Shown in pieces: positions 1 through 64,000 of a stretch of DNA of 64,000 nucleotides. Position 1 is the stretch's first letter. Each line of letters starts with the position of its first letter. The translations under genes and the position numbers were made by a program. The stretch is taken from the NCBI GenBank assembly GCA_010405405.1, contig MU004231.1, positions 3,156,401 to 3,220,400 on the forward strand. The letters run 5' to 3'. The notes below the pieces were generated by a model. It was not told where the DNA came from and searched no databases. It saw only the letters and a program-made list of their open reading frames with translations. The stretch is from Microthyrium microscopicum. Taxonomy: Eukaryota.

Positions 1-898
1 GTCAACAGATACGTCTAAATCAGCAGATGATGTATCTCAGGCCTTCACCAGACTTGCAGCAGTTGCTGGAACGTCCACTTGCCATCTGGCCATGAGCGCC
101 GAGCCTGTTTTCGTCAATGGAGTCTGGGGTCCTTATCGAGATGTCTTGATACCAGAATACTGGATGGCGGAAGGAGGACAGAGTGCAACAGGTGAACTAC
201 TGAAGCATGTTATCGAGACACACCCAGCGTATAACGATGCCGTTGAGGCAGCCAAAGCATCTGACTCCAACATCTACGACTTCCTCAACTCCCATCTTCA
301 AAAGACAGCAGAAAGCCAAAAAGCGCCAAACAAGAACGTCAGCTGGCTCGGACGACACATGTTCTTCTACGGCGATCTTTTCGGTAACCGATCTCCCATC
401 GCAGATCCAAACATGAAAGGTTCCATCGTCGGTCTCTCCTCCGACAAAAGCATCGATGCGTTAGCCCTCTTATACTATGGCGCCATGGAGTTTATCGCTC
501 TACAAACCAAACAAATAGTCGAGCAGATGAACGACTCTGGCCATGTAATACAAAGCATATTCATGAGTGGCTCTCTCTGCCAGAACGACATCCTGATGGA
601 TCTTATGAGTACTGCTTGCGATATGCCAGTACTCATACCCAAATACATTCACGCTGCCGTCGTCCATGGTGCCGCTATGCTGGGAGCTAAAGCCGCCAGT
701 CATGCAGATGGTGGCAAAGGAGAGCCGTTATGGGATATAATGGTTCGGATGAGCAAACCTGGTGATGCTGTGTATCCTAATAAGGATGCGGCAATGAAGA
801 AGCTGCTTGAGGCGAAATACAGGGTCTTTCTTGAGCAATGTGATCAGCAGCAAAAGTGGAGGAAGGATATCGATCAGGCTGTAGCTGATTGGAAATAA
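1..898 (+). CDS. FGGY-family carbohydrate kinase (D-ribulokinase-like), 3' part; 5' end outside window
   Basis: Frame is open from position 2 (…RLAAVAGTSTCHLAM). It carries GVWGPY, AEGGQSATG, GNRSPIADP and AVVHGAAMLG, typical of FGGY pentulose kinases. Stop TAA at 896-898. Confidence 0.9.
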   Translation, partial: STDTSKSADDVSQAFTRLAAVAGTSTCHLAMSAEPVFVNGVWGPYRDVLIPEYWMAEGGQSATGELLKHVIETHPAYNDAVEAAKASDSNIYDFLNSHLQKTAESQKAPNKNVSWLGRHMFFYGDLFGNRSPIADPNMKGSIVGLSSDKSIDALALLYYGAMEFIALQTKQIVEQMNDSGHVIQSIFMSGSLCQNDILMDLMSTACDMPVLIPKYIHAAVVHGAAMLGAKAASHADGGKGEPLWDIMVRMSKPGDAVYPNKDAAMKKLLEAKYRVFLEQCDQQQKWRKDIDQAVADWK

Positions 899-1393
899 CG
901 TGTGCTAGTGAGTCCAGCAATCCTTACATTTCAATATCCAAAGGGGTCCTCCAATGGTTGGGGGAATCCAGGCAACGATCAGTAGTTGACGTAGACAGTA
1001 TGCTTCAGGTTAGCGAGCTCTTTCATGCTCATCACCAAACCTTCTTCAAATAATATCCACCGTAGGCAAAGACTTGCAAAGCAATGCATTAAAGAAGAAC
1101 ACTTTTTCGTGTAGTATCATAGCACTAAAAGCTGTTACACACCAATACACCATGCCTTGCCCTCAAAGCCTCATAGCCATTACACCTTTAGCATCTATCG
1201 CCAAATTCCATGCTAATCATCACGTCGTGCTCGTCTTATCATTCACATACTTCAACGTCCGCAGTACCATACACATCAAATCGATCAATGCCATAAGAAC
1301 CACGGATATCCTTTCCCAACATGATTTTTGTGGCAACACAGTCGTTAAGACTATTCGTATTGCTTATGACCAAACGCTGCTATCGCAACAGGA

Positions 1394-3778
1394 CTACGCA
1401 CTGTCTCGCTCTCGGAACTTTGCGCGCTGGTTTGGAGGGACATAATTATCGCGATCCGGTTTTCGGTGCTTGGGACGAGAAGATCTATTGGCAAGAGCGA
1501 GTTGCATAGAAGCATCCTCTAGTCGAACATCGCGAGACAAATTGCCAACTTGAGCAGATCGTTGCGGTCGTAGAGGCACTTGAGCAGAAGTGCCAGTGTC
1601 TCCACCATCGACTTGGACCGCTTGACCGCCATTTTGAGCGACAAGGCTATTGTCTTGAGCAGGTGGATGAACATTTGGCTGCATCAGTTCAGCAACGTCT
1701 GGGATAGTACAACCTTGATATGAGATGGTAAAGCCACGGGCTTGCAGTCCACGAATCTCTTCAGCCACTTGGTCGTCATCTTTCTCATCAGGGTGAGGAC
1801 CGTTGCGACTATGCAAATCATCGTTTCCAGCTGGTGCGCGTACATCTCGTCGATCCCGAGGAGTATAGTTATCTAGTGGTATCGACACCACTTGCTCCTG
1901 TTGAAGTATTCCTCGAGCAGGACGATTGTGGTTTCTAGTTGCTTGGCTTAGACGAAGTCGAGGAGTAGTATTGTTTCCTGGTGGTGTGGGCACCACTTGC
2001 TCCTGCTGAACTACTTCCTGAGCAGGACGATCACGATTTCCAACCCGCTGGCGGTTGTCTCGTCGATTGCGAGGCGCCACGTTGCCTACATGAGCTGGTG
2101 CTCCGAATCGCTGTCCATTTGTTGATTGGGCAGGTAGATCTGTACCGTGCGCTACTGGCGCAGTGTTGGCCTTTTGGGTAGTTGTTATATCGGTAGCCCA
2201 TTTCGATTTCGACATTTCATTGGCAACTCGAGACGTAGGAGGATTGTTTGCATCAACCACCGGAGTAGCCCATTTCGACGTCGATAATCCGTTTGAATCT
2301 CGAGTAACAGCGATGGTCGCAGGGAAAGTTTTTGCCTGCACCTTCGAGGTAGCCCATCTTGATGTTGAGACTCCGTTCGCAGCTTGAGTAAGATCGTCAG
2401 AAGAAGGAGGCGCATCTACAGCCTCTGGAGAAGCCAACTGAGTAGGAACGACTGTATCCTGAGCTTGTAAAGTGACTTTCGCCATTTCGACAGCAATGCC
2501 ATTTGCACCTTCAGAGGCAGCCATTGGGGCGAGCAGAGCCGTAGTCATGACCTGAGCCGATAGACAACTATTGGTCCCATCAGGCTTGGCAGTCTCTCCG
2601 CTGGTAATAGCCTCCTGGGTTGGAGGAGCCGTATTTTCGTTTGGTGTGCTATCATTGGCAGTTTCGACAGGTTTGCTAGCCTCACTCTCGGCGGGACGAC
2701 GGCCACTAACAGCGGGAGCTTCTTGACTTAGAGAATCCGGTTGCTCGCAAACATCGTTGCTAGTCGACATAACATGTCGAATGTCGTTACCATCAGAAAC
2801 TCCTTGAGTCACGGGATTAGGTTGACCATTGGTTTCGTCGGATGCTGGGAGATCAGTTTCGCCTGTAGCTTCCACTGGAGCGGAAGGAGTCATTACTTTA
2901 GCTGTTGTAGCAACAGTGACTGTTCCGATAGCCTTGCCAATCTCATTCTTCGTATCTTGTCCTTGGGGAGCAATAGATTTAGCCCGAGCTAGGTCGTCGA
3001 GGTAGCCCATCTCGAACGCCAACTCGGCCTCCTCTGCCCAGTCGATTGCCTGTGGTTCCATGCTTATTTGGGTAGCTACATTGTGAGGAAACTTATCAGA
3101 CGATGGTAGCTCTTGGGCGGGCGCCTCGGGATTTGCTTCGGCGGAAGGACTATCAATTGGAGGTGACTTCTGAGTACACGCCTCGATCGCAGCAGCCTTC
3201 TGTGCGGCCTGTCGAATTTCGCGATCTTTTGCCACCATTTCCGCAGGCATTAGAGACTTGTCTGCCCATTTAGAAGCAAATATCGAGAGATGGCCATCTC
3301 GAACACACAGGTCCAACGCGGCGGCCAGAGGGGCTCCTCCACGTGTTGTAGGCTCTACTGCAGCGGCGTGCTGGGTGACCAAAGGAGGTATCGCAGGTCC
3401 CATTGCCGATTGAGATGACCCATTATTTGGTCGAGGCTGGCGTTGGAGATTAGATCTGGCGTTGTTGTGGTTCTCCCCGTGGCGGGCACGATTGGTTTGG
3501 GCATTATCGTTGTTCTCGTTGCGGCGGCCGCGCTTGGCTTGGTCGTTGGCGTGATTTTCGTCGCGGCGACCACGATTTTGCTGGCTATGGGCATTATATT
3601 CGTTGCGGCGATCACGATTGGCTTGGCTATTGTTGTAGATCTCGTCGCGGCGAGCACGATCAGGTTGGCTATTAGCATTGTTCTCGTCGCGGCGACCGTG
3701 ATGGTGTTGGCTATTCGCGCTGTTGCCATCGCGGCGACGATTGTGCCAGACATCGCCGTTTTTACGACGCTCCTCCAT
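1394..3778 (-). CDS. Hypothetical disordered protein, paralogue 1 of tandem triplet (794 aa)
   Basis: Long uninterrupted ORF. Shares the core MGPAIPPLVTQHA…LDLCVRDGHLSIFASKWADKSLMPAEMVAKDREIRQ with the ORFs at 4824-6974 and 8133-9668. TATA box and 5'-UTR intron upstream. Confidence 0.85.
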   Translation of the reverse strand: MEERRKNGDVWHNRRRDGNSANSQHHHGRRDENNANSQPDRARRDEIYNNSQANRDRRNEYNAHSQQNRGRRDENHANDQAKRGRRNENNDNAQTNRARHGENHNNARSNLQRQPRPNNGSSQSAMGPAIPPLVTQHAAAVEPTTRGGAPLAAALDLCVRDGHLSIFASKWADKSLMPAEMVAKDREIRQAAQKAAAIEACTQKSPPIDSPSAEANPEAPAQELPSSDKFPHNVATQISMEPQAIDWAEEAELAFEMGYLDDLARAKSIAPQGQDTKNEIGKAIGTVTVATTAKVMTPSAPVEATGETDLPASDETNGQPNPVTQGVSDGNDIRHVMSTSNDVCEQPDSLSQEAPAVSGRRPAESEASKPVETANDSTPNENTAPPTQEAITSGETAKPDGTNSCLSAQVMTTALLAPMAASEGANGIAVEMAKVTLQAQDTVVPTQLASPEAVDAPPSSDDLTQAANGVSTSRWATSKVQAKTFPATIAVTRDSNGLSTSKWATPVVDANNPPTSRVANEMSKSKWATDITTTQKANTAPVAHGTDLPAQSTNGQRFGAPAHVGNVAPRNRRDNRQRVGNRDRPAQEVVQQEQVVPTPPGNNTTPRLRLSQATRNHNRPARGILQQEQVVSIPLDNYTPRDRRDVRAPAGNDDLHSRNGPHPDEKDDDQVAEEIRGLQARGFTISYQGCTIPDVAELMQPNVHPPAQDNSLVAQNGGQAVQVDGGDTGTSAQVPLRPQRSAQVGNLSRDVRLEDASMQLALANRSSRPKHRKPDRDNYVPPNQRAKFRERDSA
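3470..3745 (-). repeat. Coding tandem repeat, ~39 nt/13 aa (N/R-rich, NANSQxxRxRRDE-like), ~7 degenerate copies
   Basis: Recurring tcg(t)cgcggcga/cgttgcggcg units on the + strand; visible in the translated N-terminus of the 794-aa ORF. Confidence 0.8.
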
Positions 3779-3985
3779 CTTATTTCGTTAGTTTATTGTA
3801 CCATTTAGACACTCTTCGTGATTGCTTACTATTTGTGTTGGTTTGGTTTGCTGATAGTTGGTCGATTTGTTGGATGGCTTTGGATGAGCAATAGAGAGAA
3901 AATCGAACAGTGCTTAGTTTCGGGCGTGGGAAAAGGTTGGCGAGGAGAGAAATGAGGTCCAGGAAGCAGAAGAAGGCAAATAAGG

Positions 3986-3993
3986 TATATATA
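3986..3993 (-). promoter_or_regulatory. TATA box of paralogue 1
   Basis: TATATATA followed (minus sense) by a pyrimidine-rich tract. Equivalent TATATA upstream of paralogues 2 (7184-7189) and 3 (9875-9880). Confidence 0.55.
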
Positions 3994-4104
3994 AGGACCG
4001 AGTAAGGTGCTAGCTCAGTAAGAGGTGCTCAGTGACTGTCACTTTCCTCACCTCACTGGCAATTTTCACGGGCTAAATGGCCAGCAACGAATAATAACAG
4101 GACT

Positions 4105-4217
4105 TCACTACCTTAAGAATGGTATGAGGTGCAATTGATACGTGTGGCGTTGTCAATATACCTCAATATCAAGCTGGAGGTGGAAATGAGCGAGTCTGAA
4201 CCATATACAGAAAGCGG
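4105..4217 (+). ncRNA. Conserved upstream block copy 1: candidate structured ncRNA or shared cis-regulatory module
   Basis: Collinear motifs ACCTTAAG…CAATTGATA…CCTCAATATC…GGAGGTGG…TCTGAACCATATAC…GAAAGC are shared with 7277-7400 and 9961-10085. CTACCTT(4108-14) pairs with GAGGTGG(4177-83), TGAGGTG with TACCTCA, and ATTGATA with TGTCAAT. Confidence 0.4.
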
Positions 4218-4823
4218 AAACAACAACATTTTTGACAAGCGCTCTGCGCCTGTCACATAGGTGATGGTACCAAAGACTTATACGCTCGGTAGCGAAGGCA
4301 TCAGGTGCCTTGATCAACATTTTGATAGGACTGTTACAACAGATCTCGGACTTTCATATTGGTGCGAGCTAACAGTAATGCCTTCACGAAGGACTTATCA
4401 GATACCTTAACGATTACTAGTACATTCTTGACCTTTATACTTGGTTTGTTTGCGAAAGCAAATCATTAAAGTCTCATTATTTCTAGCAAAGCTCAGCAAA
4501 CCTTTCGGTTTGGCTACCTAGGTAGGTAGCTAGGTACAAACACTTTTTCTGGCTGATGCCCGGCTTGTTATAGCTGGCGATCTCAACTCATCACTTTTCT
4601 TTTTGCGGGAAGTGGACAAACCGGTAGGTTGACGTCCGTTTTCCAGTTCTACGTTCTTCTTTCCTCGTTCTTACTTGGGCAATGTTCATCCCTAACCTTT
4701 TTAAAAGTTCATACCCCACATTTTGCTTTCTCTACCGATCTATCCTCATGATGCTGAATAGCGATTCACGATCCACACGCTGATAACAGCGTGATCATCA
4801 TACCAGTTTTCGATTACCCAAGG

Positions 4824-6974
4824 CTATAAGGACTTTGTGCGCGTATGTCGAGGAATGTACACCTGGGCATCTGAGCTTGGCTGTCTAGGTTGGGAGTTTT
4901 GCGGATTTTGGACAGACTCAATGGCGACGTCTCGATTTGCACGGTGAGAAGTGGTATTGAAAGGTTCGGACGGAACTGGACGCGCCGCAGTTGCTTCTTG
5001 TGTAGAGCATTCCACCCGATGTAGATGATTGAGACGGCCCTGACCCTGATTGCCTAGACGATTTTGTTGAGCCTGGTTACGATGGTGTGCTGGACGACCT
5101 CTATGACCCTGATGATTTGTGAAAGATTGTTGGCTCTGATGGGTAGGGAAAGCTTGTTGTCCCTGATGACTAGGTTGGGCTTGTCGGCTCTGATGAATAT
5201 GGAAAGCCTGTTGTCCCTGGTGAGAAGTGTGACTTACTTGGCTCCGATGAGTTGGGAAGGCGTGTTGTCCCCGATGATCTGGCCAAGCTTGTTGTCCTTG
5301 ATGAGTTCGGGAAGCTTGTTGACCCCGACGAGTGGGCCGAGCTTGCTGACCATGATGAAATGGGGAGCTTTGCTGACCCTGGTGAGTCGGCCGAGCTTGC
5401 TGACCAAGATTTGGACGAGCTTGATGGCCTCCATGGATTGATTGAGCCTGCTCGTTGTGATTGAAGCGGGTTCGTTGGCCACTCTGATTTCGAAGAGCTA
5501 GAGGTTCTGCAGAAATAATGGCCGTAGCACTTATATCATGTGGTCGAGACTCCTGTCGCGTGTCACGATCATGAGGAGTCAGCATAGCGGAAAGAGTGCC
5601 CGAGGCAGAGTTTGGTGTAGCAGTCATACCTGGCCGTCCAGATTGCGCATTACGATGGTCAGCAGTGGTCATTATAGCAGGTGTGCTCGGCGCTTGTGCC
5701 CATCTCGAACTCTCTATACCTGCGGAGGCACGAGGAGCCACATCTTCGGCAGGGCTAGACACTGCCTGAGGCTTTTGGATGGTGACTAGAGCATCAAGTT
5801 TAGGCAAGTTTGCCCACCAAGGTGCTTGAACGCGATTCTCTTTGACAGTGACCGTGGCTGGTAATGCCGGCAGATGTGTCCACCAAGGGTCCTGCGCGAT
5901 GACTCGAGCTTGGAGCATGATGTCGTCAGAAGAACCAGGAGCCGCCTGATGTTCTATAGTAGAGCCTACTGAAGACATTTCGAGAGAGTCTGCCCATGAT
6001 GGTTGCTCTACGTTGGAAGACACTCGAGTAGTCGTGCTGTGAGATGGATCAGCTGCTGCTTGATCCTCCTGGGGAGCCGCCTGGCCTTGGACAGATGTTT
6101 CTTCGGGTGATGATGAAACACCGGAGAGGGTTGCAATAGGCGGCGCTTCTAGTTGTTGAATAGTCTTTATAGGTGGCAAGTCTGGGTCATCTGCCCATCT
6201 CGATTTTCCTACTTCATAGAGAGCTTGAGTCGTCTTTTCAACAGAAGTTTCAAGCGATGTTTCGTGCTTTTGACCATCAAGTTGAACTGGAGGAGCTATG
6301 CTAACAGCTGGAAGTAGATTGGTAGCACCCAGCATAACAGACGGCATAGTGGCAACAGGCTCTGGTCGTTTTTGGTTCTTCTCGCGCTGTTGCTTCACTT
6401 CACGGTCTTTGGCAGCTATCTCGGCTGGCATCTTTGACTTATCTGCATACTTGGAGTCCCATATTCCAAGATGTGGATTTCTAACGCATGAGTCCATTGT
6501 GTCTACCAAATCAGCTCCTGCTCGAGTAGTGGGTGGTGGTCCAATGGGAGCGTGGCCAGTGACCAGCGGAGGTCTCACTGGACCCAGTGCTGCTTCTGAG
6601 GTGGGATCTTGAGCTGGCGCTCGGTGGCTAAGATTAGCTTCGTTCAAGGTACGACGGAAAACATGGTCGTTGCGGCGGTAGGAATTTGCGCCGTTGAAAT
6701 TACTGCCTGTGTTATTGTTGCGAGGACCACGGCCGCGATGGTTGACATTTGTTTCTTGAGGGGCGGGAGGTACAGATGGTGCTCGGAAGGCAGGATTACG
6801 GTCGACAGACGTCTGGTCAGGTACATTGCCAATATGATTGGAGTTGTTGCTGTTTCGACTGAAGTTGTCGCCAATTTGATCGAAGCTGCCGTGGTTATTG
6901 GTGTTGTTGCGAGCACCGCGCCCACCATTACGCCTATATCGCCAGTGACCGTTATTGTTGTGGCCGCTCGCCAT
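4824..6974 (-). CDS. Hypothetical disordered protein, paralogue 2 of tandem triplet (716 aa)
   Basis: Long ORF with the core LGPVRPPLVTGHA…MDSCVRNPHLGIWDSKYADKSKMPAEIAAKDREVKQ, SRWA motifs and C-terminal YIPRHTR. Confidence 0.85.
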   Translation of the reverse strand: MASGHNNNGHWRYRRNGGRGARNNTNNHGSFDQIGDNFSRNSNNSNHIGNVPDQTSVDRNPAFRAPSVPPAPQETNVNHRGRGPRNNNTGSNFNGANSYRRNDHVFRRTLNEANLSHRAPAQDPTSEAALGPVRPPLVTGHAPIGPPPTTRAGADLVDTMDSCVRNPHLGIWDSKYADKSKMPAEIAAKDREVKQQREKNQKRPEPVATMPSVMLGATNLLPAVSIAPPVQLDGQKHETSLETSVEKTTQALYEVGKSRWADDPDLPPIKTIQQLEAPPIATLSGVSSSPEETSVQGQAAPQEDQAAADPSHSTTTRVSSNVEQPSWADSLEMSSVGSTIEHQAAPGSSDDIMLQARVIAQDPWWTHLPALPATVTVKENRVQAPWWANLPKLDALVTIQKPQAVSSPAEDVAPRASAGIESSRWAQAPSTPAIMTTADHRNAQSGRPGMTATPNSASGTLSAMLTPHDRDTRQESRPHDISATAIISAEPLALRNQSGQRTRFNHNEQAQSIHGGHQARPNLGQQARPTHQGQQSSPFHHGQQARPTRRGQQASRTHQGQQAWPDHRGQHAFPTHRSQVSHTSHQGQQAFHIHQSRQAQPSHQGQQAFPTHQSQQSFTNHQGHRGRPAHHRNQAQQNRLGNQGQGRLNHLHRVECSTQEATAARPVPSEPFNTTSHRANRDVAIESVQNPQNSQPRQPSSDAQVYIPRHTRTKSL
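5085..5435 (-). repeat. Coding tandem repeat, ~27 nt/9 aa (HQGQQAxPT-like), ~12 degenerate copies
   Basis: Recurring gcttg(c/t)tg(a/t)ccctg(a/g)tg units; H/Q-rich repeat in the translation. Confidence 0.8.
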
Positions 6975-7276
6975 CTAGATTTTGTCCGTCTCCGGTATTT
7001 GGACTGAGAAAGATGACTTACTTTGCGTGTGAAGTATATTTGTGATGCGATGAGCGTGCGATGTGAGCTGATGCGGTTCAAGAATATAGAGTGGTTGAAG
7101 AGAGTATTGGCGGTGCGGAAAGGCGAGGAAGAGGTAGAGGAAGAAGAAGTGGAAGGCGAGGAGATAGAGAAAGGCCAAAGGATTATATACAAGGACGGCG
7201 ACTGTTAGAATCGAATCGAACCATCACTGAGAGGTTACTAGCGCCAATCTAACCGAACGAAAGCAAAACAAGCATA

Positions 7277-7400
7277 GGCTACCTTAAGAAACACATTCGG
7301 TCAATTGATATATAACGAGCGGCAGTAACGACTACTGAGAGCACCTCGATATCAGCCAGGAGGTGGCTGTTGTAGATGATCTAACCCATATACGGAAGCA
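7277..7400 (+). ncRNA. Conserved upstream block copy 2
   Basis: Same ordered motifs as copy 1. GGCTACCTT(7277-85) pairs with GAGGTGGCT(7360-68), TTGATAT(7305-11) with ATATCAG(7349-55), and apical CAGTA with TACTG. Confidence 0.4.
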
Positions 7401-8132
7401 GTATTCGGTCAACAGATATTCTACTCTTGGCCATCCGCTAGACCACCTGGTACTCGCTGGATATTCACAATGAACCGAGACAAACCGGCTTATAGGCCTT
7501 GGAGTATGCTCGTAAGACGAGAATCACATTATCCTCCGAAGCAAAGGCAAAATGAACCAGCTTCGAAGCTCTCATAATGATGTACCAGGGATATATTCGC
7601 TCTTTATGCTCCTTGTATGTTTGCGAGCTACCACAGTTTGCGCTGTGGTCAACGACTTCTAGTGGCAACTGGTAGATAAGGCTATTGACAAACAATCTCC
7701 TCAAACTATGTCAGACTTTTCGACGATGGTCTTCTGTCTTGGGCAGGCAATGTTTAGGTTAGTGTTCGACTTGCATTCATTCGATAAGGTAGGTCACCAT
7801 ATAAAATATGTATCCCAAGTTATATCGCGCTCTAGGTATCATCCAAGGTTGAAGACTTTTGACTTATTATATCATTATTTCGTACTGCCCATGCCTCGGA
7901 ACGACTGGTTCTTTCAGTTGGTGCTTCGCTTCACCTTTTCATATTCATCACACTCTAGCCGTCTATCAAGAAGTAACCTTTGATTGCAAAGACGCAGTTG
8001 CACCATCCACGAAGTTCTAGCCTTCTCTTTACCTCCATCATCCGAGGTGCTCAGATCATTCTTCGTCTTCCATTCCATGCCAATCATTGTAGGCCAATCG
8101 CCATCCCTTCATCGAATCCTTTCCCCTTGTCA

Positions 8133-9668
8133 CTACTTCTCTTCCTCTCGAGTCTGTGGAGGCATTTTCGGAGGAACGTAGACTGAAGCATTCGGTCTAC
8201 CTTGATTCTGTCGTCGACCTCCTGCCACAGGACCAGCTAACGCACCTTCACCTTGACCAGGAGCAGGATTTGAGTTGGCGTTCATGTTACGACGGTGAGG
8301 AGGTGGTGTCAGACGTCCCTGGCGATTTGTTTGGCGGGAGCGACCATAATTTGTAGTCTGAGATGGGTGGTTTGGCACTCGCGCAACGGCCGTCATAGGA
8401 GCGTTGGCATGAGGCTGAGCCATGTGAGGAGCTCGAGGCTGACGCTGCTGGCCTACTGCTTGGGCATGACGAGAAGTATTCACAGGCCGTAATTGGTTGT
8501 TGCGCTGATCTCGAGAGGTGTTTCTAGTGCCTTGAGTCAGATCGCTAGAATGAGCGGGTTGTGTATGCGGCGGCTGGGTAAAGCCTGCGTTGTTGCGAGG
8601 CTGGAAATGATAATCAGCGCCGTTTCGACGATGGAAGTGATTGTTGGCGTTCGTTGCAGGAGTTGCAGCTGCATGTCGTGAGCGCTGTTGCATTCCACGG
8701 TTCTTGTCGACAGTAACGGTAGGCGCATTTGCCCATCTAGACGCGGCGAGGCCAGTGGGACCTTGAGCAACAGGACCTTGAGTAACGGGACCTTGAGCAA
8801 TGGGACCTTGAGCAACGGGACCTTGAGCAGGCAAATCGAGTAAGGAGTCCGGAGGTTTGATGTCGGAATCCGCAGTAGCATCTGCCCCTCGCGAAGTCGG
8901 GACAAAAGGCGCAGCTTGAGCAGATAAGTTGCCAGTATAGAGAGCGAAGATCGAGTCCGATTCGATAGGTTCGTCCGACCATCTGAAAGATGCGGCACGG
9001 GAGGATGCGTGCACCGTCTCTCTACCCGAGACGCCAGGAACGTTGATGGTCGGCTCTTTGGTCTCGTCCGCTAAGCTCAAAGCAGCAATATCAGGGGAAA
9101 CTACAGCCGAGTCCTGATCGAAGGATCCAATCTGTGTCTGTGGCTCTGTAGAAGTCACATTGGCAGAGCTAGCTTCCGACTGAGATGACTTAGTAACGTC
9201 GACGAGAGGCGCGAGAGAAGCAGTTGGCTCAAGAGAAGCAACTGGTCTTAGAGAAGCAGTTGGGTCTGTGGGAGCTACAGGGTCCTTTGCAGCGACTGAT
9301 TCTTTGGGAACGAGTGGATCTGCTGGAACGACTGGATCTGTTGAAGTGGCGGACGCAGCCAGTTTCTTCGCTCGCTCCTGCTGAATCTCGCGGTCTTTGG
9401 CTACCATCTCCGCCGGCATCTTAGTCTTGTCGGCATACCTAGAGGCGAATATGCCTAGATGCGGGTCGCGCACACAGTTGTCCAAAGTCTCCGTCAAGGA
9501 CTCTCCTGTACGGATAGTTGGCGGAGGACCGGGTGGTGCGTGCTGGGTCACCAGAGGGGGCGTGGCGGGCCCCATGGTTGGTCGCGTATTTGGAGCTGGT
9601 TGATGATTTGAGTTGTCGGGTCGTTTCCAGTTGCGGCGGGTTGGCTTCTTGGTACTACGGTCTTCCAT
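8133..9668 (-). CDS. Hypothetical disordered protein, paralogue 3 of tandem triplet (511 aa)
   Basis: ORF with the core MGPATPPLVTQHA…LDNCVRDPHLGIFASRYADKTKMPAEMVAKDREIQQ, GLAASRWA and C-terminal YVPPKM. Confidence 0.85.
   Translation of the reverse strand: MEDRSTKKPTRRNWKRPDNSNHQPAPNTRPTMGPATPPLVTQHAPPGPPPTIRTGESLTETLDNCVRDPHLGIFASRYADKTKMPAEMVAKDREIQQERAKKLAASATSTDPVVPADPLVPKESVAAKDPVAPTDPTASLRPVASLEPTASLAPLVDVTKSSQSEASSANVTSTEPQTQIGSFDQDSAVVSPDIAALSLADETKEPTINVPGVSGRETVHASSRAASFRWSDEPIESDSIFALYTGNLSAQAAPFVPTSRGADATADSDIKPPDSLLDLPAQGPVAQGPIAQGPVTQGPVAQGPTGLAASRWANAPTVTVDKNRGMQQRSRHAAATPATNANNHFHRRNGADYHFQPRNNAGFTQPPHTQPAHSSDLTQGTRNTSRDQRNNQLRPVNTSRHAQAVGQQRQPRAPHMAQPHANAPMTAVARVPNHPSQTTNYGRSRQTNRQGRLTPPPHRRNMNANSNPAPGQGEGALAGPVAGGRRQNQGRPNASVYVPPKMPPQTREEEK
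8755..8830 (-). repeat. Coding 15-nt tandem repeat (AQGPV/I) x5
   Basis: ggaccttgag(c/t)a repeated five times at 15-nt spacing. Confidence 0.9.
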
Positions 9669-9960
9669 CTAGTTTTGTCAATCTGAGTTGTCAAGAGACG
9701 GCTTTGGGCGCTTACTATACGGATACGCAATATTTAGAACTTTCTGATCTGTGAATGCTATAAAGCGTTTAATCGAAGTCGGCGATATCAAAAGCTGGCG
9801 GAAAGGGTTGAAGAGGTGGTTGAAGGTGTTGAAGAGAAAGCGAAAAGTAAAGTAAGAGAGAAAGTCAAGCGGAGTATATAGAGGCTAAGAGAGGTAGGTC
9901 ACTGACAACTTTCGAGCCACAATGACCCAGAGCTAACCAAATGAAGCAAAGTCAGAACTG

Positions 9961-10085
9961 TTCACCTTAAGCAGAGTATGAGGTGCAATGAGGTAAATTG
10001 AGGTGCCGCGAGTGCGGTTATATAAGCCTGGATACTGGCATGGAGGTGGCCGATATATTCAGTCTGAGCCATGTCAAGAAAGCGA
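9961..10085 (+). ncRNA. Conserved upstream block copy 3
   Basis: Same ordered motifs (ACCTTAAG, GTATGAGGTGCAAT, CCTGGATAC, GGAGGTGG, AGTCTGAGCCAT, AGAAAGCG). TCACCTT(9962-68) pairs with GAGGTGG(10043-49) and AGTAT with ATACT; apical GCCGC-gagt-GCGGT. Confidence 0.4.
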
Positions 10086-11120
10086 TATTTACCCAGCAAG
10101 AGCTCACGTAGATGAGTTAGCTAGGTAAGTCTCATCGTAGGACTCCCACGAAATGCAAAGAAAACGATGTACTTGTGGACACCTGCAAGAGCAATATATG
10201 GTATGAATGGCATTGTCACTCTGGTTTATTGGGAAAGAAGGATCATCACAGATGCTTTGACGAGTATCCGCATGAGAGATTAAGTAAATAATCGCACCTC
10301 TCTGTGAAGGGAAACTGTTCAGTCTAGGTAAATCTCTAAGGTAGTCTTCATGTTTTCATGTCATAGCAAGACATACTTAGTTTGCGTCGTCTCAGCAACA
10401 TCGAGCAATTGATATGGTGTCGCTGAACGCAAACATTCTCTTCAAAGTATGCTAGACATCTCAAGGATATTCCTCTGTCTCAAGCAAACAGGTTCTCCGG
10501 TCCTTGTTCGACATGCTCATTCATTAGGTAAGTCCCCATTCATAAACTCTTCCGCTGTATAAGCCCGATGTGGGACATGTTTCCATATCCTGCCAATGTG
10601 ACATAATGCACGTAAGAACGCCACATGCCTTTCGAGGGAATGGTCAGGGAAGGATCGGGGGAGGAACTGGCCCTGATATCGGTGTGGATCATCGCTATTC
10701 GTCAGAGGAGCTTCGTAGGCCGAGAACGTGGTAGCTGGAGCTGCTGTTGTGGGCAAGACATGACAGCGAGAGCAATCGTTAGTATGAGGCCCTGGGAGGC
10801 GAGTATGCATGTCAAAGCGGCGTGGATATTGACACTTTATGATACAAAAAACTGTGTCTGTAACTTGTCTGCCATTTTAGATGTAGCGAAGTACGATCAC
10901 AGGCTTGCGGCCTTTCAGAACATCAGTCCATTATACAAGACTCGTGCTTCAGTTCTAAAGTGAATTATCCGTGATCACAAAAAAGGAGGCGCACATACGA
11001 TTTCCAAACAGGTGAGTATTTCGCATTCTTCGTGCTAGCAAATAACGAGCTCCGTCCCAAAACGTCCCGTTGCAATACATAAAAGAGTTTAGTGCCATTA
11101 ATATTACGTCCGTCCTACAA

Positions 11121-11887
11121 CTAAGCAAACACATGCACTGTTGTGCCTCCAGACTTCTTCCAGGTAGCAACAGTGACACCGCACTTGCCGCACTTGTGGA
11201 CAACGTCCTTGAAACCGTCTATTAGGTATGGAATGCATGGCATGAGGAGTACGAGGCAGAAACCGAGAGCCCAGAGACTAGAAAGACAGTTAGTTTATGC
11301 GCTACCACTTTATGATATGGTGTATCTTACTGTGTGCAGTCTCCACTGACGCGAGAAGTGTTGGTCATGCCTCTTTGCTTGCAAGATGGGCAATCTATGG
11401 GTGCGCTGGATTCTGAAAGAGTCTGGATTGGCACAGCGCTTTGGAAAACGGAGGTCTGTGGCTGCATCATCACTGGCTGTTGTTGCATCATGTGAGGTTG
11501 CTGGTACGCCATTTGTGGTTGTTGCTGCTGCTGCATCATGGGCTGCTGGTATTGTTGTTGTGGGTGCATCATGGGAGCACCAGTTGGATGACCTTGCATA
11601 GGTTGCTGAGCATACATAGGCTGCTGGCCTTGGGGATAGCCTTGTGGTTGCATTTGAGGGTGCTGCATCTGTGGTGGGTATTGGGGTTGCTGGGCCATAG
11701 GCTGTGGAGTGCCTGGGCCGACCTCAGTGACATATGCTGGTGGTTCTGGCGATGATTGTTAGTGATGATTCTCGCGATAATTTGCGACAGCGCGCAAGAC
11801 CCCTATTCAGCCTGATGAGAGTTTGAAAGTGAAATGGATGTCTTGCGCGTGCGATCATTTAGGAATATACTTACGAGCTTTCTCCAT
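11121..11887 (-). CDS. LITAF-domain zinc-ribbon protein (3 exons: 11887-11875, 11745-11331, 11277-11121)
   Basis: Spliced product MEKAQPPAY…Q/P-rich…APIDCPSC…HLWALGFCLVLLMPCIPY…KDVVHKCGKCG. Two CxxC knuckles flank a hydrophobic stretch and there is an N-terminal PPxY. Introns are canonical GT-AG with ctaac branch points. Confidence 0.9.
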
Positions 11888-12754
11888 TTTGAAACTTGTT
11901 ATTGATTATCGAAGTTAGTTGTATGTACGGACGTTATGTAACGAGTGTGAGGGATGGGGAGAAGTTGCAGAAAGTGGTGGTGGAGTTGGGTCCGACATAT
12001 ACTCTGGACCACCACGCTCGCACAGGAGAATAGAATTGGGTTCCAGCCATTGCGCTAGATAGGAGAAAGCCACGACCCTGAAGTCCGTAGAAAAACGAGG
12101 CTGAGGCTCGTCGCGAAAATGGTGTTGGGCGTGGTATTGACGACTGGGATTGGATGGAGTTGAGGACACTGGCCCCTTGCAGGCCTTTGCAGGACACTAC
12201 TGCTTCCCGTGAGCCTGGATTGGCTTGGACAAGCTCTCGATCAGCCACGCGATGGTGACAGGCGAATAAGGCTCCTATTAAGACGAGAGAAAGGAATATC
12301 CCAGCGCCTGCGTTATGCTTCCTTTGTTAAGACCGTTCGAGAACAGTGGAGGCATCACGCTGCCACAAATCGGGCTAGCCACAACCTCGTTGTACTCCTC
12401 AAGAGATCCCAAGACGTGCAAGTTTCGCGCTCGACCGGTCAAGTTGCTTAAAGAGTCAAACACTGCGCCCCTTTGCGTGAGTTGTGGATATGCGAAGCGA
12501 GAAGTTACAATTTTAATTTAGCAACACTTCTGCGGGGTGAATATGCACCTTCTGAACTGGTCTGTAGTCTTGCAATTCACTCGAGCGGCACGGCTGGGGG
12601 ATCCGACGTCTGTTCATCTTGATCTGGGCCCATTTGATTGAAACATTGATAAGCAGAAACAGATGATGGGAGATTGAATCTCATCAAATATTTAGTCAAT
12701 GAGATTCAGATAAAGCGCCCGTTTCACACCAAGATGCGGCTGAATGGACAAGTA

Positions 12755-14548
12755 ACGTGCCTCACCCAGATCTCGGCCTACCCAGATCTCAGCCACCCCA
12801 AAAAGGAATTTCAGAAATAAACACTGTAGCATAACACAACCAAAACACAATATAATTAAATAATTTAAATTGATAAATTAAGCTTGAGTTTAATGCCTAA
12901 ATCTGCCTTTTTTAGTTTTTTAATAACTCTTGCTAATACAGTTAAAATATTGTTTAACTAGTTTATAGCATAGTTAAGCATAATCTAATTCTTATCGTCC
13001 ATTTTAGCATTATAATTTCTCTTCTTTCTTTAAGCTTATTTAGAAGTAGCAAATAGCATAGCTACTTAGCTTTAAAGAGAAATTACTTGTTATTATAAAG
13101 CATAGTTCTTTACAAAGATCTAGCTTAATTCTTACTAAACTAAGCACATAATAACTCGCTTTAATCTTAGTATAAATAGAAGCCTTTCCAAAGCTAGAAT
13201 TAAAGCCAAAAAAGTCAAAATAGGTATATTTTATATAGGAACTAACTCTTAGGAATTTTCTATTATCTTAGGGATATGTTATAAGACTATATATTGATTA
13301 ATAGGCTAAATTCCTATTACTATAAATAATAAAACGATATTTACCTTTATAAAAGCTAATTTCCTTGCTTCTATATATATTTAAATAAAGATTCTTTTCT
13401 AAATTAGTACTAAAGAAGATTTAAGAAAAGAATAGTTAAGTTAAGTTAAAAATTTGCGTTTTAAAGGTCCAAAAATGTTAACATCTAATAGCTACGTACG
13501 ATAAGAAGAATATAGCAATAAATAGACTAATTAGATATAGTTAATAATATATTTAAAGCGAAACTTAGGCGTAGCATAACTACTATGATTATTATAGATT
13601 AAAATTTACTATTCCTTAGGATTTAAAGGGGCGGTTTACAATATAAAGATAAGATTAAGCTAGTCTTTGCCTAACTAATTTAACGTCTAGCTATTAGTCG
13701 TAGTAATAAAACGATACTTTAAAGATTTAAGTTCTATACGTAAATTTAGTAGGAACTAATAATCTAAGATAGATTTACCTTTATAAATAGCTAGGAAAGA
13801 TATAAGATCTCTAAGAGTAGAGATTATCTCTAAGATTAAGATATTCTTATAACTACTATTCTCTATAATAAAATAGTTACCTTTCTTATAGTTTTTAGTA
13901 GTCTACCTACTTACTATAATTACTTCTTTGCTAGAGATTCCTAAGCACATTCTAGTCTCGTTAAAGTTATAAATATTAGCTAGTTTAACCTTAAGGGATA
14001 AAATTACTCTTTTAAAATAATTAAAATAGTTATTAACAGCATTAAAAGTAGTATCATTAACTCTTTATTTATTAATTCAACGAGCTAGAATACAAACGAC
14101 TTTAGGATTTCTTTATTTAAATAATTAGATCTAATTTTAGCCTAAAAAGGCACTTAGGATTCGCTACTAAAGAATGCCTTAAGTAAAATCTTTAATTTAA
14201 ATATATATAGAAGTACAACTAGCTAATTCCTCACTTTTAATTTAGTTATAAACTTTAGTTTTCTTCGTAATAGAAAGTTTTTAATATAAGGAATATAAGG
14301 TTTTATATAACTCTTATCTAGCAATTTAATCTTAAAGAGTAGATCTTAGAACTCCGTAAGCTTTAGCTACTACACAAACGGACTTATATTCTTAATTTTC
14401 TAAAGCTATAATAGCAGCTTAGATGTCTTCCTCATTCACTATTTAAATTGCAAAAGAAACGCATTTAAATTAGTAGAGTTACAGTAGTATTTAGTTATTT
14501 AGAAAAATGGCCGAGAAGTGGGTTGGCCGAGATCTAGGTAGGGCACGT
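12755..14548 (-). mobile_element. RIP-inactivated Fot1/pogo-type (Tc1/mariner) DNA transposon, 1794 bp
   Basis: ~41-bp imperfect TIRs starting ACGTGCC, with TA duplications at 12753-54 and 14549-50. Minus-strand relic motifs: HTH (AKAYGVLRSTL), YNFNET (from YNFDET) and *LLDVNIFGPLK (from QPLDVGIFGPLK). AT-rich with TAA/TAG stops. Confidence 0.92.
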
Positions 14549-15431
14549 TAATTGGCGCAAATAGAACCGCCAAGAGAGTTGGTTGCCCGACTTGGCTCTT
14601 CAAGTTCCACAGGATTTAGCCTTAGGTAGGCTGAGTTTGGAAAAGGAAAGAGGACAAGATTGAAGTTGATGCACAGCCATAATTACTTAATCTTCCCACT
14701 CTTGACGTTCCATATCGCTTGTTTGGCCGGGAATCAGACATTTTGCAGGCCAGAACAGTCATCTTCCGATTCCATTACTTCACGACCTTCGAGATTGTGT
14801 ACCTCGCGGCTCTATATCACAATCAAACCTTAGTTTCGGCCACAAGCTCTCATCTAGTGCGATGTCTACCATCAAATTCATTGGGCGACATCGCAGTGAT
14901 GGGAGCTCGCTTGTCATTTCATCTATTTGTAACTCTTGAAAAACAACAACCAGAGTACAAAAATGGATGGATATTGATATGGTTATCAAGACCCTTATGA
15001 GCGCTTCTGGTATGGACCAGCATTATAGATAATTGGTAAGGATCGCTCTGTCTGACAGGTCGCCAAGCAGTGCCCTGCAGTGATCTACAAACTGCAGATC
15101 TCGTTTCACTTTTCAGCCTTTCAGCCTTATGCATATTACTTGCAACAGTTCAAGGTTATACGGCTCCACATCATCAATTTTGATCTGAATATATGCAGAA
15201 TTTGGACCGCATTCTGTTCGACAATACCGAAACAATTCCAATCAAAACAATATCATGAACAACAATCTTTCAAACAAGTTCATCTCCACAATTCATCCTC
15301 ACAACATATAACTTTCCAACAAACCATTTTCCAGACATAGATTCCTGCAATTTTTGACCACACATCATCCCAAACGTACCCGACACCCTACCCAATTCTC
15401 CTCTAATATCAGCCTGGGGTTCTCCAACCCC

Positions 15432-15978
15432 CTACATCTCCCTTCGACCTCCACACCCATCCTTCCGCCAAAACCTAACCCTCCCATTCTCATCAACCTC
15501 ACTCTGATCACACGAAAACAAAATCTCCCTCTCACTAACCTCCCGTCCCTCCCACACCACTTCATCCACAACATTCTCTGGACGGCCGCGGCCAGAGTAG
15601 AATTCGTAGCGCCATTGGCCATCGCGGAAGTAGACTTCGCGGATGATCATGATGATGCGTCTTGATTGAGTGAGTGCTGTGGAGGCGGTGGCGTGTGGCC
15701 AGCGGGTGAGGACGATTTGGTTGCGGGTGTATTTTGGGTGGTGGCCGCGCTTTGGGGTTGGTGGTTAGTTGAGGACTGTTGCGAGATGGGGGCTTTAGGG
15801 ATGAGGGTGACGGGAGAAAGTGGGAGGGTCATTTATTAAGGTGTTGGAGGCGGTACTTACGGCGCGGGCGGCGTTTGATGCGTCTCCTCGCGCGAAGCGT
15901 TGCTCTTCGTCTCGGAACTAGGCGGTTAGTGCTGATGGTTGGAAATGGGATAGAGAAGGAGCATACTTCGAGTCCCAT
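15432..15978 (-). CDS. Small hypothetical protein, 128 aa, 3 exons (15978-15967, 15917-15861, 15749-15432)
   Basis: GTATGC…ctaac…TAG and GTAAGT…ctaac…AAG introns join in frame to give MGLEFRDEEQRFARGDASNAARARGHHPKYTRNQIVLTRWP…MIIREVYFRDGQWRYEFYSG…EVSEREILF…. Confidence 0.65.
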
Positions 15979-16889
15979 GGTTGAGAATTCAATTGGTTGT
16001 TTTTGGCAGTTTGCCTGGAGTTGATTCCTATTTTAGGTGATCATGAACCCTTCTTGTTTTCGAATTGATGTTGGAAATTTTGTTTGTCTTTGGATCTTTG
16101 GCGAGTCTTCTGATGGCCAAACCAATGTTTGCTGATTCAATAAGATTGTGATGGAGCAGTACAGGTATATTGTAGTCAGCCAGAAGATATCAGCCCAGTT
16201 GGTGATTTGTATAAATTCGAGAGTGACTTGTCCAAATTTGACAAAACAGGCTTCCTCACTGAATCAGTGATCTTGAGATTATCAGTGGATAATAGTGCTT
16301 TGATAATGAGTATAGGGGAGTGAGGTGATGAAAAGAGTTCTGATTGGCCAATACTCTTGTAGAAGGATACTTGATGTAGTGTCAGATCTTCACATAGTCC
16401 GAGTCGTGATGTCTTGATGAGGAAGCATCATGGACAGCTAAAGGTAGCTGCTAGGTACAGTGAGCGATAAGCTGCTACAGGCTGTAGGATCGGTCGGTGT
16501 TGCTCCAAAGGTATATCTCAATTACATCTTGCTTCTTGGAGATGAATGTCCGCTCTGAGACTGATCTTGGAAGGACCTGAAGAGTAAACTATAGGAGCCA
16601 TCGAGGTATGAGAATAGGCACTTAAGATCGCCTTAGCTTTCTTCAGCTATAGTATCACCTTATCTTCTTTTGTCCTCAAATGAACGAACTTAGTCTTCTC
16701 AAGGTATACAAAGAATACAGTAAGCATAATAAGACCATGAACAGGACAAGACGTCTACACTGCTCAGTCACAGCACTATCCTTCACAACCAAACCAAAAG
16801 ATAAACATACTCGATGTACATAAAAGCGCTAACAAACTACTGTACTTTGAAGTCTTAGAATCTATCCATACATAAAGAGACCAGCCATT

Positions 16890-19800
16890 CTAATAATCCA
16901 CCACTCTCGCCAGCATCCTAACATCCTCTGGCACCTCCTCAACCCCCATAATGCCCAATCCCAGCACATCGCCCCAGAAGAACTTGGCCCGATCAAGACT
17001 ATACGCCAAGTAATCGAACCCTTCGCCTTCCTCGCCATCCTCCTCCTTTTCTTCTGCGGCCACAGGATTGTCGGCGGCAACAATATCATCACTAGCTACA
17101 GCACTCTCCCCAAGCTCAACAACCTCCTTCTTCCCAGCCTCCACGCGTGGTTCCGCACGCGGTGTCGCATCGCCAGTCTCCTCCAGCGGGCTATCTCGTC
17201 TATTCTCTGTACCTTCATCACGCGCACGCAGATACGGGCTCTTTAGATCCTCAAAGGCCGGCATGCCTTCAATCTTGGCTTGCACGATGCCCCACATGAC
17301 CCACTGCGCAGAATTGACACCGCGCCAGATGCGTGTTTCCCAACGCAGTTGATCGAGGAGTGCGCGTCGGGCATCTTCGTCTTCAGGTAGTGGTGGTGGT
17401 TCGCGCAGAGATGCGGCGCTAGATGCTGGCGCAGATGCATTGGAGCTTGGCGCGCGGGCCTCAAGCATAAGAGAGGACAACATGTTGAGAGCGGTGGGTG
17501 TGGAGGAGGACATGTTTGGCGTGGATGGCGGGCTGCCGGCGATGGATGACAAGGAGGCGGTGGAGAGACGGTTTGATGGTGCAGCCGGTGGGAAGGATGG
17601 GCGATGAGAGACATAGGCCGAGAGAAAGTTGTTTTGTTCGGCAGGGGTGGGATATTTGGAGACTGAGCAGGCAAAGGAGGTGTCTGCGTTGTGGTAATCG
17701 TAGCACCATTCAGTAAAGTGATTTGCGAATTCGAGACCGGGGACATTGGCGTTGGCGTATTCAAAGTCAATGACAATGAGACGCTTGTGTTCGTTAGCGG
17801 GCAGTGGGCTACCTCCTTCTTGGATGAGACGTAAAATGTTGCCGTATTGAGCCTGAAAGGTGTAAGCACGTTGTCTTCTATAAATATCACGAATGACCAT
17901 ACATCATTATGAGCAAACACTAATCGATCGTTCACGCCCGATTTTCCATGGTACTGCTCTTCTAGCCACTTTCGATACCGTAGCAAAGCTTCCTTGAAGA
18001 GCTTGAAATCCGAGCCAACAAGATGACCATGTACAGACAAATTCTTAATAGCTGGAGTACTCTTTGCCATCTCTCCTTCAACCCATGCTACAATGCGTTC
18101 ACAGCGTGCCATCCACTTGTCAATATTCTGCCATACAAACGGTCCTGCTTGGATTTCTGCATTGAGGAGTTCTATTCCGTCATGTAGTTCGCGCATCCGT
18201 TTGGCAATCTGTCTGGAGATATCAGGCTTGCTCAACTCCTCTGCATTCAATGGTCTAGCATTGAAAAATTCTTCAAATCTGCCGTTGAGGAATGTACCGA
18301 GGAGGCGTGGACCAATTCGTTTTCGAGCCAACCGCCGCAAAACAGCAAGCTCGCTTTCGCGGTCAATCAGATGATCAACCTGTGCTCCGTAAATGCGAAG
18401 CAGTAGCCTTGCAGGCTTTGATTTCAGTGAAGAGCCAGGTCGGTCTGATGAGGAGCTCTCAGGAATGTCCTTGGGCGGGTTGACTTCGTACACTGCATTT
18501 GTTAACGCACCGCTGAGGCGTTCAACACCAATAGTGTCACTCTTGTCCAGTTCGATCCTACGCCAACCCTTGATCTTGAGAGTATGAGTTAGTCGAACTA
18601 TTTCGTATTTGAACGTTCTCCAAGCATCTTGCTCTCTTGTAGAGTACGAGCGGGTGAGATCTGGTCTAGATTCACTAGCCTCAGTCAGTCCACCAGTATA
18701 CGAGAGGGTTTTACGATTGTCCAAGATAACGTCGCAAGATGGGACTTGGTGCTCGCTTTCGTAGAAATCGGAGTCAGATCCAATGGTAGCGCTCGAGTGT
18801 CTGTTGAGTTTTCGTATGGAATGAGAGCTTTTGTTTGATGCCGCATAATTCGGAGCGAACAAAGTCATATTGCGCTCTAGGATTTCCTGCAGCATGTCGA
18901 GCGCAGTAGAACCTTCTGATTCAGCATCCGAAGGCCTTCTGCTAGATGGAAGAGATGTAACCCCTTCAGCGTTCTCGTCATCCACAACAGCTGATGAGAT
19001 GGAGCTTTCTGTAGGCTGCGGTGCCTCCTTTTTCGGAGCTGGAAGCTTGGCGAGTGTGGCTGCAGCTTTTTTCTTCTGCTTCTTGGAAGATCGACGAGAT
19101 TTCTCCTTCTGGATCCATTTCATAAGGTCACGATACGACAAATGGTAGTGGCGGCCACTGTGGTGACCAGACGTACTTGAAGGTCCAGCTGCTTCTCCAG
19201 CCCGGCTGGCCGCCACCGTAGACGAATATGTAGCGTCATGACCAGATCTTGGTGCAGCTTGAGGAGCAGGTTGCGGAATTTTGAGTAAATCTGCCGGGGT
19301 TCTAGCTCGAAGGAACTCAATAGACGGACGCGAACCGATTCGTCGAATGCTGGCTCGGTACTGCGGTTGTCGCGCTGCAGAAGCCCGAGTATCAAGATTG
19401 AAATTTTGCTCGCTGTCTGTGTCAACTTCCCTGGTAGGACCGGGCATCATGGAACTGATATTGTCCGGTTCGGCAATGGATACAGCTGGACATGGTTAGT
19501 AATGAAGAAAAAGACGAATGGGTGTTTCTCTCTCATAAATAAGGCCAGATGAGCAGTTTTGAAAAGACAATTTTTTAATCAGACGAAGCAGCTGGTGACC
19601 TTGTTAGAGAAGCTATGGGATCTGCAATCTCCAAAGAAATGGTTTAAACTCGATGGGCAATTAGGGTCTCGTTAAGCCGAGAGTAAAGTTGAAGTTGAAC
19701 CCCAAATAAACTCTTGGGACTGGGGAAACTCGATAACTAGATCCTCGAAGCCACCCTTGCTCTTCCAGTTACCAAATAAGTTCATCGTCCGGAGCCATGC

Positions 19801-20090
19801 CTGCGAACACGCGAGAAGAGACCGGCATTCGCAGGATACATCGATATTGAGGGCGAAAATCCCGACAGGCGGGATGAAGAATACACAGATCCGTCTACAT
19901 TGGACTCACTAACCCAGAAGGGACGAGCTGGCGGCTGAACTAACGCGACTTGCCGAAATAGAGACTTACATTTCATGCTGGGGACCCGAGGAGACTGGCC
20001 ATCTATATTGGGCGAAGCCAATGCGGATTTGGGTTTCTGGTGTTCTGTGTGGCTGTCCTGGCCAGGACCGCGGTCCTCCTGAGAAGCCAT
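16890..20090 (-). CDS. Choline/ethanolamine kinase (exons ~20090-19970, 19485-17903, 17852-16890)
   Basis: RLSGALTNAVY, LLLRIYG, GPRLLGTFLNGRFEEF, the spliced Brenner motif FAHND|AQYGNIL, and VIDFEYA…ANHFTEWCYDY. Confidence 0.93.
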
Positions 20091-21268
20091 AGACGCGGAT
20101 TGCGGGGTGCAGGATTGTGTGCAGGAACTCGCGAACAAGTAAGGCTAAGTGGAGGGACTAGCAGATTCAGTTATTCGCAATTATCAGAGTAGATGTCGTG
20201 ATAGCAGTGGAATGGTGTGTAGAGGACCTATACAAAGAGGGGAAGAGAGAGGTTGGAAATGGAGTGAGAAATGTCAAAGGGCAAGCGTGGGGGCAGTGTG
20301 GTCAACTGCAACTGCAACGGCTGGCTGAAACTTGACTTGATGGGAACAATGACGAAGTAAAAGAAAGCGCGACCAGACTTTAAAGGCGCGCTTCCCATCG
20401 CCTACATGTGCCTAATCTTTTGCCTCAAATTGCCAACTATTATTCCACGGTCCGAGCCGTTGGTGCAAGTTCCAGCGTACAGTAAGAAAGGCTGGGGAGC
20501 CTTGTCGAAATAAATTCTGTTTCCTGTTTTCTTGATGGACAGCACAAACAGTTGACAGCATAGCCGCTCTGAGGCTCCCATCATGACTTTTAACAAAAAG
20601 AATACCTCGATATCTAGCGCACGCCGCATTGGATAAATGGTCAAGAAATATCATCGCACTCGATAATAGAATATAGCTTATGGGAGCCAGCGAAGCTGAT
20701 GGGAGCACAACATGCATTTTGCTCACCGGTTGATAGCAGCTGTCAACAAAGGTAAGTTATATGGGAACACAACTCTTGTATTACCAATCTACAAATGATC
20801 GTTCCACCCCTTAATTTATCTTTAAAGCAAGCAGCTTCAATAAAACTATCATCTGAGCCAAATATCATAATTGCCATCCATACAAACATTTTTCTCGGTA
20901 TTCAGAGATTCTATGTCTGCTTATGCTTTATTATCCGACGCTTTATGATGAGCCAAAAAAGGTGTTTACAGGCTCTCATAACTTTGCTTATATTACTTGT
21001 CTATTGTATACATTACTACATATGTGAGCATGGTCAAAATGGAGGAATACTGCTATATTCTAGTGTAATCATATATAATAATGCAGAATGTTCAAATGCA
21101 ACCAACATATATCCACCCACTGGGAATCATGTACTCTAAAAATGTGTATATCATGCCGTGAAAACGTTAATGCAACATCCCACATCGACATCAATCCGCT
21201 AACGCCCACAATGCAACACAGTACAGAATCAGCCAAAAGCCAATCCAGACATGTATAATCCATACCCT

Positions 21269-22871
21269 CTAGATTCCTCTGATCTTTACCCTCTCACCAT
21301 TCCCTTCCGTCCTCAAAGCCCTCCGATCAACATGTAAATCCACATGTGCCAGCACCTGTGCGCCTCCAACAGCCTCACCATCTCCATTGACAGTAGTCAC
21401 CTTCGGACTACCCTCTCTCGGACTACCAACCCTCGTCCCAGGACCCATAATCGCACATGCAGCATCCACACACGCGCCAAATGCATGTCGTACCAGTGAA
21501 TCACCCGTCAAACTCCCAATCGCGAATACCGCTGGCGCAATCTGTGCGCCATGGCTCTCCAACTTGGCTCGCAATGTCTGACCGGTTACTTGCACGTCTT
21601 TCATGCGGCCCGTGACTTCAAGTAGTAGCTTTGGATCTAGGTAGCTGAGGGAACCGCGTTGGCCGACATGGTACGCGAGATTGCCAACTATGCGCGAGAG
21701 ACTGGTGCCGTCCGAGAGGGTGAGGTTGACTTGAAACCCTCCAGTGCTGAGAGGAGTGACGGAAGTGATGGTAGCATTGGGTAGTCCTTCGTAGGTAGAT
21801 GCCCAGTCTCGGTGCGCGAAGAACGGATTTGACTTGCTTTTACGGCGCATTGATGGCGAGACGGCGGCGCTGGAAGGCGTGTATTTCGCAGCGGCGGCTT
21901 TCATTTGACGATATACGGAAGCATATTCTGGATATGCTTGGTTATGGCAACCGCGGAGTGGCGAGGGACGGTCAGTGGGCGCCCATTTGAAGAGGTGGAT
22001 TATTTTGCGACCTGGTGGGCTTGAGATGATGGTGTCGGCGGCGGAGAAGCCGGATCCGATGACGAGAAGGGGAAGATCTAGGCATGAGGCTCGTTGGATA
22101 GGAGCGAGGAGTGGAGGAGGCGAGATGGAGTGGGTGAAGGTTCCAGTCGCTAGGACGAGATGCTTGCATTTGATGTTGTGTGGTTCGATAATGAAGCCAT
22201 CGGTAGTTCGCGATACTCGGGAGACTGGATAAGAAGTTTTGATCGACGATGTTATTCCTACAGCATTTGGGTAGGCTGCGTAATAAGAGGCTACCAATGT
22301 CCTGGATGGTCGCATCAACTCTGGCGGATTCTTTCCATATAAACGTTGATAATGTTCAGTGAAGGAATAGCCCGGTAAAGAAAGCATCTCCGAGTAACTG
22401 AGAGTTCCGATATCGTCACTGGCTGATCCTGATGCTCTTGTCCATTGACCACCCGGATTTGACGATTCTGTGAGTACTATATGGGATACAGCCTTTTCCG
22501 GCCGATACCGCCAGTCTATACATGATGGTGGATTGATCTCAGTGTCGGCGTTTGGTCGAACAAGGGTATCCAGAAGCGCGTTGATCGCAAGAGCTTGCGA
22601 TGCATATCGTATTGAACTGCCAAAATGCGAGTATATTTCTGGCGTTATATGAAGTAGATTTGGTAGTCTTCTGAGCTTAGAGTCCAGTAAATCGTCCGGA
22701 TGATCTCCAGTGTAATATGGTACATGGCCATTGAGCAAGTAGCTCAATATCAAAGATGAAGGGCCTCCTCCTGTTGCAAAGAGAAAAGGTCAACGACATT
22801 CATTGCGCAAAGTTCAAATTCATACCTATAATCACAGTATCCAATTCGACTTGATCATCATTCGGGACCAT
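21269..22871 (-). CDS. FAD/NAD(P)-binding oxidoreductase, OSGIN-like (intron 22825-22771)
   Basis: Spliced N-terminus DTVIIGGGPSSLILSY (Rossmann), LVLATG, second Rossmann LVIGSGFSAAD, YPEY and FAIGSLTGDSLVR. Confidence 0.8.
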
Positions 22872-23933
22872 GACGACACGTTAAATTGATGGTCGCCACT
22901 GGGAGGAGAGGTGTTTAGTAGCAGAAGATGAAACGACATTGGAGAATGTAAACCTTAAAAACAACCCGGGCTATCGGAATTCACTGAATTGCATAGTGAC
23001 AACTTGTGCCGAAGCCATCTGAGGGCATCGGATTGGATTTGTAACCATCTGGGATCCTGCGATTCTGGCCGAAAATTCTAGGTGTTAGCGCCGGAAGAAA
23101 GGTTACTTGCCGAAGGCACACTATAAAGAGCAGGTGGATCACATCTCCTACAAAGGACCCTGTCAAAAGCTAGGTCAAGCAATGGAAACCCCATTGAATA
23201 TTCTGTCAGGCGTTGCAATGGTTGGATTGTGGTCCAGATGATTGTTAGGGACCGTTGGTTCAACTTGCAGACGTACACGAAGATCCAGCGCGTCGGGCGG
23301 TTATTCCCGTTACACGAAGCGTTGCCTCAGTTTGTTCTGCACCCCATGCCCCATGCATCGTCTGAGCAAGCGAATAGGCAAATATCGGTACAACGATTGG
23401 ATGTTTATTTCAAGCATAATGTAGGACATGTGGGGGATTATCAAATGAATGAGGTGGGGATGTCAACGCTTGCAGGCGTGACACCTCAATCCTTGATGCC
23501 CATGGAATTTTATGGATGGCATCATCATTGACAACGACAAGAGCTCGTCTCACCATGTGTGGAGGACAAAATGGTGCAAGTCATTATGCGAGGCTTTATA
23601 CATGCAGTGACAGTGGACCCCATTACAAATCAAAAGTATAATCACATATTCTTTGATATCATATCAACAGCAAGTAAGAACCATACTGTCCTCACTGTCT
23701 TCTCTTAGTAATAAATATACATTCGCGCAGACTAATATCTGGTCCACAACCTTCCATCGAGTAAAACAATACACCAAGCACCAAACAAACACCCAGCAAT
23801 CGTACCTCCCAATGGTATCAAAGTCGTTTGCGCAAAAACAAAGAAAGAACGCTTAAAGGGTATGTCCTCCAAAAGGATGGCATGCAAATATGTACAGTTC
23901 ATGAGTGTATGGACCGAAACAATGCGAAAACTT

Positions 23934-25801
23934 TTAGACAGCAGCCCATTTGACTACTTCGATTGCCATTACGACAAGAATGAGAGTTGATGGTAAGATC
24001 CTATAAGCGGTTAGCGTTTGTACAGATATCAAATGTGTAGATGTGAGAAACGTACCATATCACGTAGCTCTGGAATAAGAGTTTTGTCATTGCGCCAACG
24101 TAAACGTTGTTCAACTGGCAGATCTGGGCCAGTTGAAGCGCACTTGGTGCTCCAGTAAGTAGGAAGCAAACGACCACAAATACAGGGTCGTCAACAATGC
24201 TCACGGGAGCAAACTTGGCCAGGATAGCGAGGAATGGTGCCATAATCAAAGTGGGTAGAAGCATACGGCTGAGAATCGCGGCGATGAGAAGCTTCTTTTC
24301 CAATTTAGGATCTTCAGCATTGAGTTGCGCCTGTGGGAGCGTGTTGCGAGCAAGGTTTGCTCCAAGAACAACCAGAATGAGGGGAACAGCAACACCACCC
24401 GACTGCTCGATTGCTCGTGTGACGGAGGTGTTCAAGAAAGTTCCTTTGGTGAAGAATAGATGCTGAAGTTTTGGTACGGAGGCCACGACGATTGCGATGA
24501 GCATGGCCCATAGAGGTGGATTCATGAAATCCCAAACTCCGAGGAAAAATCGTTTTGACCAAGAACCGAATCTCGATAGTACCGATTGGACGGATTGTGG
24601 GAGAGATGCAAAAATTCTGCTTGAAATAGATGCTATGGAGTGTCCAATGGCGATGAAGATTTTCGCAGCATTTTGCTTCGTGCGAGTCCATAGTGAAGCA
24701 TCCTGAGAGAGTTCGGAGTCCGTTTCAGAAGATGAAGGGGAGTCTGGATGGTCCTGAACAGTGGGGTTCGTCGATGAGGACTGAGTCGGCTTTAATTTAG
24801 GCAAATGAGTATGAAGTTCATCCAACGTCGTGCTAGACGAGGTATATAACTTTCGATTCATTGGTGTGTCAGCTCCACTCCAAGTATTTGGATCTAGGCG
24901 GGTTCCGCTAGGACTAGAGGAACCGGTACTGCCTTCGCCTTGTGTAGATTCTTCATCCTCGTCGTGTACCATAACAAGCAGTCCTGTTCGCTCATCTGAA
25001 CTAGCTTCTTCCTGTCCATGTCGTCCGTCCTCCATCTGACCATTCGCAGTACCACCTTCTTCGACAGTGAATTTTTCTGGTGGCGCGAGCAATACGTGAT
25101 AACCCCAGCTCCATCGTACAAGTTGACCGAGTTGTTGGAATATCAGGAGATATAGAATACCTCGTGCAGCCACCTCGTCATCATTATCGTGCTTGATTTT
25201 GTCCCAGTGAAGGCCAGGGAGAGTTTTCGATAGAGATATGATGAGTGAGATTGGAAGAGAGTTGGAATTGCCAAAAACGCCCATGGCGGTTACAAAGTTC
25301 TGAGGGCGCTTCTTGAATCCAAACGCCTTGGAGATGGCGCGTGATACAAAGTAGGAAACGAACGTTTGTACGCCGAAGATGACTGGGATTATAGCAAGTT
25401 CGGTGAGTTTATCCGGGGTAAGTTGTGAAGCTAGTTTGGTCCATACTACAAAGATCAGTACTTGTCATAGAGGCTAGACCGTATATCTTACTCAAACAGG
25501 GCGTGAACAGCATGACGTTCAGATTTGCGAGGAACTTTTGTGATTCGGCATCAAACATGCCTTGTCTGGCTATTATGTAGCCAGGCAGACTGACACATAC
25601 TACTTCCAAGACAGCGCCAAAAACGAGGACGTTAAGATGCCAGAAATTTGGGTGTTTGTCGCTGGCGGAGTGAAAGTTGGATGAATCGGGGACAGTTGAA
25701 CCGAGCATGGATGGGCTCATCTGAGAGGAGAAGAAGGTGTCGTAGTTTCGTGATTGTAGTTGGATATCTGTTGGCGCGAAGCCATGGGAGGACGCCCACA
25801 T
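23934..25801 (-). CDS. Auxin efflux carrier (AEC/PILS/ECM3-like) membrane transporter (introns 25491-25446, 24055-24001)
   Basis: AVLEVVCVSLPGY, LFTPCLIWTKLASQL, FGNSNSLP, RGILYLLIFQQLGQLVRWSWGY, FMNPPLWAML, VPLILVVLGANL and PSALQLAQI. Confidence 0.88.
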
Positions 25802-27374
25802 GGTGACGGATGTGAGAAGGATGGAGAGGAAGAAGGAGCGAGAGGTTGAATGTTGAGGATGGTGAAGGTAGCCTGGAGTTCAGAAAGTAGAAACAAAATG
25901 TTGTCTGGGAGGGCGTGGGATGAGGTGGCGTGTAAAACGCGCAAAATGGCGAGATTGGGTAGGATGAACAGTGACGAGCATGGGACCAACAGAAAGAAGG
26001 TAGTTGTGGCTTGTGAATAAGGATCTCGAGCAAGAGGGGGTGATCAAGGCAGAGGAAAGATAGCAGGGCAAGAGAAAGTGGTGTTGAGGGACTTTTAGGG
26101 ATAGCTTGGTTGACCAGGGAAAAGGTGACGCGGCAGAGTTTACAAGCGCATGGTTCTCTTGATAGAAATGCGAAACAACGAGACAGAAAGGAGAAAGATC
26201 AGAGAAGTGGATATTACAGGTATTTGAGATGTTGATAAGGTTTAAAACTAAAGCATATCGCTCTATCGCTCTATCGCTCTTGGGGATTCTTGGAGGAGCC
26301 CTGGACTCTGGAGGTTGGGCCAAGTCACCTACGCCATAATGTCCACGACTCTCCTGCTCAGTGCTGGCAGCTGCCATGTGCGCGTTGACACGATATCATT
26401 GGATACCAATATAGCGACAGGCACCAAATGCTGGACAGAGCACTCTGAAGTTGAAATATGGTAAGAGGGCCATTAATGTCCTACTCCTACCGTGTATGAG
26501 CCAACAATTTTATATAGAGATGGCTTTAGCTCCCATCGCACTCGATAATCCATTAAGCACTTCATGACTTGCATCATGACTCCATGAGAAAGATACTGTC
26601 CGATAACGTGAAAACCACAGGGCAGACAGCAGTCAATCTGCTCGCCTACAGTACCTGTATTTTGAAGTCGCAGAGTCTGGACAATCTGGACATGAGCACT
26701 AACCCTGTCGCAAAACTCAAAACTCAGCCTCGATTCGCATACCTCCGTAATGTACACAAGCACACAAGTTCGATCTGTGCTGTGGCAAAACCTCAAACTT
26801 CCAGTCTTCCACTGACTTCCGTATCGTTACCGAGTATTCGTTAGGGACTGGAACTTTCATCAATATCCCGGATCCCGGATCCGCTCTTCCTCTCTACCGC
26901 CACACCTGCTAAAACAAAAAGTCATTTTCTTGACATAGGAATCCGCGTATAGAGGGTTACTGTTGTGACTATATAATTGAAAAAAGTACAAGAGTGTACA
27001 TAGAGAGTATTGTGGTACTATCAGGTAGTATCTAATATCGAGGACAGTGTATGAGCAAGGAAAGCACGATTGGAAATTGACTTGCAACCCACCAAACCAC
27101 CAAACCACCAAACCGCCAAATCATCAATTCCCATCTACTCTACCGCAGAGAATTCTTCAGATGCAACATTAATTAAGCCTATTTGGGACGCCAAAATTGG
27201 TGCTTACTACTCACTAATTTTAGGGGACCCTACATAGCGCTAACTAATTTTAGGGGGTGTAGCGTACCACAGGGTTGCTAATTTTAGGAGCTCTAGCTTA
27301 CCACGAATTGTCCCCTTTGTCTTGGCGTTTATATCAAGCCTGTTGAGCACTCAAACAGCTACAGTACTGCGAGC

Positions 27375-27465
27375 GAAGGGGACAACACCAACGAAGGGGA
27401 CAACACCAACGAAGGGGACAATATCAACAAAGGGGACAAACAGGTGCTGATCAAAGGGGACAACA
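27375..27465 (+). repeat. Subterminal 18-bp repeat GAAGGGGACAACACCAAC x3 plus two AAGGGGACAA copies
   Basis: Units start at 27375, 27393 and 27411. An inverted TTGTCCC(C/T)TT also occurs at 27308 and near the right TIR at ~34320. Confidence 0.85.
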
Positions 27466-27490
27466 CACACGGAGATAAGGCGTGTTAAAT

Positions 27491-28735
27491 CCTAAGCCAG
27501 TTCGTGGTGGAATGTGTGGTGGTAGGGGCACATTTTGGTGTTTCGCCGCAGCTAATCCCTGAGCTGTGAGGGCTTCAAAAAATGGTATTTTTGGCTATTT
27601 AATAAAGAGGATTAGGGGCGCCCCCTAAAATTAGTTATAATATTAGCTACTAACAGCTAATATTAGCTGTTAGTAGTTAAAATAGCTACTATCTGAAAAT
27701 GCGTTATTTTCAGCTACTGTGAGATAATCTAGCTCTTTGAAAATATAAAGGGTTAGATAACGTGATCTAGCACGTGACCATCACGTGACACGGCACGTGA
27801 TCACAATATTAAGATCTAGTAATTCCTAGATCTTAATATTACGTGTTGAATACTATGGATTTAAATAGCTCAAGTAGCTGCTGTAGGATAATCTAGCCCT
27901 TTAGATGTGAAGGGTTAGATAACGTGATCTAGCACGTGACCATCACGTGACACGGCACGTGATCACAATATTAAGATCTAGTAATTCCTAGATCTTAATA
28001 TTACGTGTTGAATACTGTGGATTCAAATAGCTTAAGTAGCTGCTGTGGGATAATCTAGCCCTTTAGATATAAAGGGCTAGATTTGAAGCTAGTCCTAGAT
28101 TGGTCTAGCTTCACGGACTTAAGGCTCTTAAGTCCTAAGCTACTTTGTGGTGGAATGTGTGGTAGTAGGGGCACATTTTAGTGTTTCGCCGCAGCTAATT
28201 CCTAAGCTGTGAGGGCTTCAGGGGATCGTATTTTTGGCCTTTTTAAAAAGGGGATTTTAGGCTAATAGTAGCTATAATATTAGTTACTAGTAGCTAATAT
28301 TAGCTGTTAGTAGCTAAAATAGCTACTATCTAAAAATGCGTTATTTTCAGCTACTGTGAGATAATCTAGCTCTTTGAAAATATAAAGGGTTAGATAAACG
28401 TGATCTAGCACGTGATCATTACGTAACAGGGCACGTGACGGCACGTGATTACAACATTAAGATCTAGTAATTCCTAGATCTTAATATTGCGTGTTAAATA
28501 CTATAGATTTAAATAGCTCAAGTAGCTACTGTGGGATAATCTAGCCCTTTAAATGTGAAGGGCTAGATTTGAAGCTAGTCCTAGATTGGTCTAGCTTCAC
28601 GGACTTAAGGCTCTTAAGTCCTAAGCTACTTTGTGGTGGAATATGTAGTAGTAGAAACACATTTTGGTGTTTCGCTGTAGCTAATCCCTAAGCTATAAGG
28701 GCTTTAAGAGATTGTATTTTTGGCTACTTTATAAA
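27491..28735. repeat. ~485-bp tandem repeat (2.3 copies, first with internal 162-bp duplication) rich in CACGTG and palindromes
   Basis: Unit starts cctaagc…tggtggaat at 27491, 28134 and 28620. The CACGTG/palindrome sub-unit occurs at ~27750, 27912 and 28387. Confidence 0.9.
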
Positions 28736-29275
28736 AAAGATAAGAATTTAGCTAGGATTCTATGAGATTAGTGATTATGCCTACTAATTTTTATAGTAAT
28801 TCTAGTTAATTCTTAAGTAAATTCTGTTCTTAGCTATAGTTTAGAGATATATTTACTAAGTCTTAAATTTTTAGAGATTAGATATATTTCTACTAGATTT
28901 AGCGTTAGCTAGACTAGTTACTATAAACTAGACCTAAGTTTAGGATAGTTTATTATTAAGTTGGATTTTATATATAGCTTATAGTTAGTATAATTATAAA
29001 GCTTTATATAAGAAGTAAATAAGAATCTACTATCTAGCTAGTCTAATAATATTAGCTACTAGATTACCTCTAAAACTCTTTTAGAGTCTTTAGTAAAGAA
29101 TATAATATATTTCTTAGTTTACTCTTTTAGGGTGGCTTAGAAACGAATATTTATATATTTTTAAAGAAATACTTTTTATATTAAAAAGTTATTTTCTTTT
29201 TATTAAATTAATTTATCTTTATTCTATTTTCTTTATTATATTATTAGATAATATAATAAATATTAATTTACTCTA

Positions 29276-29496
29276 CTACCTAAGTAAGTAGTAAAACTAC
29301 TAGAAGGTTAAAGTAGTTTAGTTCTACTTAGATAGTTAGTCTACCTAAGTAAGTAGTAAAACTGCTAGAAGGTTAAAGTAGTTTAGTTCTACTTGGATAG
29401 TTTAAAGTAGTTTAGTTCTACTTAGATAGTTAGTCTACCTAAGTAAGTAGTAAAACTACTAGATGGTTAAAGTAGTTTAGTTCTACTTAGATAGTT
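29276..29496. repeat. 65-bp tandem repeat (~3.4 copies) inside the large transposon
   Basis: ctacctaagtaagtagtaaaact…gttctacttagatagtt starting at 29276, 29341 and 29435. Confidence 0.9.
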
Positions 29497-32299
29497 TATA
29501 CTTTGTTTTAGGTATACTTTATATATTTTATAAAGTAGAACTTTAATAAATTATATTTTAGTCCTTTCTACTTACGTTAGGTAATATTTATTTCATGTTA
29601 AAATATAGGTAAATATTTCTAAATAAGAGAGACTAATAGAATATAATACTAAGCCAAAATTAAATAAAAAGCGTTATTAGGGCGGTATAGCATATAGGGC
29701 GGCATATTAATCTAATTTATATATATTTACTATAAAAGATAGCGAATTAGAGCTAGAGTAGTCACTAGACGTTATTTATAGCTTCTATAAGAATATCTTG
29801 CTTATCCTTATTAAAATAGTAATAAAGATTGGGGCGGCCTATCTTTTAAAAAATATAGTTTAATTATTTATTTCTATTTATCTTATTAGTTACTAGATAT
29901 ATACTTTCTATATTAAGTATCTTTTAATAAAAATATATAGACGATAAACGTATATTATTATTGTTAGGATAATTAGTCTATATAGCTTTCAGCCTATTAG
30001 TAGATATATTAATCTTTAGTATAAAAGCTTTTATAGATTAAGTAGGAGAGTGGTAAGCCCCTTATTAACTTATTTCTTATAGAGTAAAGCTAGTTTTAAT
30101 ATAAGGGTAAGCTACTTTCTAAAAGGGAAGTATTATACTTAGAGAAAGGGGATATTTAGTCTTTTAATAGTGTATCTATTTAGTATTTATTACTACTACG
30201 TAGTACTTTATATTAGTAGTAATAAAGCTAATCTTAAGGTCTTACGTGCAGAAGTTAGTAATATAAAGGCTCTTTTTATTAAGCTTAGTAATAAATACTA
30301 TATAATTATTACTTTAAAAGCTATAAGTACCTTTGTCCCTTTTTACTCTTAAACTTTGCTACTTTAAACCCTTCTATAAGTTAGGTATAAATTATTACTT
30401 TAATCTATCTAGAACCTATAGCGTGTACTAACTTAGGAGTACTATAATAGATAAGACTTACATATAAGTATACTAAGACGTTTACTAACTCTAGGATTAA
30501 TTTAATAAGCTCTTCTTAAATAATGATTTATTTAGTATAATAGGCTAAGGTATAGATCTTTATAGAAGAAGGTAAAAGCCTAAGATAGCTTAAGCTAACT
30601 TGTACTTTTAAGAATAGTTATACTATGCTTACTTTAAATTATTCTTACGTTCTTAGTAAGTTAGAGAGCTAATGAAAATAACTATATAATTAATCTCTAT
30701 TACTAGTAATAGTAGATAAAGTTAGATTCTAGTAGAGTTCGTTAACCCTAGAGATTTTCTAGACTACTAATTAGCTCTCTTAAAGCGACTAGCCTATCTA
30801 GGTTAGGCTTAGATTCCTAAACGCTAGATTATTATGCGTGCTCCTTTAACTTCTAAAGCTTTATACTCTAGACTAGATTTGCTATTAATTATTATCCTAG
30901 ATAGCTTCTAAATATCTTTCTCTTTTATGGATTTCTTATCTTTACCTTTGCCCTAGCTATTCCCTCCTAGCTTCCCTTTGGCTATTCCCCTTTAGCTATT
31001 CCCCTTTGGCTATTCCCCTTTAGCTATTCTCTCTAGCTTTACCTTGTTTCTTAGCTCTTCCTTTCCCTTTTCTTTCCTAGTCTCTTTATCTTCTATTATT
31101 CTTTGTAGATTTGCTAGTAGTTAAACTATAAAATGTAGACTATAGAATCTTGTGGCACTGTTTATAGGTATGCCTAGCTATACTAAAAAAATGATTTATT
31201 AATAGTATATGCTAGATATAACCTATAATTATACCTCCTTATATAATTTCTTAGTCAGAGAAGAGTATTACTTAGTTCTTAGAGCTACTACTAATAAAGG
31301 AAGTCTATTTTAAGATAGTATATTGCTTTCTATGACTCCTTCTATAAATAGAGATATAGTATACTGTAGATAAGTTTGCTAATATAATTAGTAACTAATT
31401 AAACTAGCTTTAAAGGCAAATATATAAGTTATTCTATAGATAACTAAAAAAGATTCTCGTACTTCATGAAAATGAGATAAAAGACTTAATATATAGAGAA
31501 CTCTAACTTTTAGTAGTAGTTATTAATATGCAAAATCTATTCCTCTACTTTTATTAATTACTTCTTTAGAATAGGCTTCTTTGTAATTAACTTCTTTGCT
31601 ATAGGCGTCTTTATAGCCTAAGGATCCTTCTTTTTATAAGGTTCCCTTAGTCCTCTCTTCTAAATAACTTTTATAATAGGCTAAAGATTTGGATTAAACT
31701 TTACCTAATTAGTAGGACTTGCTAATTAAGGATTTTGTTACTAAGAAGGATTAGGTTTCTAAGACTAATTATCCTTCTTCTTGCTACGACTCTTCTTTAG
31801 GACTTAAATAGAAGAATAGTAATTTATGGGGGGAGAAAGTCTGTTCTAATAGTTAAAGTTTGCTTAACTCTAATATTAAGGAATAGGTTGGTGCTACCCT
31901 TCTTAAGTTTGATCTGTTAGTTAAGCTTTATACTAAGTTGAAAAAGTAGAAATAGATTAAGTATAAATAGTCTAATATTAATTCTAAGACAAAGAGTAAG
32001 ACTAAGACGGAAGTAGAGATTAAGGATAAGCAGTCTGAAACGGAAGCTAAAATAGAGGCTAAAATAGAGTCTAAACTAGAGCTATAGCCATAGAAGGATC
32101 CATGTATTATAAAGGCTCTAATTCTATATACTTAGAGTCAAATTTAAAGTTAGAAGAAGAATTAGCTTCTTCTTCTTGTTAATTTAAGTAATTATTAACC
32201 TCTTCTTTATTAGCCTAGTTAGCGTAAAATAAAGGAATACTCTTTTCTTTTTTAATCTTTATCTCCTTAGGAGGATTTAAATCGTTAGAATTGTTCCTT

Positions 32300-33600
32300 A
32301 GTAGTGGCATTAATCTCTAATCTAACAAATTAATATTACTAGTAGCTATTCCTTTTACTAATATAAGATAATCTTCTAAGCTATCTAGAGTAATGTTGAT
32401 TTTAGTATAAGTGAAAGAACGCTTCATAATGTTATATTTTTGGTAAGTTTGTTAAGTATGAGCCTTTTCCTACGCGTAAGTAACTATTTTAGTTAAGATG
32501 ATACGTTTTTTGCTTACAATAAGATTGTAAAAATCCTTATTTAGATACGCTTTAAAAGCAATTTCGTCTTAATATTCCTAAAGGTACTTCTTAACAACTT
32601 AGTTAATACTAACGTCTAAAGGTTAGATCTTAGCTATTAGTCTAGGGATAATAACTATAAGAATAATGCTATATGCACAATAGTGAGCCTTAACTTCTTT
32701 AGTTATATAAAACGCTATAGAGTTAATAATAACCTTTAACGTTAGCTAAGAAGGTATAGGCTACATTAGTAAGTAAATTTAGCTAGTAGAACTGCTATTA
32801 GACTTTGTAAGTTTAGTAGTAGTAAAGACATAAGCTTCATTACCTTAGGAATTAAAGCCCGTACCACGTTCTAAAGGATAAGTTAGAATAAAAATAAATT
32901 TAAAGAAGAGTATCCTTACCTTAAGCTTATTAGTAATATTGTTCTTGCTTAAGTTGGTGCCACTTAGAATCTACATAAGGAACCTATTAATCTTCAATCT
33001 ATAGAATAATTAGGAATAAATTTATCTAGGTAGTTTTGTTAAACTTTATAATAACGCGTTTATCGTAAAGAAATCCCTTAGCAACTTCGTTTTAACCGCA
33101 ATATTTAGTAGGTAATCCATAGAATATAATCAACGGTTTTATAACTATCTTCTTGTTAGCAAAGGCCCCTAAATGTACCGTCATTAATCGTTTCTCTTGT
33201 CTGCTTCTAGAAATAGCATAAAATATATTGTTTAATCCTACTAGGTAATAGGTGTAGCTAGGTATAGTTTCATATACGTAAGGAGTTTTATCGCTATTTA
33301 TAATAAAATGAGTAGGGATTTAGGTATGTACCTCTACTCTATAGCCTATAGGAGTAACTAACCTAGTATAGCATTGCTAATAAAAAGAAATAAAGCGATT
33401 GATAAATTGTTTCTAATCCTAAGGAAGGTTTTGGCCTATATAGGTTATCTTTCGATAAGAAATCTAGTAGCGTTTTTAAAACCTTATAAGCTAGCTTCTT
33501 AAAAAGTAAGGTCTTTAAGGAATAGCCTATCTAGATGCTATAAGGGAAGCATATACTAGAAGCCATTGTTAAGTAGCCTCTCTAAAAAACTAGCTAGATG
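32300..33600 (-). pseudogene. RIPped CENP-B-HTH + DDE_1 transposase core
   Basis: Relic motifs S*LIRF*KRY*ISYRKIT (CENP-B HTH, GWLxRF), NSDKTP (from NxDETP), EKRLMTVHLGAFAN, KI*PLDVSIN and KRSFT…LDSLED (from PDGSED). Intron 32919-32871. Confidence 0.85.
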
Positions 33601-34820
33601 AAATTTTTTGGTTCTCTACAAGCTAAATAATGAACTAGTAATAGATTATAGATTCTAAGTCTAGAAAGTGTTCTCGTTCTATATTAAGTTCTATTCTCCT
33701 TAGGTTGCTAGTAATATATTTAGCCTTATCTCACTTTTTCTACTAGCGACAGACTATAGATTTGTTAACCAAAAAGTAGTTACTTACTTCCTTAAATGTT
33801 GTATATTGTTATAATTGCTTAGTTACTAGATCTTTAAAGTATCCAAGCTCTAGACGTAAATGTGGAATTTGCCTTTTGTATAGCTAAAGGACGTAGTGTT
33901 TATGAATTATCTATCCTAGGATTTTAGTCCGTATAGTAATACTATATATCTTGAAAGCTCTTTTTTTTAGGGCAGAGCAGTTAAATTTACTATCTTAACT
34001 ACCAAATTCTTTAGTAGTCTTTTTATATTTAATAAAGTAACTTTGCCTTACCTAAAGGTTAGCCTTTTTAGTATCTATTAATAGATTTTGCCTTAGAATT
34101 AGTCCTTGCTCTAATATCTTTAGTTAATTAAGTTCTTTTATTAGTAATTTATATATATTTTCTATGTATGTAGTTAAGTTTGTAGTTTAATTAAGGCTAC
34201 GAAGTCTTTAGTTTATTAGTAGCCTTTCCTATAGCTTTCCTCTCTGTATTGCCTTTTTACTAGTAATTTAGCGTAGCTAAGTAAGTTACTAAATCTAGTA
34301 TACTAGTTATGGGATGTAATTGTCCCTTTTGTAAAACCAATATGTGATTATAAAGAGTAGTGCTACGATCTATAATTGGTGAAAATTATTATTGCACTAA
34401 ACTAAAAGAGGCTAATTAATGTTGTATCTGAAGAATTCTCTGCGGTACTTACCACTTTCCATCCAACCACAACATCAACTCCCTCAACTTCTGCCCGCTT
34501 CTTCCTCCACCACAATCTTCACTTCATCTTCCTAGAAATCTTTCTTTTCTCTCATTACCTCCTTCATAACCCCTCCAATCCCCACCTCCAACTTGCTGAG
34601 GCCCTCTGACGTACTGCGCCCACTAGTGCCTCTCCCGCAACTTCTCGATTCTGTGCCATCAGCCAACACCACATTCACTGAACCACTCACAATCTCGCGA
34701 TTCTGAAAAGTCATTGGATCAATTTACACGCCGTTTCTCTGCTTCTCTTCCCTCCTCTTCCTCTCTCCTCTACTGTTCCTTTCGCTTCACTCTGGTCCAG
34801 CTGGCACCGGCCACCTGAGA

Positions 34821-37011
34821 ATGACCGACACCCCCGAACAAATCCCTCCTGAGCCCATTACAATCGATACCCAAGCCGTCAATGCACTAGATTTTGAAAA
34901 GCCCGCCTCTGCGCCTCCTTCTGAGTCTGAACAAGTCACTATGGCCTCTGTAGACCCTCAACCTGATGCCCTTCAGCCACCGCCCGCTGCTCCTCCAAGC
35001 CAAAGCATGGCACCACCATCTGCCCCTCCAAGTAATGGCAATCCTGTACGCCCACGACCCCAGATACCTACACTTTCTAGCCGCAGTGGCCTCAACATGT
35101 CCCAAGACTTGGCCGAACGCATGAAAGCCTTTCGCCTCGGCCGACAAGGACCTCCACCAAGCTCTAGAGTCAATTCTTCTGTCAGCGATAGTGCCGCTAC
35201 AAGTGCCTCTGGAATTCCTCCTGTTAGCCCTTCCGTAAACTCTCCATCTCCAACTTTTGCAGGAGGACTTCCAGGAAATCTCCGACTGCCTGGTAGCAAG
35301 CCTCAGGTGACAAGCTTGCACTCTGCCCCAGCTGTGCCAGGAGTTCGAATGCCACCCAAGAAGCAATCTTTAGCCGAGAAGCGTGGATTAGCTCTTCCCG
35401 GTGGCCTTCCAGGAACATCTCCTGTCAATGGCACAGGTGGTCGCAAGAAACCAGGACTGTCATTATCTCAGATGGGTGGTGGGGCTCCTGCACCTGCAGA
35501 CGAGACTAAACCCACTGGTGGAACAATGATGGATAAATATTCAGAATTTCTAGACGCTAAAACTGGAGCTCTAAGATTCAAGGGCAAAGCTACTCTCACT
35601 TCTGATGGCGTCGAATTTGCCAGCGGCAGAACTTTTTCAATCTCCCTGGATGAAGTGGACACGATAGATGAGCTAGGGAAAGGCAATTATGGAACAGTCT
35701 ATAAAGTGAGGCATGCAAGACCAAGAGTACGACGCCCAGGTATGGGTCTGGCGGGCAACAAGCCATCACATCTGGGATCATCCAATGCTTCCACCTGTGA
35801 TCGAAAATCGTTGGATGCAGAGACAGATGAGCAAAACCAAAGCGCGACGGTTGAGTCTGTAATGCAAGGAAACACTTCAGGTGCTATTATGGCCATGAAA
35901 GAAATTCGACTGGAACTGGACGATGCCAAATTCGCCGCAATCATTATGGAACTGGACATTTTACATCGATGCATATCACCGTATATCGTCGACTTTTTTG
36001 GTGCTTTCTTTCAAGAAGGTGCAGTGTACATTTGCATGGAGTTCATGAACGGAGGGTCAATCGACAAGATTTATGGTGATGGAATTCCGGAGCCGGTACT
36101 CAGGAAAATTGCCTATGCCACAACAATGGGACTGAAGAGTCTAAAAGAAGAACACAATATCATACATCGCGATGTTAAACCAACCAACATTCTTATCAGT
36201 ACAAAGGGCCAAGTCAAAATCTGCGACTTTGGAGTATCGGGTAATCTTGTGGCCAGTATTGCGAAAACAAACATTGGCTGTCAAAGTTATATGGCCCCAG
36301 AACGAATTTCTTCAGGAGGCATTTCCATGCCTGGAAGTGCTGGAGGCACCTACTCCGTTCAATCCGATATTTGGAGTTTGGGTCTGACGATAATTGAGTG
36401 TGCATTGGGTTGTTATCCATATCCACCAGAAACCTACAACAACATTTTTAGCCAACTGAGCGTAAGTGCAACTCTTAGCATTTGGACTTCGTGACTCTAA
36501 CATATACCTTCAGGCAATTGTGGATGGTGAACCACCAGATCTACCTGCAGACAAATTTTCCGAAGCAGCTCGCAATTTTGTTGCTGGTTGTCTAAACAAA
36601 ATTCCAAAGCTACGGCCAACTTATCCAATGCTCCTCCAACATGCCTGGCTTGCACCACTTGCTAAACCAGCCGTCATTCAAGAAGAAGATGAGGACGAAG
36701 AAGACACCACTCCCGCTTCTTCAGGCGATCCAACCCCTGATGAGGTAGAGACAAGCTTGGTGACTCCTGAAGCAACTCCAGCATCTCCAAGTTCTCAGTT
36801 GCCACCTGATGTAGTCGACGTGGAAGTTGCTGAATGGGTTCTGCAAGCTCTGGAAAAGAAACGACTGGGAAAACTCGGCAAGGCTGCCAAACCCGCCTTG
36901 CACGCTGCACCCCTTGATGCAGTGGCTACTCCCGAAAAGCATCCAGCAGCCGAGACTGTCGTCACAGAAGTCAGCGACGAAGCGAAACCCGTGGCAGAAG
37001 CCGAAGCATAA
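34821..37011 (+). CDS. PBS2: HOG-pathway MAP kinase kinase Pbs2 (intron 36462-36513)
   Basis: ELGKGNYGTVYKV, MAMKEIRLELD, HNIIHRDVKPTN, CDFGVSGNLVASIAKTNIGCQSYMAPERI, YPPETYNNIFSQLS|AIVDGEPP and C-terminal KPALHAAPLD, all characteristic of Pbs2/Wis1. Confidence 0.95.
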
Positions 37012-37966
37012 AGCTTAAGTACTTGCTTAGTGCCGCGATCGTGTATCCTCAACAGCACACCAATCTGTCGCTATTACTCTCTGTACCTCGAATCTTCCTT
37101 GAAGATACTCCCATTATCTCAAGCGCCCTTCGTCTACGTCATCTTCCATCTACCTCGTCCACCTCGCACTTTCACAACCTCTCAAGCCTCTTCCCAGAGA
37201 GGCATTTGTATATTTTCATCTTTCATGTTTCTTAGCGTATCACTGCAAGTTTTCCTCACCGGAACTAGCATTGGCGGTGCCTCTGTATACGATTTTGGCC
37301 CAACAAACACCCTCCAGCATTGCCTCTGTTCATATGTAAGCATCACGAAGCTAAACCCATCCATGTCACGAAAGGAGCTGTTCTCTCATATGTCTTGTAC
37401 GGTAGCCCGATATGACCGTGACTCGGTGGAGGCCGGCTGGTCGATGGGGACATGTAGCTATTCAACGATGCAAAAAATTCCAAAAACTTTATGCTAAGTG
37501 GTATACGTCGTTCAATCTGCTCTTCTTTTTCGTGACTATTCCAGCACCTTATATACCCGATAACCTCGCGAGATTCCTTTCTCTCATTGTCAGAATTCAC
37601 CTCGATAGGATTAGGAAGACGCAATGCCAAATAAGTCCCGTAGAAGTAGCGAGGGTATATCCATTTCCCACTGAAGAGACAAAGTCTCGTAAACAACTAC
37701 TAATGGCGTCTAACACACAAAAAAGCGCGCTCACAACGCTCTGCACAAGAAAAGCTTTGCTATCCAATCAACACGCCTAGCATCAATGAGACTCAAAGAG
37801 AAAAGTAGGAGCTTTCATAACAGAACCATCATTCAAAAGCCTCGCATGTCCAACTGTTGATCACTAAAGAAATATAAGAACCATCTTTTCATCATACTCG
37901 CTCGCTTTGCTCGCTCCGCTTTCATCTTTAACATGGTCTCCATATCTACAGCCTCCACCGCTTGTT

Positions 37967-40957
37967 TTATACCAACGTCGTATAGACTGGCGCGCGGACC
38001 AGCACGCTGCGATTCCGAATAACAACTCCCAAACCCACGGCCAACCGCACGCGCTCTTCGCGGTTACTTGGTGTTTCGCGTCCGCCTGCCGCCGCGCCAT
38101 TCTGTTTACCGGCTGATCCTGCGCTGCCTGGCTTCTGTGTCTGCTGTATGGGTGGCTGACCTGGTGGTTTTGCGGTGTTGGTGCCCATGAGGTTTGCGAG
38201 CATACCTCGGCGGCCCTTGGGTTCGTCTTTGGGTGGTGGCATGGGCTGTTCCAAGTCGTCTGGGCCAGGTGCATCCTTGGCGGAGTCGTTGTCATCGTCG
38301 ATTGCGCCAGGTCCTGTTGCTCCGCCGGCGATGGGTGAAATGAGTTGTGGGATTCCTTGCTCGAGTTTCATGATTTCGGGCGAGATGGGGCAGAGCGGTG
38401 GATAGTACTCAATGGCGACTTCGCGAGACTCGCCGTGCAAGTGGGCGCAGATGTTGGCAGCGAGTTCGACGATCATGTATACACCGCCCGCGAGATCCGG
38501 CGGTGCAGGGTCAATGAGGAAGTCGGAGATGTCTGCGATGAGCTTCCCGTTGAGATGCTGCAACAAGTCCTGGCGATGCTGCTGAGCGGCGGGCGCGCGG
38601 AGGGCATCAGCGAGACCTTCGAGGGTAGACATGCGCCAAGAGGCGAGCTTTGAGGCAAGAGCTTCCTCTTCCTCGCCCGAGTTACAAGGTGGAGCGAAGT
38701 GGCGCAGATTGGTCAAAATCGTCTTGAGCTGAAAGCTGAGTTCTGGATCTAGGTCGGGGTGGAAAATGCGCTCAAAGACTTCTCGGTAGAGCCAGCACGA
38801 AATGAAGGCCCGGCCAACGGCAGTCATTTCTTGCTTGCCTGTGGTTATGGCGTCTTTGTTAACTGCACGGTGTAGCCATTCCGGGATGCTCGTCCAGGAT
38901 TTACGGATGGAGAAAGATAGCTGTGAGATCAGTCCGTCTAAGCGCGAGAAGCGTGCCGAGTATTCCGAGTCGTCCAAAGAAGTTTTTGAGGCCGAGAGTC
39001 GCTGGTTCGCAAGTGTGTTTTGGAGCTGATGCACTTGCGACTCTTTTTCAAAATAGTACTTTTTGACTTTTTGGTACTTTTCCTCTGCAAAGCAAGTTAG
39101 TAACTATCCTAATCCGAAGTATAACTCGCATATCAAAAACAGAAAACCTACTCAATTCCTTATGATCCTTCATCAATTGATGATAATGAGCAGCTTCCTC
39201 CTCTGTAAAATCACCTGGCCCTCGATCCGATGGCGTAGCACGCCCATGATCACCCTCTGCTGGAGGCGGAGCTTGGGGACCGCCTGGTACACCGCGATAG
39301 GGTTGTCCTTGGGCGCCTGAAGGTACAACATTAGCTGGGAACGTTTGCTTGCCGGTGGACTGACCACCCGGACCTTGAGGATGTGAAGCTGTCATTGAGC
39401 TCTCGCGCGAGGAGGAATGCATACTCTTTCCATCTGGTTGGCGAATATTGCCGCCAGACCGGCTAGGTGGGGGCATCGGACTCGGAGCGGATTGCTGACT
39501 GGGAGAAGGTGGTTGCTGTGGAGCAGATTGTAAATCTGTTTGCACGTTTTGTGCTTCTTGTCCCGCAAAAGGCGATGGTGGACTCTGTACTTGGGTAGCA
39601 CTTGGTGGGGCTTGCAGGAAAACTCCCTCTTGCTGTCCCGTTACTGGACGGGTTGCTCGCGGTTGATGTATGTCAACTGCAGATGTTTGACCTTCAGGAG
39701 ACTGTGGCTGAAGAGCGAATTGGGGGCCTTCTTCTGGACTTGGCTGGCTTGGCTGAACTGAATGCTGCTGATCAAAAACGTAGCCAGGTGGAGGCGCAGT
39801 TGGATGGGCCTGTGTTTGCCCTCCTAAACCTTGAGGCGGGGGATAATGCTGCTGTTGTGAGTGAAACTGCTGAGGCGCTTGCTGCAAATGTTGCTCAGGA
39901 TATTGTCCAAATTGACCTTCCTGTTGTTGCTGTAATTGAAGCTGTTGTTCCGGTGATAAGTATACCTGCTCAGAACTGCTAGTATTTTGTGCTCGGTAGC
40001 CTTGGTGGAATTGCTGTTGAATTTCACCAGGAGGAGGATAGTATTGTTGTTGACCTTGTGGGGGAGGATATCCCTGTACGAGCTCACCGTCTTTAACAAG
40101 GACTTGCTGTCTGCCAAACTGAGGATTGTTAAAGCGAGCCTGCTGGCTATCCTCGTCTTCTTCCGTGGGAGAGAGAAGAAGCTGGCTACTATTGCTCTGT
40201 CTAGCCCACTGTTGCCGGCCCTCTATATCTGGATTTGGTGAACCCTTTCCCCTCACTGATAGCTTTCTGCCAACCCCTCCCACTTGATCGTGGCGGCCGT
40301 CTTTGCTGCTGGTTAAACCAAGACGGTCACGGATACCGCGCTTTTTATGTTCCTCTGGAGGATGGCTTTGCTGGCCTGGCAGGTAGGCCGAATGGCGGTT
40401 TTCTTGACGTTGATACTCGTCAACGCCCTGTTGACGAGGAGGATTTATGTAGCCGGTTGAGACGTTGGTGTTGATCTCAGAATTGGGCGGCTGTGCAGCA
40501 GTACGACGTGGTTGATTATTAGGATGATTTGGATGACTAGGAGAACGAACAAGACGGACTTGTTGTGGTGGTTGCTGTTGCTGTTGCGCCTGCTGTTGCT
40601 GCTGTGGGTCGGGTTGGGCAATGGGTTGCTGGCTCGGATCGATGCGCTGGTATTGTGCAGGTTGGATGCGAGGATCTATAGGATTAGGAATAGTGATTAG
40701 CTAACAATCCAAGCTGGTCGGTCAATTGCATAATTCGAATAAGACTGGAGAGTAGAAAGGACAGTGGTGGGAAGAGCGGTGGGTTCAGGGGCCAAAACCG
40801 AGGGGAGCAAACATGGCACAATTGACGAGGTTACTGGAACAAAGTACTCACCGGCTGCTATCACTTGTGGAGCTTGTTGTTGCTGTTGAAGGTAGGGCTG
40901 GTTGATTTCTACCGACGGCTGGGGCCCTTTCTTGTTGCCGAACAATCGTCCTTTCAT
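37967..40957 (-). CDS. Hypothetical fungal protein with Q/P-rich N-terminus, coiled coil and globular C-terminal domain (exons 40957-40852, 40675-39152, 39084-37967)
   Basis: Canonical introns join the frames to give KDHKELKEKYQKVKKYYFEKESQVHQLQNTLANQRLSASKTSLDDSEY…; strong coding character throughout. Confidence 0.8.
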
Positions 40958-43506
40958 GGCATTGAAAGTGGAGGGGAGCAGAGGGAACGGAGAGTAACGG
41001 GCGGGAAAAAAGAGGTGGAAGATGTCGCAGGAGTCGCAAGTTGCAGGATTGCAGGTCGCGGGGCTGAAGACCTTCTGGGGACTGGCACTTGGGAGTTGTG
41101 GAGGATCAAAGTGCCCAGCTTCCAGTAGAGTAATCCAGTTTTAAGCGAAGTTGACAGCAAGTGAGCACCGGTCTTGAATTGACTTGCTGCTTGGGAAATC
41201 TAGACACCGTTCTTGGGAGTATGGGACTCGCTAGTGGTCAGTCTAAAGTCTCAAGGCTCAAGAGTGGTGGTGCAAGTCAGCTTCCGTCTTGGGGGATCAG
41301 AGATGCTTGCAAGCTGTCGACAGCGGTATAAGGGGGTGGAGGGGATAGATAGAAGGCGACACCATTGAATGGGCGCAGAATAGAGTGTTGATTGATCTTG
41401 TAGAAAATGGGGAAGTTGGGTGAGAAGTTTAGAAGGAAGTAAGATCAACAAAGGTCAGATGGGCTTAACCTCGTGTTGTCGTTACTCTACCACTAAGGAG
41501 AGTTGATGGGAGACTTGCAGACTTGGAGTCTTGGACAAGTAAAGATTCCAGACAGATCAAGTCCCAACTCGGTCAATCTGTTAAGAAAGGCTACTCCAAA
41601 ATAGGCCCAGCAAGTCAGGACTCATGTACACCAAGCTGGGATTCCTCTCAAGTTCTAAATCCGGCTAGACTTTTCATGATGGACATGCCACGCGCGAGCA
41701 TCTACTTTCTTCTCACACCTCCAAGTAAAGCATATATATCCCCATGAGCAGCTGTATATTCGTCCACCTCTATCACTTGCCACTGCTATCCACCACGATA
41801 TGCCCGGCCAGGGCTACAATGGCCACTGATAATCCAAATCAGCCCTCGAAATGCCGTTCATTGTTTCTTCAGGCAATCAGACATGCTCAAGCTCCAACTA
41901 GACCAGCCACAATGCCAATTATACAACCGATGCGACCAATTGCTTACTCTGCGCCTGTCACATCGTAACTCGCCGCGCTGAAAAGAGCAATCGGTACAGC
42001 ACAGTAGTGAGCACAGCAAGGTCTCTTTCAAGCTGTTACACACTTTACACAGCTACTATTATCTATCGATACCTTCCGCATTACCTTGAAGCACTAGAAG
42101 CACAGACTGGTTGCTTTTGTACCTCAAAGCGTTCTCAGCTGGGGTTGAGCCAAAAAGCAAACTCAAAGGCATGGCAGCCGCACACATCTCGTCTTCGGCC
42201 GAATCAATCTTGCCCAGAGGCTCTTACAAGTGACTACAACTCCATCTCTCGCGTCGTCAAAAAGAGATAGTGGATCCTATCTCGACAGGCTGAAAATCAT
42301 CAAGATCAGCTTTGCGTAAAGTGTTATCTGTTCCTCCATGCCTAAATTCGGTCAAGTGTAAAGTGCGTGAACGACCCTCCATGTCTATTTTTAGCAGACA
42401 CTCCCGTGAAGGGTGCAGTGCAGCAAACACAGGGGCCACCGGCACGCCTAGAAACACCGAACCTGGGTCCTGCTTGATGCACAAACGTCAAGCCCTTTTT
42501 GTCCAATTATCAACTGCCTCAGCCTTGGATGGGTGCATCCCACGGATGCGACGGCTACAAGTCGGAAGCTTTGCAGCAATTGAAAATAACTGGTCACTTC
42601 CCATCCACTTCAGCGTTACTAGAGGAGTAGATGGGAAGGACACCACTTATTGTGCTCCGCGGAAAGTTTTGGTCCTACCATTCTTTCACCAGAGTATCAT
42701 GAGAAAGACAATTTTGAGTAGGTTTGTTTGTATCATTGCTAACTAGGGGTAATTATAGGGATCAAAGAAACTTCTATCTATTTGAACACTCTTCCATATC
42801 GCCGCGCTCCTCGCGTCTTTTCGTCACACTCGCAAAGTCCAGGTCTCAGCGATGCTACAAGCACTTTTGCAAGTACGAGCATCAAGCATGAAAACATCCG
42901 GAGCCATTCTGCGACGGCCAGGCCGTGTTCTTGCTGGAGAGCACACAAGGTCATCGAGCAGAAAGGCCAGAAAGGCTTTTTCCAAAGCTTTCAATGCACC
43001 AGTGCCTTCTGGACTTTGCCATATCGTACACCATATTTTAGGGTCCATTCCTTCGCCCGTGAGGAGACCAAAGTTCTAGTGCCGAGTACATGCGGACCAA
43101 TTTGCCAGCTGTGATCCCCCACCCAAGCCTAGATGGGGAACAGCTGGTCAAGTTTGCTGCGAGTCCTTGTCTCTGATTGCACACGCCTTTGGTTGCGAGG
43201 ATGTGGTGAGAGTGTTCAAAATATCGAAAAGTCCAGAGACGAATCAAAAGCAAGGAATCATGGAAATCGCGGGTCCAAAACGCCAAACTCTAATGCACCG
43301 ATATGGTAGCGTTGGTTTTGCATTCGGCCCGAGTTGTTGATAGTTGGTTTTTATTCCTTGGTTTGAGTGGAGATGCCATTTCGATCTCGAGATACCGTAA
43401 TCTCGGATAACAATGAAGGGGAAAAAGGACTCGATCGACCACGCTCTGGGAGAGTCTACTTTATAAAGTAAAATAAGAGGTAATGCATAAAATTCGTAAG
43501 GAAATT

Positions 43507-44058
43507 TCAACTCATAGCTGCACCATACGCCCAACGATTCGACACTGTAGGATTGATGTTGGCCATATCTTCGTCGTCGTCGCGAAAGAGGAAGTTGACG
43601 ACGCGAAACATGGTCTCGCTCATGTCATCGTCCACGTTGGTCTCGCTTGGAACTTCTTCGAAATGCTCCGAGTTATCAACATGTCCGCGCCAGGAAGCCG
43701 ATGACTGGTAGACGGGGACGGCTGGAGTCCATGTGGAGGAGGAGTGGAAGATTGCTGGTGTCGCGCTCTGCATGGCGAAATGGCTTATGGAGCGCTGTTT
43801 GGGAAGACCAGGCGGAAGAGGTATTCCACGGCGCCAAAGATACTCGATGCCGGTATCATTGGGCAGATGGTTCACCCAAGGGTTGTTGCCACCATTGGGA
43901 CAGTAGAAAAGGGGATAATCCGTGGCTCTAGTCGCAATACTTGATGTAGACGCGATTGAACTTATCGAGTCACCAGAAATATATTCGTTCCAGCATGGAG
44001 GTTGATTGCGATGGTTGGTACGATGTGAGCGTCTACGGCGTCTGTTGTGGCGACTCAT
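43507..44058 (-). CDS. Hypothetical protein (183 aa) with Arg-rich N-terminus
   Basis: ATG-initiated ORF (MSRHNRRRRRSHR, NLS-like) in an otherwise empty interval; no recognisable domain. Confidence 0.45.
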   Translation of the reverse strand: MSRHNRRRRRSHRTNHRNQPPCWNEYISGDSISSIASTSSIATRATDYPLFYCPNGGNNPWVNHLPNDTGIEYLWRRGIPLPPGLPKQRSISHFAMQSATPAIFHSSSTWTPAVPVYQSSASWRGHVDNSEHFEEVPSETNVDDDMSETMFRVVNFLFRDDDEDMANINPTVSNRWAYGAAMS

Positions 44059-44945
44059 TATCGGTGTAAAGGGTTGAGATATGGGTGAAGTATCTGAGTT
44101 GATGGGAGGTACCTATACTGTCACTTGATAGTGCAGATGGTGAGAGGGAGGGACCCTAGGTAGAAAGTATCGATGCAAAGCATTGCGAATTACCCAGATT
44201 TATAGACTTTGGCGGTTGTGAGTCAAGATTGGACAAAAAGCACGACAATTGTGTGCCTAGTATCAGACAGTCATGTCTCATCTTGTTCGTTGACTCATCT
44301 CTGATCGAAAAAGTGATAGACAATCCCATATGGAAAAGTCCGTGCGCAGGCCCATTGAGGCTTGTTGCCTGCACCGCCACCCAGGCATTTTACCCATGTG
44401 ATCACATCAATCGTTTTTTTCTCATCTTCTCCGGGATCTCGAATCTCTGGAATTTTTCTTGCAAGGCTGACTCGAAAGAAAAGGAATCAGACATCATTTT
44501 GTATTCATTTAGTGTTTCAAAAAAACAAAGCAAAATTACATTTCCCGGATGCCCCAGCACGCCTACGACCCTACGTGGCAGACGAATTCTCGTGGAGTCA
44601 TATTACCCTCAAATGCCACCACCATTTATACCCAACTCGCCCAATTTAGGCACCGCCAGAATCATCGTCAAGTGAGCTGGCGGCCCCTTCAACGAATGGA
44701 CAGACCAAGTAATACGCTGCAGTTCACCACGATTGCTGCCCCTGCATTACAAAACTCATACACATCTTCATTTACATCGGAGTCGACATGAAACTGCCGG
44801 GCTAGTGAATTTGAGGTGAACTGAAGCTCACCGCCCTGAATTATAGTAGATGCTAGATGCTAGATGCTAGGTGCCAGCCATTGTAGCCTAAAGAGCGTGT
44901 GAACTTGGTCCGCGTATTGAATATCAACTTGCGAGCCACCAGTCA

Positions 44946-46352
44946 TCAAAACATTGCCTTGACAATTTCGGCCACCTTGTCGAAAACAGGCCCACTCTCT
45001 TGTTTTGTTGCCCGTTTAACAATAATGGGAACCTGGTCGTCGCCCACGCCTTTGTCGCTCAGGCGTGTCGTCAAACCCAGTTCTTCAACAAGCTCGAGCA
45101 CTCGATCTCCAACCGCAGAGGCATCAATCTGCGCCGTACCCGTGACTTTGGCGCCTACAAATGGTGCCATGCGCGCCAGTTGCTCCGCAGCAGCTGGGTC
45201 GTGGGATTTGAGTTTGGCGACGTGCCCAAGGGTGATACATGATGTGATGCCATGTGGAATACCATATGGAGACCCCAGTGCATACCCTAGAGTATGTGAT
45301 AGGCCCAGCGGACTTTTCATTCCCTGACCTGTACGCTTTTAGCATGACTGACTCATAGCATGAAGAAGATGAATACTACCTATAAATCCGAGGCTGGCAA
45401 ATGCGGCCAGCTGCAGTTGTGTGATAGCATCCTCATCTTTGGGATTCTTGTGGTAGATGGGCAGGTAAGTAAATAGCTTGCTTGCTGCCTGGAGTACGAT
45501 CATGCGGTCAAGCTCTGATGCGTCTGGATGATACATGGTCTCAACTGCGTGATCCATTGCACGCATACCAGTGGATGTCCAGAGATGAGGAGGCGTTTTA
45601 ATGGCAAAACTAGAGTCATATAGAATGACTTGAGGATAGAGCTCAGGTGCGCTGACACTAATTTTGAGTCCGTCATCACTTCGAAAGTCAGTCCGAGGTC
45701 AGGAGCGAGTATGTCAAGCAGGTTAATGAGCTTACCCGGTGTAGCCAGCGTTTTTGGTACATTCAGCAGCACTAATCGTTGTTGGGATGGTAATATGTGT
45801 TAGAAATTTGCCCGTCTTTTCATGGACTCGATGAGAAATTGCCTTGGCCGCATCGATTGGAGAGCCGCCTCCAATGCTGATCACCGTATCAACACTGGAA
45901 TCCTTCAGGACTATCTCTGTAGCTTCGTCTATCTCTGCTACAGGAGCATGTTGACGAATTTTGGCAAAGGTGCTAACGTGGTGATCTGTGACATGCATCA
46001 GTACCTTGCTGTGGTTTCTCGCTTTAATAACGCTGCATACCGGTTAGTAAAGCCTCAACCTTTTTGATCAAATCAGTTTTGGTGGCAAGCGAACTACCAG
46101 TTACGATGAAAGCTTTTGACTTTTCACTTGGTAGTGACGAAATGAGATGTTTCTCAACGGATCCGCTGCCATGATGTCTGACGTTGTTAGAAAACCAACA
46201 AACCCTCTTGAAACAAGGAGTAACTTGACAACACGGTAATTCTTGTTGTAATGCCATTTTCCACATTATCATGATAAAACGGTATTGAAGAGGTGTACTT
46301 ACAAGGCTTGAAGCTTGGTTGGTAACCAAGATCCAACCAGATTGTTTGACAT
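44946..46352 (-). CDS. Iron-containing alcohol dehydrogenase / maleylacetate reductase family (multi-exon)
   Basis: HGSGSV, FIVTGSSLA, ISIGGGSPIDAAKA, IPTTISAAECT, GMRAMDHAVE and GLSHTLGYALGSPYGIPHGITSC, across several GT-AG introns. Confidence 0.9.
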
Positions 46353-46480
46353 AATTGCGCGAAATTGGGAGAAGCAACGGTATGGTTTCAAAGCAGGACC
46401 CTTTAAACACGACCTGACTAGAGAGGACGAGTTCATGTATAAATTTTGGTACTGAAATGAAGCTCTCTGGTGCTCGTTTA

Positions 46481-46626
46481 CCGAAAACTTCTGTTCAAAC
46501 GCACAAAGCTAGCGTGGTTTTTCTTGCAGGGGGCGCGTCTGATTTAGGGGATCCTCACTATTGCTTAGGGACAAAACCTCGCTGGAAAACCGCGCTAGCT
46601 TTGTGCGTTTCAACAGAAGTTTTCGG
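46481..46626. mobile_element. MITE, 146 bp, ~41-bp TIRs, TA target duplication
   Basis: CCGAAAACTTCTGTT(C/G)AAACGCACAAAGCTAGCG(T/C)GGTTTT is inverted at both ends with 2 mismatches. TA at 46479-80 and 46627-28. Confidence 0.85.
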
Positions 46627-47010
46627 TAGCCGAGGAGGGGAGTTGTGATCTCACTACTACTTTATCCTGGCTGTGTAAGCGTTACAACCTATGACATATT
46701 TGCCTCCACTTTTGATGCTTTTATGATTTGACTTGAAAGCCGATTATTGCTAAAGTTCAGCGAGGAAAAATTGAATAAAAGCTTACAAACGGACAAACTA
46801 CCTTAGTCACAATGCGAAATATCATCATGTAGTCAGTCGTTTAGATCAGCCGTTTATCGTTCGTCCGCTCAGTCAACTTAGATGACGCGTACTCATACAA
46901 GACATGCTTCTGTGCCAATAATGTTAAACCGACCAGCGCTCCGCTCGAGCTCAATAACTCAAGTCCACCCTGTGTTCTGCATTGCGATCGCCGAACTCAA
47001 GACCAACTCT

Positions 47011-49772
47011 TTAACCCATACTCGCAACAGTCTCACAAGCACGCTCCACCACTGCCTGTACACGCGCTCTCAACGCTCCATTCGAGCACTCAACTCGCAA
47101 TTCCCGCAGCCACACGCGCGCCACGAACGGAGCAATCCTAATCTCCAAACCTGGCTCATCTTTGTCCGCCGTGCTGCTCGTCAAGGAAGCCCAAGTGCTT
47201 GCACTAGCAGAGTCGTCGCCAGCAGGCGTAGCGATAATAGGCGTGATGGCCGAGTCGCCGAACTGGTTCTCTAGTAGAAGTAGCAGACGAGCGAGTTTGT
47301 CTGCTGGGTCACGAGTAGTGTGCGGGTTGTGTTCATCATGGTGATGAGCGTGAGGAGATGCGGAGCCTAAAGGAAATGTTAGAGAAGTGCGAAAGAGAGA
47401 TTGGGGAAAGACAGCAGCTTACGTTTGACACCGACCATGCCGGTCTCCATTTGGAGAAGAACGCTGAGAACTGAGTCGGCGATGCTGTCGTTGAGCATGT
47501 TACCTTCCCATTCTAGTGTCACTTGGCCGCCGGTTTCGACGTTGACTGTTACGCTATCCATCACGAGGAATGTAGTAGAGGATTGAGTGGTATGGCCGTT
47601 GGTGCCGTTGCCATTTACGTTGCCATTCGAGCTAGAGGTCGGGATTTCTTTCAGGCCACCAAACATGCCTTCGAGTCCCCATTTGATGAGGTCGACACCA
47701 GCGGAGCAGAAAAGACGCTTTTTGAAAGCAATGCTTGTGGTGGTCAGACCGGCATACTCCTTGAGATCCTCAGGTGCCATTAGAGTGAGATTGAAGCCGT
47801 TTTGAACAAGCACGCCAGAGACGATTCTATCATCTTCTACTGCTTGAGCGGCGGCATCGGATTGAGGAGCGGAGAGAAGGGTGGGAGGGGGTAGTTTAGC
47901 AAGGCGTCCAACAACTTTGGCAAATTTGTCTCGCTTGAACGGTATCTTCACCACCTCACTATTGGCTGGTGTGAATACCTTGAACGGCTTAGCGCGAGTA
48001 CTGTTCAAAGACAGGAGCTTTGATTTGAAGCGGGTCATGGCATGTTTTGCGCCATGGACGAGAATAATGATTTCGGCGCCAGTCTCCTCAACAAATTCCC
48101 GATTCTGCGGCCCATCCACATGGGCAGCAAAACTCGTTTCTTGAATTGTGCAGCGACGAGCGATGTGTCGTTCCTCAGCCACTCGTCCGACCTGTACTTC
48201 TGGCTGGTTCATTATTGCCTTCACAGACTGGGGCTCATTAAGCAGTGTCTGTGCCATGGTTCCCTCAACGCTGTAACCAGTAATGATAACACCATTTTTG
48301 GGATCGGGAGCCCATCTCTCTAGAAGCTGTCGACTGGCTCCATTTTGCATCATACCAGGAGTAGCGAGCATGACACAAGGACCAGTATCCTCAAAGCGAT
48401 CGATCGATTTAAGAGCTCGTACAAACTGAAAGTTCCAAGGGTTTACACTTTCTGGGTCTTTGCCAGATCGCTCTGCATCTGCCATCCGCTCAGCAAAGAG
48501 GCGTTTGATGTTTTCGTTCATGGCAGAAATGTATGTTTTGTAGACGACCATACATCGTCGCGCTAGCTGTGAAGCATAGTATATTGGCACCTTTTGGTAC
48601 TGTGGATGCTTCGACCAGTATTCTTCCAGAATTAGAAGTAGCTCTTGAACGGTCCCTAGAGCAAAGACTGGAAGTAGTGCTCTCCCATTACGATCAAGAA
48701 TACCGGTAACGCCTTTTAAGAAGGCTAGTTCTCGCTCTGCTCGTGGGATATGTAAAGCTGTGCCAAAAGTACTTTCGCATATTAGCACATCAACCTTTAG
48801 GCCTTCAGGAATTGTAGCCTTGACTAAATGCCGATCTTCTTCGCGAGAGTAATCTCCAGTAAAAAGGATTTTTAGGCCAGCAATGTCGATGAGGTACATT
48901 GCAGCACCCAGGACGTGCCCAGCAGGATAAGGCGTGACCCGAATAGAGGATATTGTATGCGTTGTGTAAAAGTCGATCGGTTCGATCTTTGGGAATGTTG
49001 CAAGATGATCAGCCTCCGTATATAATGCGATTTTTTGTTCAGCGGAGGATGTGAGGTTGCTGTTCTATGTCAGAAATCTGATATTGATTCATGGTCACAA
49101 CTTACTTGACGCGTAGACCATCTGGAATAAGCCATCTATAGATAGCTTTGGTTGCGTAGGTCATCAATACTCGACCTTGGAAATTGGTCTTCGCGAGGAC
49201 GTATGGTAGTGCAGCGGCATGATCAACGTGGAAGCTGGATCAGATGTTAGCATTATTCATCGACTATGTAGTGGACAAGATAGGCATGAAGTAGGAGTGA
49301 CACAGTAAAAAGCATGCAGATATAGAGAGCGGACAAGTATGGTATTGATTGATCTTACTACTTGACTGACTGACAATACATCTGCGCGAAGCTATCCAAA
49401 CTGGAAACTTGTAATGCCTGACCAGTGTGCTACTGGTGGGAACTAATAGGCTATGGGCAGCGAGGAAACTTACTGGCTAATTAGAAGAAGATCTACTTTT
49501 CCTAGATCAAACGAATCAAACCATGGCAAAGAACGACTACCGTCATAACCAGGATGCATTCCAGCATCGAGCTACACCAACGTTAATGTCTGTTTGTTTG
49601 ATGATAAAAGCGGATGGTGTACCATGACAGTCTTTCCCTTGTATTCGATGATATGACACGATCTGCCAACTTCATTTCCACCACCTAGGCAGGTGAACTG
49701 CAGTGTATCTGAGGCATTGGCACTCTCGGTTGCAGTGCCATCGAGATCGTCGGCTTTGCGTTTGGTAGACAT
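47011..49772 (-). CDS. YSH1: mRNA 3'-end endoribonuclease Ysh1/CPSF73 (introns 49622-49572, 49473-49235, 49105-49060, 47422-47367)
   Basis: [27 protein letters not shown] metallo-beta-lactamase motif, [22 protein letters not shown], beta-CASP SFAAHVD and LVHG, and CPSF73 C-terminal [15 protein letters not shown]. Confidence 0.96.
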
Positions 49773-50323
49773 TCTGAGAGAGTCGCATACGATTTGAGAA
49801 CTAGGGAAGTGAGCACTACATTGAGCGCATGACAATATCGATTCGTGTTTGCGGCACGCTATTACAGCCGAGTTGATTGCAAGCAGTAGATACGGTGAGG
49901 CCCGGTCCTTGAATCAGTAGATCAAATGTGTTGAATGGTGAGCAGGTTGAAGTTGAGAAAGTGAGGTTTGGATTCTTCAATGTTGCACGCATAAGGCAAG
50001 CCCATAAGCGCGTGTCCGCGTTTAATTAACCGCCACTGCTCGCCAGGCTTCTCAACTTGCTCTCTCCACCTCCATTTCGAATACTTCACATTTCCAACAC
50101 TCCATCATCAATCCACCGCCATCCTCGACACATAAACATATACCCCGCTATCCGCTTCCTCACCTCACCGCCCGATTCTTGCCGTCAACGCATGGTCTCC
50201 GCCAACATCTGATGGCCTAGTGTACAACACCCTACTTCCTCGCGTGCCGAGCGCGCCCCTTGCTTCCTCAGTCATTCTACCGCCTCCATCGTCACTTCCA
50301 ACACCTATTTGGATCTTTTCACC

Positions 50324-52139
50324 ATGACTGAGCACATGAACCCGCCTCTACCTCCATCCTCCATGTCTAATATGGCAGGACAACCACCCGCAAAACGTCC
50401 GCGGCTGACGACCGATTTCCCCGGCCAAACCAGCACACCAATCTACGGCCCACCTTTTCCCAGCCCAGGACTCAGCTCATATTCATCAAACTCTCTCCCT
50501 CCATCTCCATATCAATCCTTTAGTCCACCGCAACCGATCCAACCCACTCCAACTTCTGCGTATAATCCCACAATGCCTCGGACACCCTCTGGTGTCATGG
50601 GCCCGCCAGAGCGCCCAAAAGCTGATCGAGCCACTAATATTAATGAACTCAGTGATGCGCTGTTTGCTGCAGGCGTCAATATCGCGGAAGAAGAGCGCTT
50701 GGCAATGGAGTATGGCAACAATCAGTTCGCAAGCTTTGGAACGTCATTTGGCCACTCACAAGGCTCTTCGCATACCATCACACCAGAATCCTGGTCTCAA
50801 TCATCGACCGCCGCGCAGTTTGCGCAGTCTTCGCGACCAAATGGATCTCTCGGTGATCCGGACGTAACACTATCAGAATTTGAGCGGCAAGTCCAAGCAG
50901 AGCATTATGCTGCAGCGAAGCGTCAAGCCGAGCTAAAGGCAATCCCTATGAATGATGCCTTCCTCCAAATCAACACAGTCCGCAACCGGATCCATAACCG
51001 AACAACCGAATCACAGGTTTTCTTGAAGCAGGATGGCGTTACGGTTGCCGATGCAAGAAGCTCGCATGCCCATCTTGTCACTGGCCCTCCAGGTTCTAAT
51101 GGGGCTCTAGTGAGGGCGCAAGTCTATACACTCAACGAAACGTCGTCCATGGTGGATCTATTCAGCTTAATATCTCTAGCTACGCAGCAGCGTTTAAGAG
51201 ATGTGATGGAAGATGCTTATGCTACTGCGCGTGCCCGTCAATATGGGTCTGGCGGAGTTGTACCTCCAGAGTGGGCAGACATTGCGACAGGATCGACAAA
51301 CGCCGAAAAAACTACCGTACGACCACAGGCTATATCCGGAACGGCATGGGAGACAGCTCCCGATAGTGCTGTCAGCCCCATGACCGTTGTACCAGCTAAG
51401 CGTATGCTGGCCTGCCGGTTTTAATGCTACATTTTGCTAAACAGGAACAGGTCCTCATGATGACTCGAGTAGAACTCGACCTCCCACACCTCCTCCAGAG
51501 CCAGAAGTAGCTCCTGTGCCCACAATACGGTATCCACCGAGATTACCGATCGTTCTTCGAGAATTGGGAACAGCTTCACTTGCACAGGAGCGTAAACGCG
51601 TCGAGGCCCGAAAGAAGCGACAGCTACAACAGGCAAAGAAAGATCAAGATTCGGCTATGGAAACTGATGATGCTACCGAATCGCCAAACCCTGGAACGCC
51701 AAATTCTGCTAGTACCCCTTCCGTTGTGGAGCCGAAAATTACCAAGAAAGAACGTGAAAAGCTCAACAAGGACAAGCAAACTGAGGAAGTTCTTCGACAG
51801 CAAGCAAATCAGACTGCAGCTCTTGCCCTAGGTGGACTTGGTGGAGGCAAGAAGTACAGCTGGCTTACCCCTGGCGCCCGGTCTGGTGGTGGTGGAACTG
51901 GTGCAGGTCAACGCGACAAACTGGCGAAGAAAGCATTGGGCATAAAAAAGGAAAAGGCAGCTCCTCCTGCTCCAACTGAAGATCCGGCACTGGCTAGCAA
52001 AAAGTCCTATCAATCAGTTGGTCTTTTGAAGGAGACGCCCGGCATTCAGCTACGAGATATTCTTAATGTGATTGAACGGGAAGCAAAAGAGAGTCGCGTA
52101 CTCCTTCGAGGATATTCCCGCCTCGGCAATAGCCATTAG
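50324..52139 (+). CDS. TAF4: TFIID subunit TAF4 (intron from 51402 to 51444 or 51450)
   Basis: INELSDALFAAGVNIAEEE, histone-fold LISLATQQRLRDVMEDA, ANQTAALALGG…KKYSWL and IQLRDILNVIERE. Confidence 0.85.
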
Positions 52140-52546
52140 AAAGCGCGGTTTACCAAACTTTACATGGCTAGGCTCTGGAAGGAGTGAGAATGCAGTGGCA
52201 GTACTCCCTTGGCAGTCAGTATTTGCTCTTGATGGCGGCTTGAATCGAAGAGGGTGGGCGACAATGTCAAATGGGTTTATGGGGTCGAATGGACCATTGG
52301 ATACCCACTGCATATCATCGGTGTTTCAGGCTTCCACTGTCTTGTTGCATAGCTTTGGGTTTGATCAAGCATATCTTCAAAATTCAAGGTTGCTAATGCA
52401 GTTATTATCACATGGGCAATTTAAGCTCTTGATTTACACATGTCGCTTTCTATGTTCGTGTCTTCAATCCGTGTCCCATATCACATCGTTACGACTCCCC
52501 TCCGTGCCTGATCTGAGTCGGTGTTTTGCATTTTGAGTATTGCTCG

Positions 52547-53771
52547 TCATAATCCTCGATTAAACTCCACCTCTCCATCGTTCCCCACCTTCTCTCGAAA
52601 CTCTTCCTCTACCCACCGCGCACTTACTCGCTCCCGAGCTGGAAACACTCCCAATGCGATCGGCAGCGCAAACACACTCACCCCCAATATCAGCGCCAGA
52701 TTTACCGGTAACGTCAGTCCGGGCCGCGCCGCCAACAGCTTGGTCTTCTGCAATCTCAGCAGAACCAGCGGTGGCAGAACCATAATCGGCGTCGCGTTAA
52801 TCACACGGCTCAATGCCGTCTCGCCCACTGCAATAGTCGCCGCTCGTCGACTCTGACCTAACACCTCTTTACCATCATCGCCTGCTGCAAACACATCAAT
52901 GCCATGCCGAATTTCTTCAGCGCGCATGAGAAATACGTTAAGCACGCCAGCGCTCGCCACAGCCGCAAAGGGTACTAGCCGGCCTAGGACAATGCGGGTG
53001 GCAGGTGAGATGCGCTTGAGGCGTGGGACGAGCGCGTTGAGGCCGAGAGCGACGGAACAGCTGGCGGAGACGGCCAGGGCGTAGGATGTGAGGAGTTTTT
53101 GGGTGGAGAGGGGATGTGATTTGTTGGCGTTGGAGGTGTTGATGGCGACGTTGAGGGATTGGTTCGTGATTTGCCAGAATAGAGTGCCGCGGGTGCGTAG
53201 ATTGGGTGTGAGCATGCCGGCGGTTACGACAAGATTGGTGAGAACAAAGGCGGACATGCGAAAGGGAAGGAGGACGGGCTGGCCGGTGTCTGAGGGATGT
53301 TAGCTATCGCGGTCTGGCGTCCGTAGCGATTCTAAAGTACCTGGGTGAAGGGTAGAATCCACGATCTTTTTGGCTTGCCAGAGGTCCTCATTCATCTCTT
53401 TAATTTGACCGCTTTTGTACTGAGTGAGGATTTGTTTGGACTGTTCCAGTGTTTGCGCTGATGTAAAGAGCGTTCTGTCCGATGGCTTATTAGCTGTGAT
53501 CTTACACGTTTGAAAGCTTCAATATCGGGTTCCTCCATGATGCTCTCATGTCGGCAGCTTCTGCTATCTATCTTCTTCTCCAATTTGAAACAGACACGAC
53601 CTCTGGCCAACATGAATCTAACCTTTGCCCATGTATGTTGTCTCAACCGCTTGATATGCTTTCTCACCTCATGTCTGCAATAGCTGCCGCATGTCTGACT
53701 CGTCCCAAATATGTCGACAAGTCATATCTCGATTCGGGCAAAGGCCTGGCCCCAGGAAGCGATGAAGACAT
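52547..53771 (-). CDS. FSF1: Sideroflexin (mitochondrial), 3 exons
   Basis: MSSSLPG…SRYDLSTYLGRVRH, STLHP|DTGQPVLLPFRMS, FWQITNQSLNVAIN, RLVPFAAVASAG and C-terminal FNRGL. Confidence 0.95.
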
Positions 53772-54168
53772 GACTACTGATGTTTCTCCTGTCAAATATC
53801 AAAAGACCGAATTTGTTCCCAGCTCTTTATGCTTGTCGTGTGATTTCGGGATATTGGCGAAGCCTCGAGAGCCAATTGACCATCAATAGCGCAACCGACC
53901 TTGCAAGTATGGCATCAACTCCTTCTTCCTCTCAAAAACAAAAAGTTGCAAGACTTATCTCATACTTTGTCCTGGTGCGGGCGGTGAGAGCATCGGCAAG
54001 GCGCTGACTCGCTCGCCGAAGCTCGGGATGCCGACTACACCAGGTTGCTGATTGGTCACAGCTCACCATCGATAGATTTTCCAATTGACTTCAACTCTCG
54101 CCCATTACAGCTAAACATCGCTCTACACAACCTCCATTACACTCAATCGCCTCGTCTACCCTTCCACA

Positions 54169-54507
54169 ATGGTCACCTACTACACAGTTTTCGGCGCCAA
54201 GGTCGGCTCGCACGTCGTACGTCCCTCTGCATCTGCAAAGACAGCTCCGCGCCTCGCTAAACTCGGATACTAATTGAGTCGAATAGCTCTCGATGGCAAC
54301 CCTCGGCACAACAGGTCTAGTAGGCTGGTACTTTACACGGGGCAAAAAGGAGATCACCAACAGCCCACCGATCAACGCTGGAAGCAAAGAAGAGGAATCT
54401 TTTGTGAAGTAAGATATACTTCCGGATTGCCGATGTCACGAAAGTCTGGCTGACAACCCATTTCTAGGGACTTTATGAAGAAAAAAGAATCGGAAGCGAA
54501 GCAGTAG
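54169..54507 (+). CDS. ATP19: Mitochondrial ATP synthase subunit k (exons 54169-54216, 54287-54408, 54468-54507), absent from the ORF track
   Basis: Spliced product MVTYYTVFGAKVGSHVLSMATLG…PPINAGSKEEESFVKDFMKKKESEAKQ matches the subunit k pattern (YxIxGxxVxxHxLxxATLG; PPINAxSxxEExFI). Confidence 0.9.
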
Positions 54508-55069
54508 TGCTGATTTTCAATACTAGAAGGATTAAGCAGCATCCAAACGAGATTTAGACCAACGAATATCAGCTGTATTATATGGGCTTTGAGCTTCGAA
54601 CTTCATTCAATTTGTCTCCCCCTATATCCCTTTGCGGCCTTCAGTAGCTATATCTATTAACAAGGAGCGATTCGTACCTAGGTGAATTTTGCCGTCCCGA
54701 CTGCTATGTTAGGAAGGTAGTAGGTTATGGTAGACTGATGTCGTTATGGTAATAGAGTAGCACCTTCAAATGCGCTAGCCACCTCTTTGAAGCAAAACGC
54801 CTCTATACCGAAACCGTATAGCAACACCCTCAATTGCAGTAACTACCACTGCAGTCACCCTTTTTCACTATTGGGGCTGGCCCACCGGGTGGCTCCTGCT
54901 ACATTCATCCACACCATGTTACTTAACCAACCGCGTATTCCGATTGATTCCATTTGCCCTTTTTTCAACACCTCTCAGTCTTTGTAGGCCAATGCGCTCG
55001 AACCTGATTCTACATTTGAACTTCAGCGAGGTTTCCTGATTCCAAAAGTTACAGCAAAAGCGCTCCGAC

Positions 55070-56445
55070 ATGTCGCACATCCAACAGTTTTGCTGGATAT
55101 GTCCATTCACGGATTGCCCGTTGTTCTTCAGCACCGCAAAAGACCGGGTTGATCATCTTAGCGAAGTTCATTGGGATAACGAGCCCTACGAGGAGAATGA
55201 CCAAGCAAATATCTTTCCATCAATCGAAGCACAGCACCTGCGAATACCACAGAAGATCTCTCTTAGCGACCAAGGCAACTACAAAGTCGTCACAGGCGCA
55301 CCAGAAGAAGGGCAGGTAGAGATCTGCGTTTGCAAAGAGGCTCTAGCTGCTATTTCACCAGTTTTCAAGGTAAGACCAACGTTAGATGTAATGACAGCGC
55401 ATGCCTTATTTTCTCTGATCCTTCCATGCCTGAACGGAGCATGAATATCGCCGCTAACAGGCTCAGGTTATGGTAATGGGTAGCGCTGGACTCCAGTATC
55501 GCGAGTCGATCCAGCATAGCGCAACCTTTCCTGAAGACGACCCGGACGCGTTCCTCCTGATCATGATTATTGCGCATAAGCTACATGACTACGTGCCTCA
55601 ATTTATGAAGAGCTCCCAATTCTACGAATTGACCGTTCTCGCCCACAAGTACGACTGTCTGAAATCCATCATGCCCTGGATGCATATGTGGAATGAACTG
55701 CGTCGAAATGGACTTGTCAAACTCCCTTCAACACTGGGATGGGGATCAGCTTTGGATCTGGCGTGGATTTATGGTGACCTAGAGCTGTTCATGAAGATGG
55801 CGAAGCACCTCGTAAGGCATATAGTGCATGGCGAAGACTCTCACTCTATGTTGATCGACGGCCAAACGATTATATGTCAAATCACACCACCGGAGGCGAT
55901 TGGTAAGTAGACCACTACATGCGCAAGCTAAATGTAGAAGCATCTAACCATCAGCAGACAATATTCTCCAGGAGCGGGAGCGCAAGCTGGATCAAACGTG
56001 GACGGAATGTAACGTATATATTGACGAGTGTTCTGTCAGTTGTGGCCATTGCCGCAAAAAACAGTGTGGAACAATGAATTCCGAACAGACAACAAAAGCT
56101 ATACGCGAATTACAAATTTTGCCCGCGCAGATGGCGGCCCATAGGCTTCCGAGTATCACAGCAGTCCATCAGCGACTTGGCCGGCTTACAGAATTCAACA
56201 ATGCAGGAGCTCAGTGCCTCCGGGGGCGGATAACTCTGACGGACAGACTGAACTGCTTCTCAGTCAATCCTGTCTCTATGACACATGTTGAACTTTTGAG
56301 AAATGCCGGCATCAAGCTGGGACTACGTACAAGTCCATACTTCAAGGGGACATCCCGCTCCGTTGCACACTACGCCGGGAGAGGGCAGGTAGATGATGTT
56401 CTCCCAGGATACTTCTTTGATGAAGATGACGATATGACCATGTAG
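55070..56445 (+). CDS. BTB/POZ-domain protein with N-terminal C2H2-like finger (3 exons)
   Basis: CPFTDC…RVDHLSEVH, VCKEALAAISPVFK|VM, FPEDDPDAFLLIMIIAH and LTVLAHKYDC. Confidence 0.8.
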
Positions 56446-56915
56446 AAAGGGACGCGGGCCATTGAGCATTGTGACGATATGAAAAGAGAAAGAACAGCGG
56501 ATCGCGACATATCATCTACGTCTTTTCGATAGCACTCTTGAAGTTTTCCCTTTAGCTTCTGTGTCACGCTATGGTAGTGTGGAGCCTATAGGTCTGCTGG
56601 CGAGAAATCATGAGAGCTAGTGCTATAGCGTAGAGAAATGAATTTTTGGTGGGCCAAAGAAGATGAAGGTTGAATGTAGGCCTTGGTTATGCTGCTGGAA
56701 ACCCATACATACAGAGCGAATGATAGCAGAGATTCTAACTGAAGTGGACAGTCTCTCATCAAGCTACAAAATTACGCAGGATTTATACGAACTTTCATCG
56801 CGAAGTATAATCACATTCTCCCATAACCGAAGTACAGAATATCATTCATTAGAATTACGTAAGTTACAACCGTTAGCAAGTACAAGGTATTGTACATGAG
56901 ATGCAGCATCAATTT

Positions 56916-58505
56916 CTAGCACATTTTCAAAACACTAACCCCAGTGAGATCACATTGTGCCGGCGATGTCCCTCTACAGAAAAAACCCAACGTGCCAGTG
57001 CCGCCTGTGATATATGCCACGACATGCTGCCAATCTCCAGTGTTGGTGTGTACCAGTTGATTGTGAGTATGAACAGGCCAGGTAGCTGTCCAAGTAGAAT
57101 TCACGCCTCGCATCCAGGCCTCCAGTTTGTATTCCCAGCCAGCAATCGGGGTAGTCGGATCAGGATAAGGGGTAATGAACACATCGGGAATTGTGCCGCT
57201 CGGATCAGTGTCGTTTAGACGGAGGAAATTATCGCCTGCAGGTGAGCAATCGCCGGGGATGCTCTCGTCGCATTGTAGAACCCCATAGTAGAGACCGTCA
57301 TAAGTATTGATACTCCATTGACCTAAACCGGATGAGAAAGAGCCTCCGGGAACCAAATTAGTGCTATCTGCGCATGGTGCCGTGTAATTTGATGGTAGCG
57401 GGTTTGCGGCAGATGCTCTGACATATGTCACGGCATCAACAATACTGGCATCAGGTGCACAGTTCAGTGCAGATGCGTTGTAGGGAGTTGTGAAAGCGGC
57501 GCATGATAACTGATAGGTGTAGTTTGGTGCCTGGTTGGGAAATATTAAGACGCTCTGGTTGAAGAACTGGAACCCGTCACAGTTGGCAAGGTTGTTATCG
57601 CATTGCGTTTGACAAGATTGAAGGTATGCTTCTTTTTCCGAGTCAAAAGTCGAGGGATCTTGAGTGGGTGCGTCGCCAGTCGGTGGATCCAGAACTGGTG
57701 GGCTGACAGTATTGGGGCCGGTGAGATAGCACGGGTATGCGGCTTTGATTTCGTACGTTCCTGTCGGCAATCCGCTGGAGCTGGTAACCGTGGTTGATGT
57801 TGAAGGAGTCAATGATGTTGAGTTGGTACTGGAGAGGACATTGGCTTTTGTTGTTATACTGCTTGTCTTGGATGATACTGTACTGCTTTTAGAAGAGCTA
57901 GTAGACGTGGGCTCGATGCTGGACAAGGACAACGGCTTTGACGAGGACAATGAACTGATCTTAGATGAGATTAAAGTCGTCTGACCGCTGGAAGTCGACG
58001 GCTTGATAGACGGAGACGCTGAGACAGGCTTAGATGAAGCAGCGGAGCTTGGCCTCACGCTGAGCACTGAAGAAGCCAGAGAGGTTGAAACTTTGATTGA
58101 GGACGAAGCCGACGAGCAGCTTCCATACTTCGATTGACAGCCTGAAGAAACTAAACAATCCTGTGATGAGGAACTGCATTTGTTTGATTTTGAACAGCAG
58201 CTTCCGAATGTCGATCCAACGCAAGTTACCAAAGGGCGATTTGATCCACAATTTCCATTCTTGGAGGGTTTCTGAGTAACGTCGTCTGTACATTTTCCAA
58301 AGCCTGTTTGGCAGCCCTTACTAACCAGGCATTGACTGTCGCCATCGGTACATCTATCGTTTTTGGAGCAACAGTCTCCATTATCAGATCCACGACACGT
58401 GTAAGGATAGTCAGGACCGCATTTTCCGTTGGGAGATACTTTGAGGTTGGCGGCTAGGATAGTCGTGGACAAAACCTGAAGCAAAATAAAAGAGCGAATG
58501 AACAT
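56916..58505 (-). CDS. Secreted Cys-rich protein: signal peptide, two hevein/CBM18-like modules, S/T linker, PAN/apple-like and CBM-like C-terminal regions
   Basis: MFIRSFILLQVLSTTILA signal. Two S(P/K)NGxCG…C…CCS…C…C…GCQxxFG/YGxC repeats, then CQTQCDNNLANCDGFQF and NLVPGGSFSSGLGQW. Confidence 0.8.
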   Translation of the reverse strand: MFIRSFILLQVLSTTILAANLKVSPNGKCGPDYPYTCRGSDNGDCCSKNDRCTDGDSQCLVSKGCQTGFGKCTDDVTQKPSKNGNCGSNRPLVTCVGSTFGSCCSKSNKCSSSSQDCLVSSGCQSKYGSCSSASSSIKVSTSLASSVLSVRPSSAASSKPVSASPSIKPSTSSGQTTLISSKISSLSSSKPLSLSSIEPTSTSSSKSSTVSSKTSSITTKANVLSSTNSTSLTPSTSTTVTSSSGLPTGTYEIKAAYPCYLTGPNTVSPPVLDPPTGDAPTQDPSTFDSEKEAYLQSCQTQCDNNLANCDGFQFFNQSVLIFPNQAPNYTYQLSCAAFTTPYNASALNCAPDASIVDAVTYVRASAANPLPSNYTAPCADSTNLVPGGSFSSGLGQWSINTYDGLYYGVLQCDESIPGDCSPAGDNFLRLNDTDPSGTIPDVFITPYPDPTTPIAGWEYKLEAWMRGVNSTWTATWPVHTHNQLVHTNTGDWQHVVAYITGGTGTLGFFCRGTSPAQCDLTGVSVLKMC

Positions 58506-59702
58506 GGTCAAAGACAAAAGTAACGAGAGACTAAATAACAGAATTAGGAACGTATTAGTGAGATAGATTGAGACATGAGAAAGATGAGGACTTTTGTTGC
58601 GCCTCGCCAGTCCTTATACAAGAAAGATGTCTGAAACTTTGGCTGAAAAGCCGACTGATAGGTTACATTTCATTACTTAAAAGAGCCAAATTTAACGACA
58701 AGCAACAGCGCCTTGTCGTGTTCTGTGCAGCGTGTGGAGAACTAAAGGCAACGGGTAAAAGCTTGAACCAATTGGCACGCCGGACCGTGGTTAAATCGCC
58801 GACTGATGGCTTGCCCAGACGATGCCCAGATGTGGCGTCAACACTCATTGCCCGTTATGGAAGACGTCAAACTTTGATGCGCGTTTTTGTTGAGTTGTGA
58901 ACTTGTTTAAAAACTCGGCCTTGAAGCATCTGGTGGATGACTGGATTTCATACGAACTGACTTGAACCTGCATCCTTCCTCCTCAACCTTTACGGTATAT
59001 TGATGTTCCCATCTACTCCGTACAGACGGTGAGGGTCCAGGGAGGCTGAACTTCACAGCGTTCCGGAGTATAGGGGCACCGTCAAATTCGGCACCAATCG
59101 TCTCATCTCTTTTTCATAGTGTTAATGCTGTGGAAACTCGGATTGACGCGTCGTGTTTGTATCACTGAGGCGTTTAGATGATATGCAGGCAGAAGGGTCA
59201 GAGACTCGCAATTCAGCACTGCGTCGAAGTTATCAAGATCGCAACAATTTTTAGAAAATGTTAAAGCCCGGGATAGCGTAAAAGCTCACAGAGGCAAGGA
59301 TGTCACGTTGTTCAAGTTCTATTTTTGTGCTAATCTTCAACCGCACGACTATTGATCAATTCTACCTACCACATTTTACATATCGCAACTTTTGAAATTG
59401 GTAATGCAGAAGGCCTGCCACCAATTTGGAGCCGTGGAACAACAGAGTCTTGGCTACAGCATACATCAAATGCCGATGGATCATAAGCGTGAGCAGGGGA
59501 GATCTCGTGGGAGACTGAATGATTCACAATTCGAAGGTATGAGAAATTCAAGCTTCCATTTGCCATGTTTCAGCTGGAACATACTACTTTAAATGATGAA
59601 CCAATGCAAATAGCAGTGAGACATTGGAGTAGAGTAGGTACTGCTGATATATCCCTACTTTCTCGCATCGTTGTTGGCATCCTCCTGTCCAGATTTGGTT
59701 GC

Positions 59703-61602
59703 TCAATCGCCGACATCTTGTTCTCGTATTGGTAGGAAGTGATTGCTATTATCCAGAAATGCATAAGATCCATCGCCAGGTTGTGTACTAGTGGTAGTAG
59801 TCGGTACATAGAACCCAAGCGGAGGTGGATCGATCAATCGTCTGCAAACATCAAATCCGAGCTCGGTAGCTAGGCCTTCCAACACTCCACTCAGGAAAGA
59901 GACTTCAAGTTCCTCGGATGACTTCAGCTGACAGGCAACTATTCTACAGAAGTTTAGCTCTTTGCTTCGAGTCAATTATGTGGATGAACTTACGCAGCTC
60001 TTATTGCTGGCATCATAGTACCTGCAACACCCAATCGACTTTTCTGACTAATTATGCAGTACTCTAGGCTTCTTATGATTTCCCTCGCATAATCAAGAAT
60101 ATCATGCTCCTGGTTTGGAAGTTGAAGAGCGTTTTGCGGGCTTGGGCGAGTTTGGAGACTCCGTCCACGGAAGATGTCAGTGAACATTGATGGATCATGG
60201 AGTCTTGTTATTGTGTAGGTGAAGCATAACATGCCAGCATTGTAGAGTAGAATGTCTGCTACTTGACTTGGTGAGTTGTAATAAAACACAGTAGACAAGC
60301 ACTTGGGCCGATCCAGTTTCACAGTGATTTTGTTGGTTGGCGCAATATCAGTCTCTGAAACAACTTCTGGATTGATGACTTCCCAATCGTACCTCCACTT
60401 GATGAGATCCCTCATCGATCTTACTATTCGAGCCCTTAGTGACTGTCGAAGGACTGGTTCTTCTTCTGGAGATATGGTATCGTGCGATGCTTTTCCATTG
60501 CGGAACAGTCGATCAACATCATAATACACTCCTGCTAGTGCCGCCACGATGTCCATCAATAAATGATGCGAAGTTTTCGTTTCTGGATGTCGACTCCATG
60601 GAATTGTCTTCCATTCTTCGCTATCCAAAAATGTTGGTTCTCTCGTCGCCACAGACTGGAATATTATCCGCGACCGGACGTAGAGGAAATAGTCATGTAA
60701 AGGTTGAAGAGAGTAAGCTTTCGGTCCACGACGCTCTAACAACTTTCCGATTCCTCCCGCGTGTCTAACCCAGCCGAATTCGTTTGTGTTCATGATGAAC
60801 TCGTAATGATACAAAGTCAGGCAAGTGAGCATGATTTCTTGATCAGTGGATGTTTCAGGATATGCAAGTTTTTCTGCTAGTTGACGAATAGCTCTTCGAT
60901 ATAGACGCCCTCCTTCGTCAATCAATGAAGTATCATTCGAATGCATGCGCCCAAAGTATGTGGTGGCTAAGCTCTTAATTGCGACTTGCTCCAGGGATTC
61001 TGCTCCAGTGGTTTCATCTGACATATTCCATAAGCTGCCTTGCGCCGAATCGCTTTTTGGTTCTAGTAACGTCCGATACAAGTAATTGATACATATCTCG
61101 GCCTGCATGGGCTTGAGATCAACATGGTTTATGAAAGAGACTGCAGATTTGCCAGATGGAGAGTCCGGGTGTATTATATGAGATTCCGCTTCAGACGAGG
61201 ATGGCTGCTCGCTGCCGCTGGGAGCTTCAATGAATCTTCTTTTCGCGAGCTTTGGTGTTTCATCAACAAATCTAAAGTCTTTTTCATAGCCTCCGCAGAC
61301 AGTTCCGTAACGCTCGCAGCGATCACAAGTTGGCCGCTTGTCATCACATTTGACTGTCGAGTTGTTAGCATGAGATAAGCTATTAACATTAGATGTCTTG
61401 ATATGCAAAAAGGTACAAAATAATCTGAAAGGTGATCTAGCAGATATAGTTTTCCGTAGCATTATTGATAGAGACAAAGGGGATTATGAATCTTTATTCT
61501 TCACAGCATCTTCCAAGCTGGTCAGGCTGAGGATTATGGACTGACATTACCTTTTCGTTGCCTACAAGTCTTGCAACCACTTGAGCGAGGCGTGCCGACC
61601 AT
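59703..61602 (-). CDS. Zn(II)2Cys6 transcription factor (exons 61602-61551, 61353-59994, 59943-59703)
   Basis: Spliced MVGTPRSSGCKTCRQRK|VKCDDKRPTCDRCERYGTVCGGY, followed by a fungal TF domain (WVRHAGG…RGP, TFLDSEEWKTIPW). Confidence 0.9.
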
Positions 61603-62533
61603 TCTTCGCAATACTATGACTGGGATTTGTTTTTAGGTACGTACTTCGACTTGGGGTGTTTTCAAGAAGGAACGAAGTAAGTTCATTCTGAATCTTGATC
61701 GAGCGAACGGACTCCCAAGGTCTTCCATTTGTGCCCCTAAATCATGATTATGTGCCATCTTTGTGATGTCCTCTTCGTTGTCAACACAGCTTGCGAACGT
61801 TATGCAGCGTGACGTGGGTGGAGGTTCGTCGGTTCTCAAATTCGCTCATTGGTTGACTATTAATATAAGGTAAGATAGACTGATAGCCAGTCTGTGTGTA
61901 TTTTCCGAGCTGCAGAATTTATTCTCCTGCTTCACCAATCTAGAGTAACAATGAAATTACGGTCGCGTGCACTCTAGATCTTTTGAAAGCTTCTTTCTTG
62001 AAAGCCTGTCGAAATCTGCACAAGGATGGTCCCGAAAACCTTTATATTGCTGTCACTGCCACTCCGTAACATTTTGGTGAGAGATTGTGGATATTATAAG
62101 AGAAGAACATGACCTATAATAGATTGCCAAGCTGCTGATATTAATGCCGTGTAAGATGCTGGAAGATTGGCGGAAATTAAACATGAAGTTTCTAGATCGT
62201 AGTCGACCAGCTCCAGATTGGCAAATTCCACGAGCCACTTAGCAATGATAACTTCAAATTGGTGTTACTTGTTGCATCATCTTAATTGATACTACTACTT
62301 CCTCATGATCTACATCTCATTCATCGTACCAAGTGAGCATGCTCCCCAGACACCGGCCAATAATGCCTCACACACTCTCAACCGCCGAATAAGTATATGT
62401 ACAATAATAGTGACAAGCCTTTTCCTCCTGGTCCAACTCCTCATGCGTCCACACTTGATCTAAATATGCGCCATCCGTTGATAATATATGCAGTGAAAAA
62501 TGCCCCGGGTTTTCCAGGGTCTATCATGAAAAT

Positions 62534-64000
62534 CTATGCGTAAGGTACTTGCTCTTTCGGAGCAGAGACCTGTCGAGCGGAAAAAGTACAGTGGCCCAAG
62601 CCCATATCAGTGCCAGTCACACCCCACTGAAGCTCTTGGAGTGTAGCATCGGCTGGTTCGTTGGGCGATGGGTGGAGTGCCGCAGATATGGCTGCCGAGC
62701 AAGTGCTAACGACCGGAACCCCAGACTTGAATTTGCGGAATGACATATGGCAGATATAATATATCATAGCCAAGTCCAGTACTATAAGGGCCAAATTGGC
62801 CAAAGGCGCGAATGCGGTTGTGGTAAAATCGTTGCCAGGAAGTCGACCAAAAGTTGTGGACTTTACTCCATCGGAAGTCATTTCGTTGCCCCAGGCTTCG
62901 ACGTCGACCACAAACAGGGTCTGCGAAATGGCGGTATGAATAGCGCAGGAAAAGAACATGATAGGGAAAGCGACCTTATATGGCATAAGGAAAAAGTAGA
63001 CGCCTCGCTGTTTGCCTCGGGGGGATTCAGACACTCGCAGGCCTTTCTTGTGACGGGCAAATCGTGACCATTCGTCTTGGAAGATCATGGCGTAAAATAT
63101 GTTGTTGTAGACAACGTAGAGTGTACCACAAATAACGTGTCCAATGTTCGCGAGGAAGACACTGCGGAACATGCCTCCCTGTTCCTTATTGTGCCAACCG
63201 ATGAGGAAATGGGTGTTGATGCTGCCAATACCTTGAGCGAGCATGCCCTCGAGTGTCATGTTCTCATTGGAAATGCAAAACATCGCCACGGTCAGACAGG
63301 TAGATAAAACCATGCTGCGAAAGTATTAGCAAGGGACTCTTTATTATGGACTGTGAGAACTTACAGAAGGATCCAAACGATAACTCTAGTCCGAATGCCT
63401 TCGGCCCATCGTTTCGGTTTCTTAACAAAGTAGCCTGGAGCAGATTTTCTCCATTGTCCGGGATGGTTGATGATAAAGCTTTTGGAAGCCATGCACATGT
63501 GCTTTGTGTATCGGTCTGGTCGATTCATGTAAGAGACAATCGCATCTCCCGTGGTCATAAGCGGTTGTTCGTTGACGTTGAAGGCGACTGCGAACATGAT
63601 CATGGACTTGAAAAGACAGACAAACAACACAATTAGACAGAAAGGCAGGCTGAGTTGCAGCTTGCAATGCTCATCTGATTTTTCTGAAAGGCAATATTCG
63701 ATCTTTGCTCCATCTGAAACCTTCCACAAAGAAGCATCCAATCGTAAATGTTCTGCGTGATATAGGCACTGGTCCGTAGTTTTCAGTTTAAGTCTGTTGC
63801 ATAACCAGGAGTATTGCTCTGGTCCATCACGATTAATGGCGCTTGGAACAGGAGCTTCGTATGCGTCAAAAACATCGCCGGATCGAGACGAGTTATTTTT
63901 GGAAATTAGAATAACGTTGCGTCTGGCCGATTGCACCGGCACTGCATACTGATCTATGCACTCTTTGTTATCGAGCCTCTCGAGCTTGCCAGCCCGAGCC
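62534..64000 (-). CDS. Multi-pass membrane protein (DUF6536-like fungal family), 3' part (intron 63364-63315)
   Basis: IEYCLSE…CKLQLS, PLMTTGDAIVSY, LAN…YN…EWSRF…KGLRVS…QRGVYF…PY, STCSAAISAALHP, LQWG and GHCTFS. Confidence 0.75.

Follow-up and report, generated by a model that had tools for sequence, protein, structure and literature searches.

A tandem family of three predicted disordered proteins with a conserved core and a common upstream module in a filamentous fungus

How does a tandem triplet of related genes come to persist at normal GC content in a filamentous fungus whose DNA also carries RIP-like tracts, and what might the products of such genes do? The window analyzed here, a 64-kb stretch of Microthyrium microscopicum DNA, contains three co-oriented ORFs on its minus strand, with intronless coding regions, all within 8.3 kb. 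The initial annotation had reported three same-strand frames of 794, 716 and 511 aa, which are recovered as follows:

1394..3778, minus strand: g1, 794-aa ORF with one coding exon, pI 6.1; residues that are polar or disorder-promoting make up 80%
4824..6974, minus strand: g2, 716-aa ORF, pI 10.0, same sequence as database protein P0001
8133..9668, minus strand: g3, 511-aa ORF, pI 9.9

The triplet is flanked by housekeeping-type genes, namely an FGGY kinase and a LITAF-like gene, and both g2 and g3 are found letter for letter in the ESM Atlas, with mean pLDDT of 0.41 and 0.40 respectively. Comparison of g1 with g2 at the DNA level recovered nothing in common at E<=1e-3, and the best inter-unit DNA similarities extend over 199 bp (65% identity) and 101 bp (74% identity). 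Outside a short core the proteins are about 26-27% identical (full-length identity to g1 26-27%). The shared core, the same orientation, the adjacency and the common layout of promoter, leader and intron identify g1, g2 and g3 as a tandem paralog family.

The invariant columns of the full-length alignment concentrate at g1 residues 125-194, and the core that they mark is approximately 62 aa long, with 36 of 78 aligned columns invariant across the three proteins:

3218..3400, minus strand: g1 core, aa 127-187
6399..6584, minus strand: g2 core, aa 131-192
9387..9572, minus strand: g3 core, aa 33-94

These positions agree to within a few bases with those first proposed, and the cysteine, histidine and aspartate residues singled out at that time are indeed invariant. 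The copies detect each other in tblastn searches with E-values of 1e-22 to 1e-31, and there are exactly three of them in the whole window, the next tblastn match having an E-value of 0.4 and the next HMM match one of 4. The core had not been recognised as a named domain and the family had been called novel, and HMM and Foldseek searches had been suggested as a check. In line with this, hmmscan searches of Pfam recovered no family for any of the three proteins at E<=1, and a profile of the three cores recovered none of 177,635 distinct PDB sequences at E<=10. An AF2 model of the core, computed from three input sequences and of low-to-middling confidence (mean pLDDT 66.7, pTM 0.27), contains three predicted helices, at positions 31-40, 46-51 and 59-77 of the core alignment; with this weak model Foldseek returned no match at E<=10, and the best VIA-align score was a Z of 3.1, with none of 48,161 chains at Z>=5. 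Given the confidence of the model, the core may be a string of linear motifs instead of a domain. Protein searches found a single relative, the 716-aa paralog from the window itself, in databases that cover eukaryotes poorly, and the novelty of the family stands within databases holding few eukaryote proteins.

The same paucity of homologs outside the window, together with the low-complexity composition, would be compatible with chance or decaying frames in repetitive DNA that specify no functional protein. This is the least credible of the readings considered here: it has to contend with three open frames of 511-794 codons, a core pN far below pS, and a conserved promoter, ATG-free leader and conserved intron signals (see below). 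The length of the frames, the ATG-free leaders and the presence of g2 and g3 in a public protein atlas speak for genuine genes, and the triplet would appear to be a real, so far orphan gene family.

The age of the family was assessed from the core. Among the three paralogs of this one genome, pS in the core is 0.75-0.80, i.e. saturated, as against a pN of 0.20-0.25, and dN/dS in the one pair with computable dS is 0.076; the dN/dS check proposed in the initial annotation hence gives a value not near 1, and the core is under purifying selection. Third codon positions of the core differ at 35/61, 37/61 and 42/62 sites in the three pairs, with transition to transversion ratios of 19:16, 15:22 and 17:25 (51 versus 63 in sum), and the lack of a transition bias argues against a RIP-type transition burst. 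RIP-mutated DNA is marked by a high TpA/ApT, a low (CpA+TpG)/(ApC+GpT) and a low GC content, the usual cut-offs for the two indices being about 0.89 and about 1.03, respectively. The respective values for g1-g3 are 0.60-0.72 and 1.16-1.36, at a GC content of 0.52-0.55, so that by these measures no RIP dinucleotide signature is found in the genes. The AT-rich blocks at 12900-14600 and 28300-34300 have values of 1.54-1.73 and 0.39-0.47 at a GC content of 0.26-0.28, and the co-occurrence of RIP-like AT-rich DNA and a GC-normal triplet in the window, as originally noticed, is thereby upheld. Saturated synonymous sites, low pN, unbiased third positions and the missing RIP signature together suggest that the genes were duplicated long ago and have been subject to purifying selection, as had been surmised.

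It could be countered that the genes were duplicated recently and only look old because RIP mutated the fresh copies heavily, with selection then rescuing only the core. RIP-like AT-rich blocks do lie in the same window, and a study of Neurospora describes RIP as a source of very high mutation rates, with duplicates possibly being RIP-modified later (PMC11628664). However, the genes are devoid of the RIP dinucleotide signature and retain their GC content, and their third-position differences, with more transversions than transitions, are not the near-pure C:G-to-T:A changes of RIP. Heavy RIP also breaks reading frames with stop codons, whereas these frames are still open over 511-794 codons, and we accordingly consider a recent origin very unlikely. 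RIP acts on newly duplicated sequences with shared homology, as stated in the Neurospora study (PMC11628664). Since the DNA similarity between the copies is now so small, the present copies should no longer be RIP targets. The initial argument that survival of the triplet in the face of RIP is unusual is thus weaker than claimed; the puzzle shrinks to how they passed through an early phase in which they were similar.

The lineage-specific gene clusters of Neurospora, in which RIP is given as the reason why duplicates are few, offer a comparison (PMC11628664). Like them, g1-g3 are clustered, poorly annotated, duplicated despite RIP and without a database homolog in our searches. Unlike them, g1-g3 stem from an old duplication with saturated synonymous sites, are situated between housekeeping-type genes with no evident telomere-proximal position, and keep a common promoter module.

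The part order proposed earlier for each unit, i.e. conserved block, TATATA, pyrimidine-rich leader, GTAAG...(A/T)AG intron and ATG, recurs as sequence signals in all three:

3992..4210, minus strand: g1 upstream module, with ATGG.T.AGA, CCACCTCC (4176-4183), TC.ATTG, CTTAAGGT (4110-4117) and CAGTGA
3830..3991, minus strand: g1 TATATA (3986-3991) and G-poor, pyrimidine-rich, ATG-free leader
3779..3829, minus strand: g1 putative 5'-UTR intron, 51 nt, GTAAGC ... ACTAAC ... AAG, from sequence signals
7190..7395, minus strand: g2 upstream module, with CCACCTCC (7359-7366) and CTTAAGGT (7281-7288)
7022..7189, minus strand: g2 TATATA (7184-7189) and ATG-free leader
6975..7021, minus strand: g2 putative 5'-UTR intron, 47 nt, GTAAGT ... 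TAG
9881..10075, minus strand: g3 upstream module, with CCACCTCC (10042-10049) and CTTAAGGT (9964-9971)
9716..9880, minus strand: g3 TATATA (9875-9880) and ATG-free leader
9669..9715, minus strand: g3 putative 5'-UTR intron, 47 nt, GTAAGC ... TAG

The composite pattern CCACCTCC-N(40-70)-ATTG-N(5-30)-CTTAAGGT has three matches in the 64 kb, one ahead of each gene, and none in 100 shuffles. In the alignment of the upstream regions 151 of 554 columns are invariant, and they include runs of 8, 8, 6 and 6, as compared to a mean of 77 invariant columns (maximum 100) and a longest run of at most 4 in 30 shuffles; when the three downstream flanks are aligned, 62 of 434 columns are invariant and the longest run is 2. 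In each gene the TATATA element precedes the ATG by 212-215 nt. The leaders are 73-81% pyrimidine over their first 100 nt and have no ATG in 490 nt, versus 11 in 900 nt further upstream, a count of zero that is also seen in 255 of 10,000 composition-matched shuffles. The 5'-UTR introns of 47-51 nt are putative, being predicted from splice-signal-like elements; that of g1 would end at the base before the ATG and contains the leader's only ATG. A TATA element followed by an ATG-free pyrimidine leader and a GT...AG intron with a branch-site-like element would conform to the layout of a fungal Pol II core promoter, and the conserved upstream block likewise reads as a promoter. As this module is common to all three genes, it is reasonable to infer that they are co-regulated. 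Their transcription and splicing are likewise presumed.

The block had been depicted as hairpin-forming and, by extension, the locus as a protein(+RNA) system, in which the block would be a structured non-coding RNA or RNA element acting with each protein. Its retention in three units whose synonymous sites are saturated, and the fact that some local hairpin can be drawn in each copy, would accord with such a role. Neither part of the proposal was sustained: the folding z-scores of the three blocks against 200 shuffles each are -0.91, +0.61 and -1.09, with no excess stability; the consensus fold has -7.8 kcal/mol over 259 columns and a covariation term of +0.34, i.e. no covariation gain; and the hairpins in the variable parts differ between copies in sequence and position. 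An Rfam scan of positions 1-12000 found no match in the blocks and none above the gathering score, the sole match being at 1299-1359, outside the three blocks, where it scores 25.5 bits and the gathering score is 75. Moreover, the block lies upstream of TATA, where ATG is frequent, unlike the region downstream of it, and this fits untranscribed promoter DNA. An RNA element is therefore highly improbable, and we return to the block as a candidate promoter.

A possible pointer to its reader comes from MoHTR2, a C2H2 zinc-finger protein of the rice blast fungus, whose top-ranked 8-mer on a protein-binding array is CCACCTCC, letter for letter the invariant upstream 8-mer of g1-g3 (PMC7672089). This identity makes a zinc-finger factor a plausible reader of the block. 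It may also be a coincidence, and MoHTR2 differs in that, as described there, it is secreted as an effector and targets promoters of rice rather than regulating fungal genes (PMC7672089).

The proteins themselves consist to 77-80% of polar or disorder-promoting residues (GRAVY -0.87 to -1.02). Their maximum 19-aa hydropathy is at most 1.31, and they are therefore devoid of a signal peptide or membrane segment. The charge layout, with basic ends and an acidic middle, is common to the three, and each protein has a tandem repeat of its own:

3474..3725, minus strand: g1-specific tandem repeat, 6 x 42 nt, 14-aa R/D/E/N-rich units
5107..5410, minus strand: g2-specific tandem repeat, about 9 x 27 nt, 9-aa H/Q/G-rich units
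8753..8830, minus strand: g3-specific tandem repeat, about 5 x 15 nt, 5-aa units

In addition to the core, the three proteins have a reiterated tryptophan motif, which was absent from the initial annotation and is new here. The pattern [RK]W[AS] accounts for 8 of their 19 tryptophans, a number that none of 10,000 shuffles reached (top count 4), and S[RK]WA is found seven times, where shuffles average 0.021, although these tests exaggerate the significance of a motif that was defined after inspecting the sequences. Of the window's ORFs that run from stop to stop over 150 aa or more, g1, g2 and g3 alone carry S[RK]WA. One copy lies inside the core, in the form S[KR][WY]ADK, and each protein has one to three more outside it; a further shared element, Y[VI]P, sits 10-17 residues from the C-terminus in all three:

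2195..2362, minus strand: g1 S[RK]WA, three copies, aa 473-476, 501-504 and 525-528 (coordinates converted by hand from residue numbers)
6192..6203, minus strand: g2 SRWA, aa 258-261
5697-5708, minus strand: g2 second SRWA, aa 423-426
8730..8741, minus strand: g3 SRWA, aa 310-313
aa 228-231 of g3, minus-strand gene: variant FRWS
1436..1444, minus strand: g1 C-terminal Y[VI]P, aa 779-781
4851-4859, minus strand: g2 C-terminal Y[VI]P, aa 706-708
8172-8180, minus strand: g3 C-terminal Y[VI]P, aa 497-499
8895..8924, minus strand: g3 PAM2-like segment, aa 248-257, the single match to relaxed L[NS]xxAxx[FWY]xP, in g3 only

The three g1 copies ride on a 72/84-nt internal repeat and hence are not independent events.

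These short motifs raise the alternative that the proteins are mRNP- or splicing-linked adaptors, with the tryptophan and aromatic motifs being divergent UHM-ligand motifs (ULMs) or PAM2/PAM2w peptides for the MLLE domain of poly(A)-binding protein. R/N/Q-rich disordered tracts, as found here, are common among RNA-granule proteins. The ULM is described as an invariant tryptophan after positively charged residues (PMC4192513); it is a short linear motif in disordered regions, and in the present proteins 8 of the 19 tryptophans likewise have R or K at -1. Nevertheless, the ULM pattern in use, [RK]-x(0,3)-W-[DN]-[EQ] (PMC10033318), fits none of the 19 tryptophans: the eight [RK]W[AS] motifs have alanine (7) or serine (1) after the tryptophan, where the pattern calls for an acidic or amide residue, and most copies are preceded by one basic residue as opposed to a basic run. 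PAM2 is given as LNxxAxEFxP, with a tryptophan variant LNxxAxx[F/W] (PMC7356810), and is comparable in being an aromatic-anchored peptide of disordered proteins. The relaxed match in g3 (at least one in 30 of 5000 shuffles) and a half-match, Axx[FY]xP, near the C-terminus of g2 and g3 (three matches overall, a count reached by 66 of 5000 shuffles) recall it. However, strict PAM2 and LNxxAxx[FW] have no match in the three proteins, the hydrophobic anchor is at -5 versus -7 in PAM2w, the PAM2-like match is confined to one paralog, and Pfam is empty for all three at E<=1. On balance, we deem a link to mRNPs or splicing through these motifs unlikely.

Taken together, these observations favor the view, with a probability of roughly 0.65, that g1-g3 are anciently duplicated, co-regulated tandem paralogs, restricted to a lineage, which encode multivalent disordered adaptors in a RIP-competent filamentous fungus. 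Each gene would specify an intracellular, almost wholly disordered protein with constraint on short elements only, namely the approximately 62-aa, predicted helical core near the N-terminus, the S[RK]WA copies and the Y[VI]P close to the C-terminus. The remainder would drift freely, partly via the gene-specific tandem repeats, with the basic-acidic-basic charge layout being kept. We infer that such proteins function as multivalent adaptors or scaffolds, in which the core and the repeated tryptophan motifs might dock in hydrophobic pockets on a single partner protein or a small number of partners and the R/N/Q/H-rich tracts could contribute weak multivalent contacts. The promoter architecture, with an upstream activating block carrying invariant 8-mers, TATA at a fixed distance, a CT-rich ATG-free leader and an intron ending at -1, would have been retained since the duplication, and since it is one and the same in g1-g3, the same transcription factor or factors most likely switch the three genes on together.

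The three tandem paralogous ORFs, here termed g1-g3, lie on the minus strand of the window and share a core of about 62 aa. They are flanked by two genes as follows:

2-895: FGGY-kinase C-terminal domain of a flanking gene (Pfam E 1.9e-59)
1394-3778, minus strand: g1, ORF of 794 aa, standard code
3218-3400, minus strand: core copy of g1
3474-3725: internal tandem repeat peculiar to g1, 6 x 42 nt
4824-6974, minus strand: g2, ORF of 716 aa, standard code
5107-5410: internal tandem repeat peculiar to g2, about 9 x 27 nt
6399-6584, minus strand: core copy of g2
8133-9668, minus strand: g3, ORF of 511 aa, standard code
8753-8830: internal tandem repeat peculiar to g3, about 5 x 15 nt
9387-9572, minus strand: core copy of g3
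11330-11698: LITAF-like zinc ribbon of a flanking gene (weak match, E 5e-4)

Both flanking genes named in the initial annotation were thus recovered, the LITAF-like match being weak because an intron interrupts the domain, and the core coordinates given in that annotation agree with the mapped ones to a few bases. Full-length alignment of the three proteins showed only 26% (g2) and 27% (g3) identity to g1, with nearly all contiguous invariant columns falling within g1 residues 125-194; in the alignment of the three cores 36 of 78 columns are invariant. Searches of the whole window with tblastn and a six-frame HMM recovered exactly three core copies, the next-best matches being at E 0.4 and E 4, respectively.

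Polar or disorder-promoting residues make up 77-80% of g1-g3, with GRAVY values of -0.87 to -1.02 and a hydropathy maximum over 19 residues of at most 1.31, so that neither a signal peptide nor a membrane segment is apparent. All three have a basic N-terminus, an acidic middle region and a basic C-terminus. The g2 and g3 proteins are present letter for letter in the ESM Atlas, indicating that the public gene models equal these ORFs, and their mean pLDDT there (0.41 and 0.40) predicts that both are disordered. An AF2 model from the three-sequence core alignment, itself weak (mean pLDDT 66.7, pTM 0.27), placed helices at alignment positions 31-40, 46-51 and 59-77. The core may correspond to a small helical module, folding upon binding, or else to a series of linear motifs.

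The initial annotation did not recognise the core as a named domain, and no Pfam family was recovered for g1-g3 at E<=1. A search of a set of 5.8 billion clusters with whole g3 produced 8000 candidates, swamped by low-complexity words, of which none was at E<=1e-3, while a word-indexed search with g3 residues 28-105 gave 7 candidates, none at E<=0.01. The three-core profile run against longer proteins recovered only P0001, a protein 100% identical to g2 along all 716 aa and thus g2 itself. A phmmer search of 1.84 billion representatives with the g3 core yielded four matches at E<=1e-3, one of them again g2; the other three are internally repetitive proteins of 2017, 1138 and 6874 aa that match residues 29-68, 14-35 and 29-61 of the 78-residue query, two of them via 7 repeated stretches. 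These three were set aside as repeat-inflated chance matches. Among metagenome contigs none of 353 pattern matches was confirmed by tblastn, and a degenerate pattern of 51 nt for the core, which picks up all three copies in the window, had no match there. At the level of structure, the ESM Atlas gave no usable feature match for the g3 core or whole g2, with query-normalised TM of 0.44 or less in all structure rows (normalisation by the short target raises a few rows to 0.52-0.67, a value that according to the tool means little). PDB sequences gave no match to the core profile at E<=10, and the weak AF2 core model gave no Foldseek match in the PDB and a best VIA-align Z of 3.1. Hence, these searches found no relatives outside the window for what is an unnamed family. 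Since g2 alone is present in two large protein sets (the ESM Atlas has g2 and g3), coverage even of this genome is partial, which makes the lack of homologs weak evidence; presumably the sets also cover fungi in general just partly, and a wider fungal absence is not implied.

The divergence of the three cores points to considerable age. Synonymous differences have reached saturation (proportions of 0.746, 0.755 and 0.805 in the pairwise comparisons), against non-synonymous proportions of 0.251, 0.217 and 0.197, and the single pair with a still computable dS gives a dN/dS of 0.076, which is not near 1. Third codon positions differ at 35/61, 37/61 and 42/62 sites, with transition to transversion counts of 19:16, 15:22 and 17:25. 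This spectrum is unlike that of a RIP burst because RIP yields C:G-to-T:A transitions, and the dinucleotide indices of the genes agree with the lack of such a burst:

Dinucleotide indices and GC content in the window, given as TpA/ApT; (CpA+TpG)/(ApC+GpT); GC
g1-g3: 0.60-0.72; 1.16-1.36; 0.52-0.55
Remainder of the window, 35-64 kb: 0.69; 1.33; 0.48
AT-rich block, 12900-14600: 1.54; 0.47; 0.26
AT-rich block, 28300-34300: 1.73; 0.39; 0.28

The two AT-rich blocks, with their strong RIP-type bias, are presumably degraded repeats. The initial annotation had regarded survival of the triplet in the face of RIP as unusual. This argument is weaker than stated: DNA similarity is now confined to 199 bp at 65% identity between g1 and g3 and 101 bp at 74% between g2 and g3, with no match at E<=1e-3 between g1 and g2, and the present copies are far too diverged to be RIP targets. 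Only the early phase, when the copies were still alike, needs explaining, either by duplication before RIP became efficient in the lineage or by escape of the copies from it.

A second conserved element is found upstream of the genes. The three upstream regions share 151 of 554 alignment columns, including the invariant runs CCACCTCC, CTTAAGGT, TATATA and AGTAAG, against a mean of 77 and a maximum of 100 invariant columns, and no run longer than 4, in 30 alignments of shuffled copies. The downstream flanks have no conserved block (62 of 434 columns invariant, longest run at most 2). As a side observation, an 8+8-nt perfect inverted repeat with a CC spacer lies at 4513-4530 on the minus strand, about 300 nt 3' of the g2 stop; it may belong to the 3' end of g2, and the downstream flanks of g1 and g3 showed no counterpart. 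The composite CCACCTCC-N(40-70)-ATTG-N(5-30)-CTTAAGGT occurs three times in the 64 kb, once ahead of each gene, and in none of 100 shuffles. On its own each 8-mer is less specific: there are 6 copies of CTTAAGGT (expected 2.19), three in the modules and three in or beside AT-rich stretches, and 7 of CCACCTCC (expected 1.12), three in the modules, three elsewhere and one within the g3 coding sequence. The last copy (8299-8306, minus strand) contributes to a proline-rich stretch of the protein and probably has no connection with the promoter blocks.

The distance from TATATA to the ATG is 212-215 nt in all three genes. The stretch from the TATA to GTAAG (161-165 nt, 8-10% G) is free of ATG in each of them, as it also is in 255 of 10,000 composition-matched shuffles, while the 300 nt 5' of each TATA contain 3, 5 and 3 ATGs. 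A GTAAG...(A/T)AG interval of 51, 47 and 47 nt in g1, g2 and g3 ends at the base preceding the ATG, and the only ATG of the g1 leader is inside its 51-nt putative intron. Judged by its sequence, this layout, retained since duplication, is that of a polymerase II promoter of fungal type followed by a putative 5'-UTR intron. Given the saturation at synonymous sites, selection must have kept the surviving 8-mers, for which shared transcription-factor sites would be the likeliest reason. According to PMC7672089, a C2H2 zinc-finger protein of a fungus has CCACCTCC as its highest-ranking 8-mer on a binding array; this identity is a lead, and may be a coincidence. Two further papers contain CCACCTCC (PMC12886408) and GGAGGTGG (PMC2890656), respectively.

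An alternative reading of the upstream block had it as hairpin-forming and as the RNA component of a protein(+RNA) system. Sense-strand folds of the three blocks lie near those of shuffled sequences (z of -0.91, +0.61 and -1.09). The alifold consensus, 259 columns long, has an energy of -7.8 kcal/mol, of which the covariation term is +0.34; helices kept in that consensus pair invariant columns and are uninformative for or against structure. An Rfam search of 1-12000 gave no match inside the blocks. Thus, the cassette as a whole is real and well above chance, but its hairpin and RNA component are unsupported. The same Rfam search gave a mir-7939 match just 3' of the g1 stop (1299-1359, minus strand; 25.5 bits, below the gathering score of 75; E 0.11), most likely by chance. 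The first conserved upstream block also contains an invariant ATG (ATGG.T.AGA, at approximately 4201-4204, 7389-7392 and 10072-10075). By hand count the frames from it differ (about 11, 2 and 36 codons), and as they are not conserved a conserved upstream peptide is unlikely.

Beyond what was initially described, the proteins share a tryptophan motif, [RK]W[AS], which was defined post hoc, from sight of the sequences. It holds 8 of the 19 Trp residues of g1-g3, a count reached in none of 10,000 residue shuffles (maximum 4); for the stricter S[RK]WA, 7 occurrences compare with a mean of 0.021 in shuffles, and position -5 is hydrophobic in all eight [RK]W[AS] motifs. The three copies in g1 are not independent, being carried on a 72/84-nt internal repeat. 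One motif copy lies within the core, as S[KR][WY]ADK, and the motifs of the disordered tails therefore look like repeats of part of the core. A further short motif, Y[VI]P, is present in all three proteins 10-17 residues before the C-terminus. Of all ORFs in the window that run from stop to stop over 150 aa or more, the three family members alone carry S[RK]W[AS]. Other open frames in the window include:

16893-19495, minus strand: choline/ethanolamine kinase in two frames, one ORF matching Pfam positions 1-172 and another 170-300, compatible with either an intron or a frame change
21272-22789, minus strand: long open frame, 506 aa, no Pfam match
37970-39103 and 39051-40700, minus strand: overlapping open frames of 378 and 550 aa, no Pfam family, without core or Trp motif, probably a single gene interrupted by an intron or a change of frame
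56919-58613, minus strand: long open frame, 565 aa, no Pfam match

The tryptophan motif resembles two known classes in kind, as an aromatic anchor within a disordered chain, though membership in either is not established. The UHM-ligand motif (ULM), as described in PMC4192513, has an invariant Trp with positively charged residues ahead of it, and 8 of the 19 Trp of g1-g3 likewise have a basic residue ahead of them. However, the ULM pattern [RK]-x(0,3)-W-[DN]-[EQ] (PMC10033318) has no match in g1-g3 because Ala or Ser follows the Trp. Similarly, PAM2, which binds the MLLE domain of poly(A)-binding protein and is given as LNxxAxEFxP with a Trp variant LNxxAxx[F/W] in PMC7356810, has no match in g1-g3 in either form. 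A relaxed PAM2 form matches once, in g3 only (at least one match in 30 of 5000 shuffles), and the half-motif Axx[FY]xP has three matches in g1-g3 (three reached in 66 of 5000 shuffles). Within the set of papers searched, none combined three or more of the terms SRWA, SKWA, motif and tryptophan.

Taken together, the best-supported reading is of an old tandem triplet of a lineage-restricted, disordered intracellular protein family. The short core, the reiterated tryptophan motif and the common promoter have been held constant in it, and the proteins probably act as co-regulated multivalent adaptors. A bolder proposal, which we consider unlikely, is that S[RK]WA represents an as yet undescribed Trp-anchored class of linear motif and that the 62-aa core is a novel type of interaction module. 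The two would then characterise a new multivalent disordered adaptor family. A single conserved enhancer would drive its three members at a fixed ratio, and they would dock on a conserved cellular machine, e.g. a component of mRNPs or of splicing that offers a pocket for Trp.

Lineage-restricted or orphan families of disordered proteins are common in fungal genomes, and for this reason the locus overturns nothing alone and its interest is moderate. It does offer one case of an old duplicate family coexisting with RIP, and it is unusually well marked for experiments. If the best-supported reading holds, the locus would be a compact natural experiment, with paralogs saturated save for the core, the four-residue tryptophan motif and a few promoter 8-mers; given divergence to saturation elsewhere, the sequence itself flags the residues and bases that matter. 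The family would then be easily dissected, and could give both a new pair of peptide motif and partner and a new transcription-factor site.

Follow-up and report, generated by a model that had tools for sequence, protein, structure and literature searches.

A selectively maintained non-coding element upstream of three tandem fungal paralogues combines the features of a regulatory site cluster with a potential plus-strand hairpin

Promoters of filamentous fungi typically pair a TATA box with a pyrimidine tract. Divergent promoter-associated non-coding RNAs are represented by the CUTs and SUTs of yeast and the PROMPTs of mammals, which are not known for conserved secondary structure, and the yeast LUTIs are undecoded leader isoforms that carry upstream ATGs. 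The site of the yeast factor Zap1 is ACCTTNAAGGT. The related zinc-response motif of Aspergillus fumigatus ZafA has the core 5'-CARGGT-3' and the 15-bp consensus DYYVYCARGGTVYYY (PMC6070888). Here these systems, together with fungal upstream-activating sequences (UAS), H/ACA snoRNAs and microRNA-like loci, are compared with a ~110-nt element that occurs upstream of three tandem paralogues in Microthyrium microscopicum, within a window of 64 kb (the whole stretch of DNA analyzed; Table 1).

The three paralogues (g1, g2 and g3) are old tandem copies of one fungus-specific gene and form an orphan family of disordered proteins, with histidine and glutamine abundant in g2. None of the three proteins (0/3) had a match in Pfam. 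When the conserved protein block was turned into a profile and searched against 1.84 billion representatives, two matches were obtained at E <= 0.001, namely g2 itself and a weak match to a 5185-aa protein; word-indexed searches found no orthologues of g3 (residues 25-115) or of g1, and a protein-pattern scan of metagenome contigs produced 353 pattern matches, 0 of which were confirmed. Even the best coding block among the paralogues retains an identity of 50-55%. At four-fold sites of identical codons, pairwise comparisons of g1-g3 agree at 6/27, 8/27 and 6/20 positions; synonymous sites among the three genes are saturated.

The element consists of five blocks in the order ACCTTAAG / GGT.CAAT / CCTSRATA / GGAGGTGG / TCTNNNCCAT..GAAAGC, and its three copies lie where the original prediction had placed them, with the blocks located in each. 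Spacing within the two arms is exact in all three copies, at 18 nt from ACCTTAAG to GGT and 15 nt from CCTSRATA to GGAGGTGG. The pattern GGAGGTGG-N8-20-TCT-N2-4-CCAT has three matches in the window, and 0/100 shuffles contained any. There is no fourth copy in the 64 kb, a covariance model search returned no copy away from a paralogue, and a three-block DNA pattern had two matches in metagenomes, neither of them similar beyond the required letters. No conserved open frame exists on either strand, and, with no conserved splice sites at its borders, the element was rejected as an upstream exon.

Identity between the copies of the element is 53-62%. The flanks have diverged, as had been claimed: blastn of one unit against another aligns nothing but the conserved coding block, the blocks of the element and a further non-coding block. 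Because the four-fold sites between the genes are saturated, the similarity of the element is not a neutral remnant, and this non-coding DNA is under selection. It is thus very improbable that the resemblance is merely left over from duplication or gene conversion and the hairpin described below a product of chance. That there are three copies only, and that some similarity blocks are short (24-33 nt), would suit such an origin, but five collinear blocks with exact spacing in every copy and a two-block pattern matched in none of the shuffles would not. With respect to the promoters, the element starts beyond the TATA box at a distance of 111 nt for g1, 87 nt for g2 and 80 nt for g3; the original prediction gave 85-120 nt. 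On the gene strand, the g1 TATA box is followed by a pyrimidine-rich tract (~3900-3985).

Table 1. Positions in the window of the paralogues, their TATA boxes and the conserved non-coding features.
Feature	Position	Strand	Details
Paralogue g1	1394-3778	minus	794-aa open frame
Paralogue g2	4824-6974	minus	716 aa; exact sequence present in public protein collections
Paralogue g3	8133-9668	minus	511 aa; exact sequence present in public protein collections
TATA box of g1	3986-3994	minus	read from sequence; conserved in paralogue alignments
TATA box of g2	7184-7190	minus	read from sequence; conserved in paralogue alignments
TATA box of g3	9875-9881	minus	read from sequence; conserved in paralogue alignments
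Element copy 1	4108-4215	.	hairpin span 4108-4183; ACCTTAAG 4110-4117, GGTGCAAT 4128-4135, CCTCAATA 4161-4168, GGAGGTGG 4176-4183, TCTGAACCAT (TCTNNNCCAT block) 4195-4204, GAAAGC 4210-4215
Element copy 2	7279-7399	.	hairpin span 7279-7366; ACCTTAAG 7281-7288, GGAGGTGG 7359-7366, TCTAACCCAT (TCTNNNCCAT block) 7380-7389, GAA(A)GC ending 7399
Element copy 3	9962-10083	.	hairpin span 9962-10049; ACCTTAAG 9964-9971, GGAGGTGG 10042-10049, TCTGAGCCAT (TCTNNNCCAT block) 10063-10072, GAA(A)GC ending 10083
Extra RAGGTG words near copy 1, outside the aligned element	4004-4054	.	word scan
Second conserved non-coding block, g2 side	7689-7805	.	blastn
Second conserved non-coding block, upstream of g3	10430-10546	.	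blastn

The original prediction interpreted each copy as a strand-specific hairpin, and at the level of the consensus this is what the folds indicate. The plus-strand consensus fold has an energy of -13.71 kcal/mol, which was reached by 1/500 column shuffles (z -4.35), while the minus-strand fold of -4.75 kcal/mol was reached by 81/500 (z -1.03); such shuffles do not preserve dinucleotides and are known to inflate significance. A scan of 1 kb of upstream alignment (30 windows on two strands, 60 shuffles each) yielded two outliers, both of them plus-strand windows that hold the element (z -7.1 and -4.4, as against -1.8 to +0.9 elsewhere). Null models that leave the blocks intact also seldom reached the observed energy, with frequencies of 2.0% when spacers were shuffled, 1.3% when block order was shuffled, 0.5% when both order and orientation were changed, and 0/400 when orientations were flipped. 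In the consensus hairpin 52/57 cells pair, and two of the pairs are seen as A-U, G-U and G-C. The paired share was matched by 11/500 shuffles and the covariation score by 21/500, a score that rests on three sequences because orthologues were not found. One-sided changes at paired columns preserve pairing through G-U, and the variable tip of each copy forms a small stem of its own.

Taken singly, the copies are less uniform. Only copy 1 (1/3) folds far better than its shuffles, with a plus-strand energy of -30.8 kcal/mol (z -5.9; 0/300 shuffles as good), and the plus strands of copies 2 and 3 have z-scores of -1.54 (26/300) and -1.49 (24/300). The closing helices that had been described appear in the minimum-energy folds of copies 1 and 2 but are missing from the full 125-nt copy 3, since UCACCUU there is taken up by a GAGGUG close by. 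Trimming copy 3 to the hairpin lets 6/7 closing pairs form, and all three trimmed copies are closed by the same helix. Some invariant positions stay outside any pair, among them AAG in ACCTTAAG and the leading G in GGAGGTGG, and the fifth block is conserved but unpaired. The G-U pairs had been taken as proof of a plus-strand RNA, an argument that fails, as a degenerate-purine DNA word, RAGGTR, placed in both orientations yields the same pattern.

Membership in a known RNA class was also considered. An H/ACA snoRNA has two hairpins, an H box (ANANNA) and an ACA located 3 nt from its 3' end. Copy 1 resembles this arrangement in that its hairpin, with an internal loop, is followed directly by AAATGA and later by an ACA. 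The ANANNA words are as first reported, AAATGA in copy 1 and AGATGA in copy 2 with none in copy 3. However, the elements have no second full hairpin, as the stretch after the hairpin forms a 3-4-bp UCU/RGA stem at most, the ACA is not conserved, and copy 3 has neither word; membership in the H/ACA class is thus not supported. No copy matched an Rfam family at E <= 10, none of seven weak Rfam matches in 3700-10500 (0/7) overlaps an element, and a tRNA scan found 0 genes in the 64-kb window, which also contains no rDNA. As an intergenic stem-loop, here of 76-88 nt, the element is similar to fungal microRNA-like loci (PMC9757828), but the stems of copies 2 and 3 are irregular and weak.

Sequencing data bear on whether the element is transcribed. 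Contigs from one sequencing run carry no strand; they have three intron-skipping joints, and the run therefore derives at least partly from RNA. One contig is unbroken over 999-4607 and spans g1, its TATA box and copy 1, extending 390 nt past the latter, so copy 1 DNA is transcribed in some form. Copies 2 and 3, like the greater part of g2 and g3, have no contig from this run, which counts neither way. A transcript over the promoter-upstream DNA of an expressed paralogue would fit the pattern of CUTs, SUTs and PROMPTs, with the caveat that the contig is strandless. Minus-strand ATGs upstream of the genes begin at 4204, 7224 and 10041 for g1, g2 and g3, that is, at or in the element. The one exception, at 3804, precedes the start codon of g1 by 26 nt. 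A start below the element is therefore the most likely one for the productive mRNA.

One possibility, which we hold tentatively, is that a non-coding RNA is transcribed from the plus strand in the direction leading away from the paralogue, perhaps out of the same TATA region, and that the element is its structured 5' part. The selected feature would be a 75-90-nt hairpin in which a 7-10-bp helix closes the base, a 6x6 internal loop and an upper helix follow, and the variable tip lies at the end, and the RNA would act in cis on the neighboring promoter or be processed to small RNAs. The strand-specific consensus structure, the shared closing helix, the pairing retained by G-U and the stems of the tips all point in this direction, as does the contig over copy 1; of the original interpretation, the strand-asymmetric consensus hairpin and the RNA-derived cover of copy 1 are supported. 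Yet the contig passes the TATA box unbroken and extends into g1, and a separate divergent start alone is insufficient to account for it. The z-scores of copies 2 and 3 are weak, covariation among three sequences is thin, no Rfam family corresponds, and the GAGGTG words outside the helix, including a direct triplet in copy 3, are left unexplained. If true, this would be a promoter-antisense RNA of a kind rare in fungi, both conserved and structured.

The end of the contig at 4607 aligns with the second conserved non-coding block of g2 and g3. Between those two genes this block is 71% identical over 120 nt and includes GGTA(A/G)GT, and the g1 counterpart (~4536-4632) is weak. A small plus-strand gene downstream of the element (ATG at 7708 and 10449; peptides MSDFSTMVFCL and MLDISRIFLCL) was rejected, since the frames, of 91 and 37 aa, diverge after ~13 residues and g1 has no counterpart. 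It is conceivable, though we think it doubtful, that each paralogue was duplicated along with a divergent plus-strand non-coding RNA of ~500 nt, with the 76-88-nt hairpin at its 5' end and the second block at its far end (about 4607, 7745 and 10486). Acting in cis, the hairpin RNA would then determine in which direction, or how actively, the shared TATA region works, and a filamentous fungus would have a structured, selectively maintained promoter-antisense RNA.

The same contig could alternatively reflect a sense (minus-strand) transcript that starts near the second conserved block (~4607 in g1) and reads through the canonical promoter with the element inside it. This isoform, with its long leader, would be poorly translatable and would influence how far the TATA promoter is used, and the conserved blocks would serve as its promoter-proximal DNA or RNA signals. 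The contig follows g1 collinearly and shows no gap at the TATA box, its end aligns with the second block, and 11 minus-strand ATGs precede the main start of g1, as in undecoded leader isoforms. A contig that runs across two features does not, however, prove a single transcript, the minus-strand consensus fold is not above chance, and the conservation of the five blocks would be left unexplained. We judge this origin to be unlikely.

The explanation that we favor, with about even confidence, is a cis-regulatory module of the UAS type that acts at the DNA level. Its support comes from the position relative to the promoter, the selection on the blocks, the invariant bases that stay unpaired, the uneven folding of the single copies, the lack of a match to a known RNA family, the upstream ATGs and the recurrence of its words. 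GAGGTG/CACCTC occurs 47 times in the window, 10 of these inside the three 482-nt upstream intervals, where 1.06 would be expected (binomial 8e-8, in a post hoc test with a word chosen post hoc). Four of the ten (4022, 4049, 9813 and 10000) occupy positions that do not align from copy to copy, and the densest RAGGTR windows in the entire 64 kb are the three paralogue promoters. In copy 3, GAGGT occurs at 9980, 9990 and 10000 in direct orientation, a 10-nt period that equals one DNA turn and is not predicted by the RNA helix. This pattern resembles transcription-factor site clusters, and the original prediction had named such a cluster as its alternative, which the non-aligned words and the periodicity now directly support.

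Under the favored module, the first arm (ACCTTAAG to GGT.CAAT), the second arm (CCTSRATA to GGAGGTGG) and a third block, TCTNNNCCAT..GAAAGC, would have been kept upstream of a TATA and pyrimidine-tract core promoter in three anciently duplicated genes. The arms are built largely from RAGGTG in both orientations plus TTGATA-type words, and one or a few sequence-specific DNA-binding proteins may read them and co-regulate g1-g3. The paired words of the hairpin belong to the recurring GAGGTG; its plus-strand folding potential could then be a by-product of words in opposite orientations, with G-U pairs arising from the degenerate purine positions. The consensus fold as a clear outlier, the rarity with which block-intact nulls reach its energy, and the contig over copy 1 all weigh against this account. 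Should it hold, the element is an ordinary but clean promoter module that survives in synonymous-saturated paralogues, and its words (RAGGTG, ACCTTAAG and TCTNNNCCAT) provide a ready set with which to look for the factor that regulates this orphan family.

Compared with fungal UAS, the element is similarly non-coding, kept by selection and, relative to the gene that it would serve, located beyond the core promoter (80-220 nt upstream of TATA), with invariant words at fixed local spacing, the same word in both orientations and, independent of alignment, at further places, and randomised flanks. It differs in that its words could be matched to no known factor's site and in that the arrangement of the words allows every copy a nested hairpin on the plus strand, more commonly than in block-preserving nulls. 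No transcription factor was matched to the words of the element; in the literature searched, GAGGTG/CACCTC did not come up as the site of a fungal factor, the matches concerning plants, and none of the CreA (SYGGRG), GATA, CArG and PACE-type sites fits all three copies. The nearest resemblance is to ZafA. The first block contains an AAGGT/ACCTT core (TAAGGT on the gene strand), clustered and in both orientations, but when compared with the ZafA motif the essential C of the CARGGT core is T in 3/3 copies, and the other words, GAGGT, have two core mismatches, so the similarity is a lead only and not membership. Near copy 1, the extra RAGGTG words outside the aligned element are AAGGTG at 4004, GAGGTG at 4022 and CACCTC at 4049. 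A perfect small palindrome, AGTGAC-T-GTCACT, is also present among them at 4031-4043.

Five sequence blocks recur in the same order 80-111 nt above the TATA boxes of three minus-strand paralogues (g1-g3), all lying in tandem in the window's first 12 kb: ACCTTAAG, GGT.CAAT, CCTSRATA, GGAGGTGG and TCTNNNCCAT..GAA(A)GC (blocks A-E; A and B form arm 1, C and D arm 2). In the alignments the gene strand carries a pyrimidine-rich tract from each TATA box toward the ATG, which lies ~210 nt below. Spacing within the arms is exact in all three copies of the element (18 nt and 15 nt), and the middle between the arms varies (33, 45 and 45 nt). A two-block pattern matched three times in 64 kb, each time at an element copy, and had no match in any of 100 shuffles. 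Neither blastn nor a covariance model found a fourth copy in the window, the model returning the three copies and one match at E = 2.4.

Coordinates of the paralogues and their upstream features, with single-copy folding statistics (z against shuffled sequence; bracketed, shuffles folding as well out of 300)
Feature	Position	Strand	Remarks
g1	1394-3778	minus	intronless open frame, 794 aa
g2	4824-6974	minus	intronless open frame, 716 aa
g3	8133-9668	minus	intronless open frame, 511 aa
TATA box, g1	3986-3994	minus	from alignments
TATA box, g2	7184-7190	minus	from alignments
TATA box, g3	9875-9881	minus	from alignments
Copy 1 (g1)	4108-4215		interval first predicted: plus -4.22, minus -1.10; trimmed: plus -5.90 (0), minus -3.25 (2)
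Copy 2 (g2)	7279-7399		interval first predicted: plus -0.57, minus +0.60; trimmed: plus -1.54 (26), minus +0.63 (211)
Copy 3 (g3)	9962-10083		interval first predicted: plus -1.72, minus -0.57; trimmed: plus -1.49 (24), minus -1.48 (19)
Leader, g1	3779-3830	minus
Leader, g2	6975-7025	minus
Leader, g3	9669-9720	minus
Second non-coding block, g2	7689-7805
Second non-coding block, g3	10430-10546
Weak counterpart, g1	~4536-4632

The proteins are only 26-27% identical overall and share a ~65-residue block, PPLVTQHA..CVRDPHLGIF..YADKSKMPAEMVAKDREI. No further family member was found in the window by tblastn, Pfam matched none of the three proteins, and a profile of the shared block searched against 1.84 billion representatives returned g2 itself and one weak match only; the family looks lineage-specific. 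Public protein collections hold the exact g2 and g3 sequences and lack g1. All three are long orphan proteins, predicted to be disordered (the Atlas model of g3 has a pLDDT of 0.40), with repeated S(R/K)WA motifs; the g2 tail consists of H/Q-rich repeats, and residues 248-257 of g3 form a PAM2-like word, LSAQAAPFVP, with an Atlas lead score of 0.75, under its own bar.

Unit-versus-unit blastn recovered only the coding block, the element blocks (83-88% identical over 24-26 nt) and a second non-coding block of g2 and g3. Four-fold degenerate sites in codons of identical residues agree in 6/27, 8/27 and 6/20 cases, which amounts to saturation, and the element's DNA-level identity of 53-62% equals or exceeds that of the best coding block (50-55%). 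The element is thus under purifying selection; that its similarity is a neutral remnant is very improbable. Alignments, pattern matches, blastn and the saturated sites together confirm the three conserved upstream copies of the original prediction.

That prediction had further proposed that each copy encodes a plus-strand hairpin RNA, divergent from its gene. Trimmed to the hairpin, all three copies are closed by CUACCUU/GAGGUGG or UCACCUU/GAGGUGG; over the full interval, this closing helix is absent from the minimum-energy fold of copy 3. On the plus strand, the RNAalifold consensus of the three copies nests one helix within another, with 19 pairs in all, and has an energy of -13.71 kcal/mol, as compared to -4.75 on the minus strand, and column shuffles reached these energies in 1/500 (z -4.35) and 81/500 cases. 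When the upstream alignment was scanned along 1 kb (30 windows on both strands, 60 shuffles each), the only outliers were two plus-strand element windows (z -7.12 and -4.39; all others -1.77 to +0.91). The consensus pairs 52 of 57 cells (91.2%; reached by 11/500 shuffles), as compared to 36-51% in slid controls, and two-sided changes occur at 4 pairs among the three sequences (21/500 shuffles). Because column shuffles destroy words, further nulls preserved each of the five blocks (400 trials each). Shuffling only the spacers gave a mean of -10.5, so the conserved blocks themselves supply most of the folding energy, and 2.0% of trials reached -13.7; this energy was reached in 1.3% of trials with shuffled block order, 0.5% with order and orientation both randomised, and 0/400 with random orientation flips. 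The plus-strand hairpin potential is thus more than a trivial by-product, though it still depends on three sequences and on a structure obtained from those very data. These statistics are better than we had expected. A plus-strand structured RNA is on balance unlikely.

The paired helix words themselves are instances of one word, GAGGTG/RAGGTR. Of the window's 47 GAGGTG/CACCTC occurrences, 10 lie within the three 482-nt upstream intervals against 1.06 expected, an enrichment whose P value is only indicative because the word was picked after inspection. Four of the ten lie at non-aligned places (4022, 4049 on the opposite strand, 9813 and 10000), and the g1 and g3 promoters have the highest RAGGTR density in the 64 kb. 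Copy 3 carries GAGGT at 9980, 9990 and 10000, in direct orientation one helical turn apart; copy 1 has an imperfect 17-nt palindrome (TGAGGTGCAATTGATA and its complement) and, between TATA box and element (4022-4054, within the stretch 4020-4056), a small perfect palindrome, GAGGTG..AGTGAC-T-GTCACT..CACCTC; TGATAT words point both ways in copy 2. The small palindrome has a partial counterpart in copy 3 (GGTCACTGAC), and the stretch is missing in copy 2. The same words turned over in differing arrangements are typical of binding-site clusters, and such turnover is not predicted by a conserved helix. The G-U pairs adduced for a plus-strand RNA are likewise undercut: where RAGGTR, present in both orientations, pairs with itself, U-G on one strand faces C-A on its opposite, so its degenerate purine produces strand asymmetry without any RNA. 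Several bases are invariant yet unpaired, namely AAG, the leading G of GGAGGTGG and all of block E, and these also point to sequence-specific recognition. We put at about even the chance that the element is a DNA-level regulatory module kept by three ancient paralogues, ahead of the structured RNA; on present evidence the feature is of an ordinary kind, and only its architecture is unusually neat.

Rfam (E up to 10, 3700-10500) gave seven weak matches, all far under gathering scores and none overlapping an element. The suggested likeness to H/ACA RNA is not supported: ANANNA is present in two of three copies, ACA is not conserved, and the stem after the hairpin has just 3-4 bp. No fungal factor site GAGGTG was found in the literature searched, where only plant papers surfaced. 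The nearest approach to the ZafA zinc-response core CARGGT (PMC6070888) is TAAGGT, in block A only.

Transcription was assessed from X1, one sequencing run taken as RNA by guess, whose contigs carry three canonical intron-skipping joints and so derive at least partly from spliced RNA. One contig is collinear over 999-4607, spanning g1 with its TATA box and copy 1 and running a further 390 nt. X1 contigs carry no strand, and one contig across two features is not proof of a single transcript; its continuity across the TATA box is easier to reconcile with read-through, on whichever strand, than with divergent transcription starting separately. On the minus strand, no ATG lies between the main ATGs and 4204, 7224 and 10041, except one at 3804, and ATGs are frequent above, a distribution that most likely puts productive initiation below the element. 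That the element is part of an upstream-initiated sense leader is improbable, and the remaining odds go to something not considered.

The words GGTA(A/G)GT and CAAACA occur in the second non-coding block (71% identity over 120 nt). Two X1 contigs terminate at or adjoining it, the g1 contig with its end at 4607 and another with its start at 10512, and it may be a transcript boundary or second promoter. Read on the gene strand, all three leaders carry AGTAAGC/AGTAAGT some 45-50 nt ahead of the ATG (CTTACT invariant on the plus strand) and AG directly before the ATG, which looks like a ~47-nt 5'UTR intron; in g1 the RNA-derived contig is collinear there, i.e. unspliced. X1 contigs also reveal a GT..AG intron (908-998) immediately past the stop of a plus-strand frame ending at 898, and highly cover a minus-strand gene from 11031 onward (introns 11278-11330 and 11746-11874) with a Q/P/M-rich product. 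G+C falls to 0.28-0.35 at 28001-34000 and 12001-14000, as compared to ~0.48 elsewhere; these stretches could be RIP-type degraded repeats.
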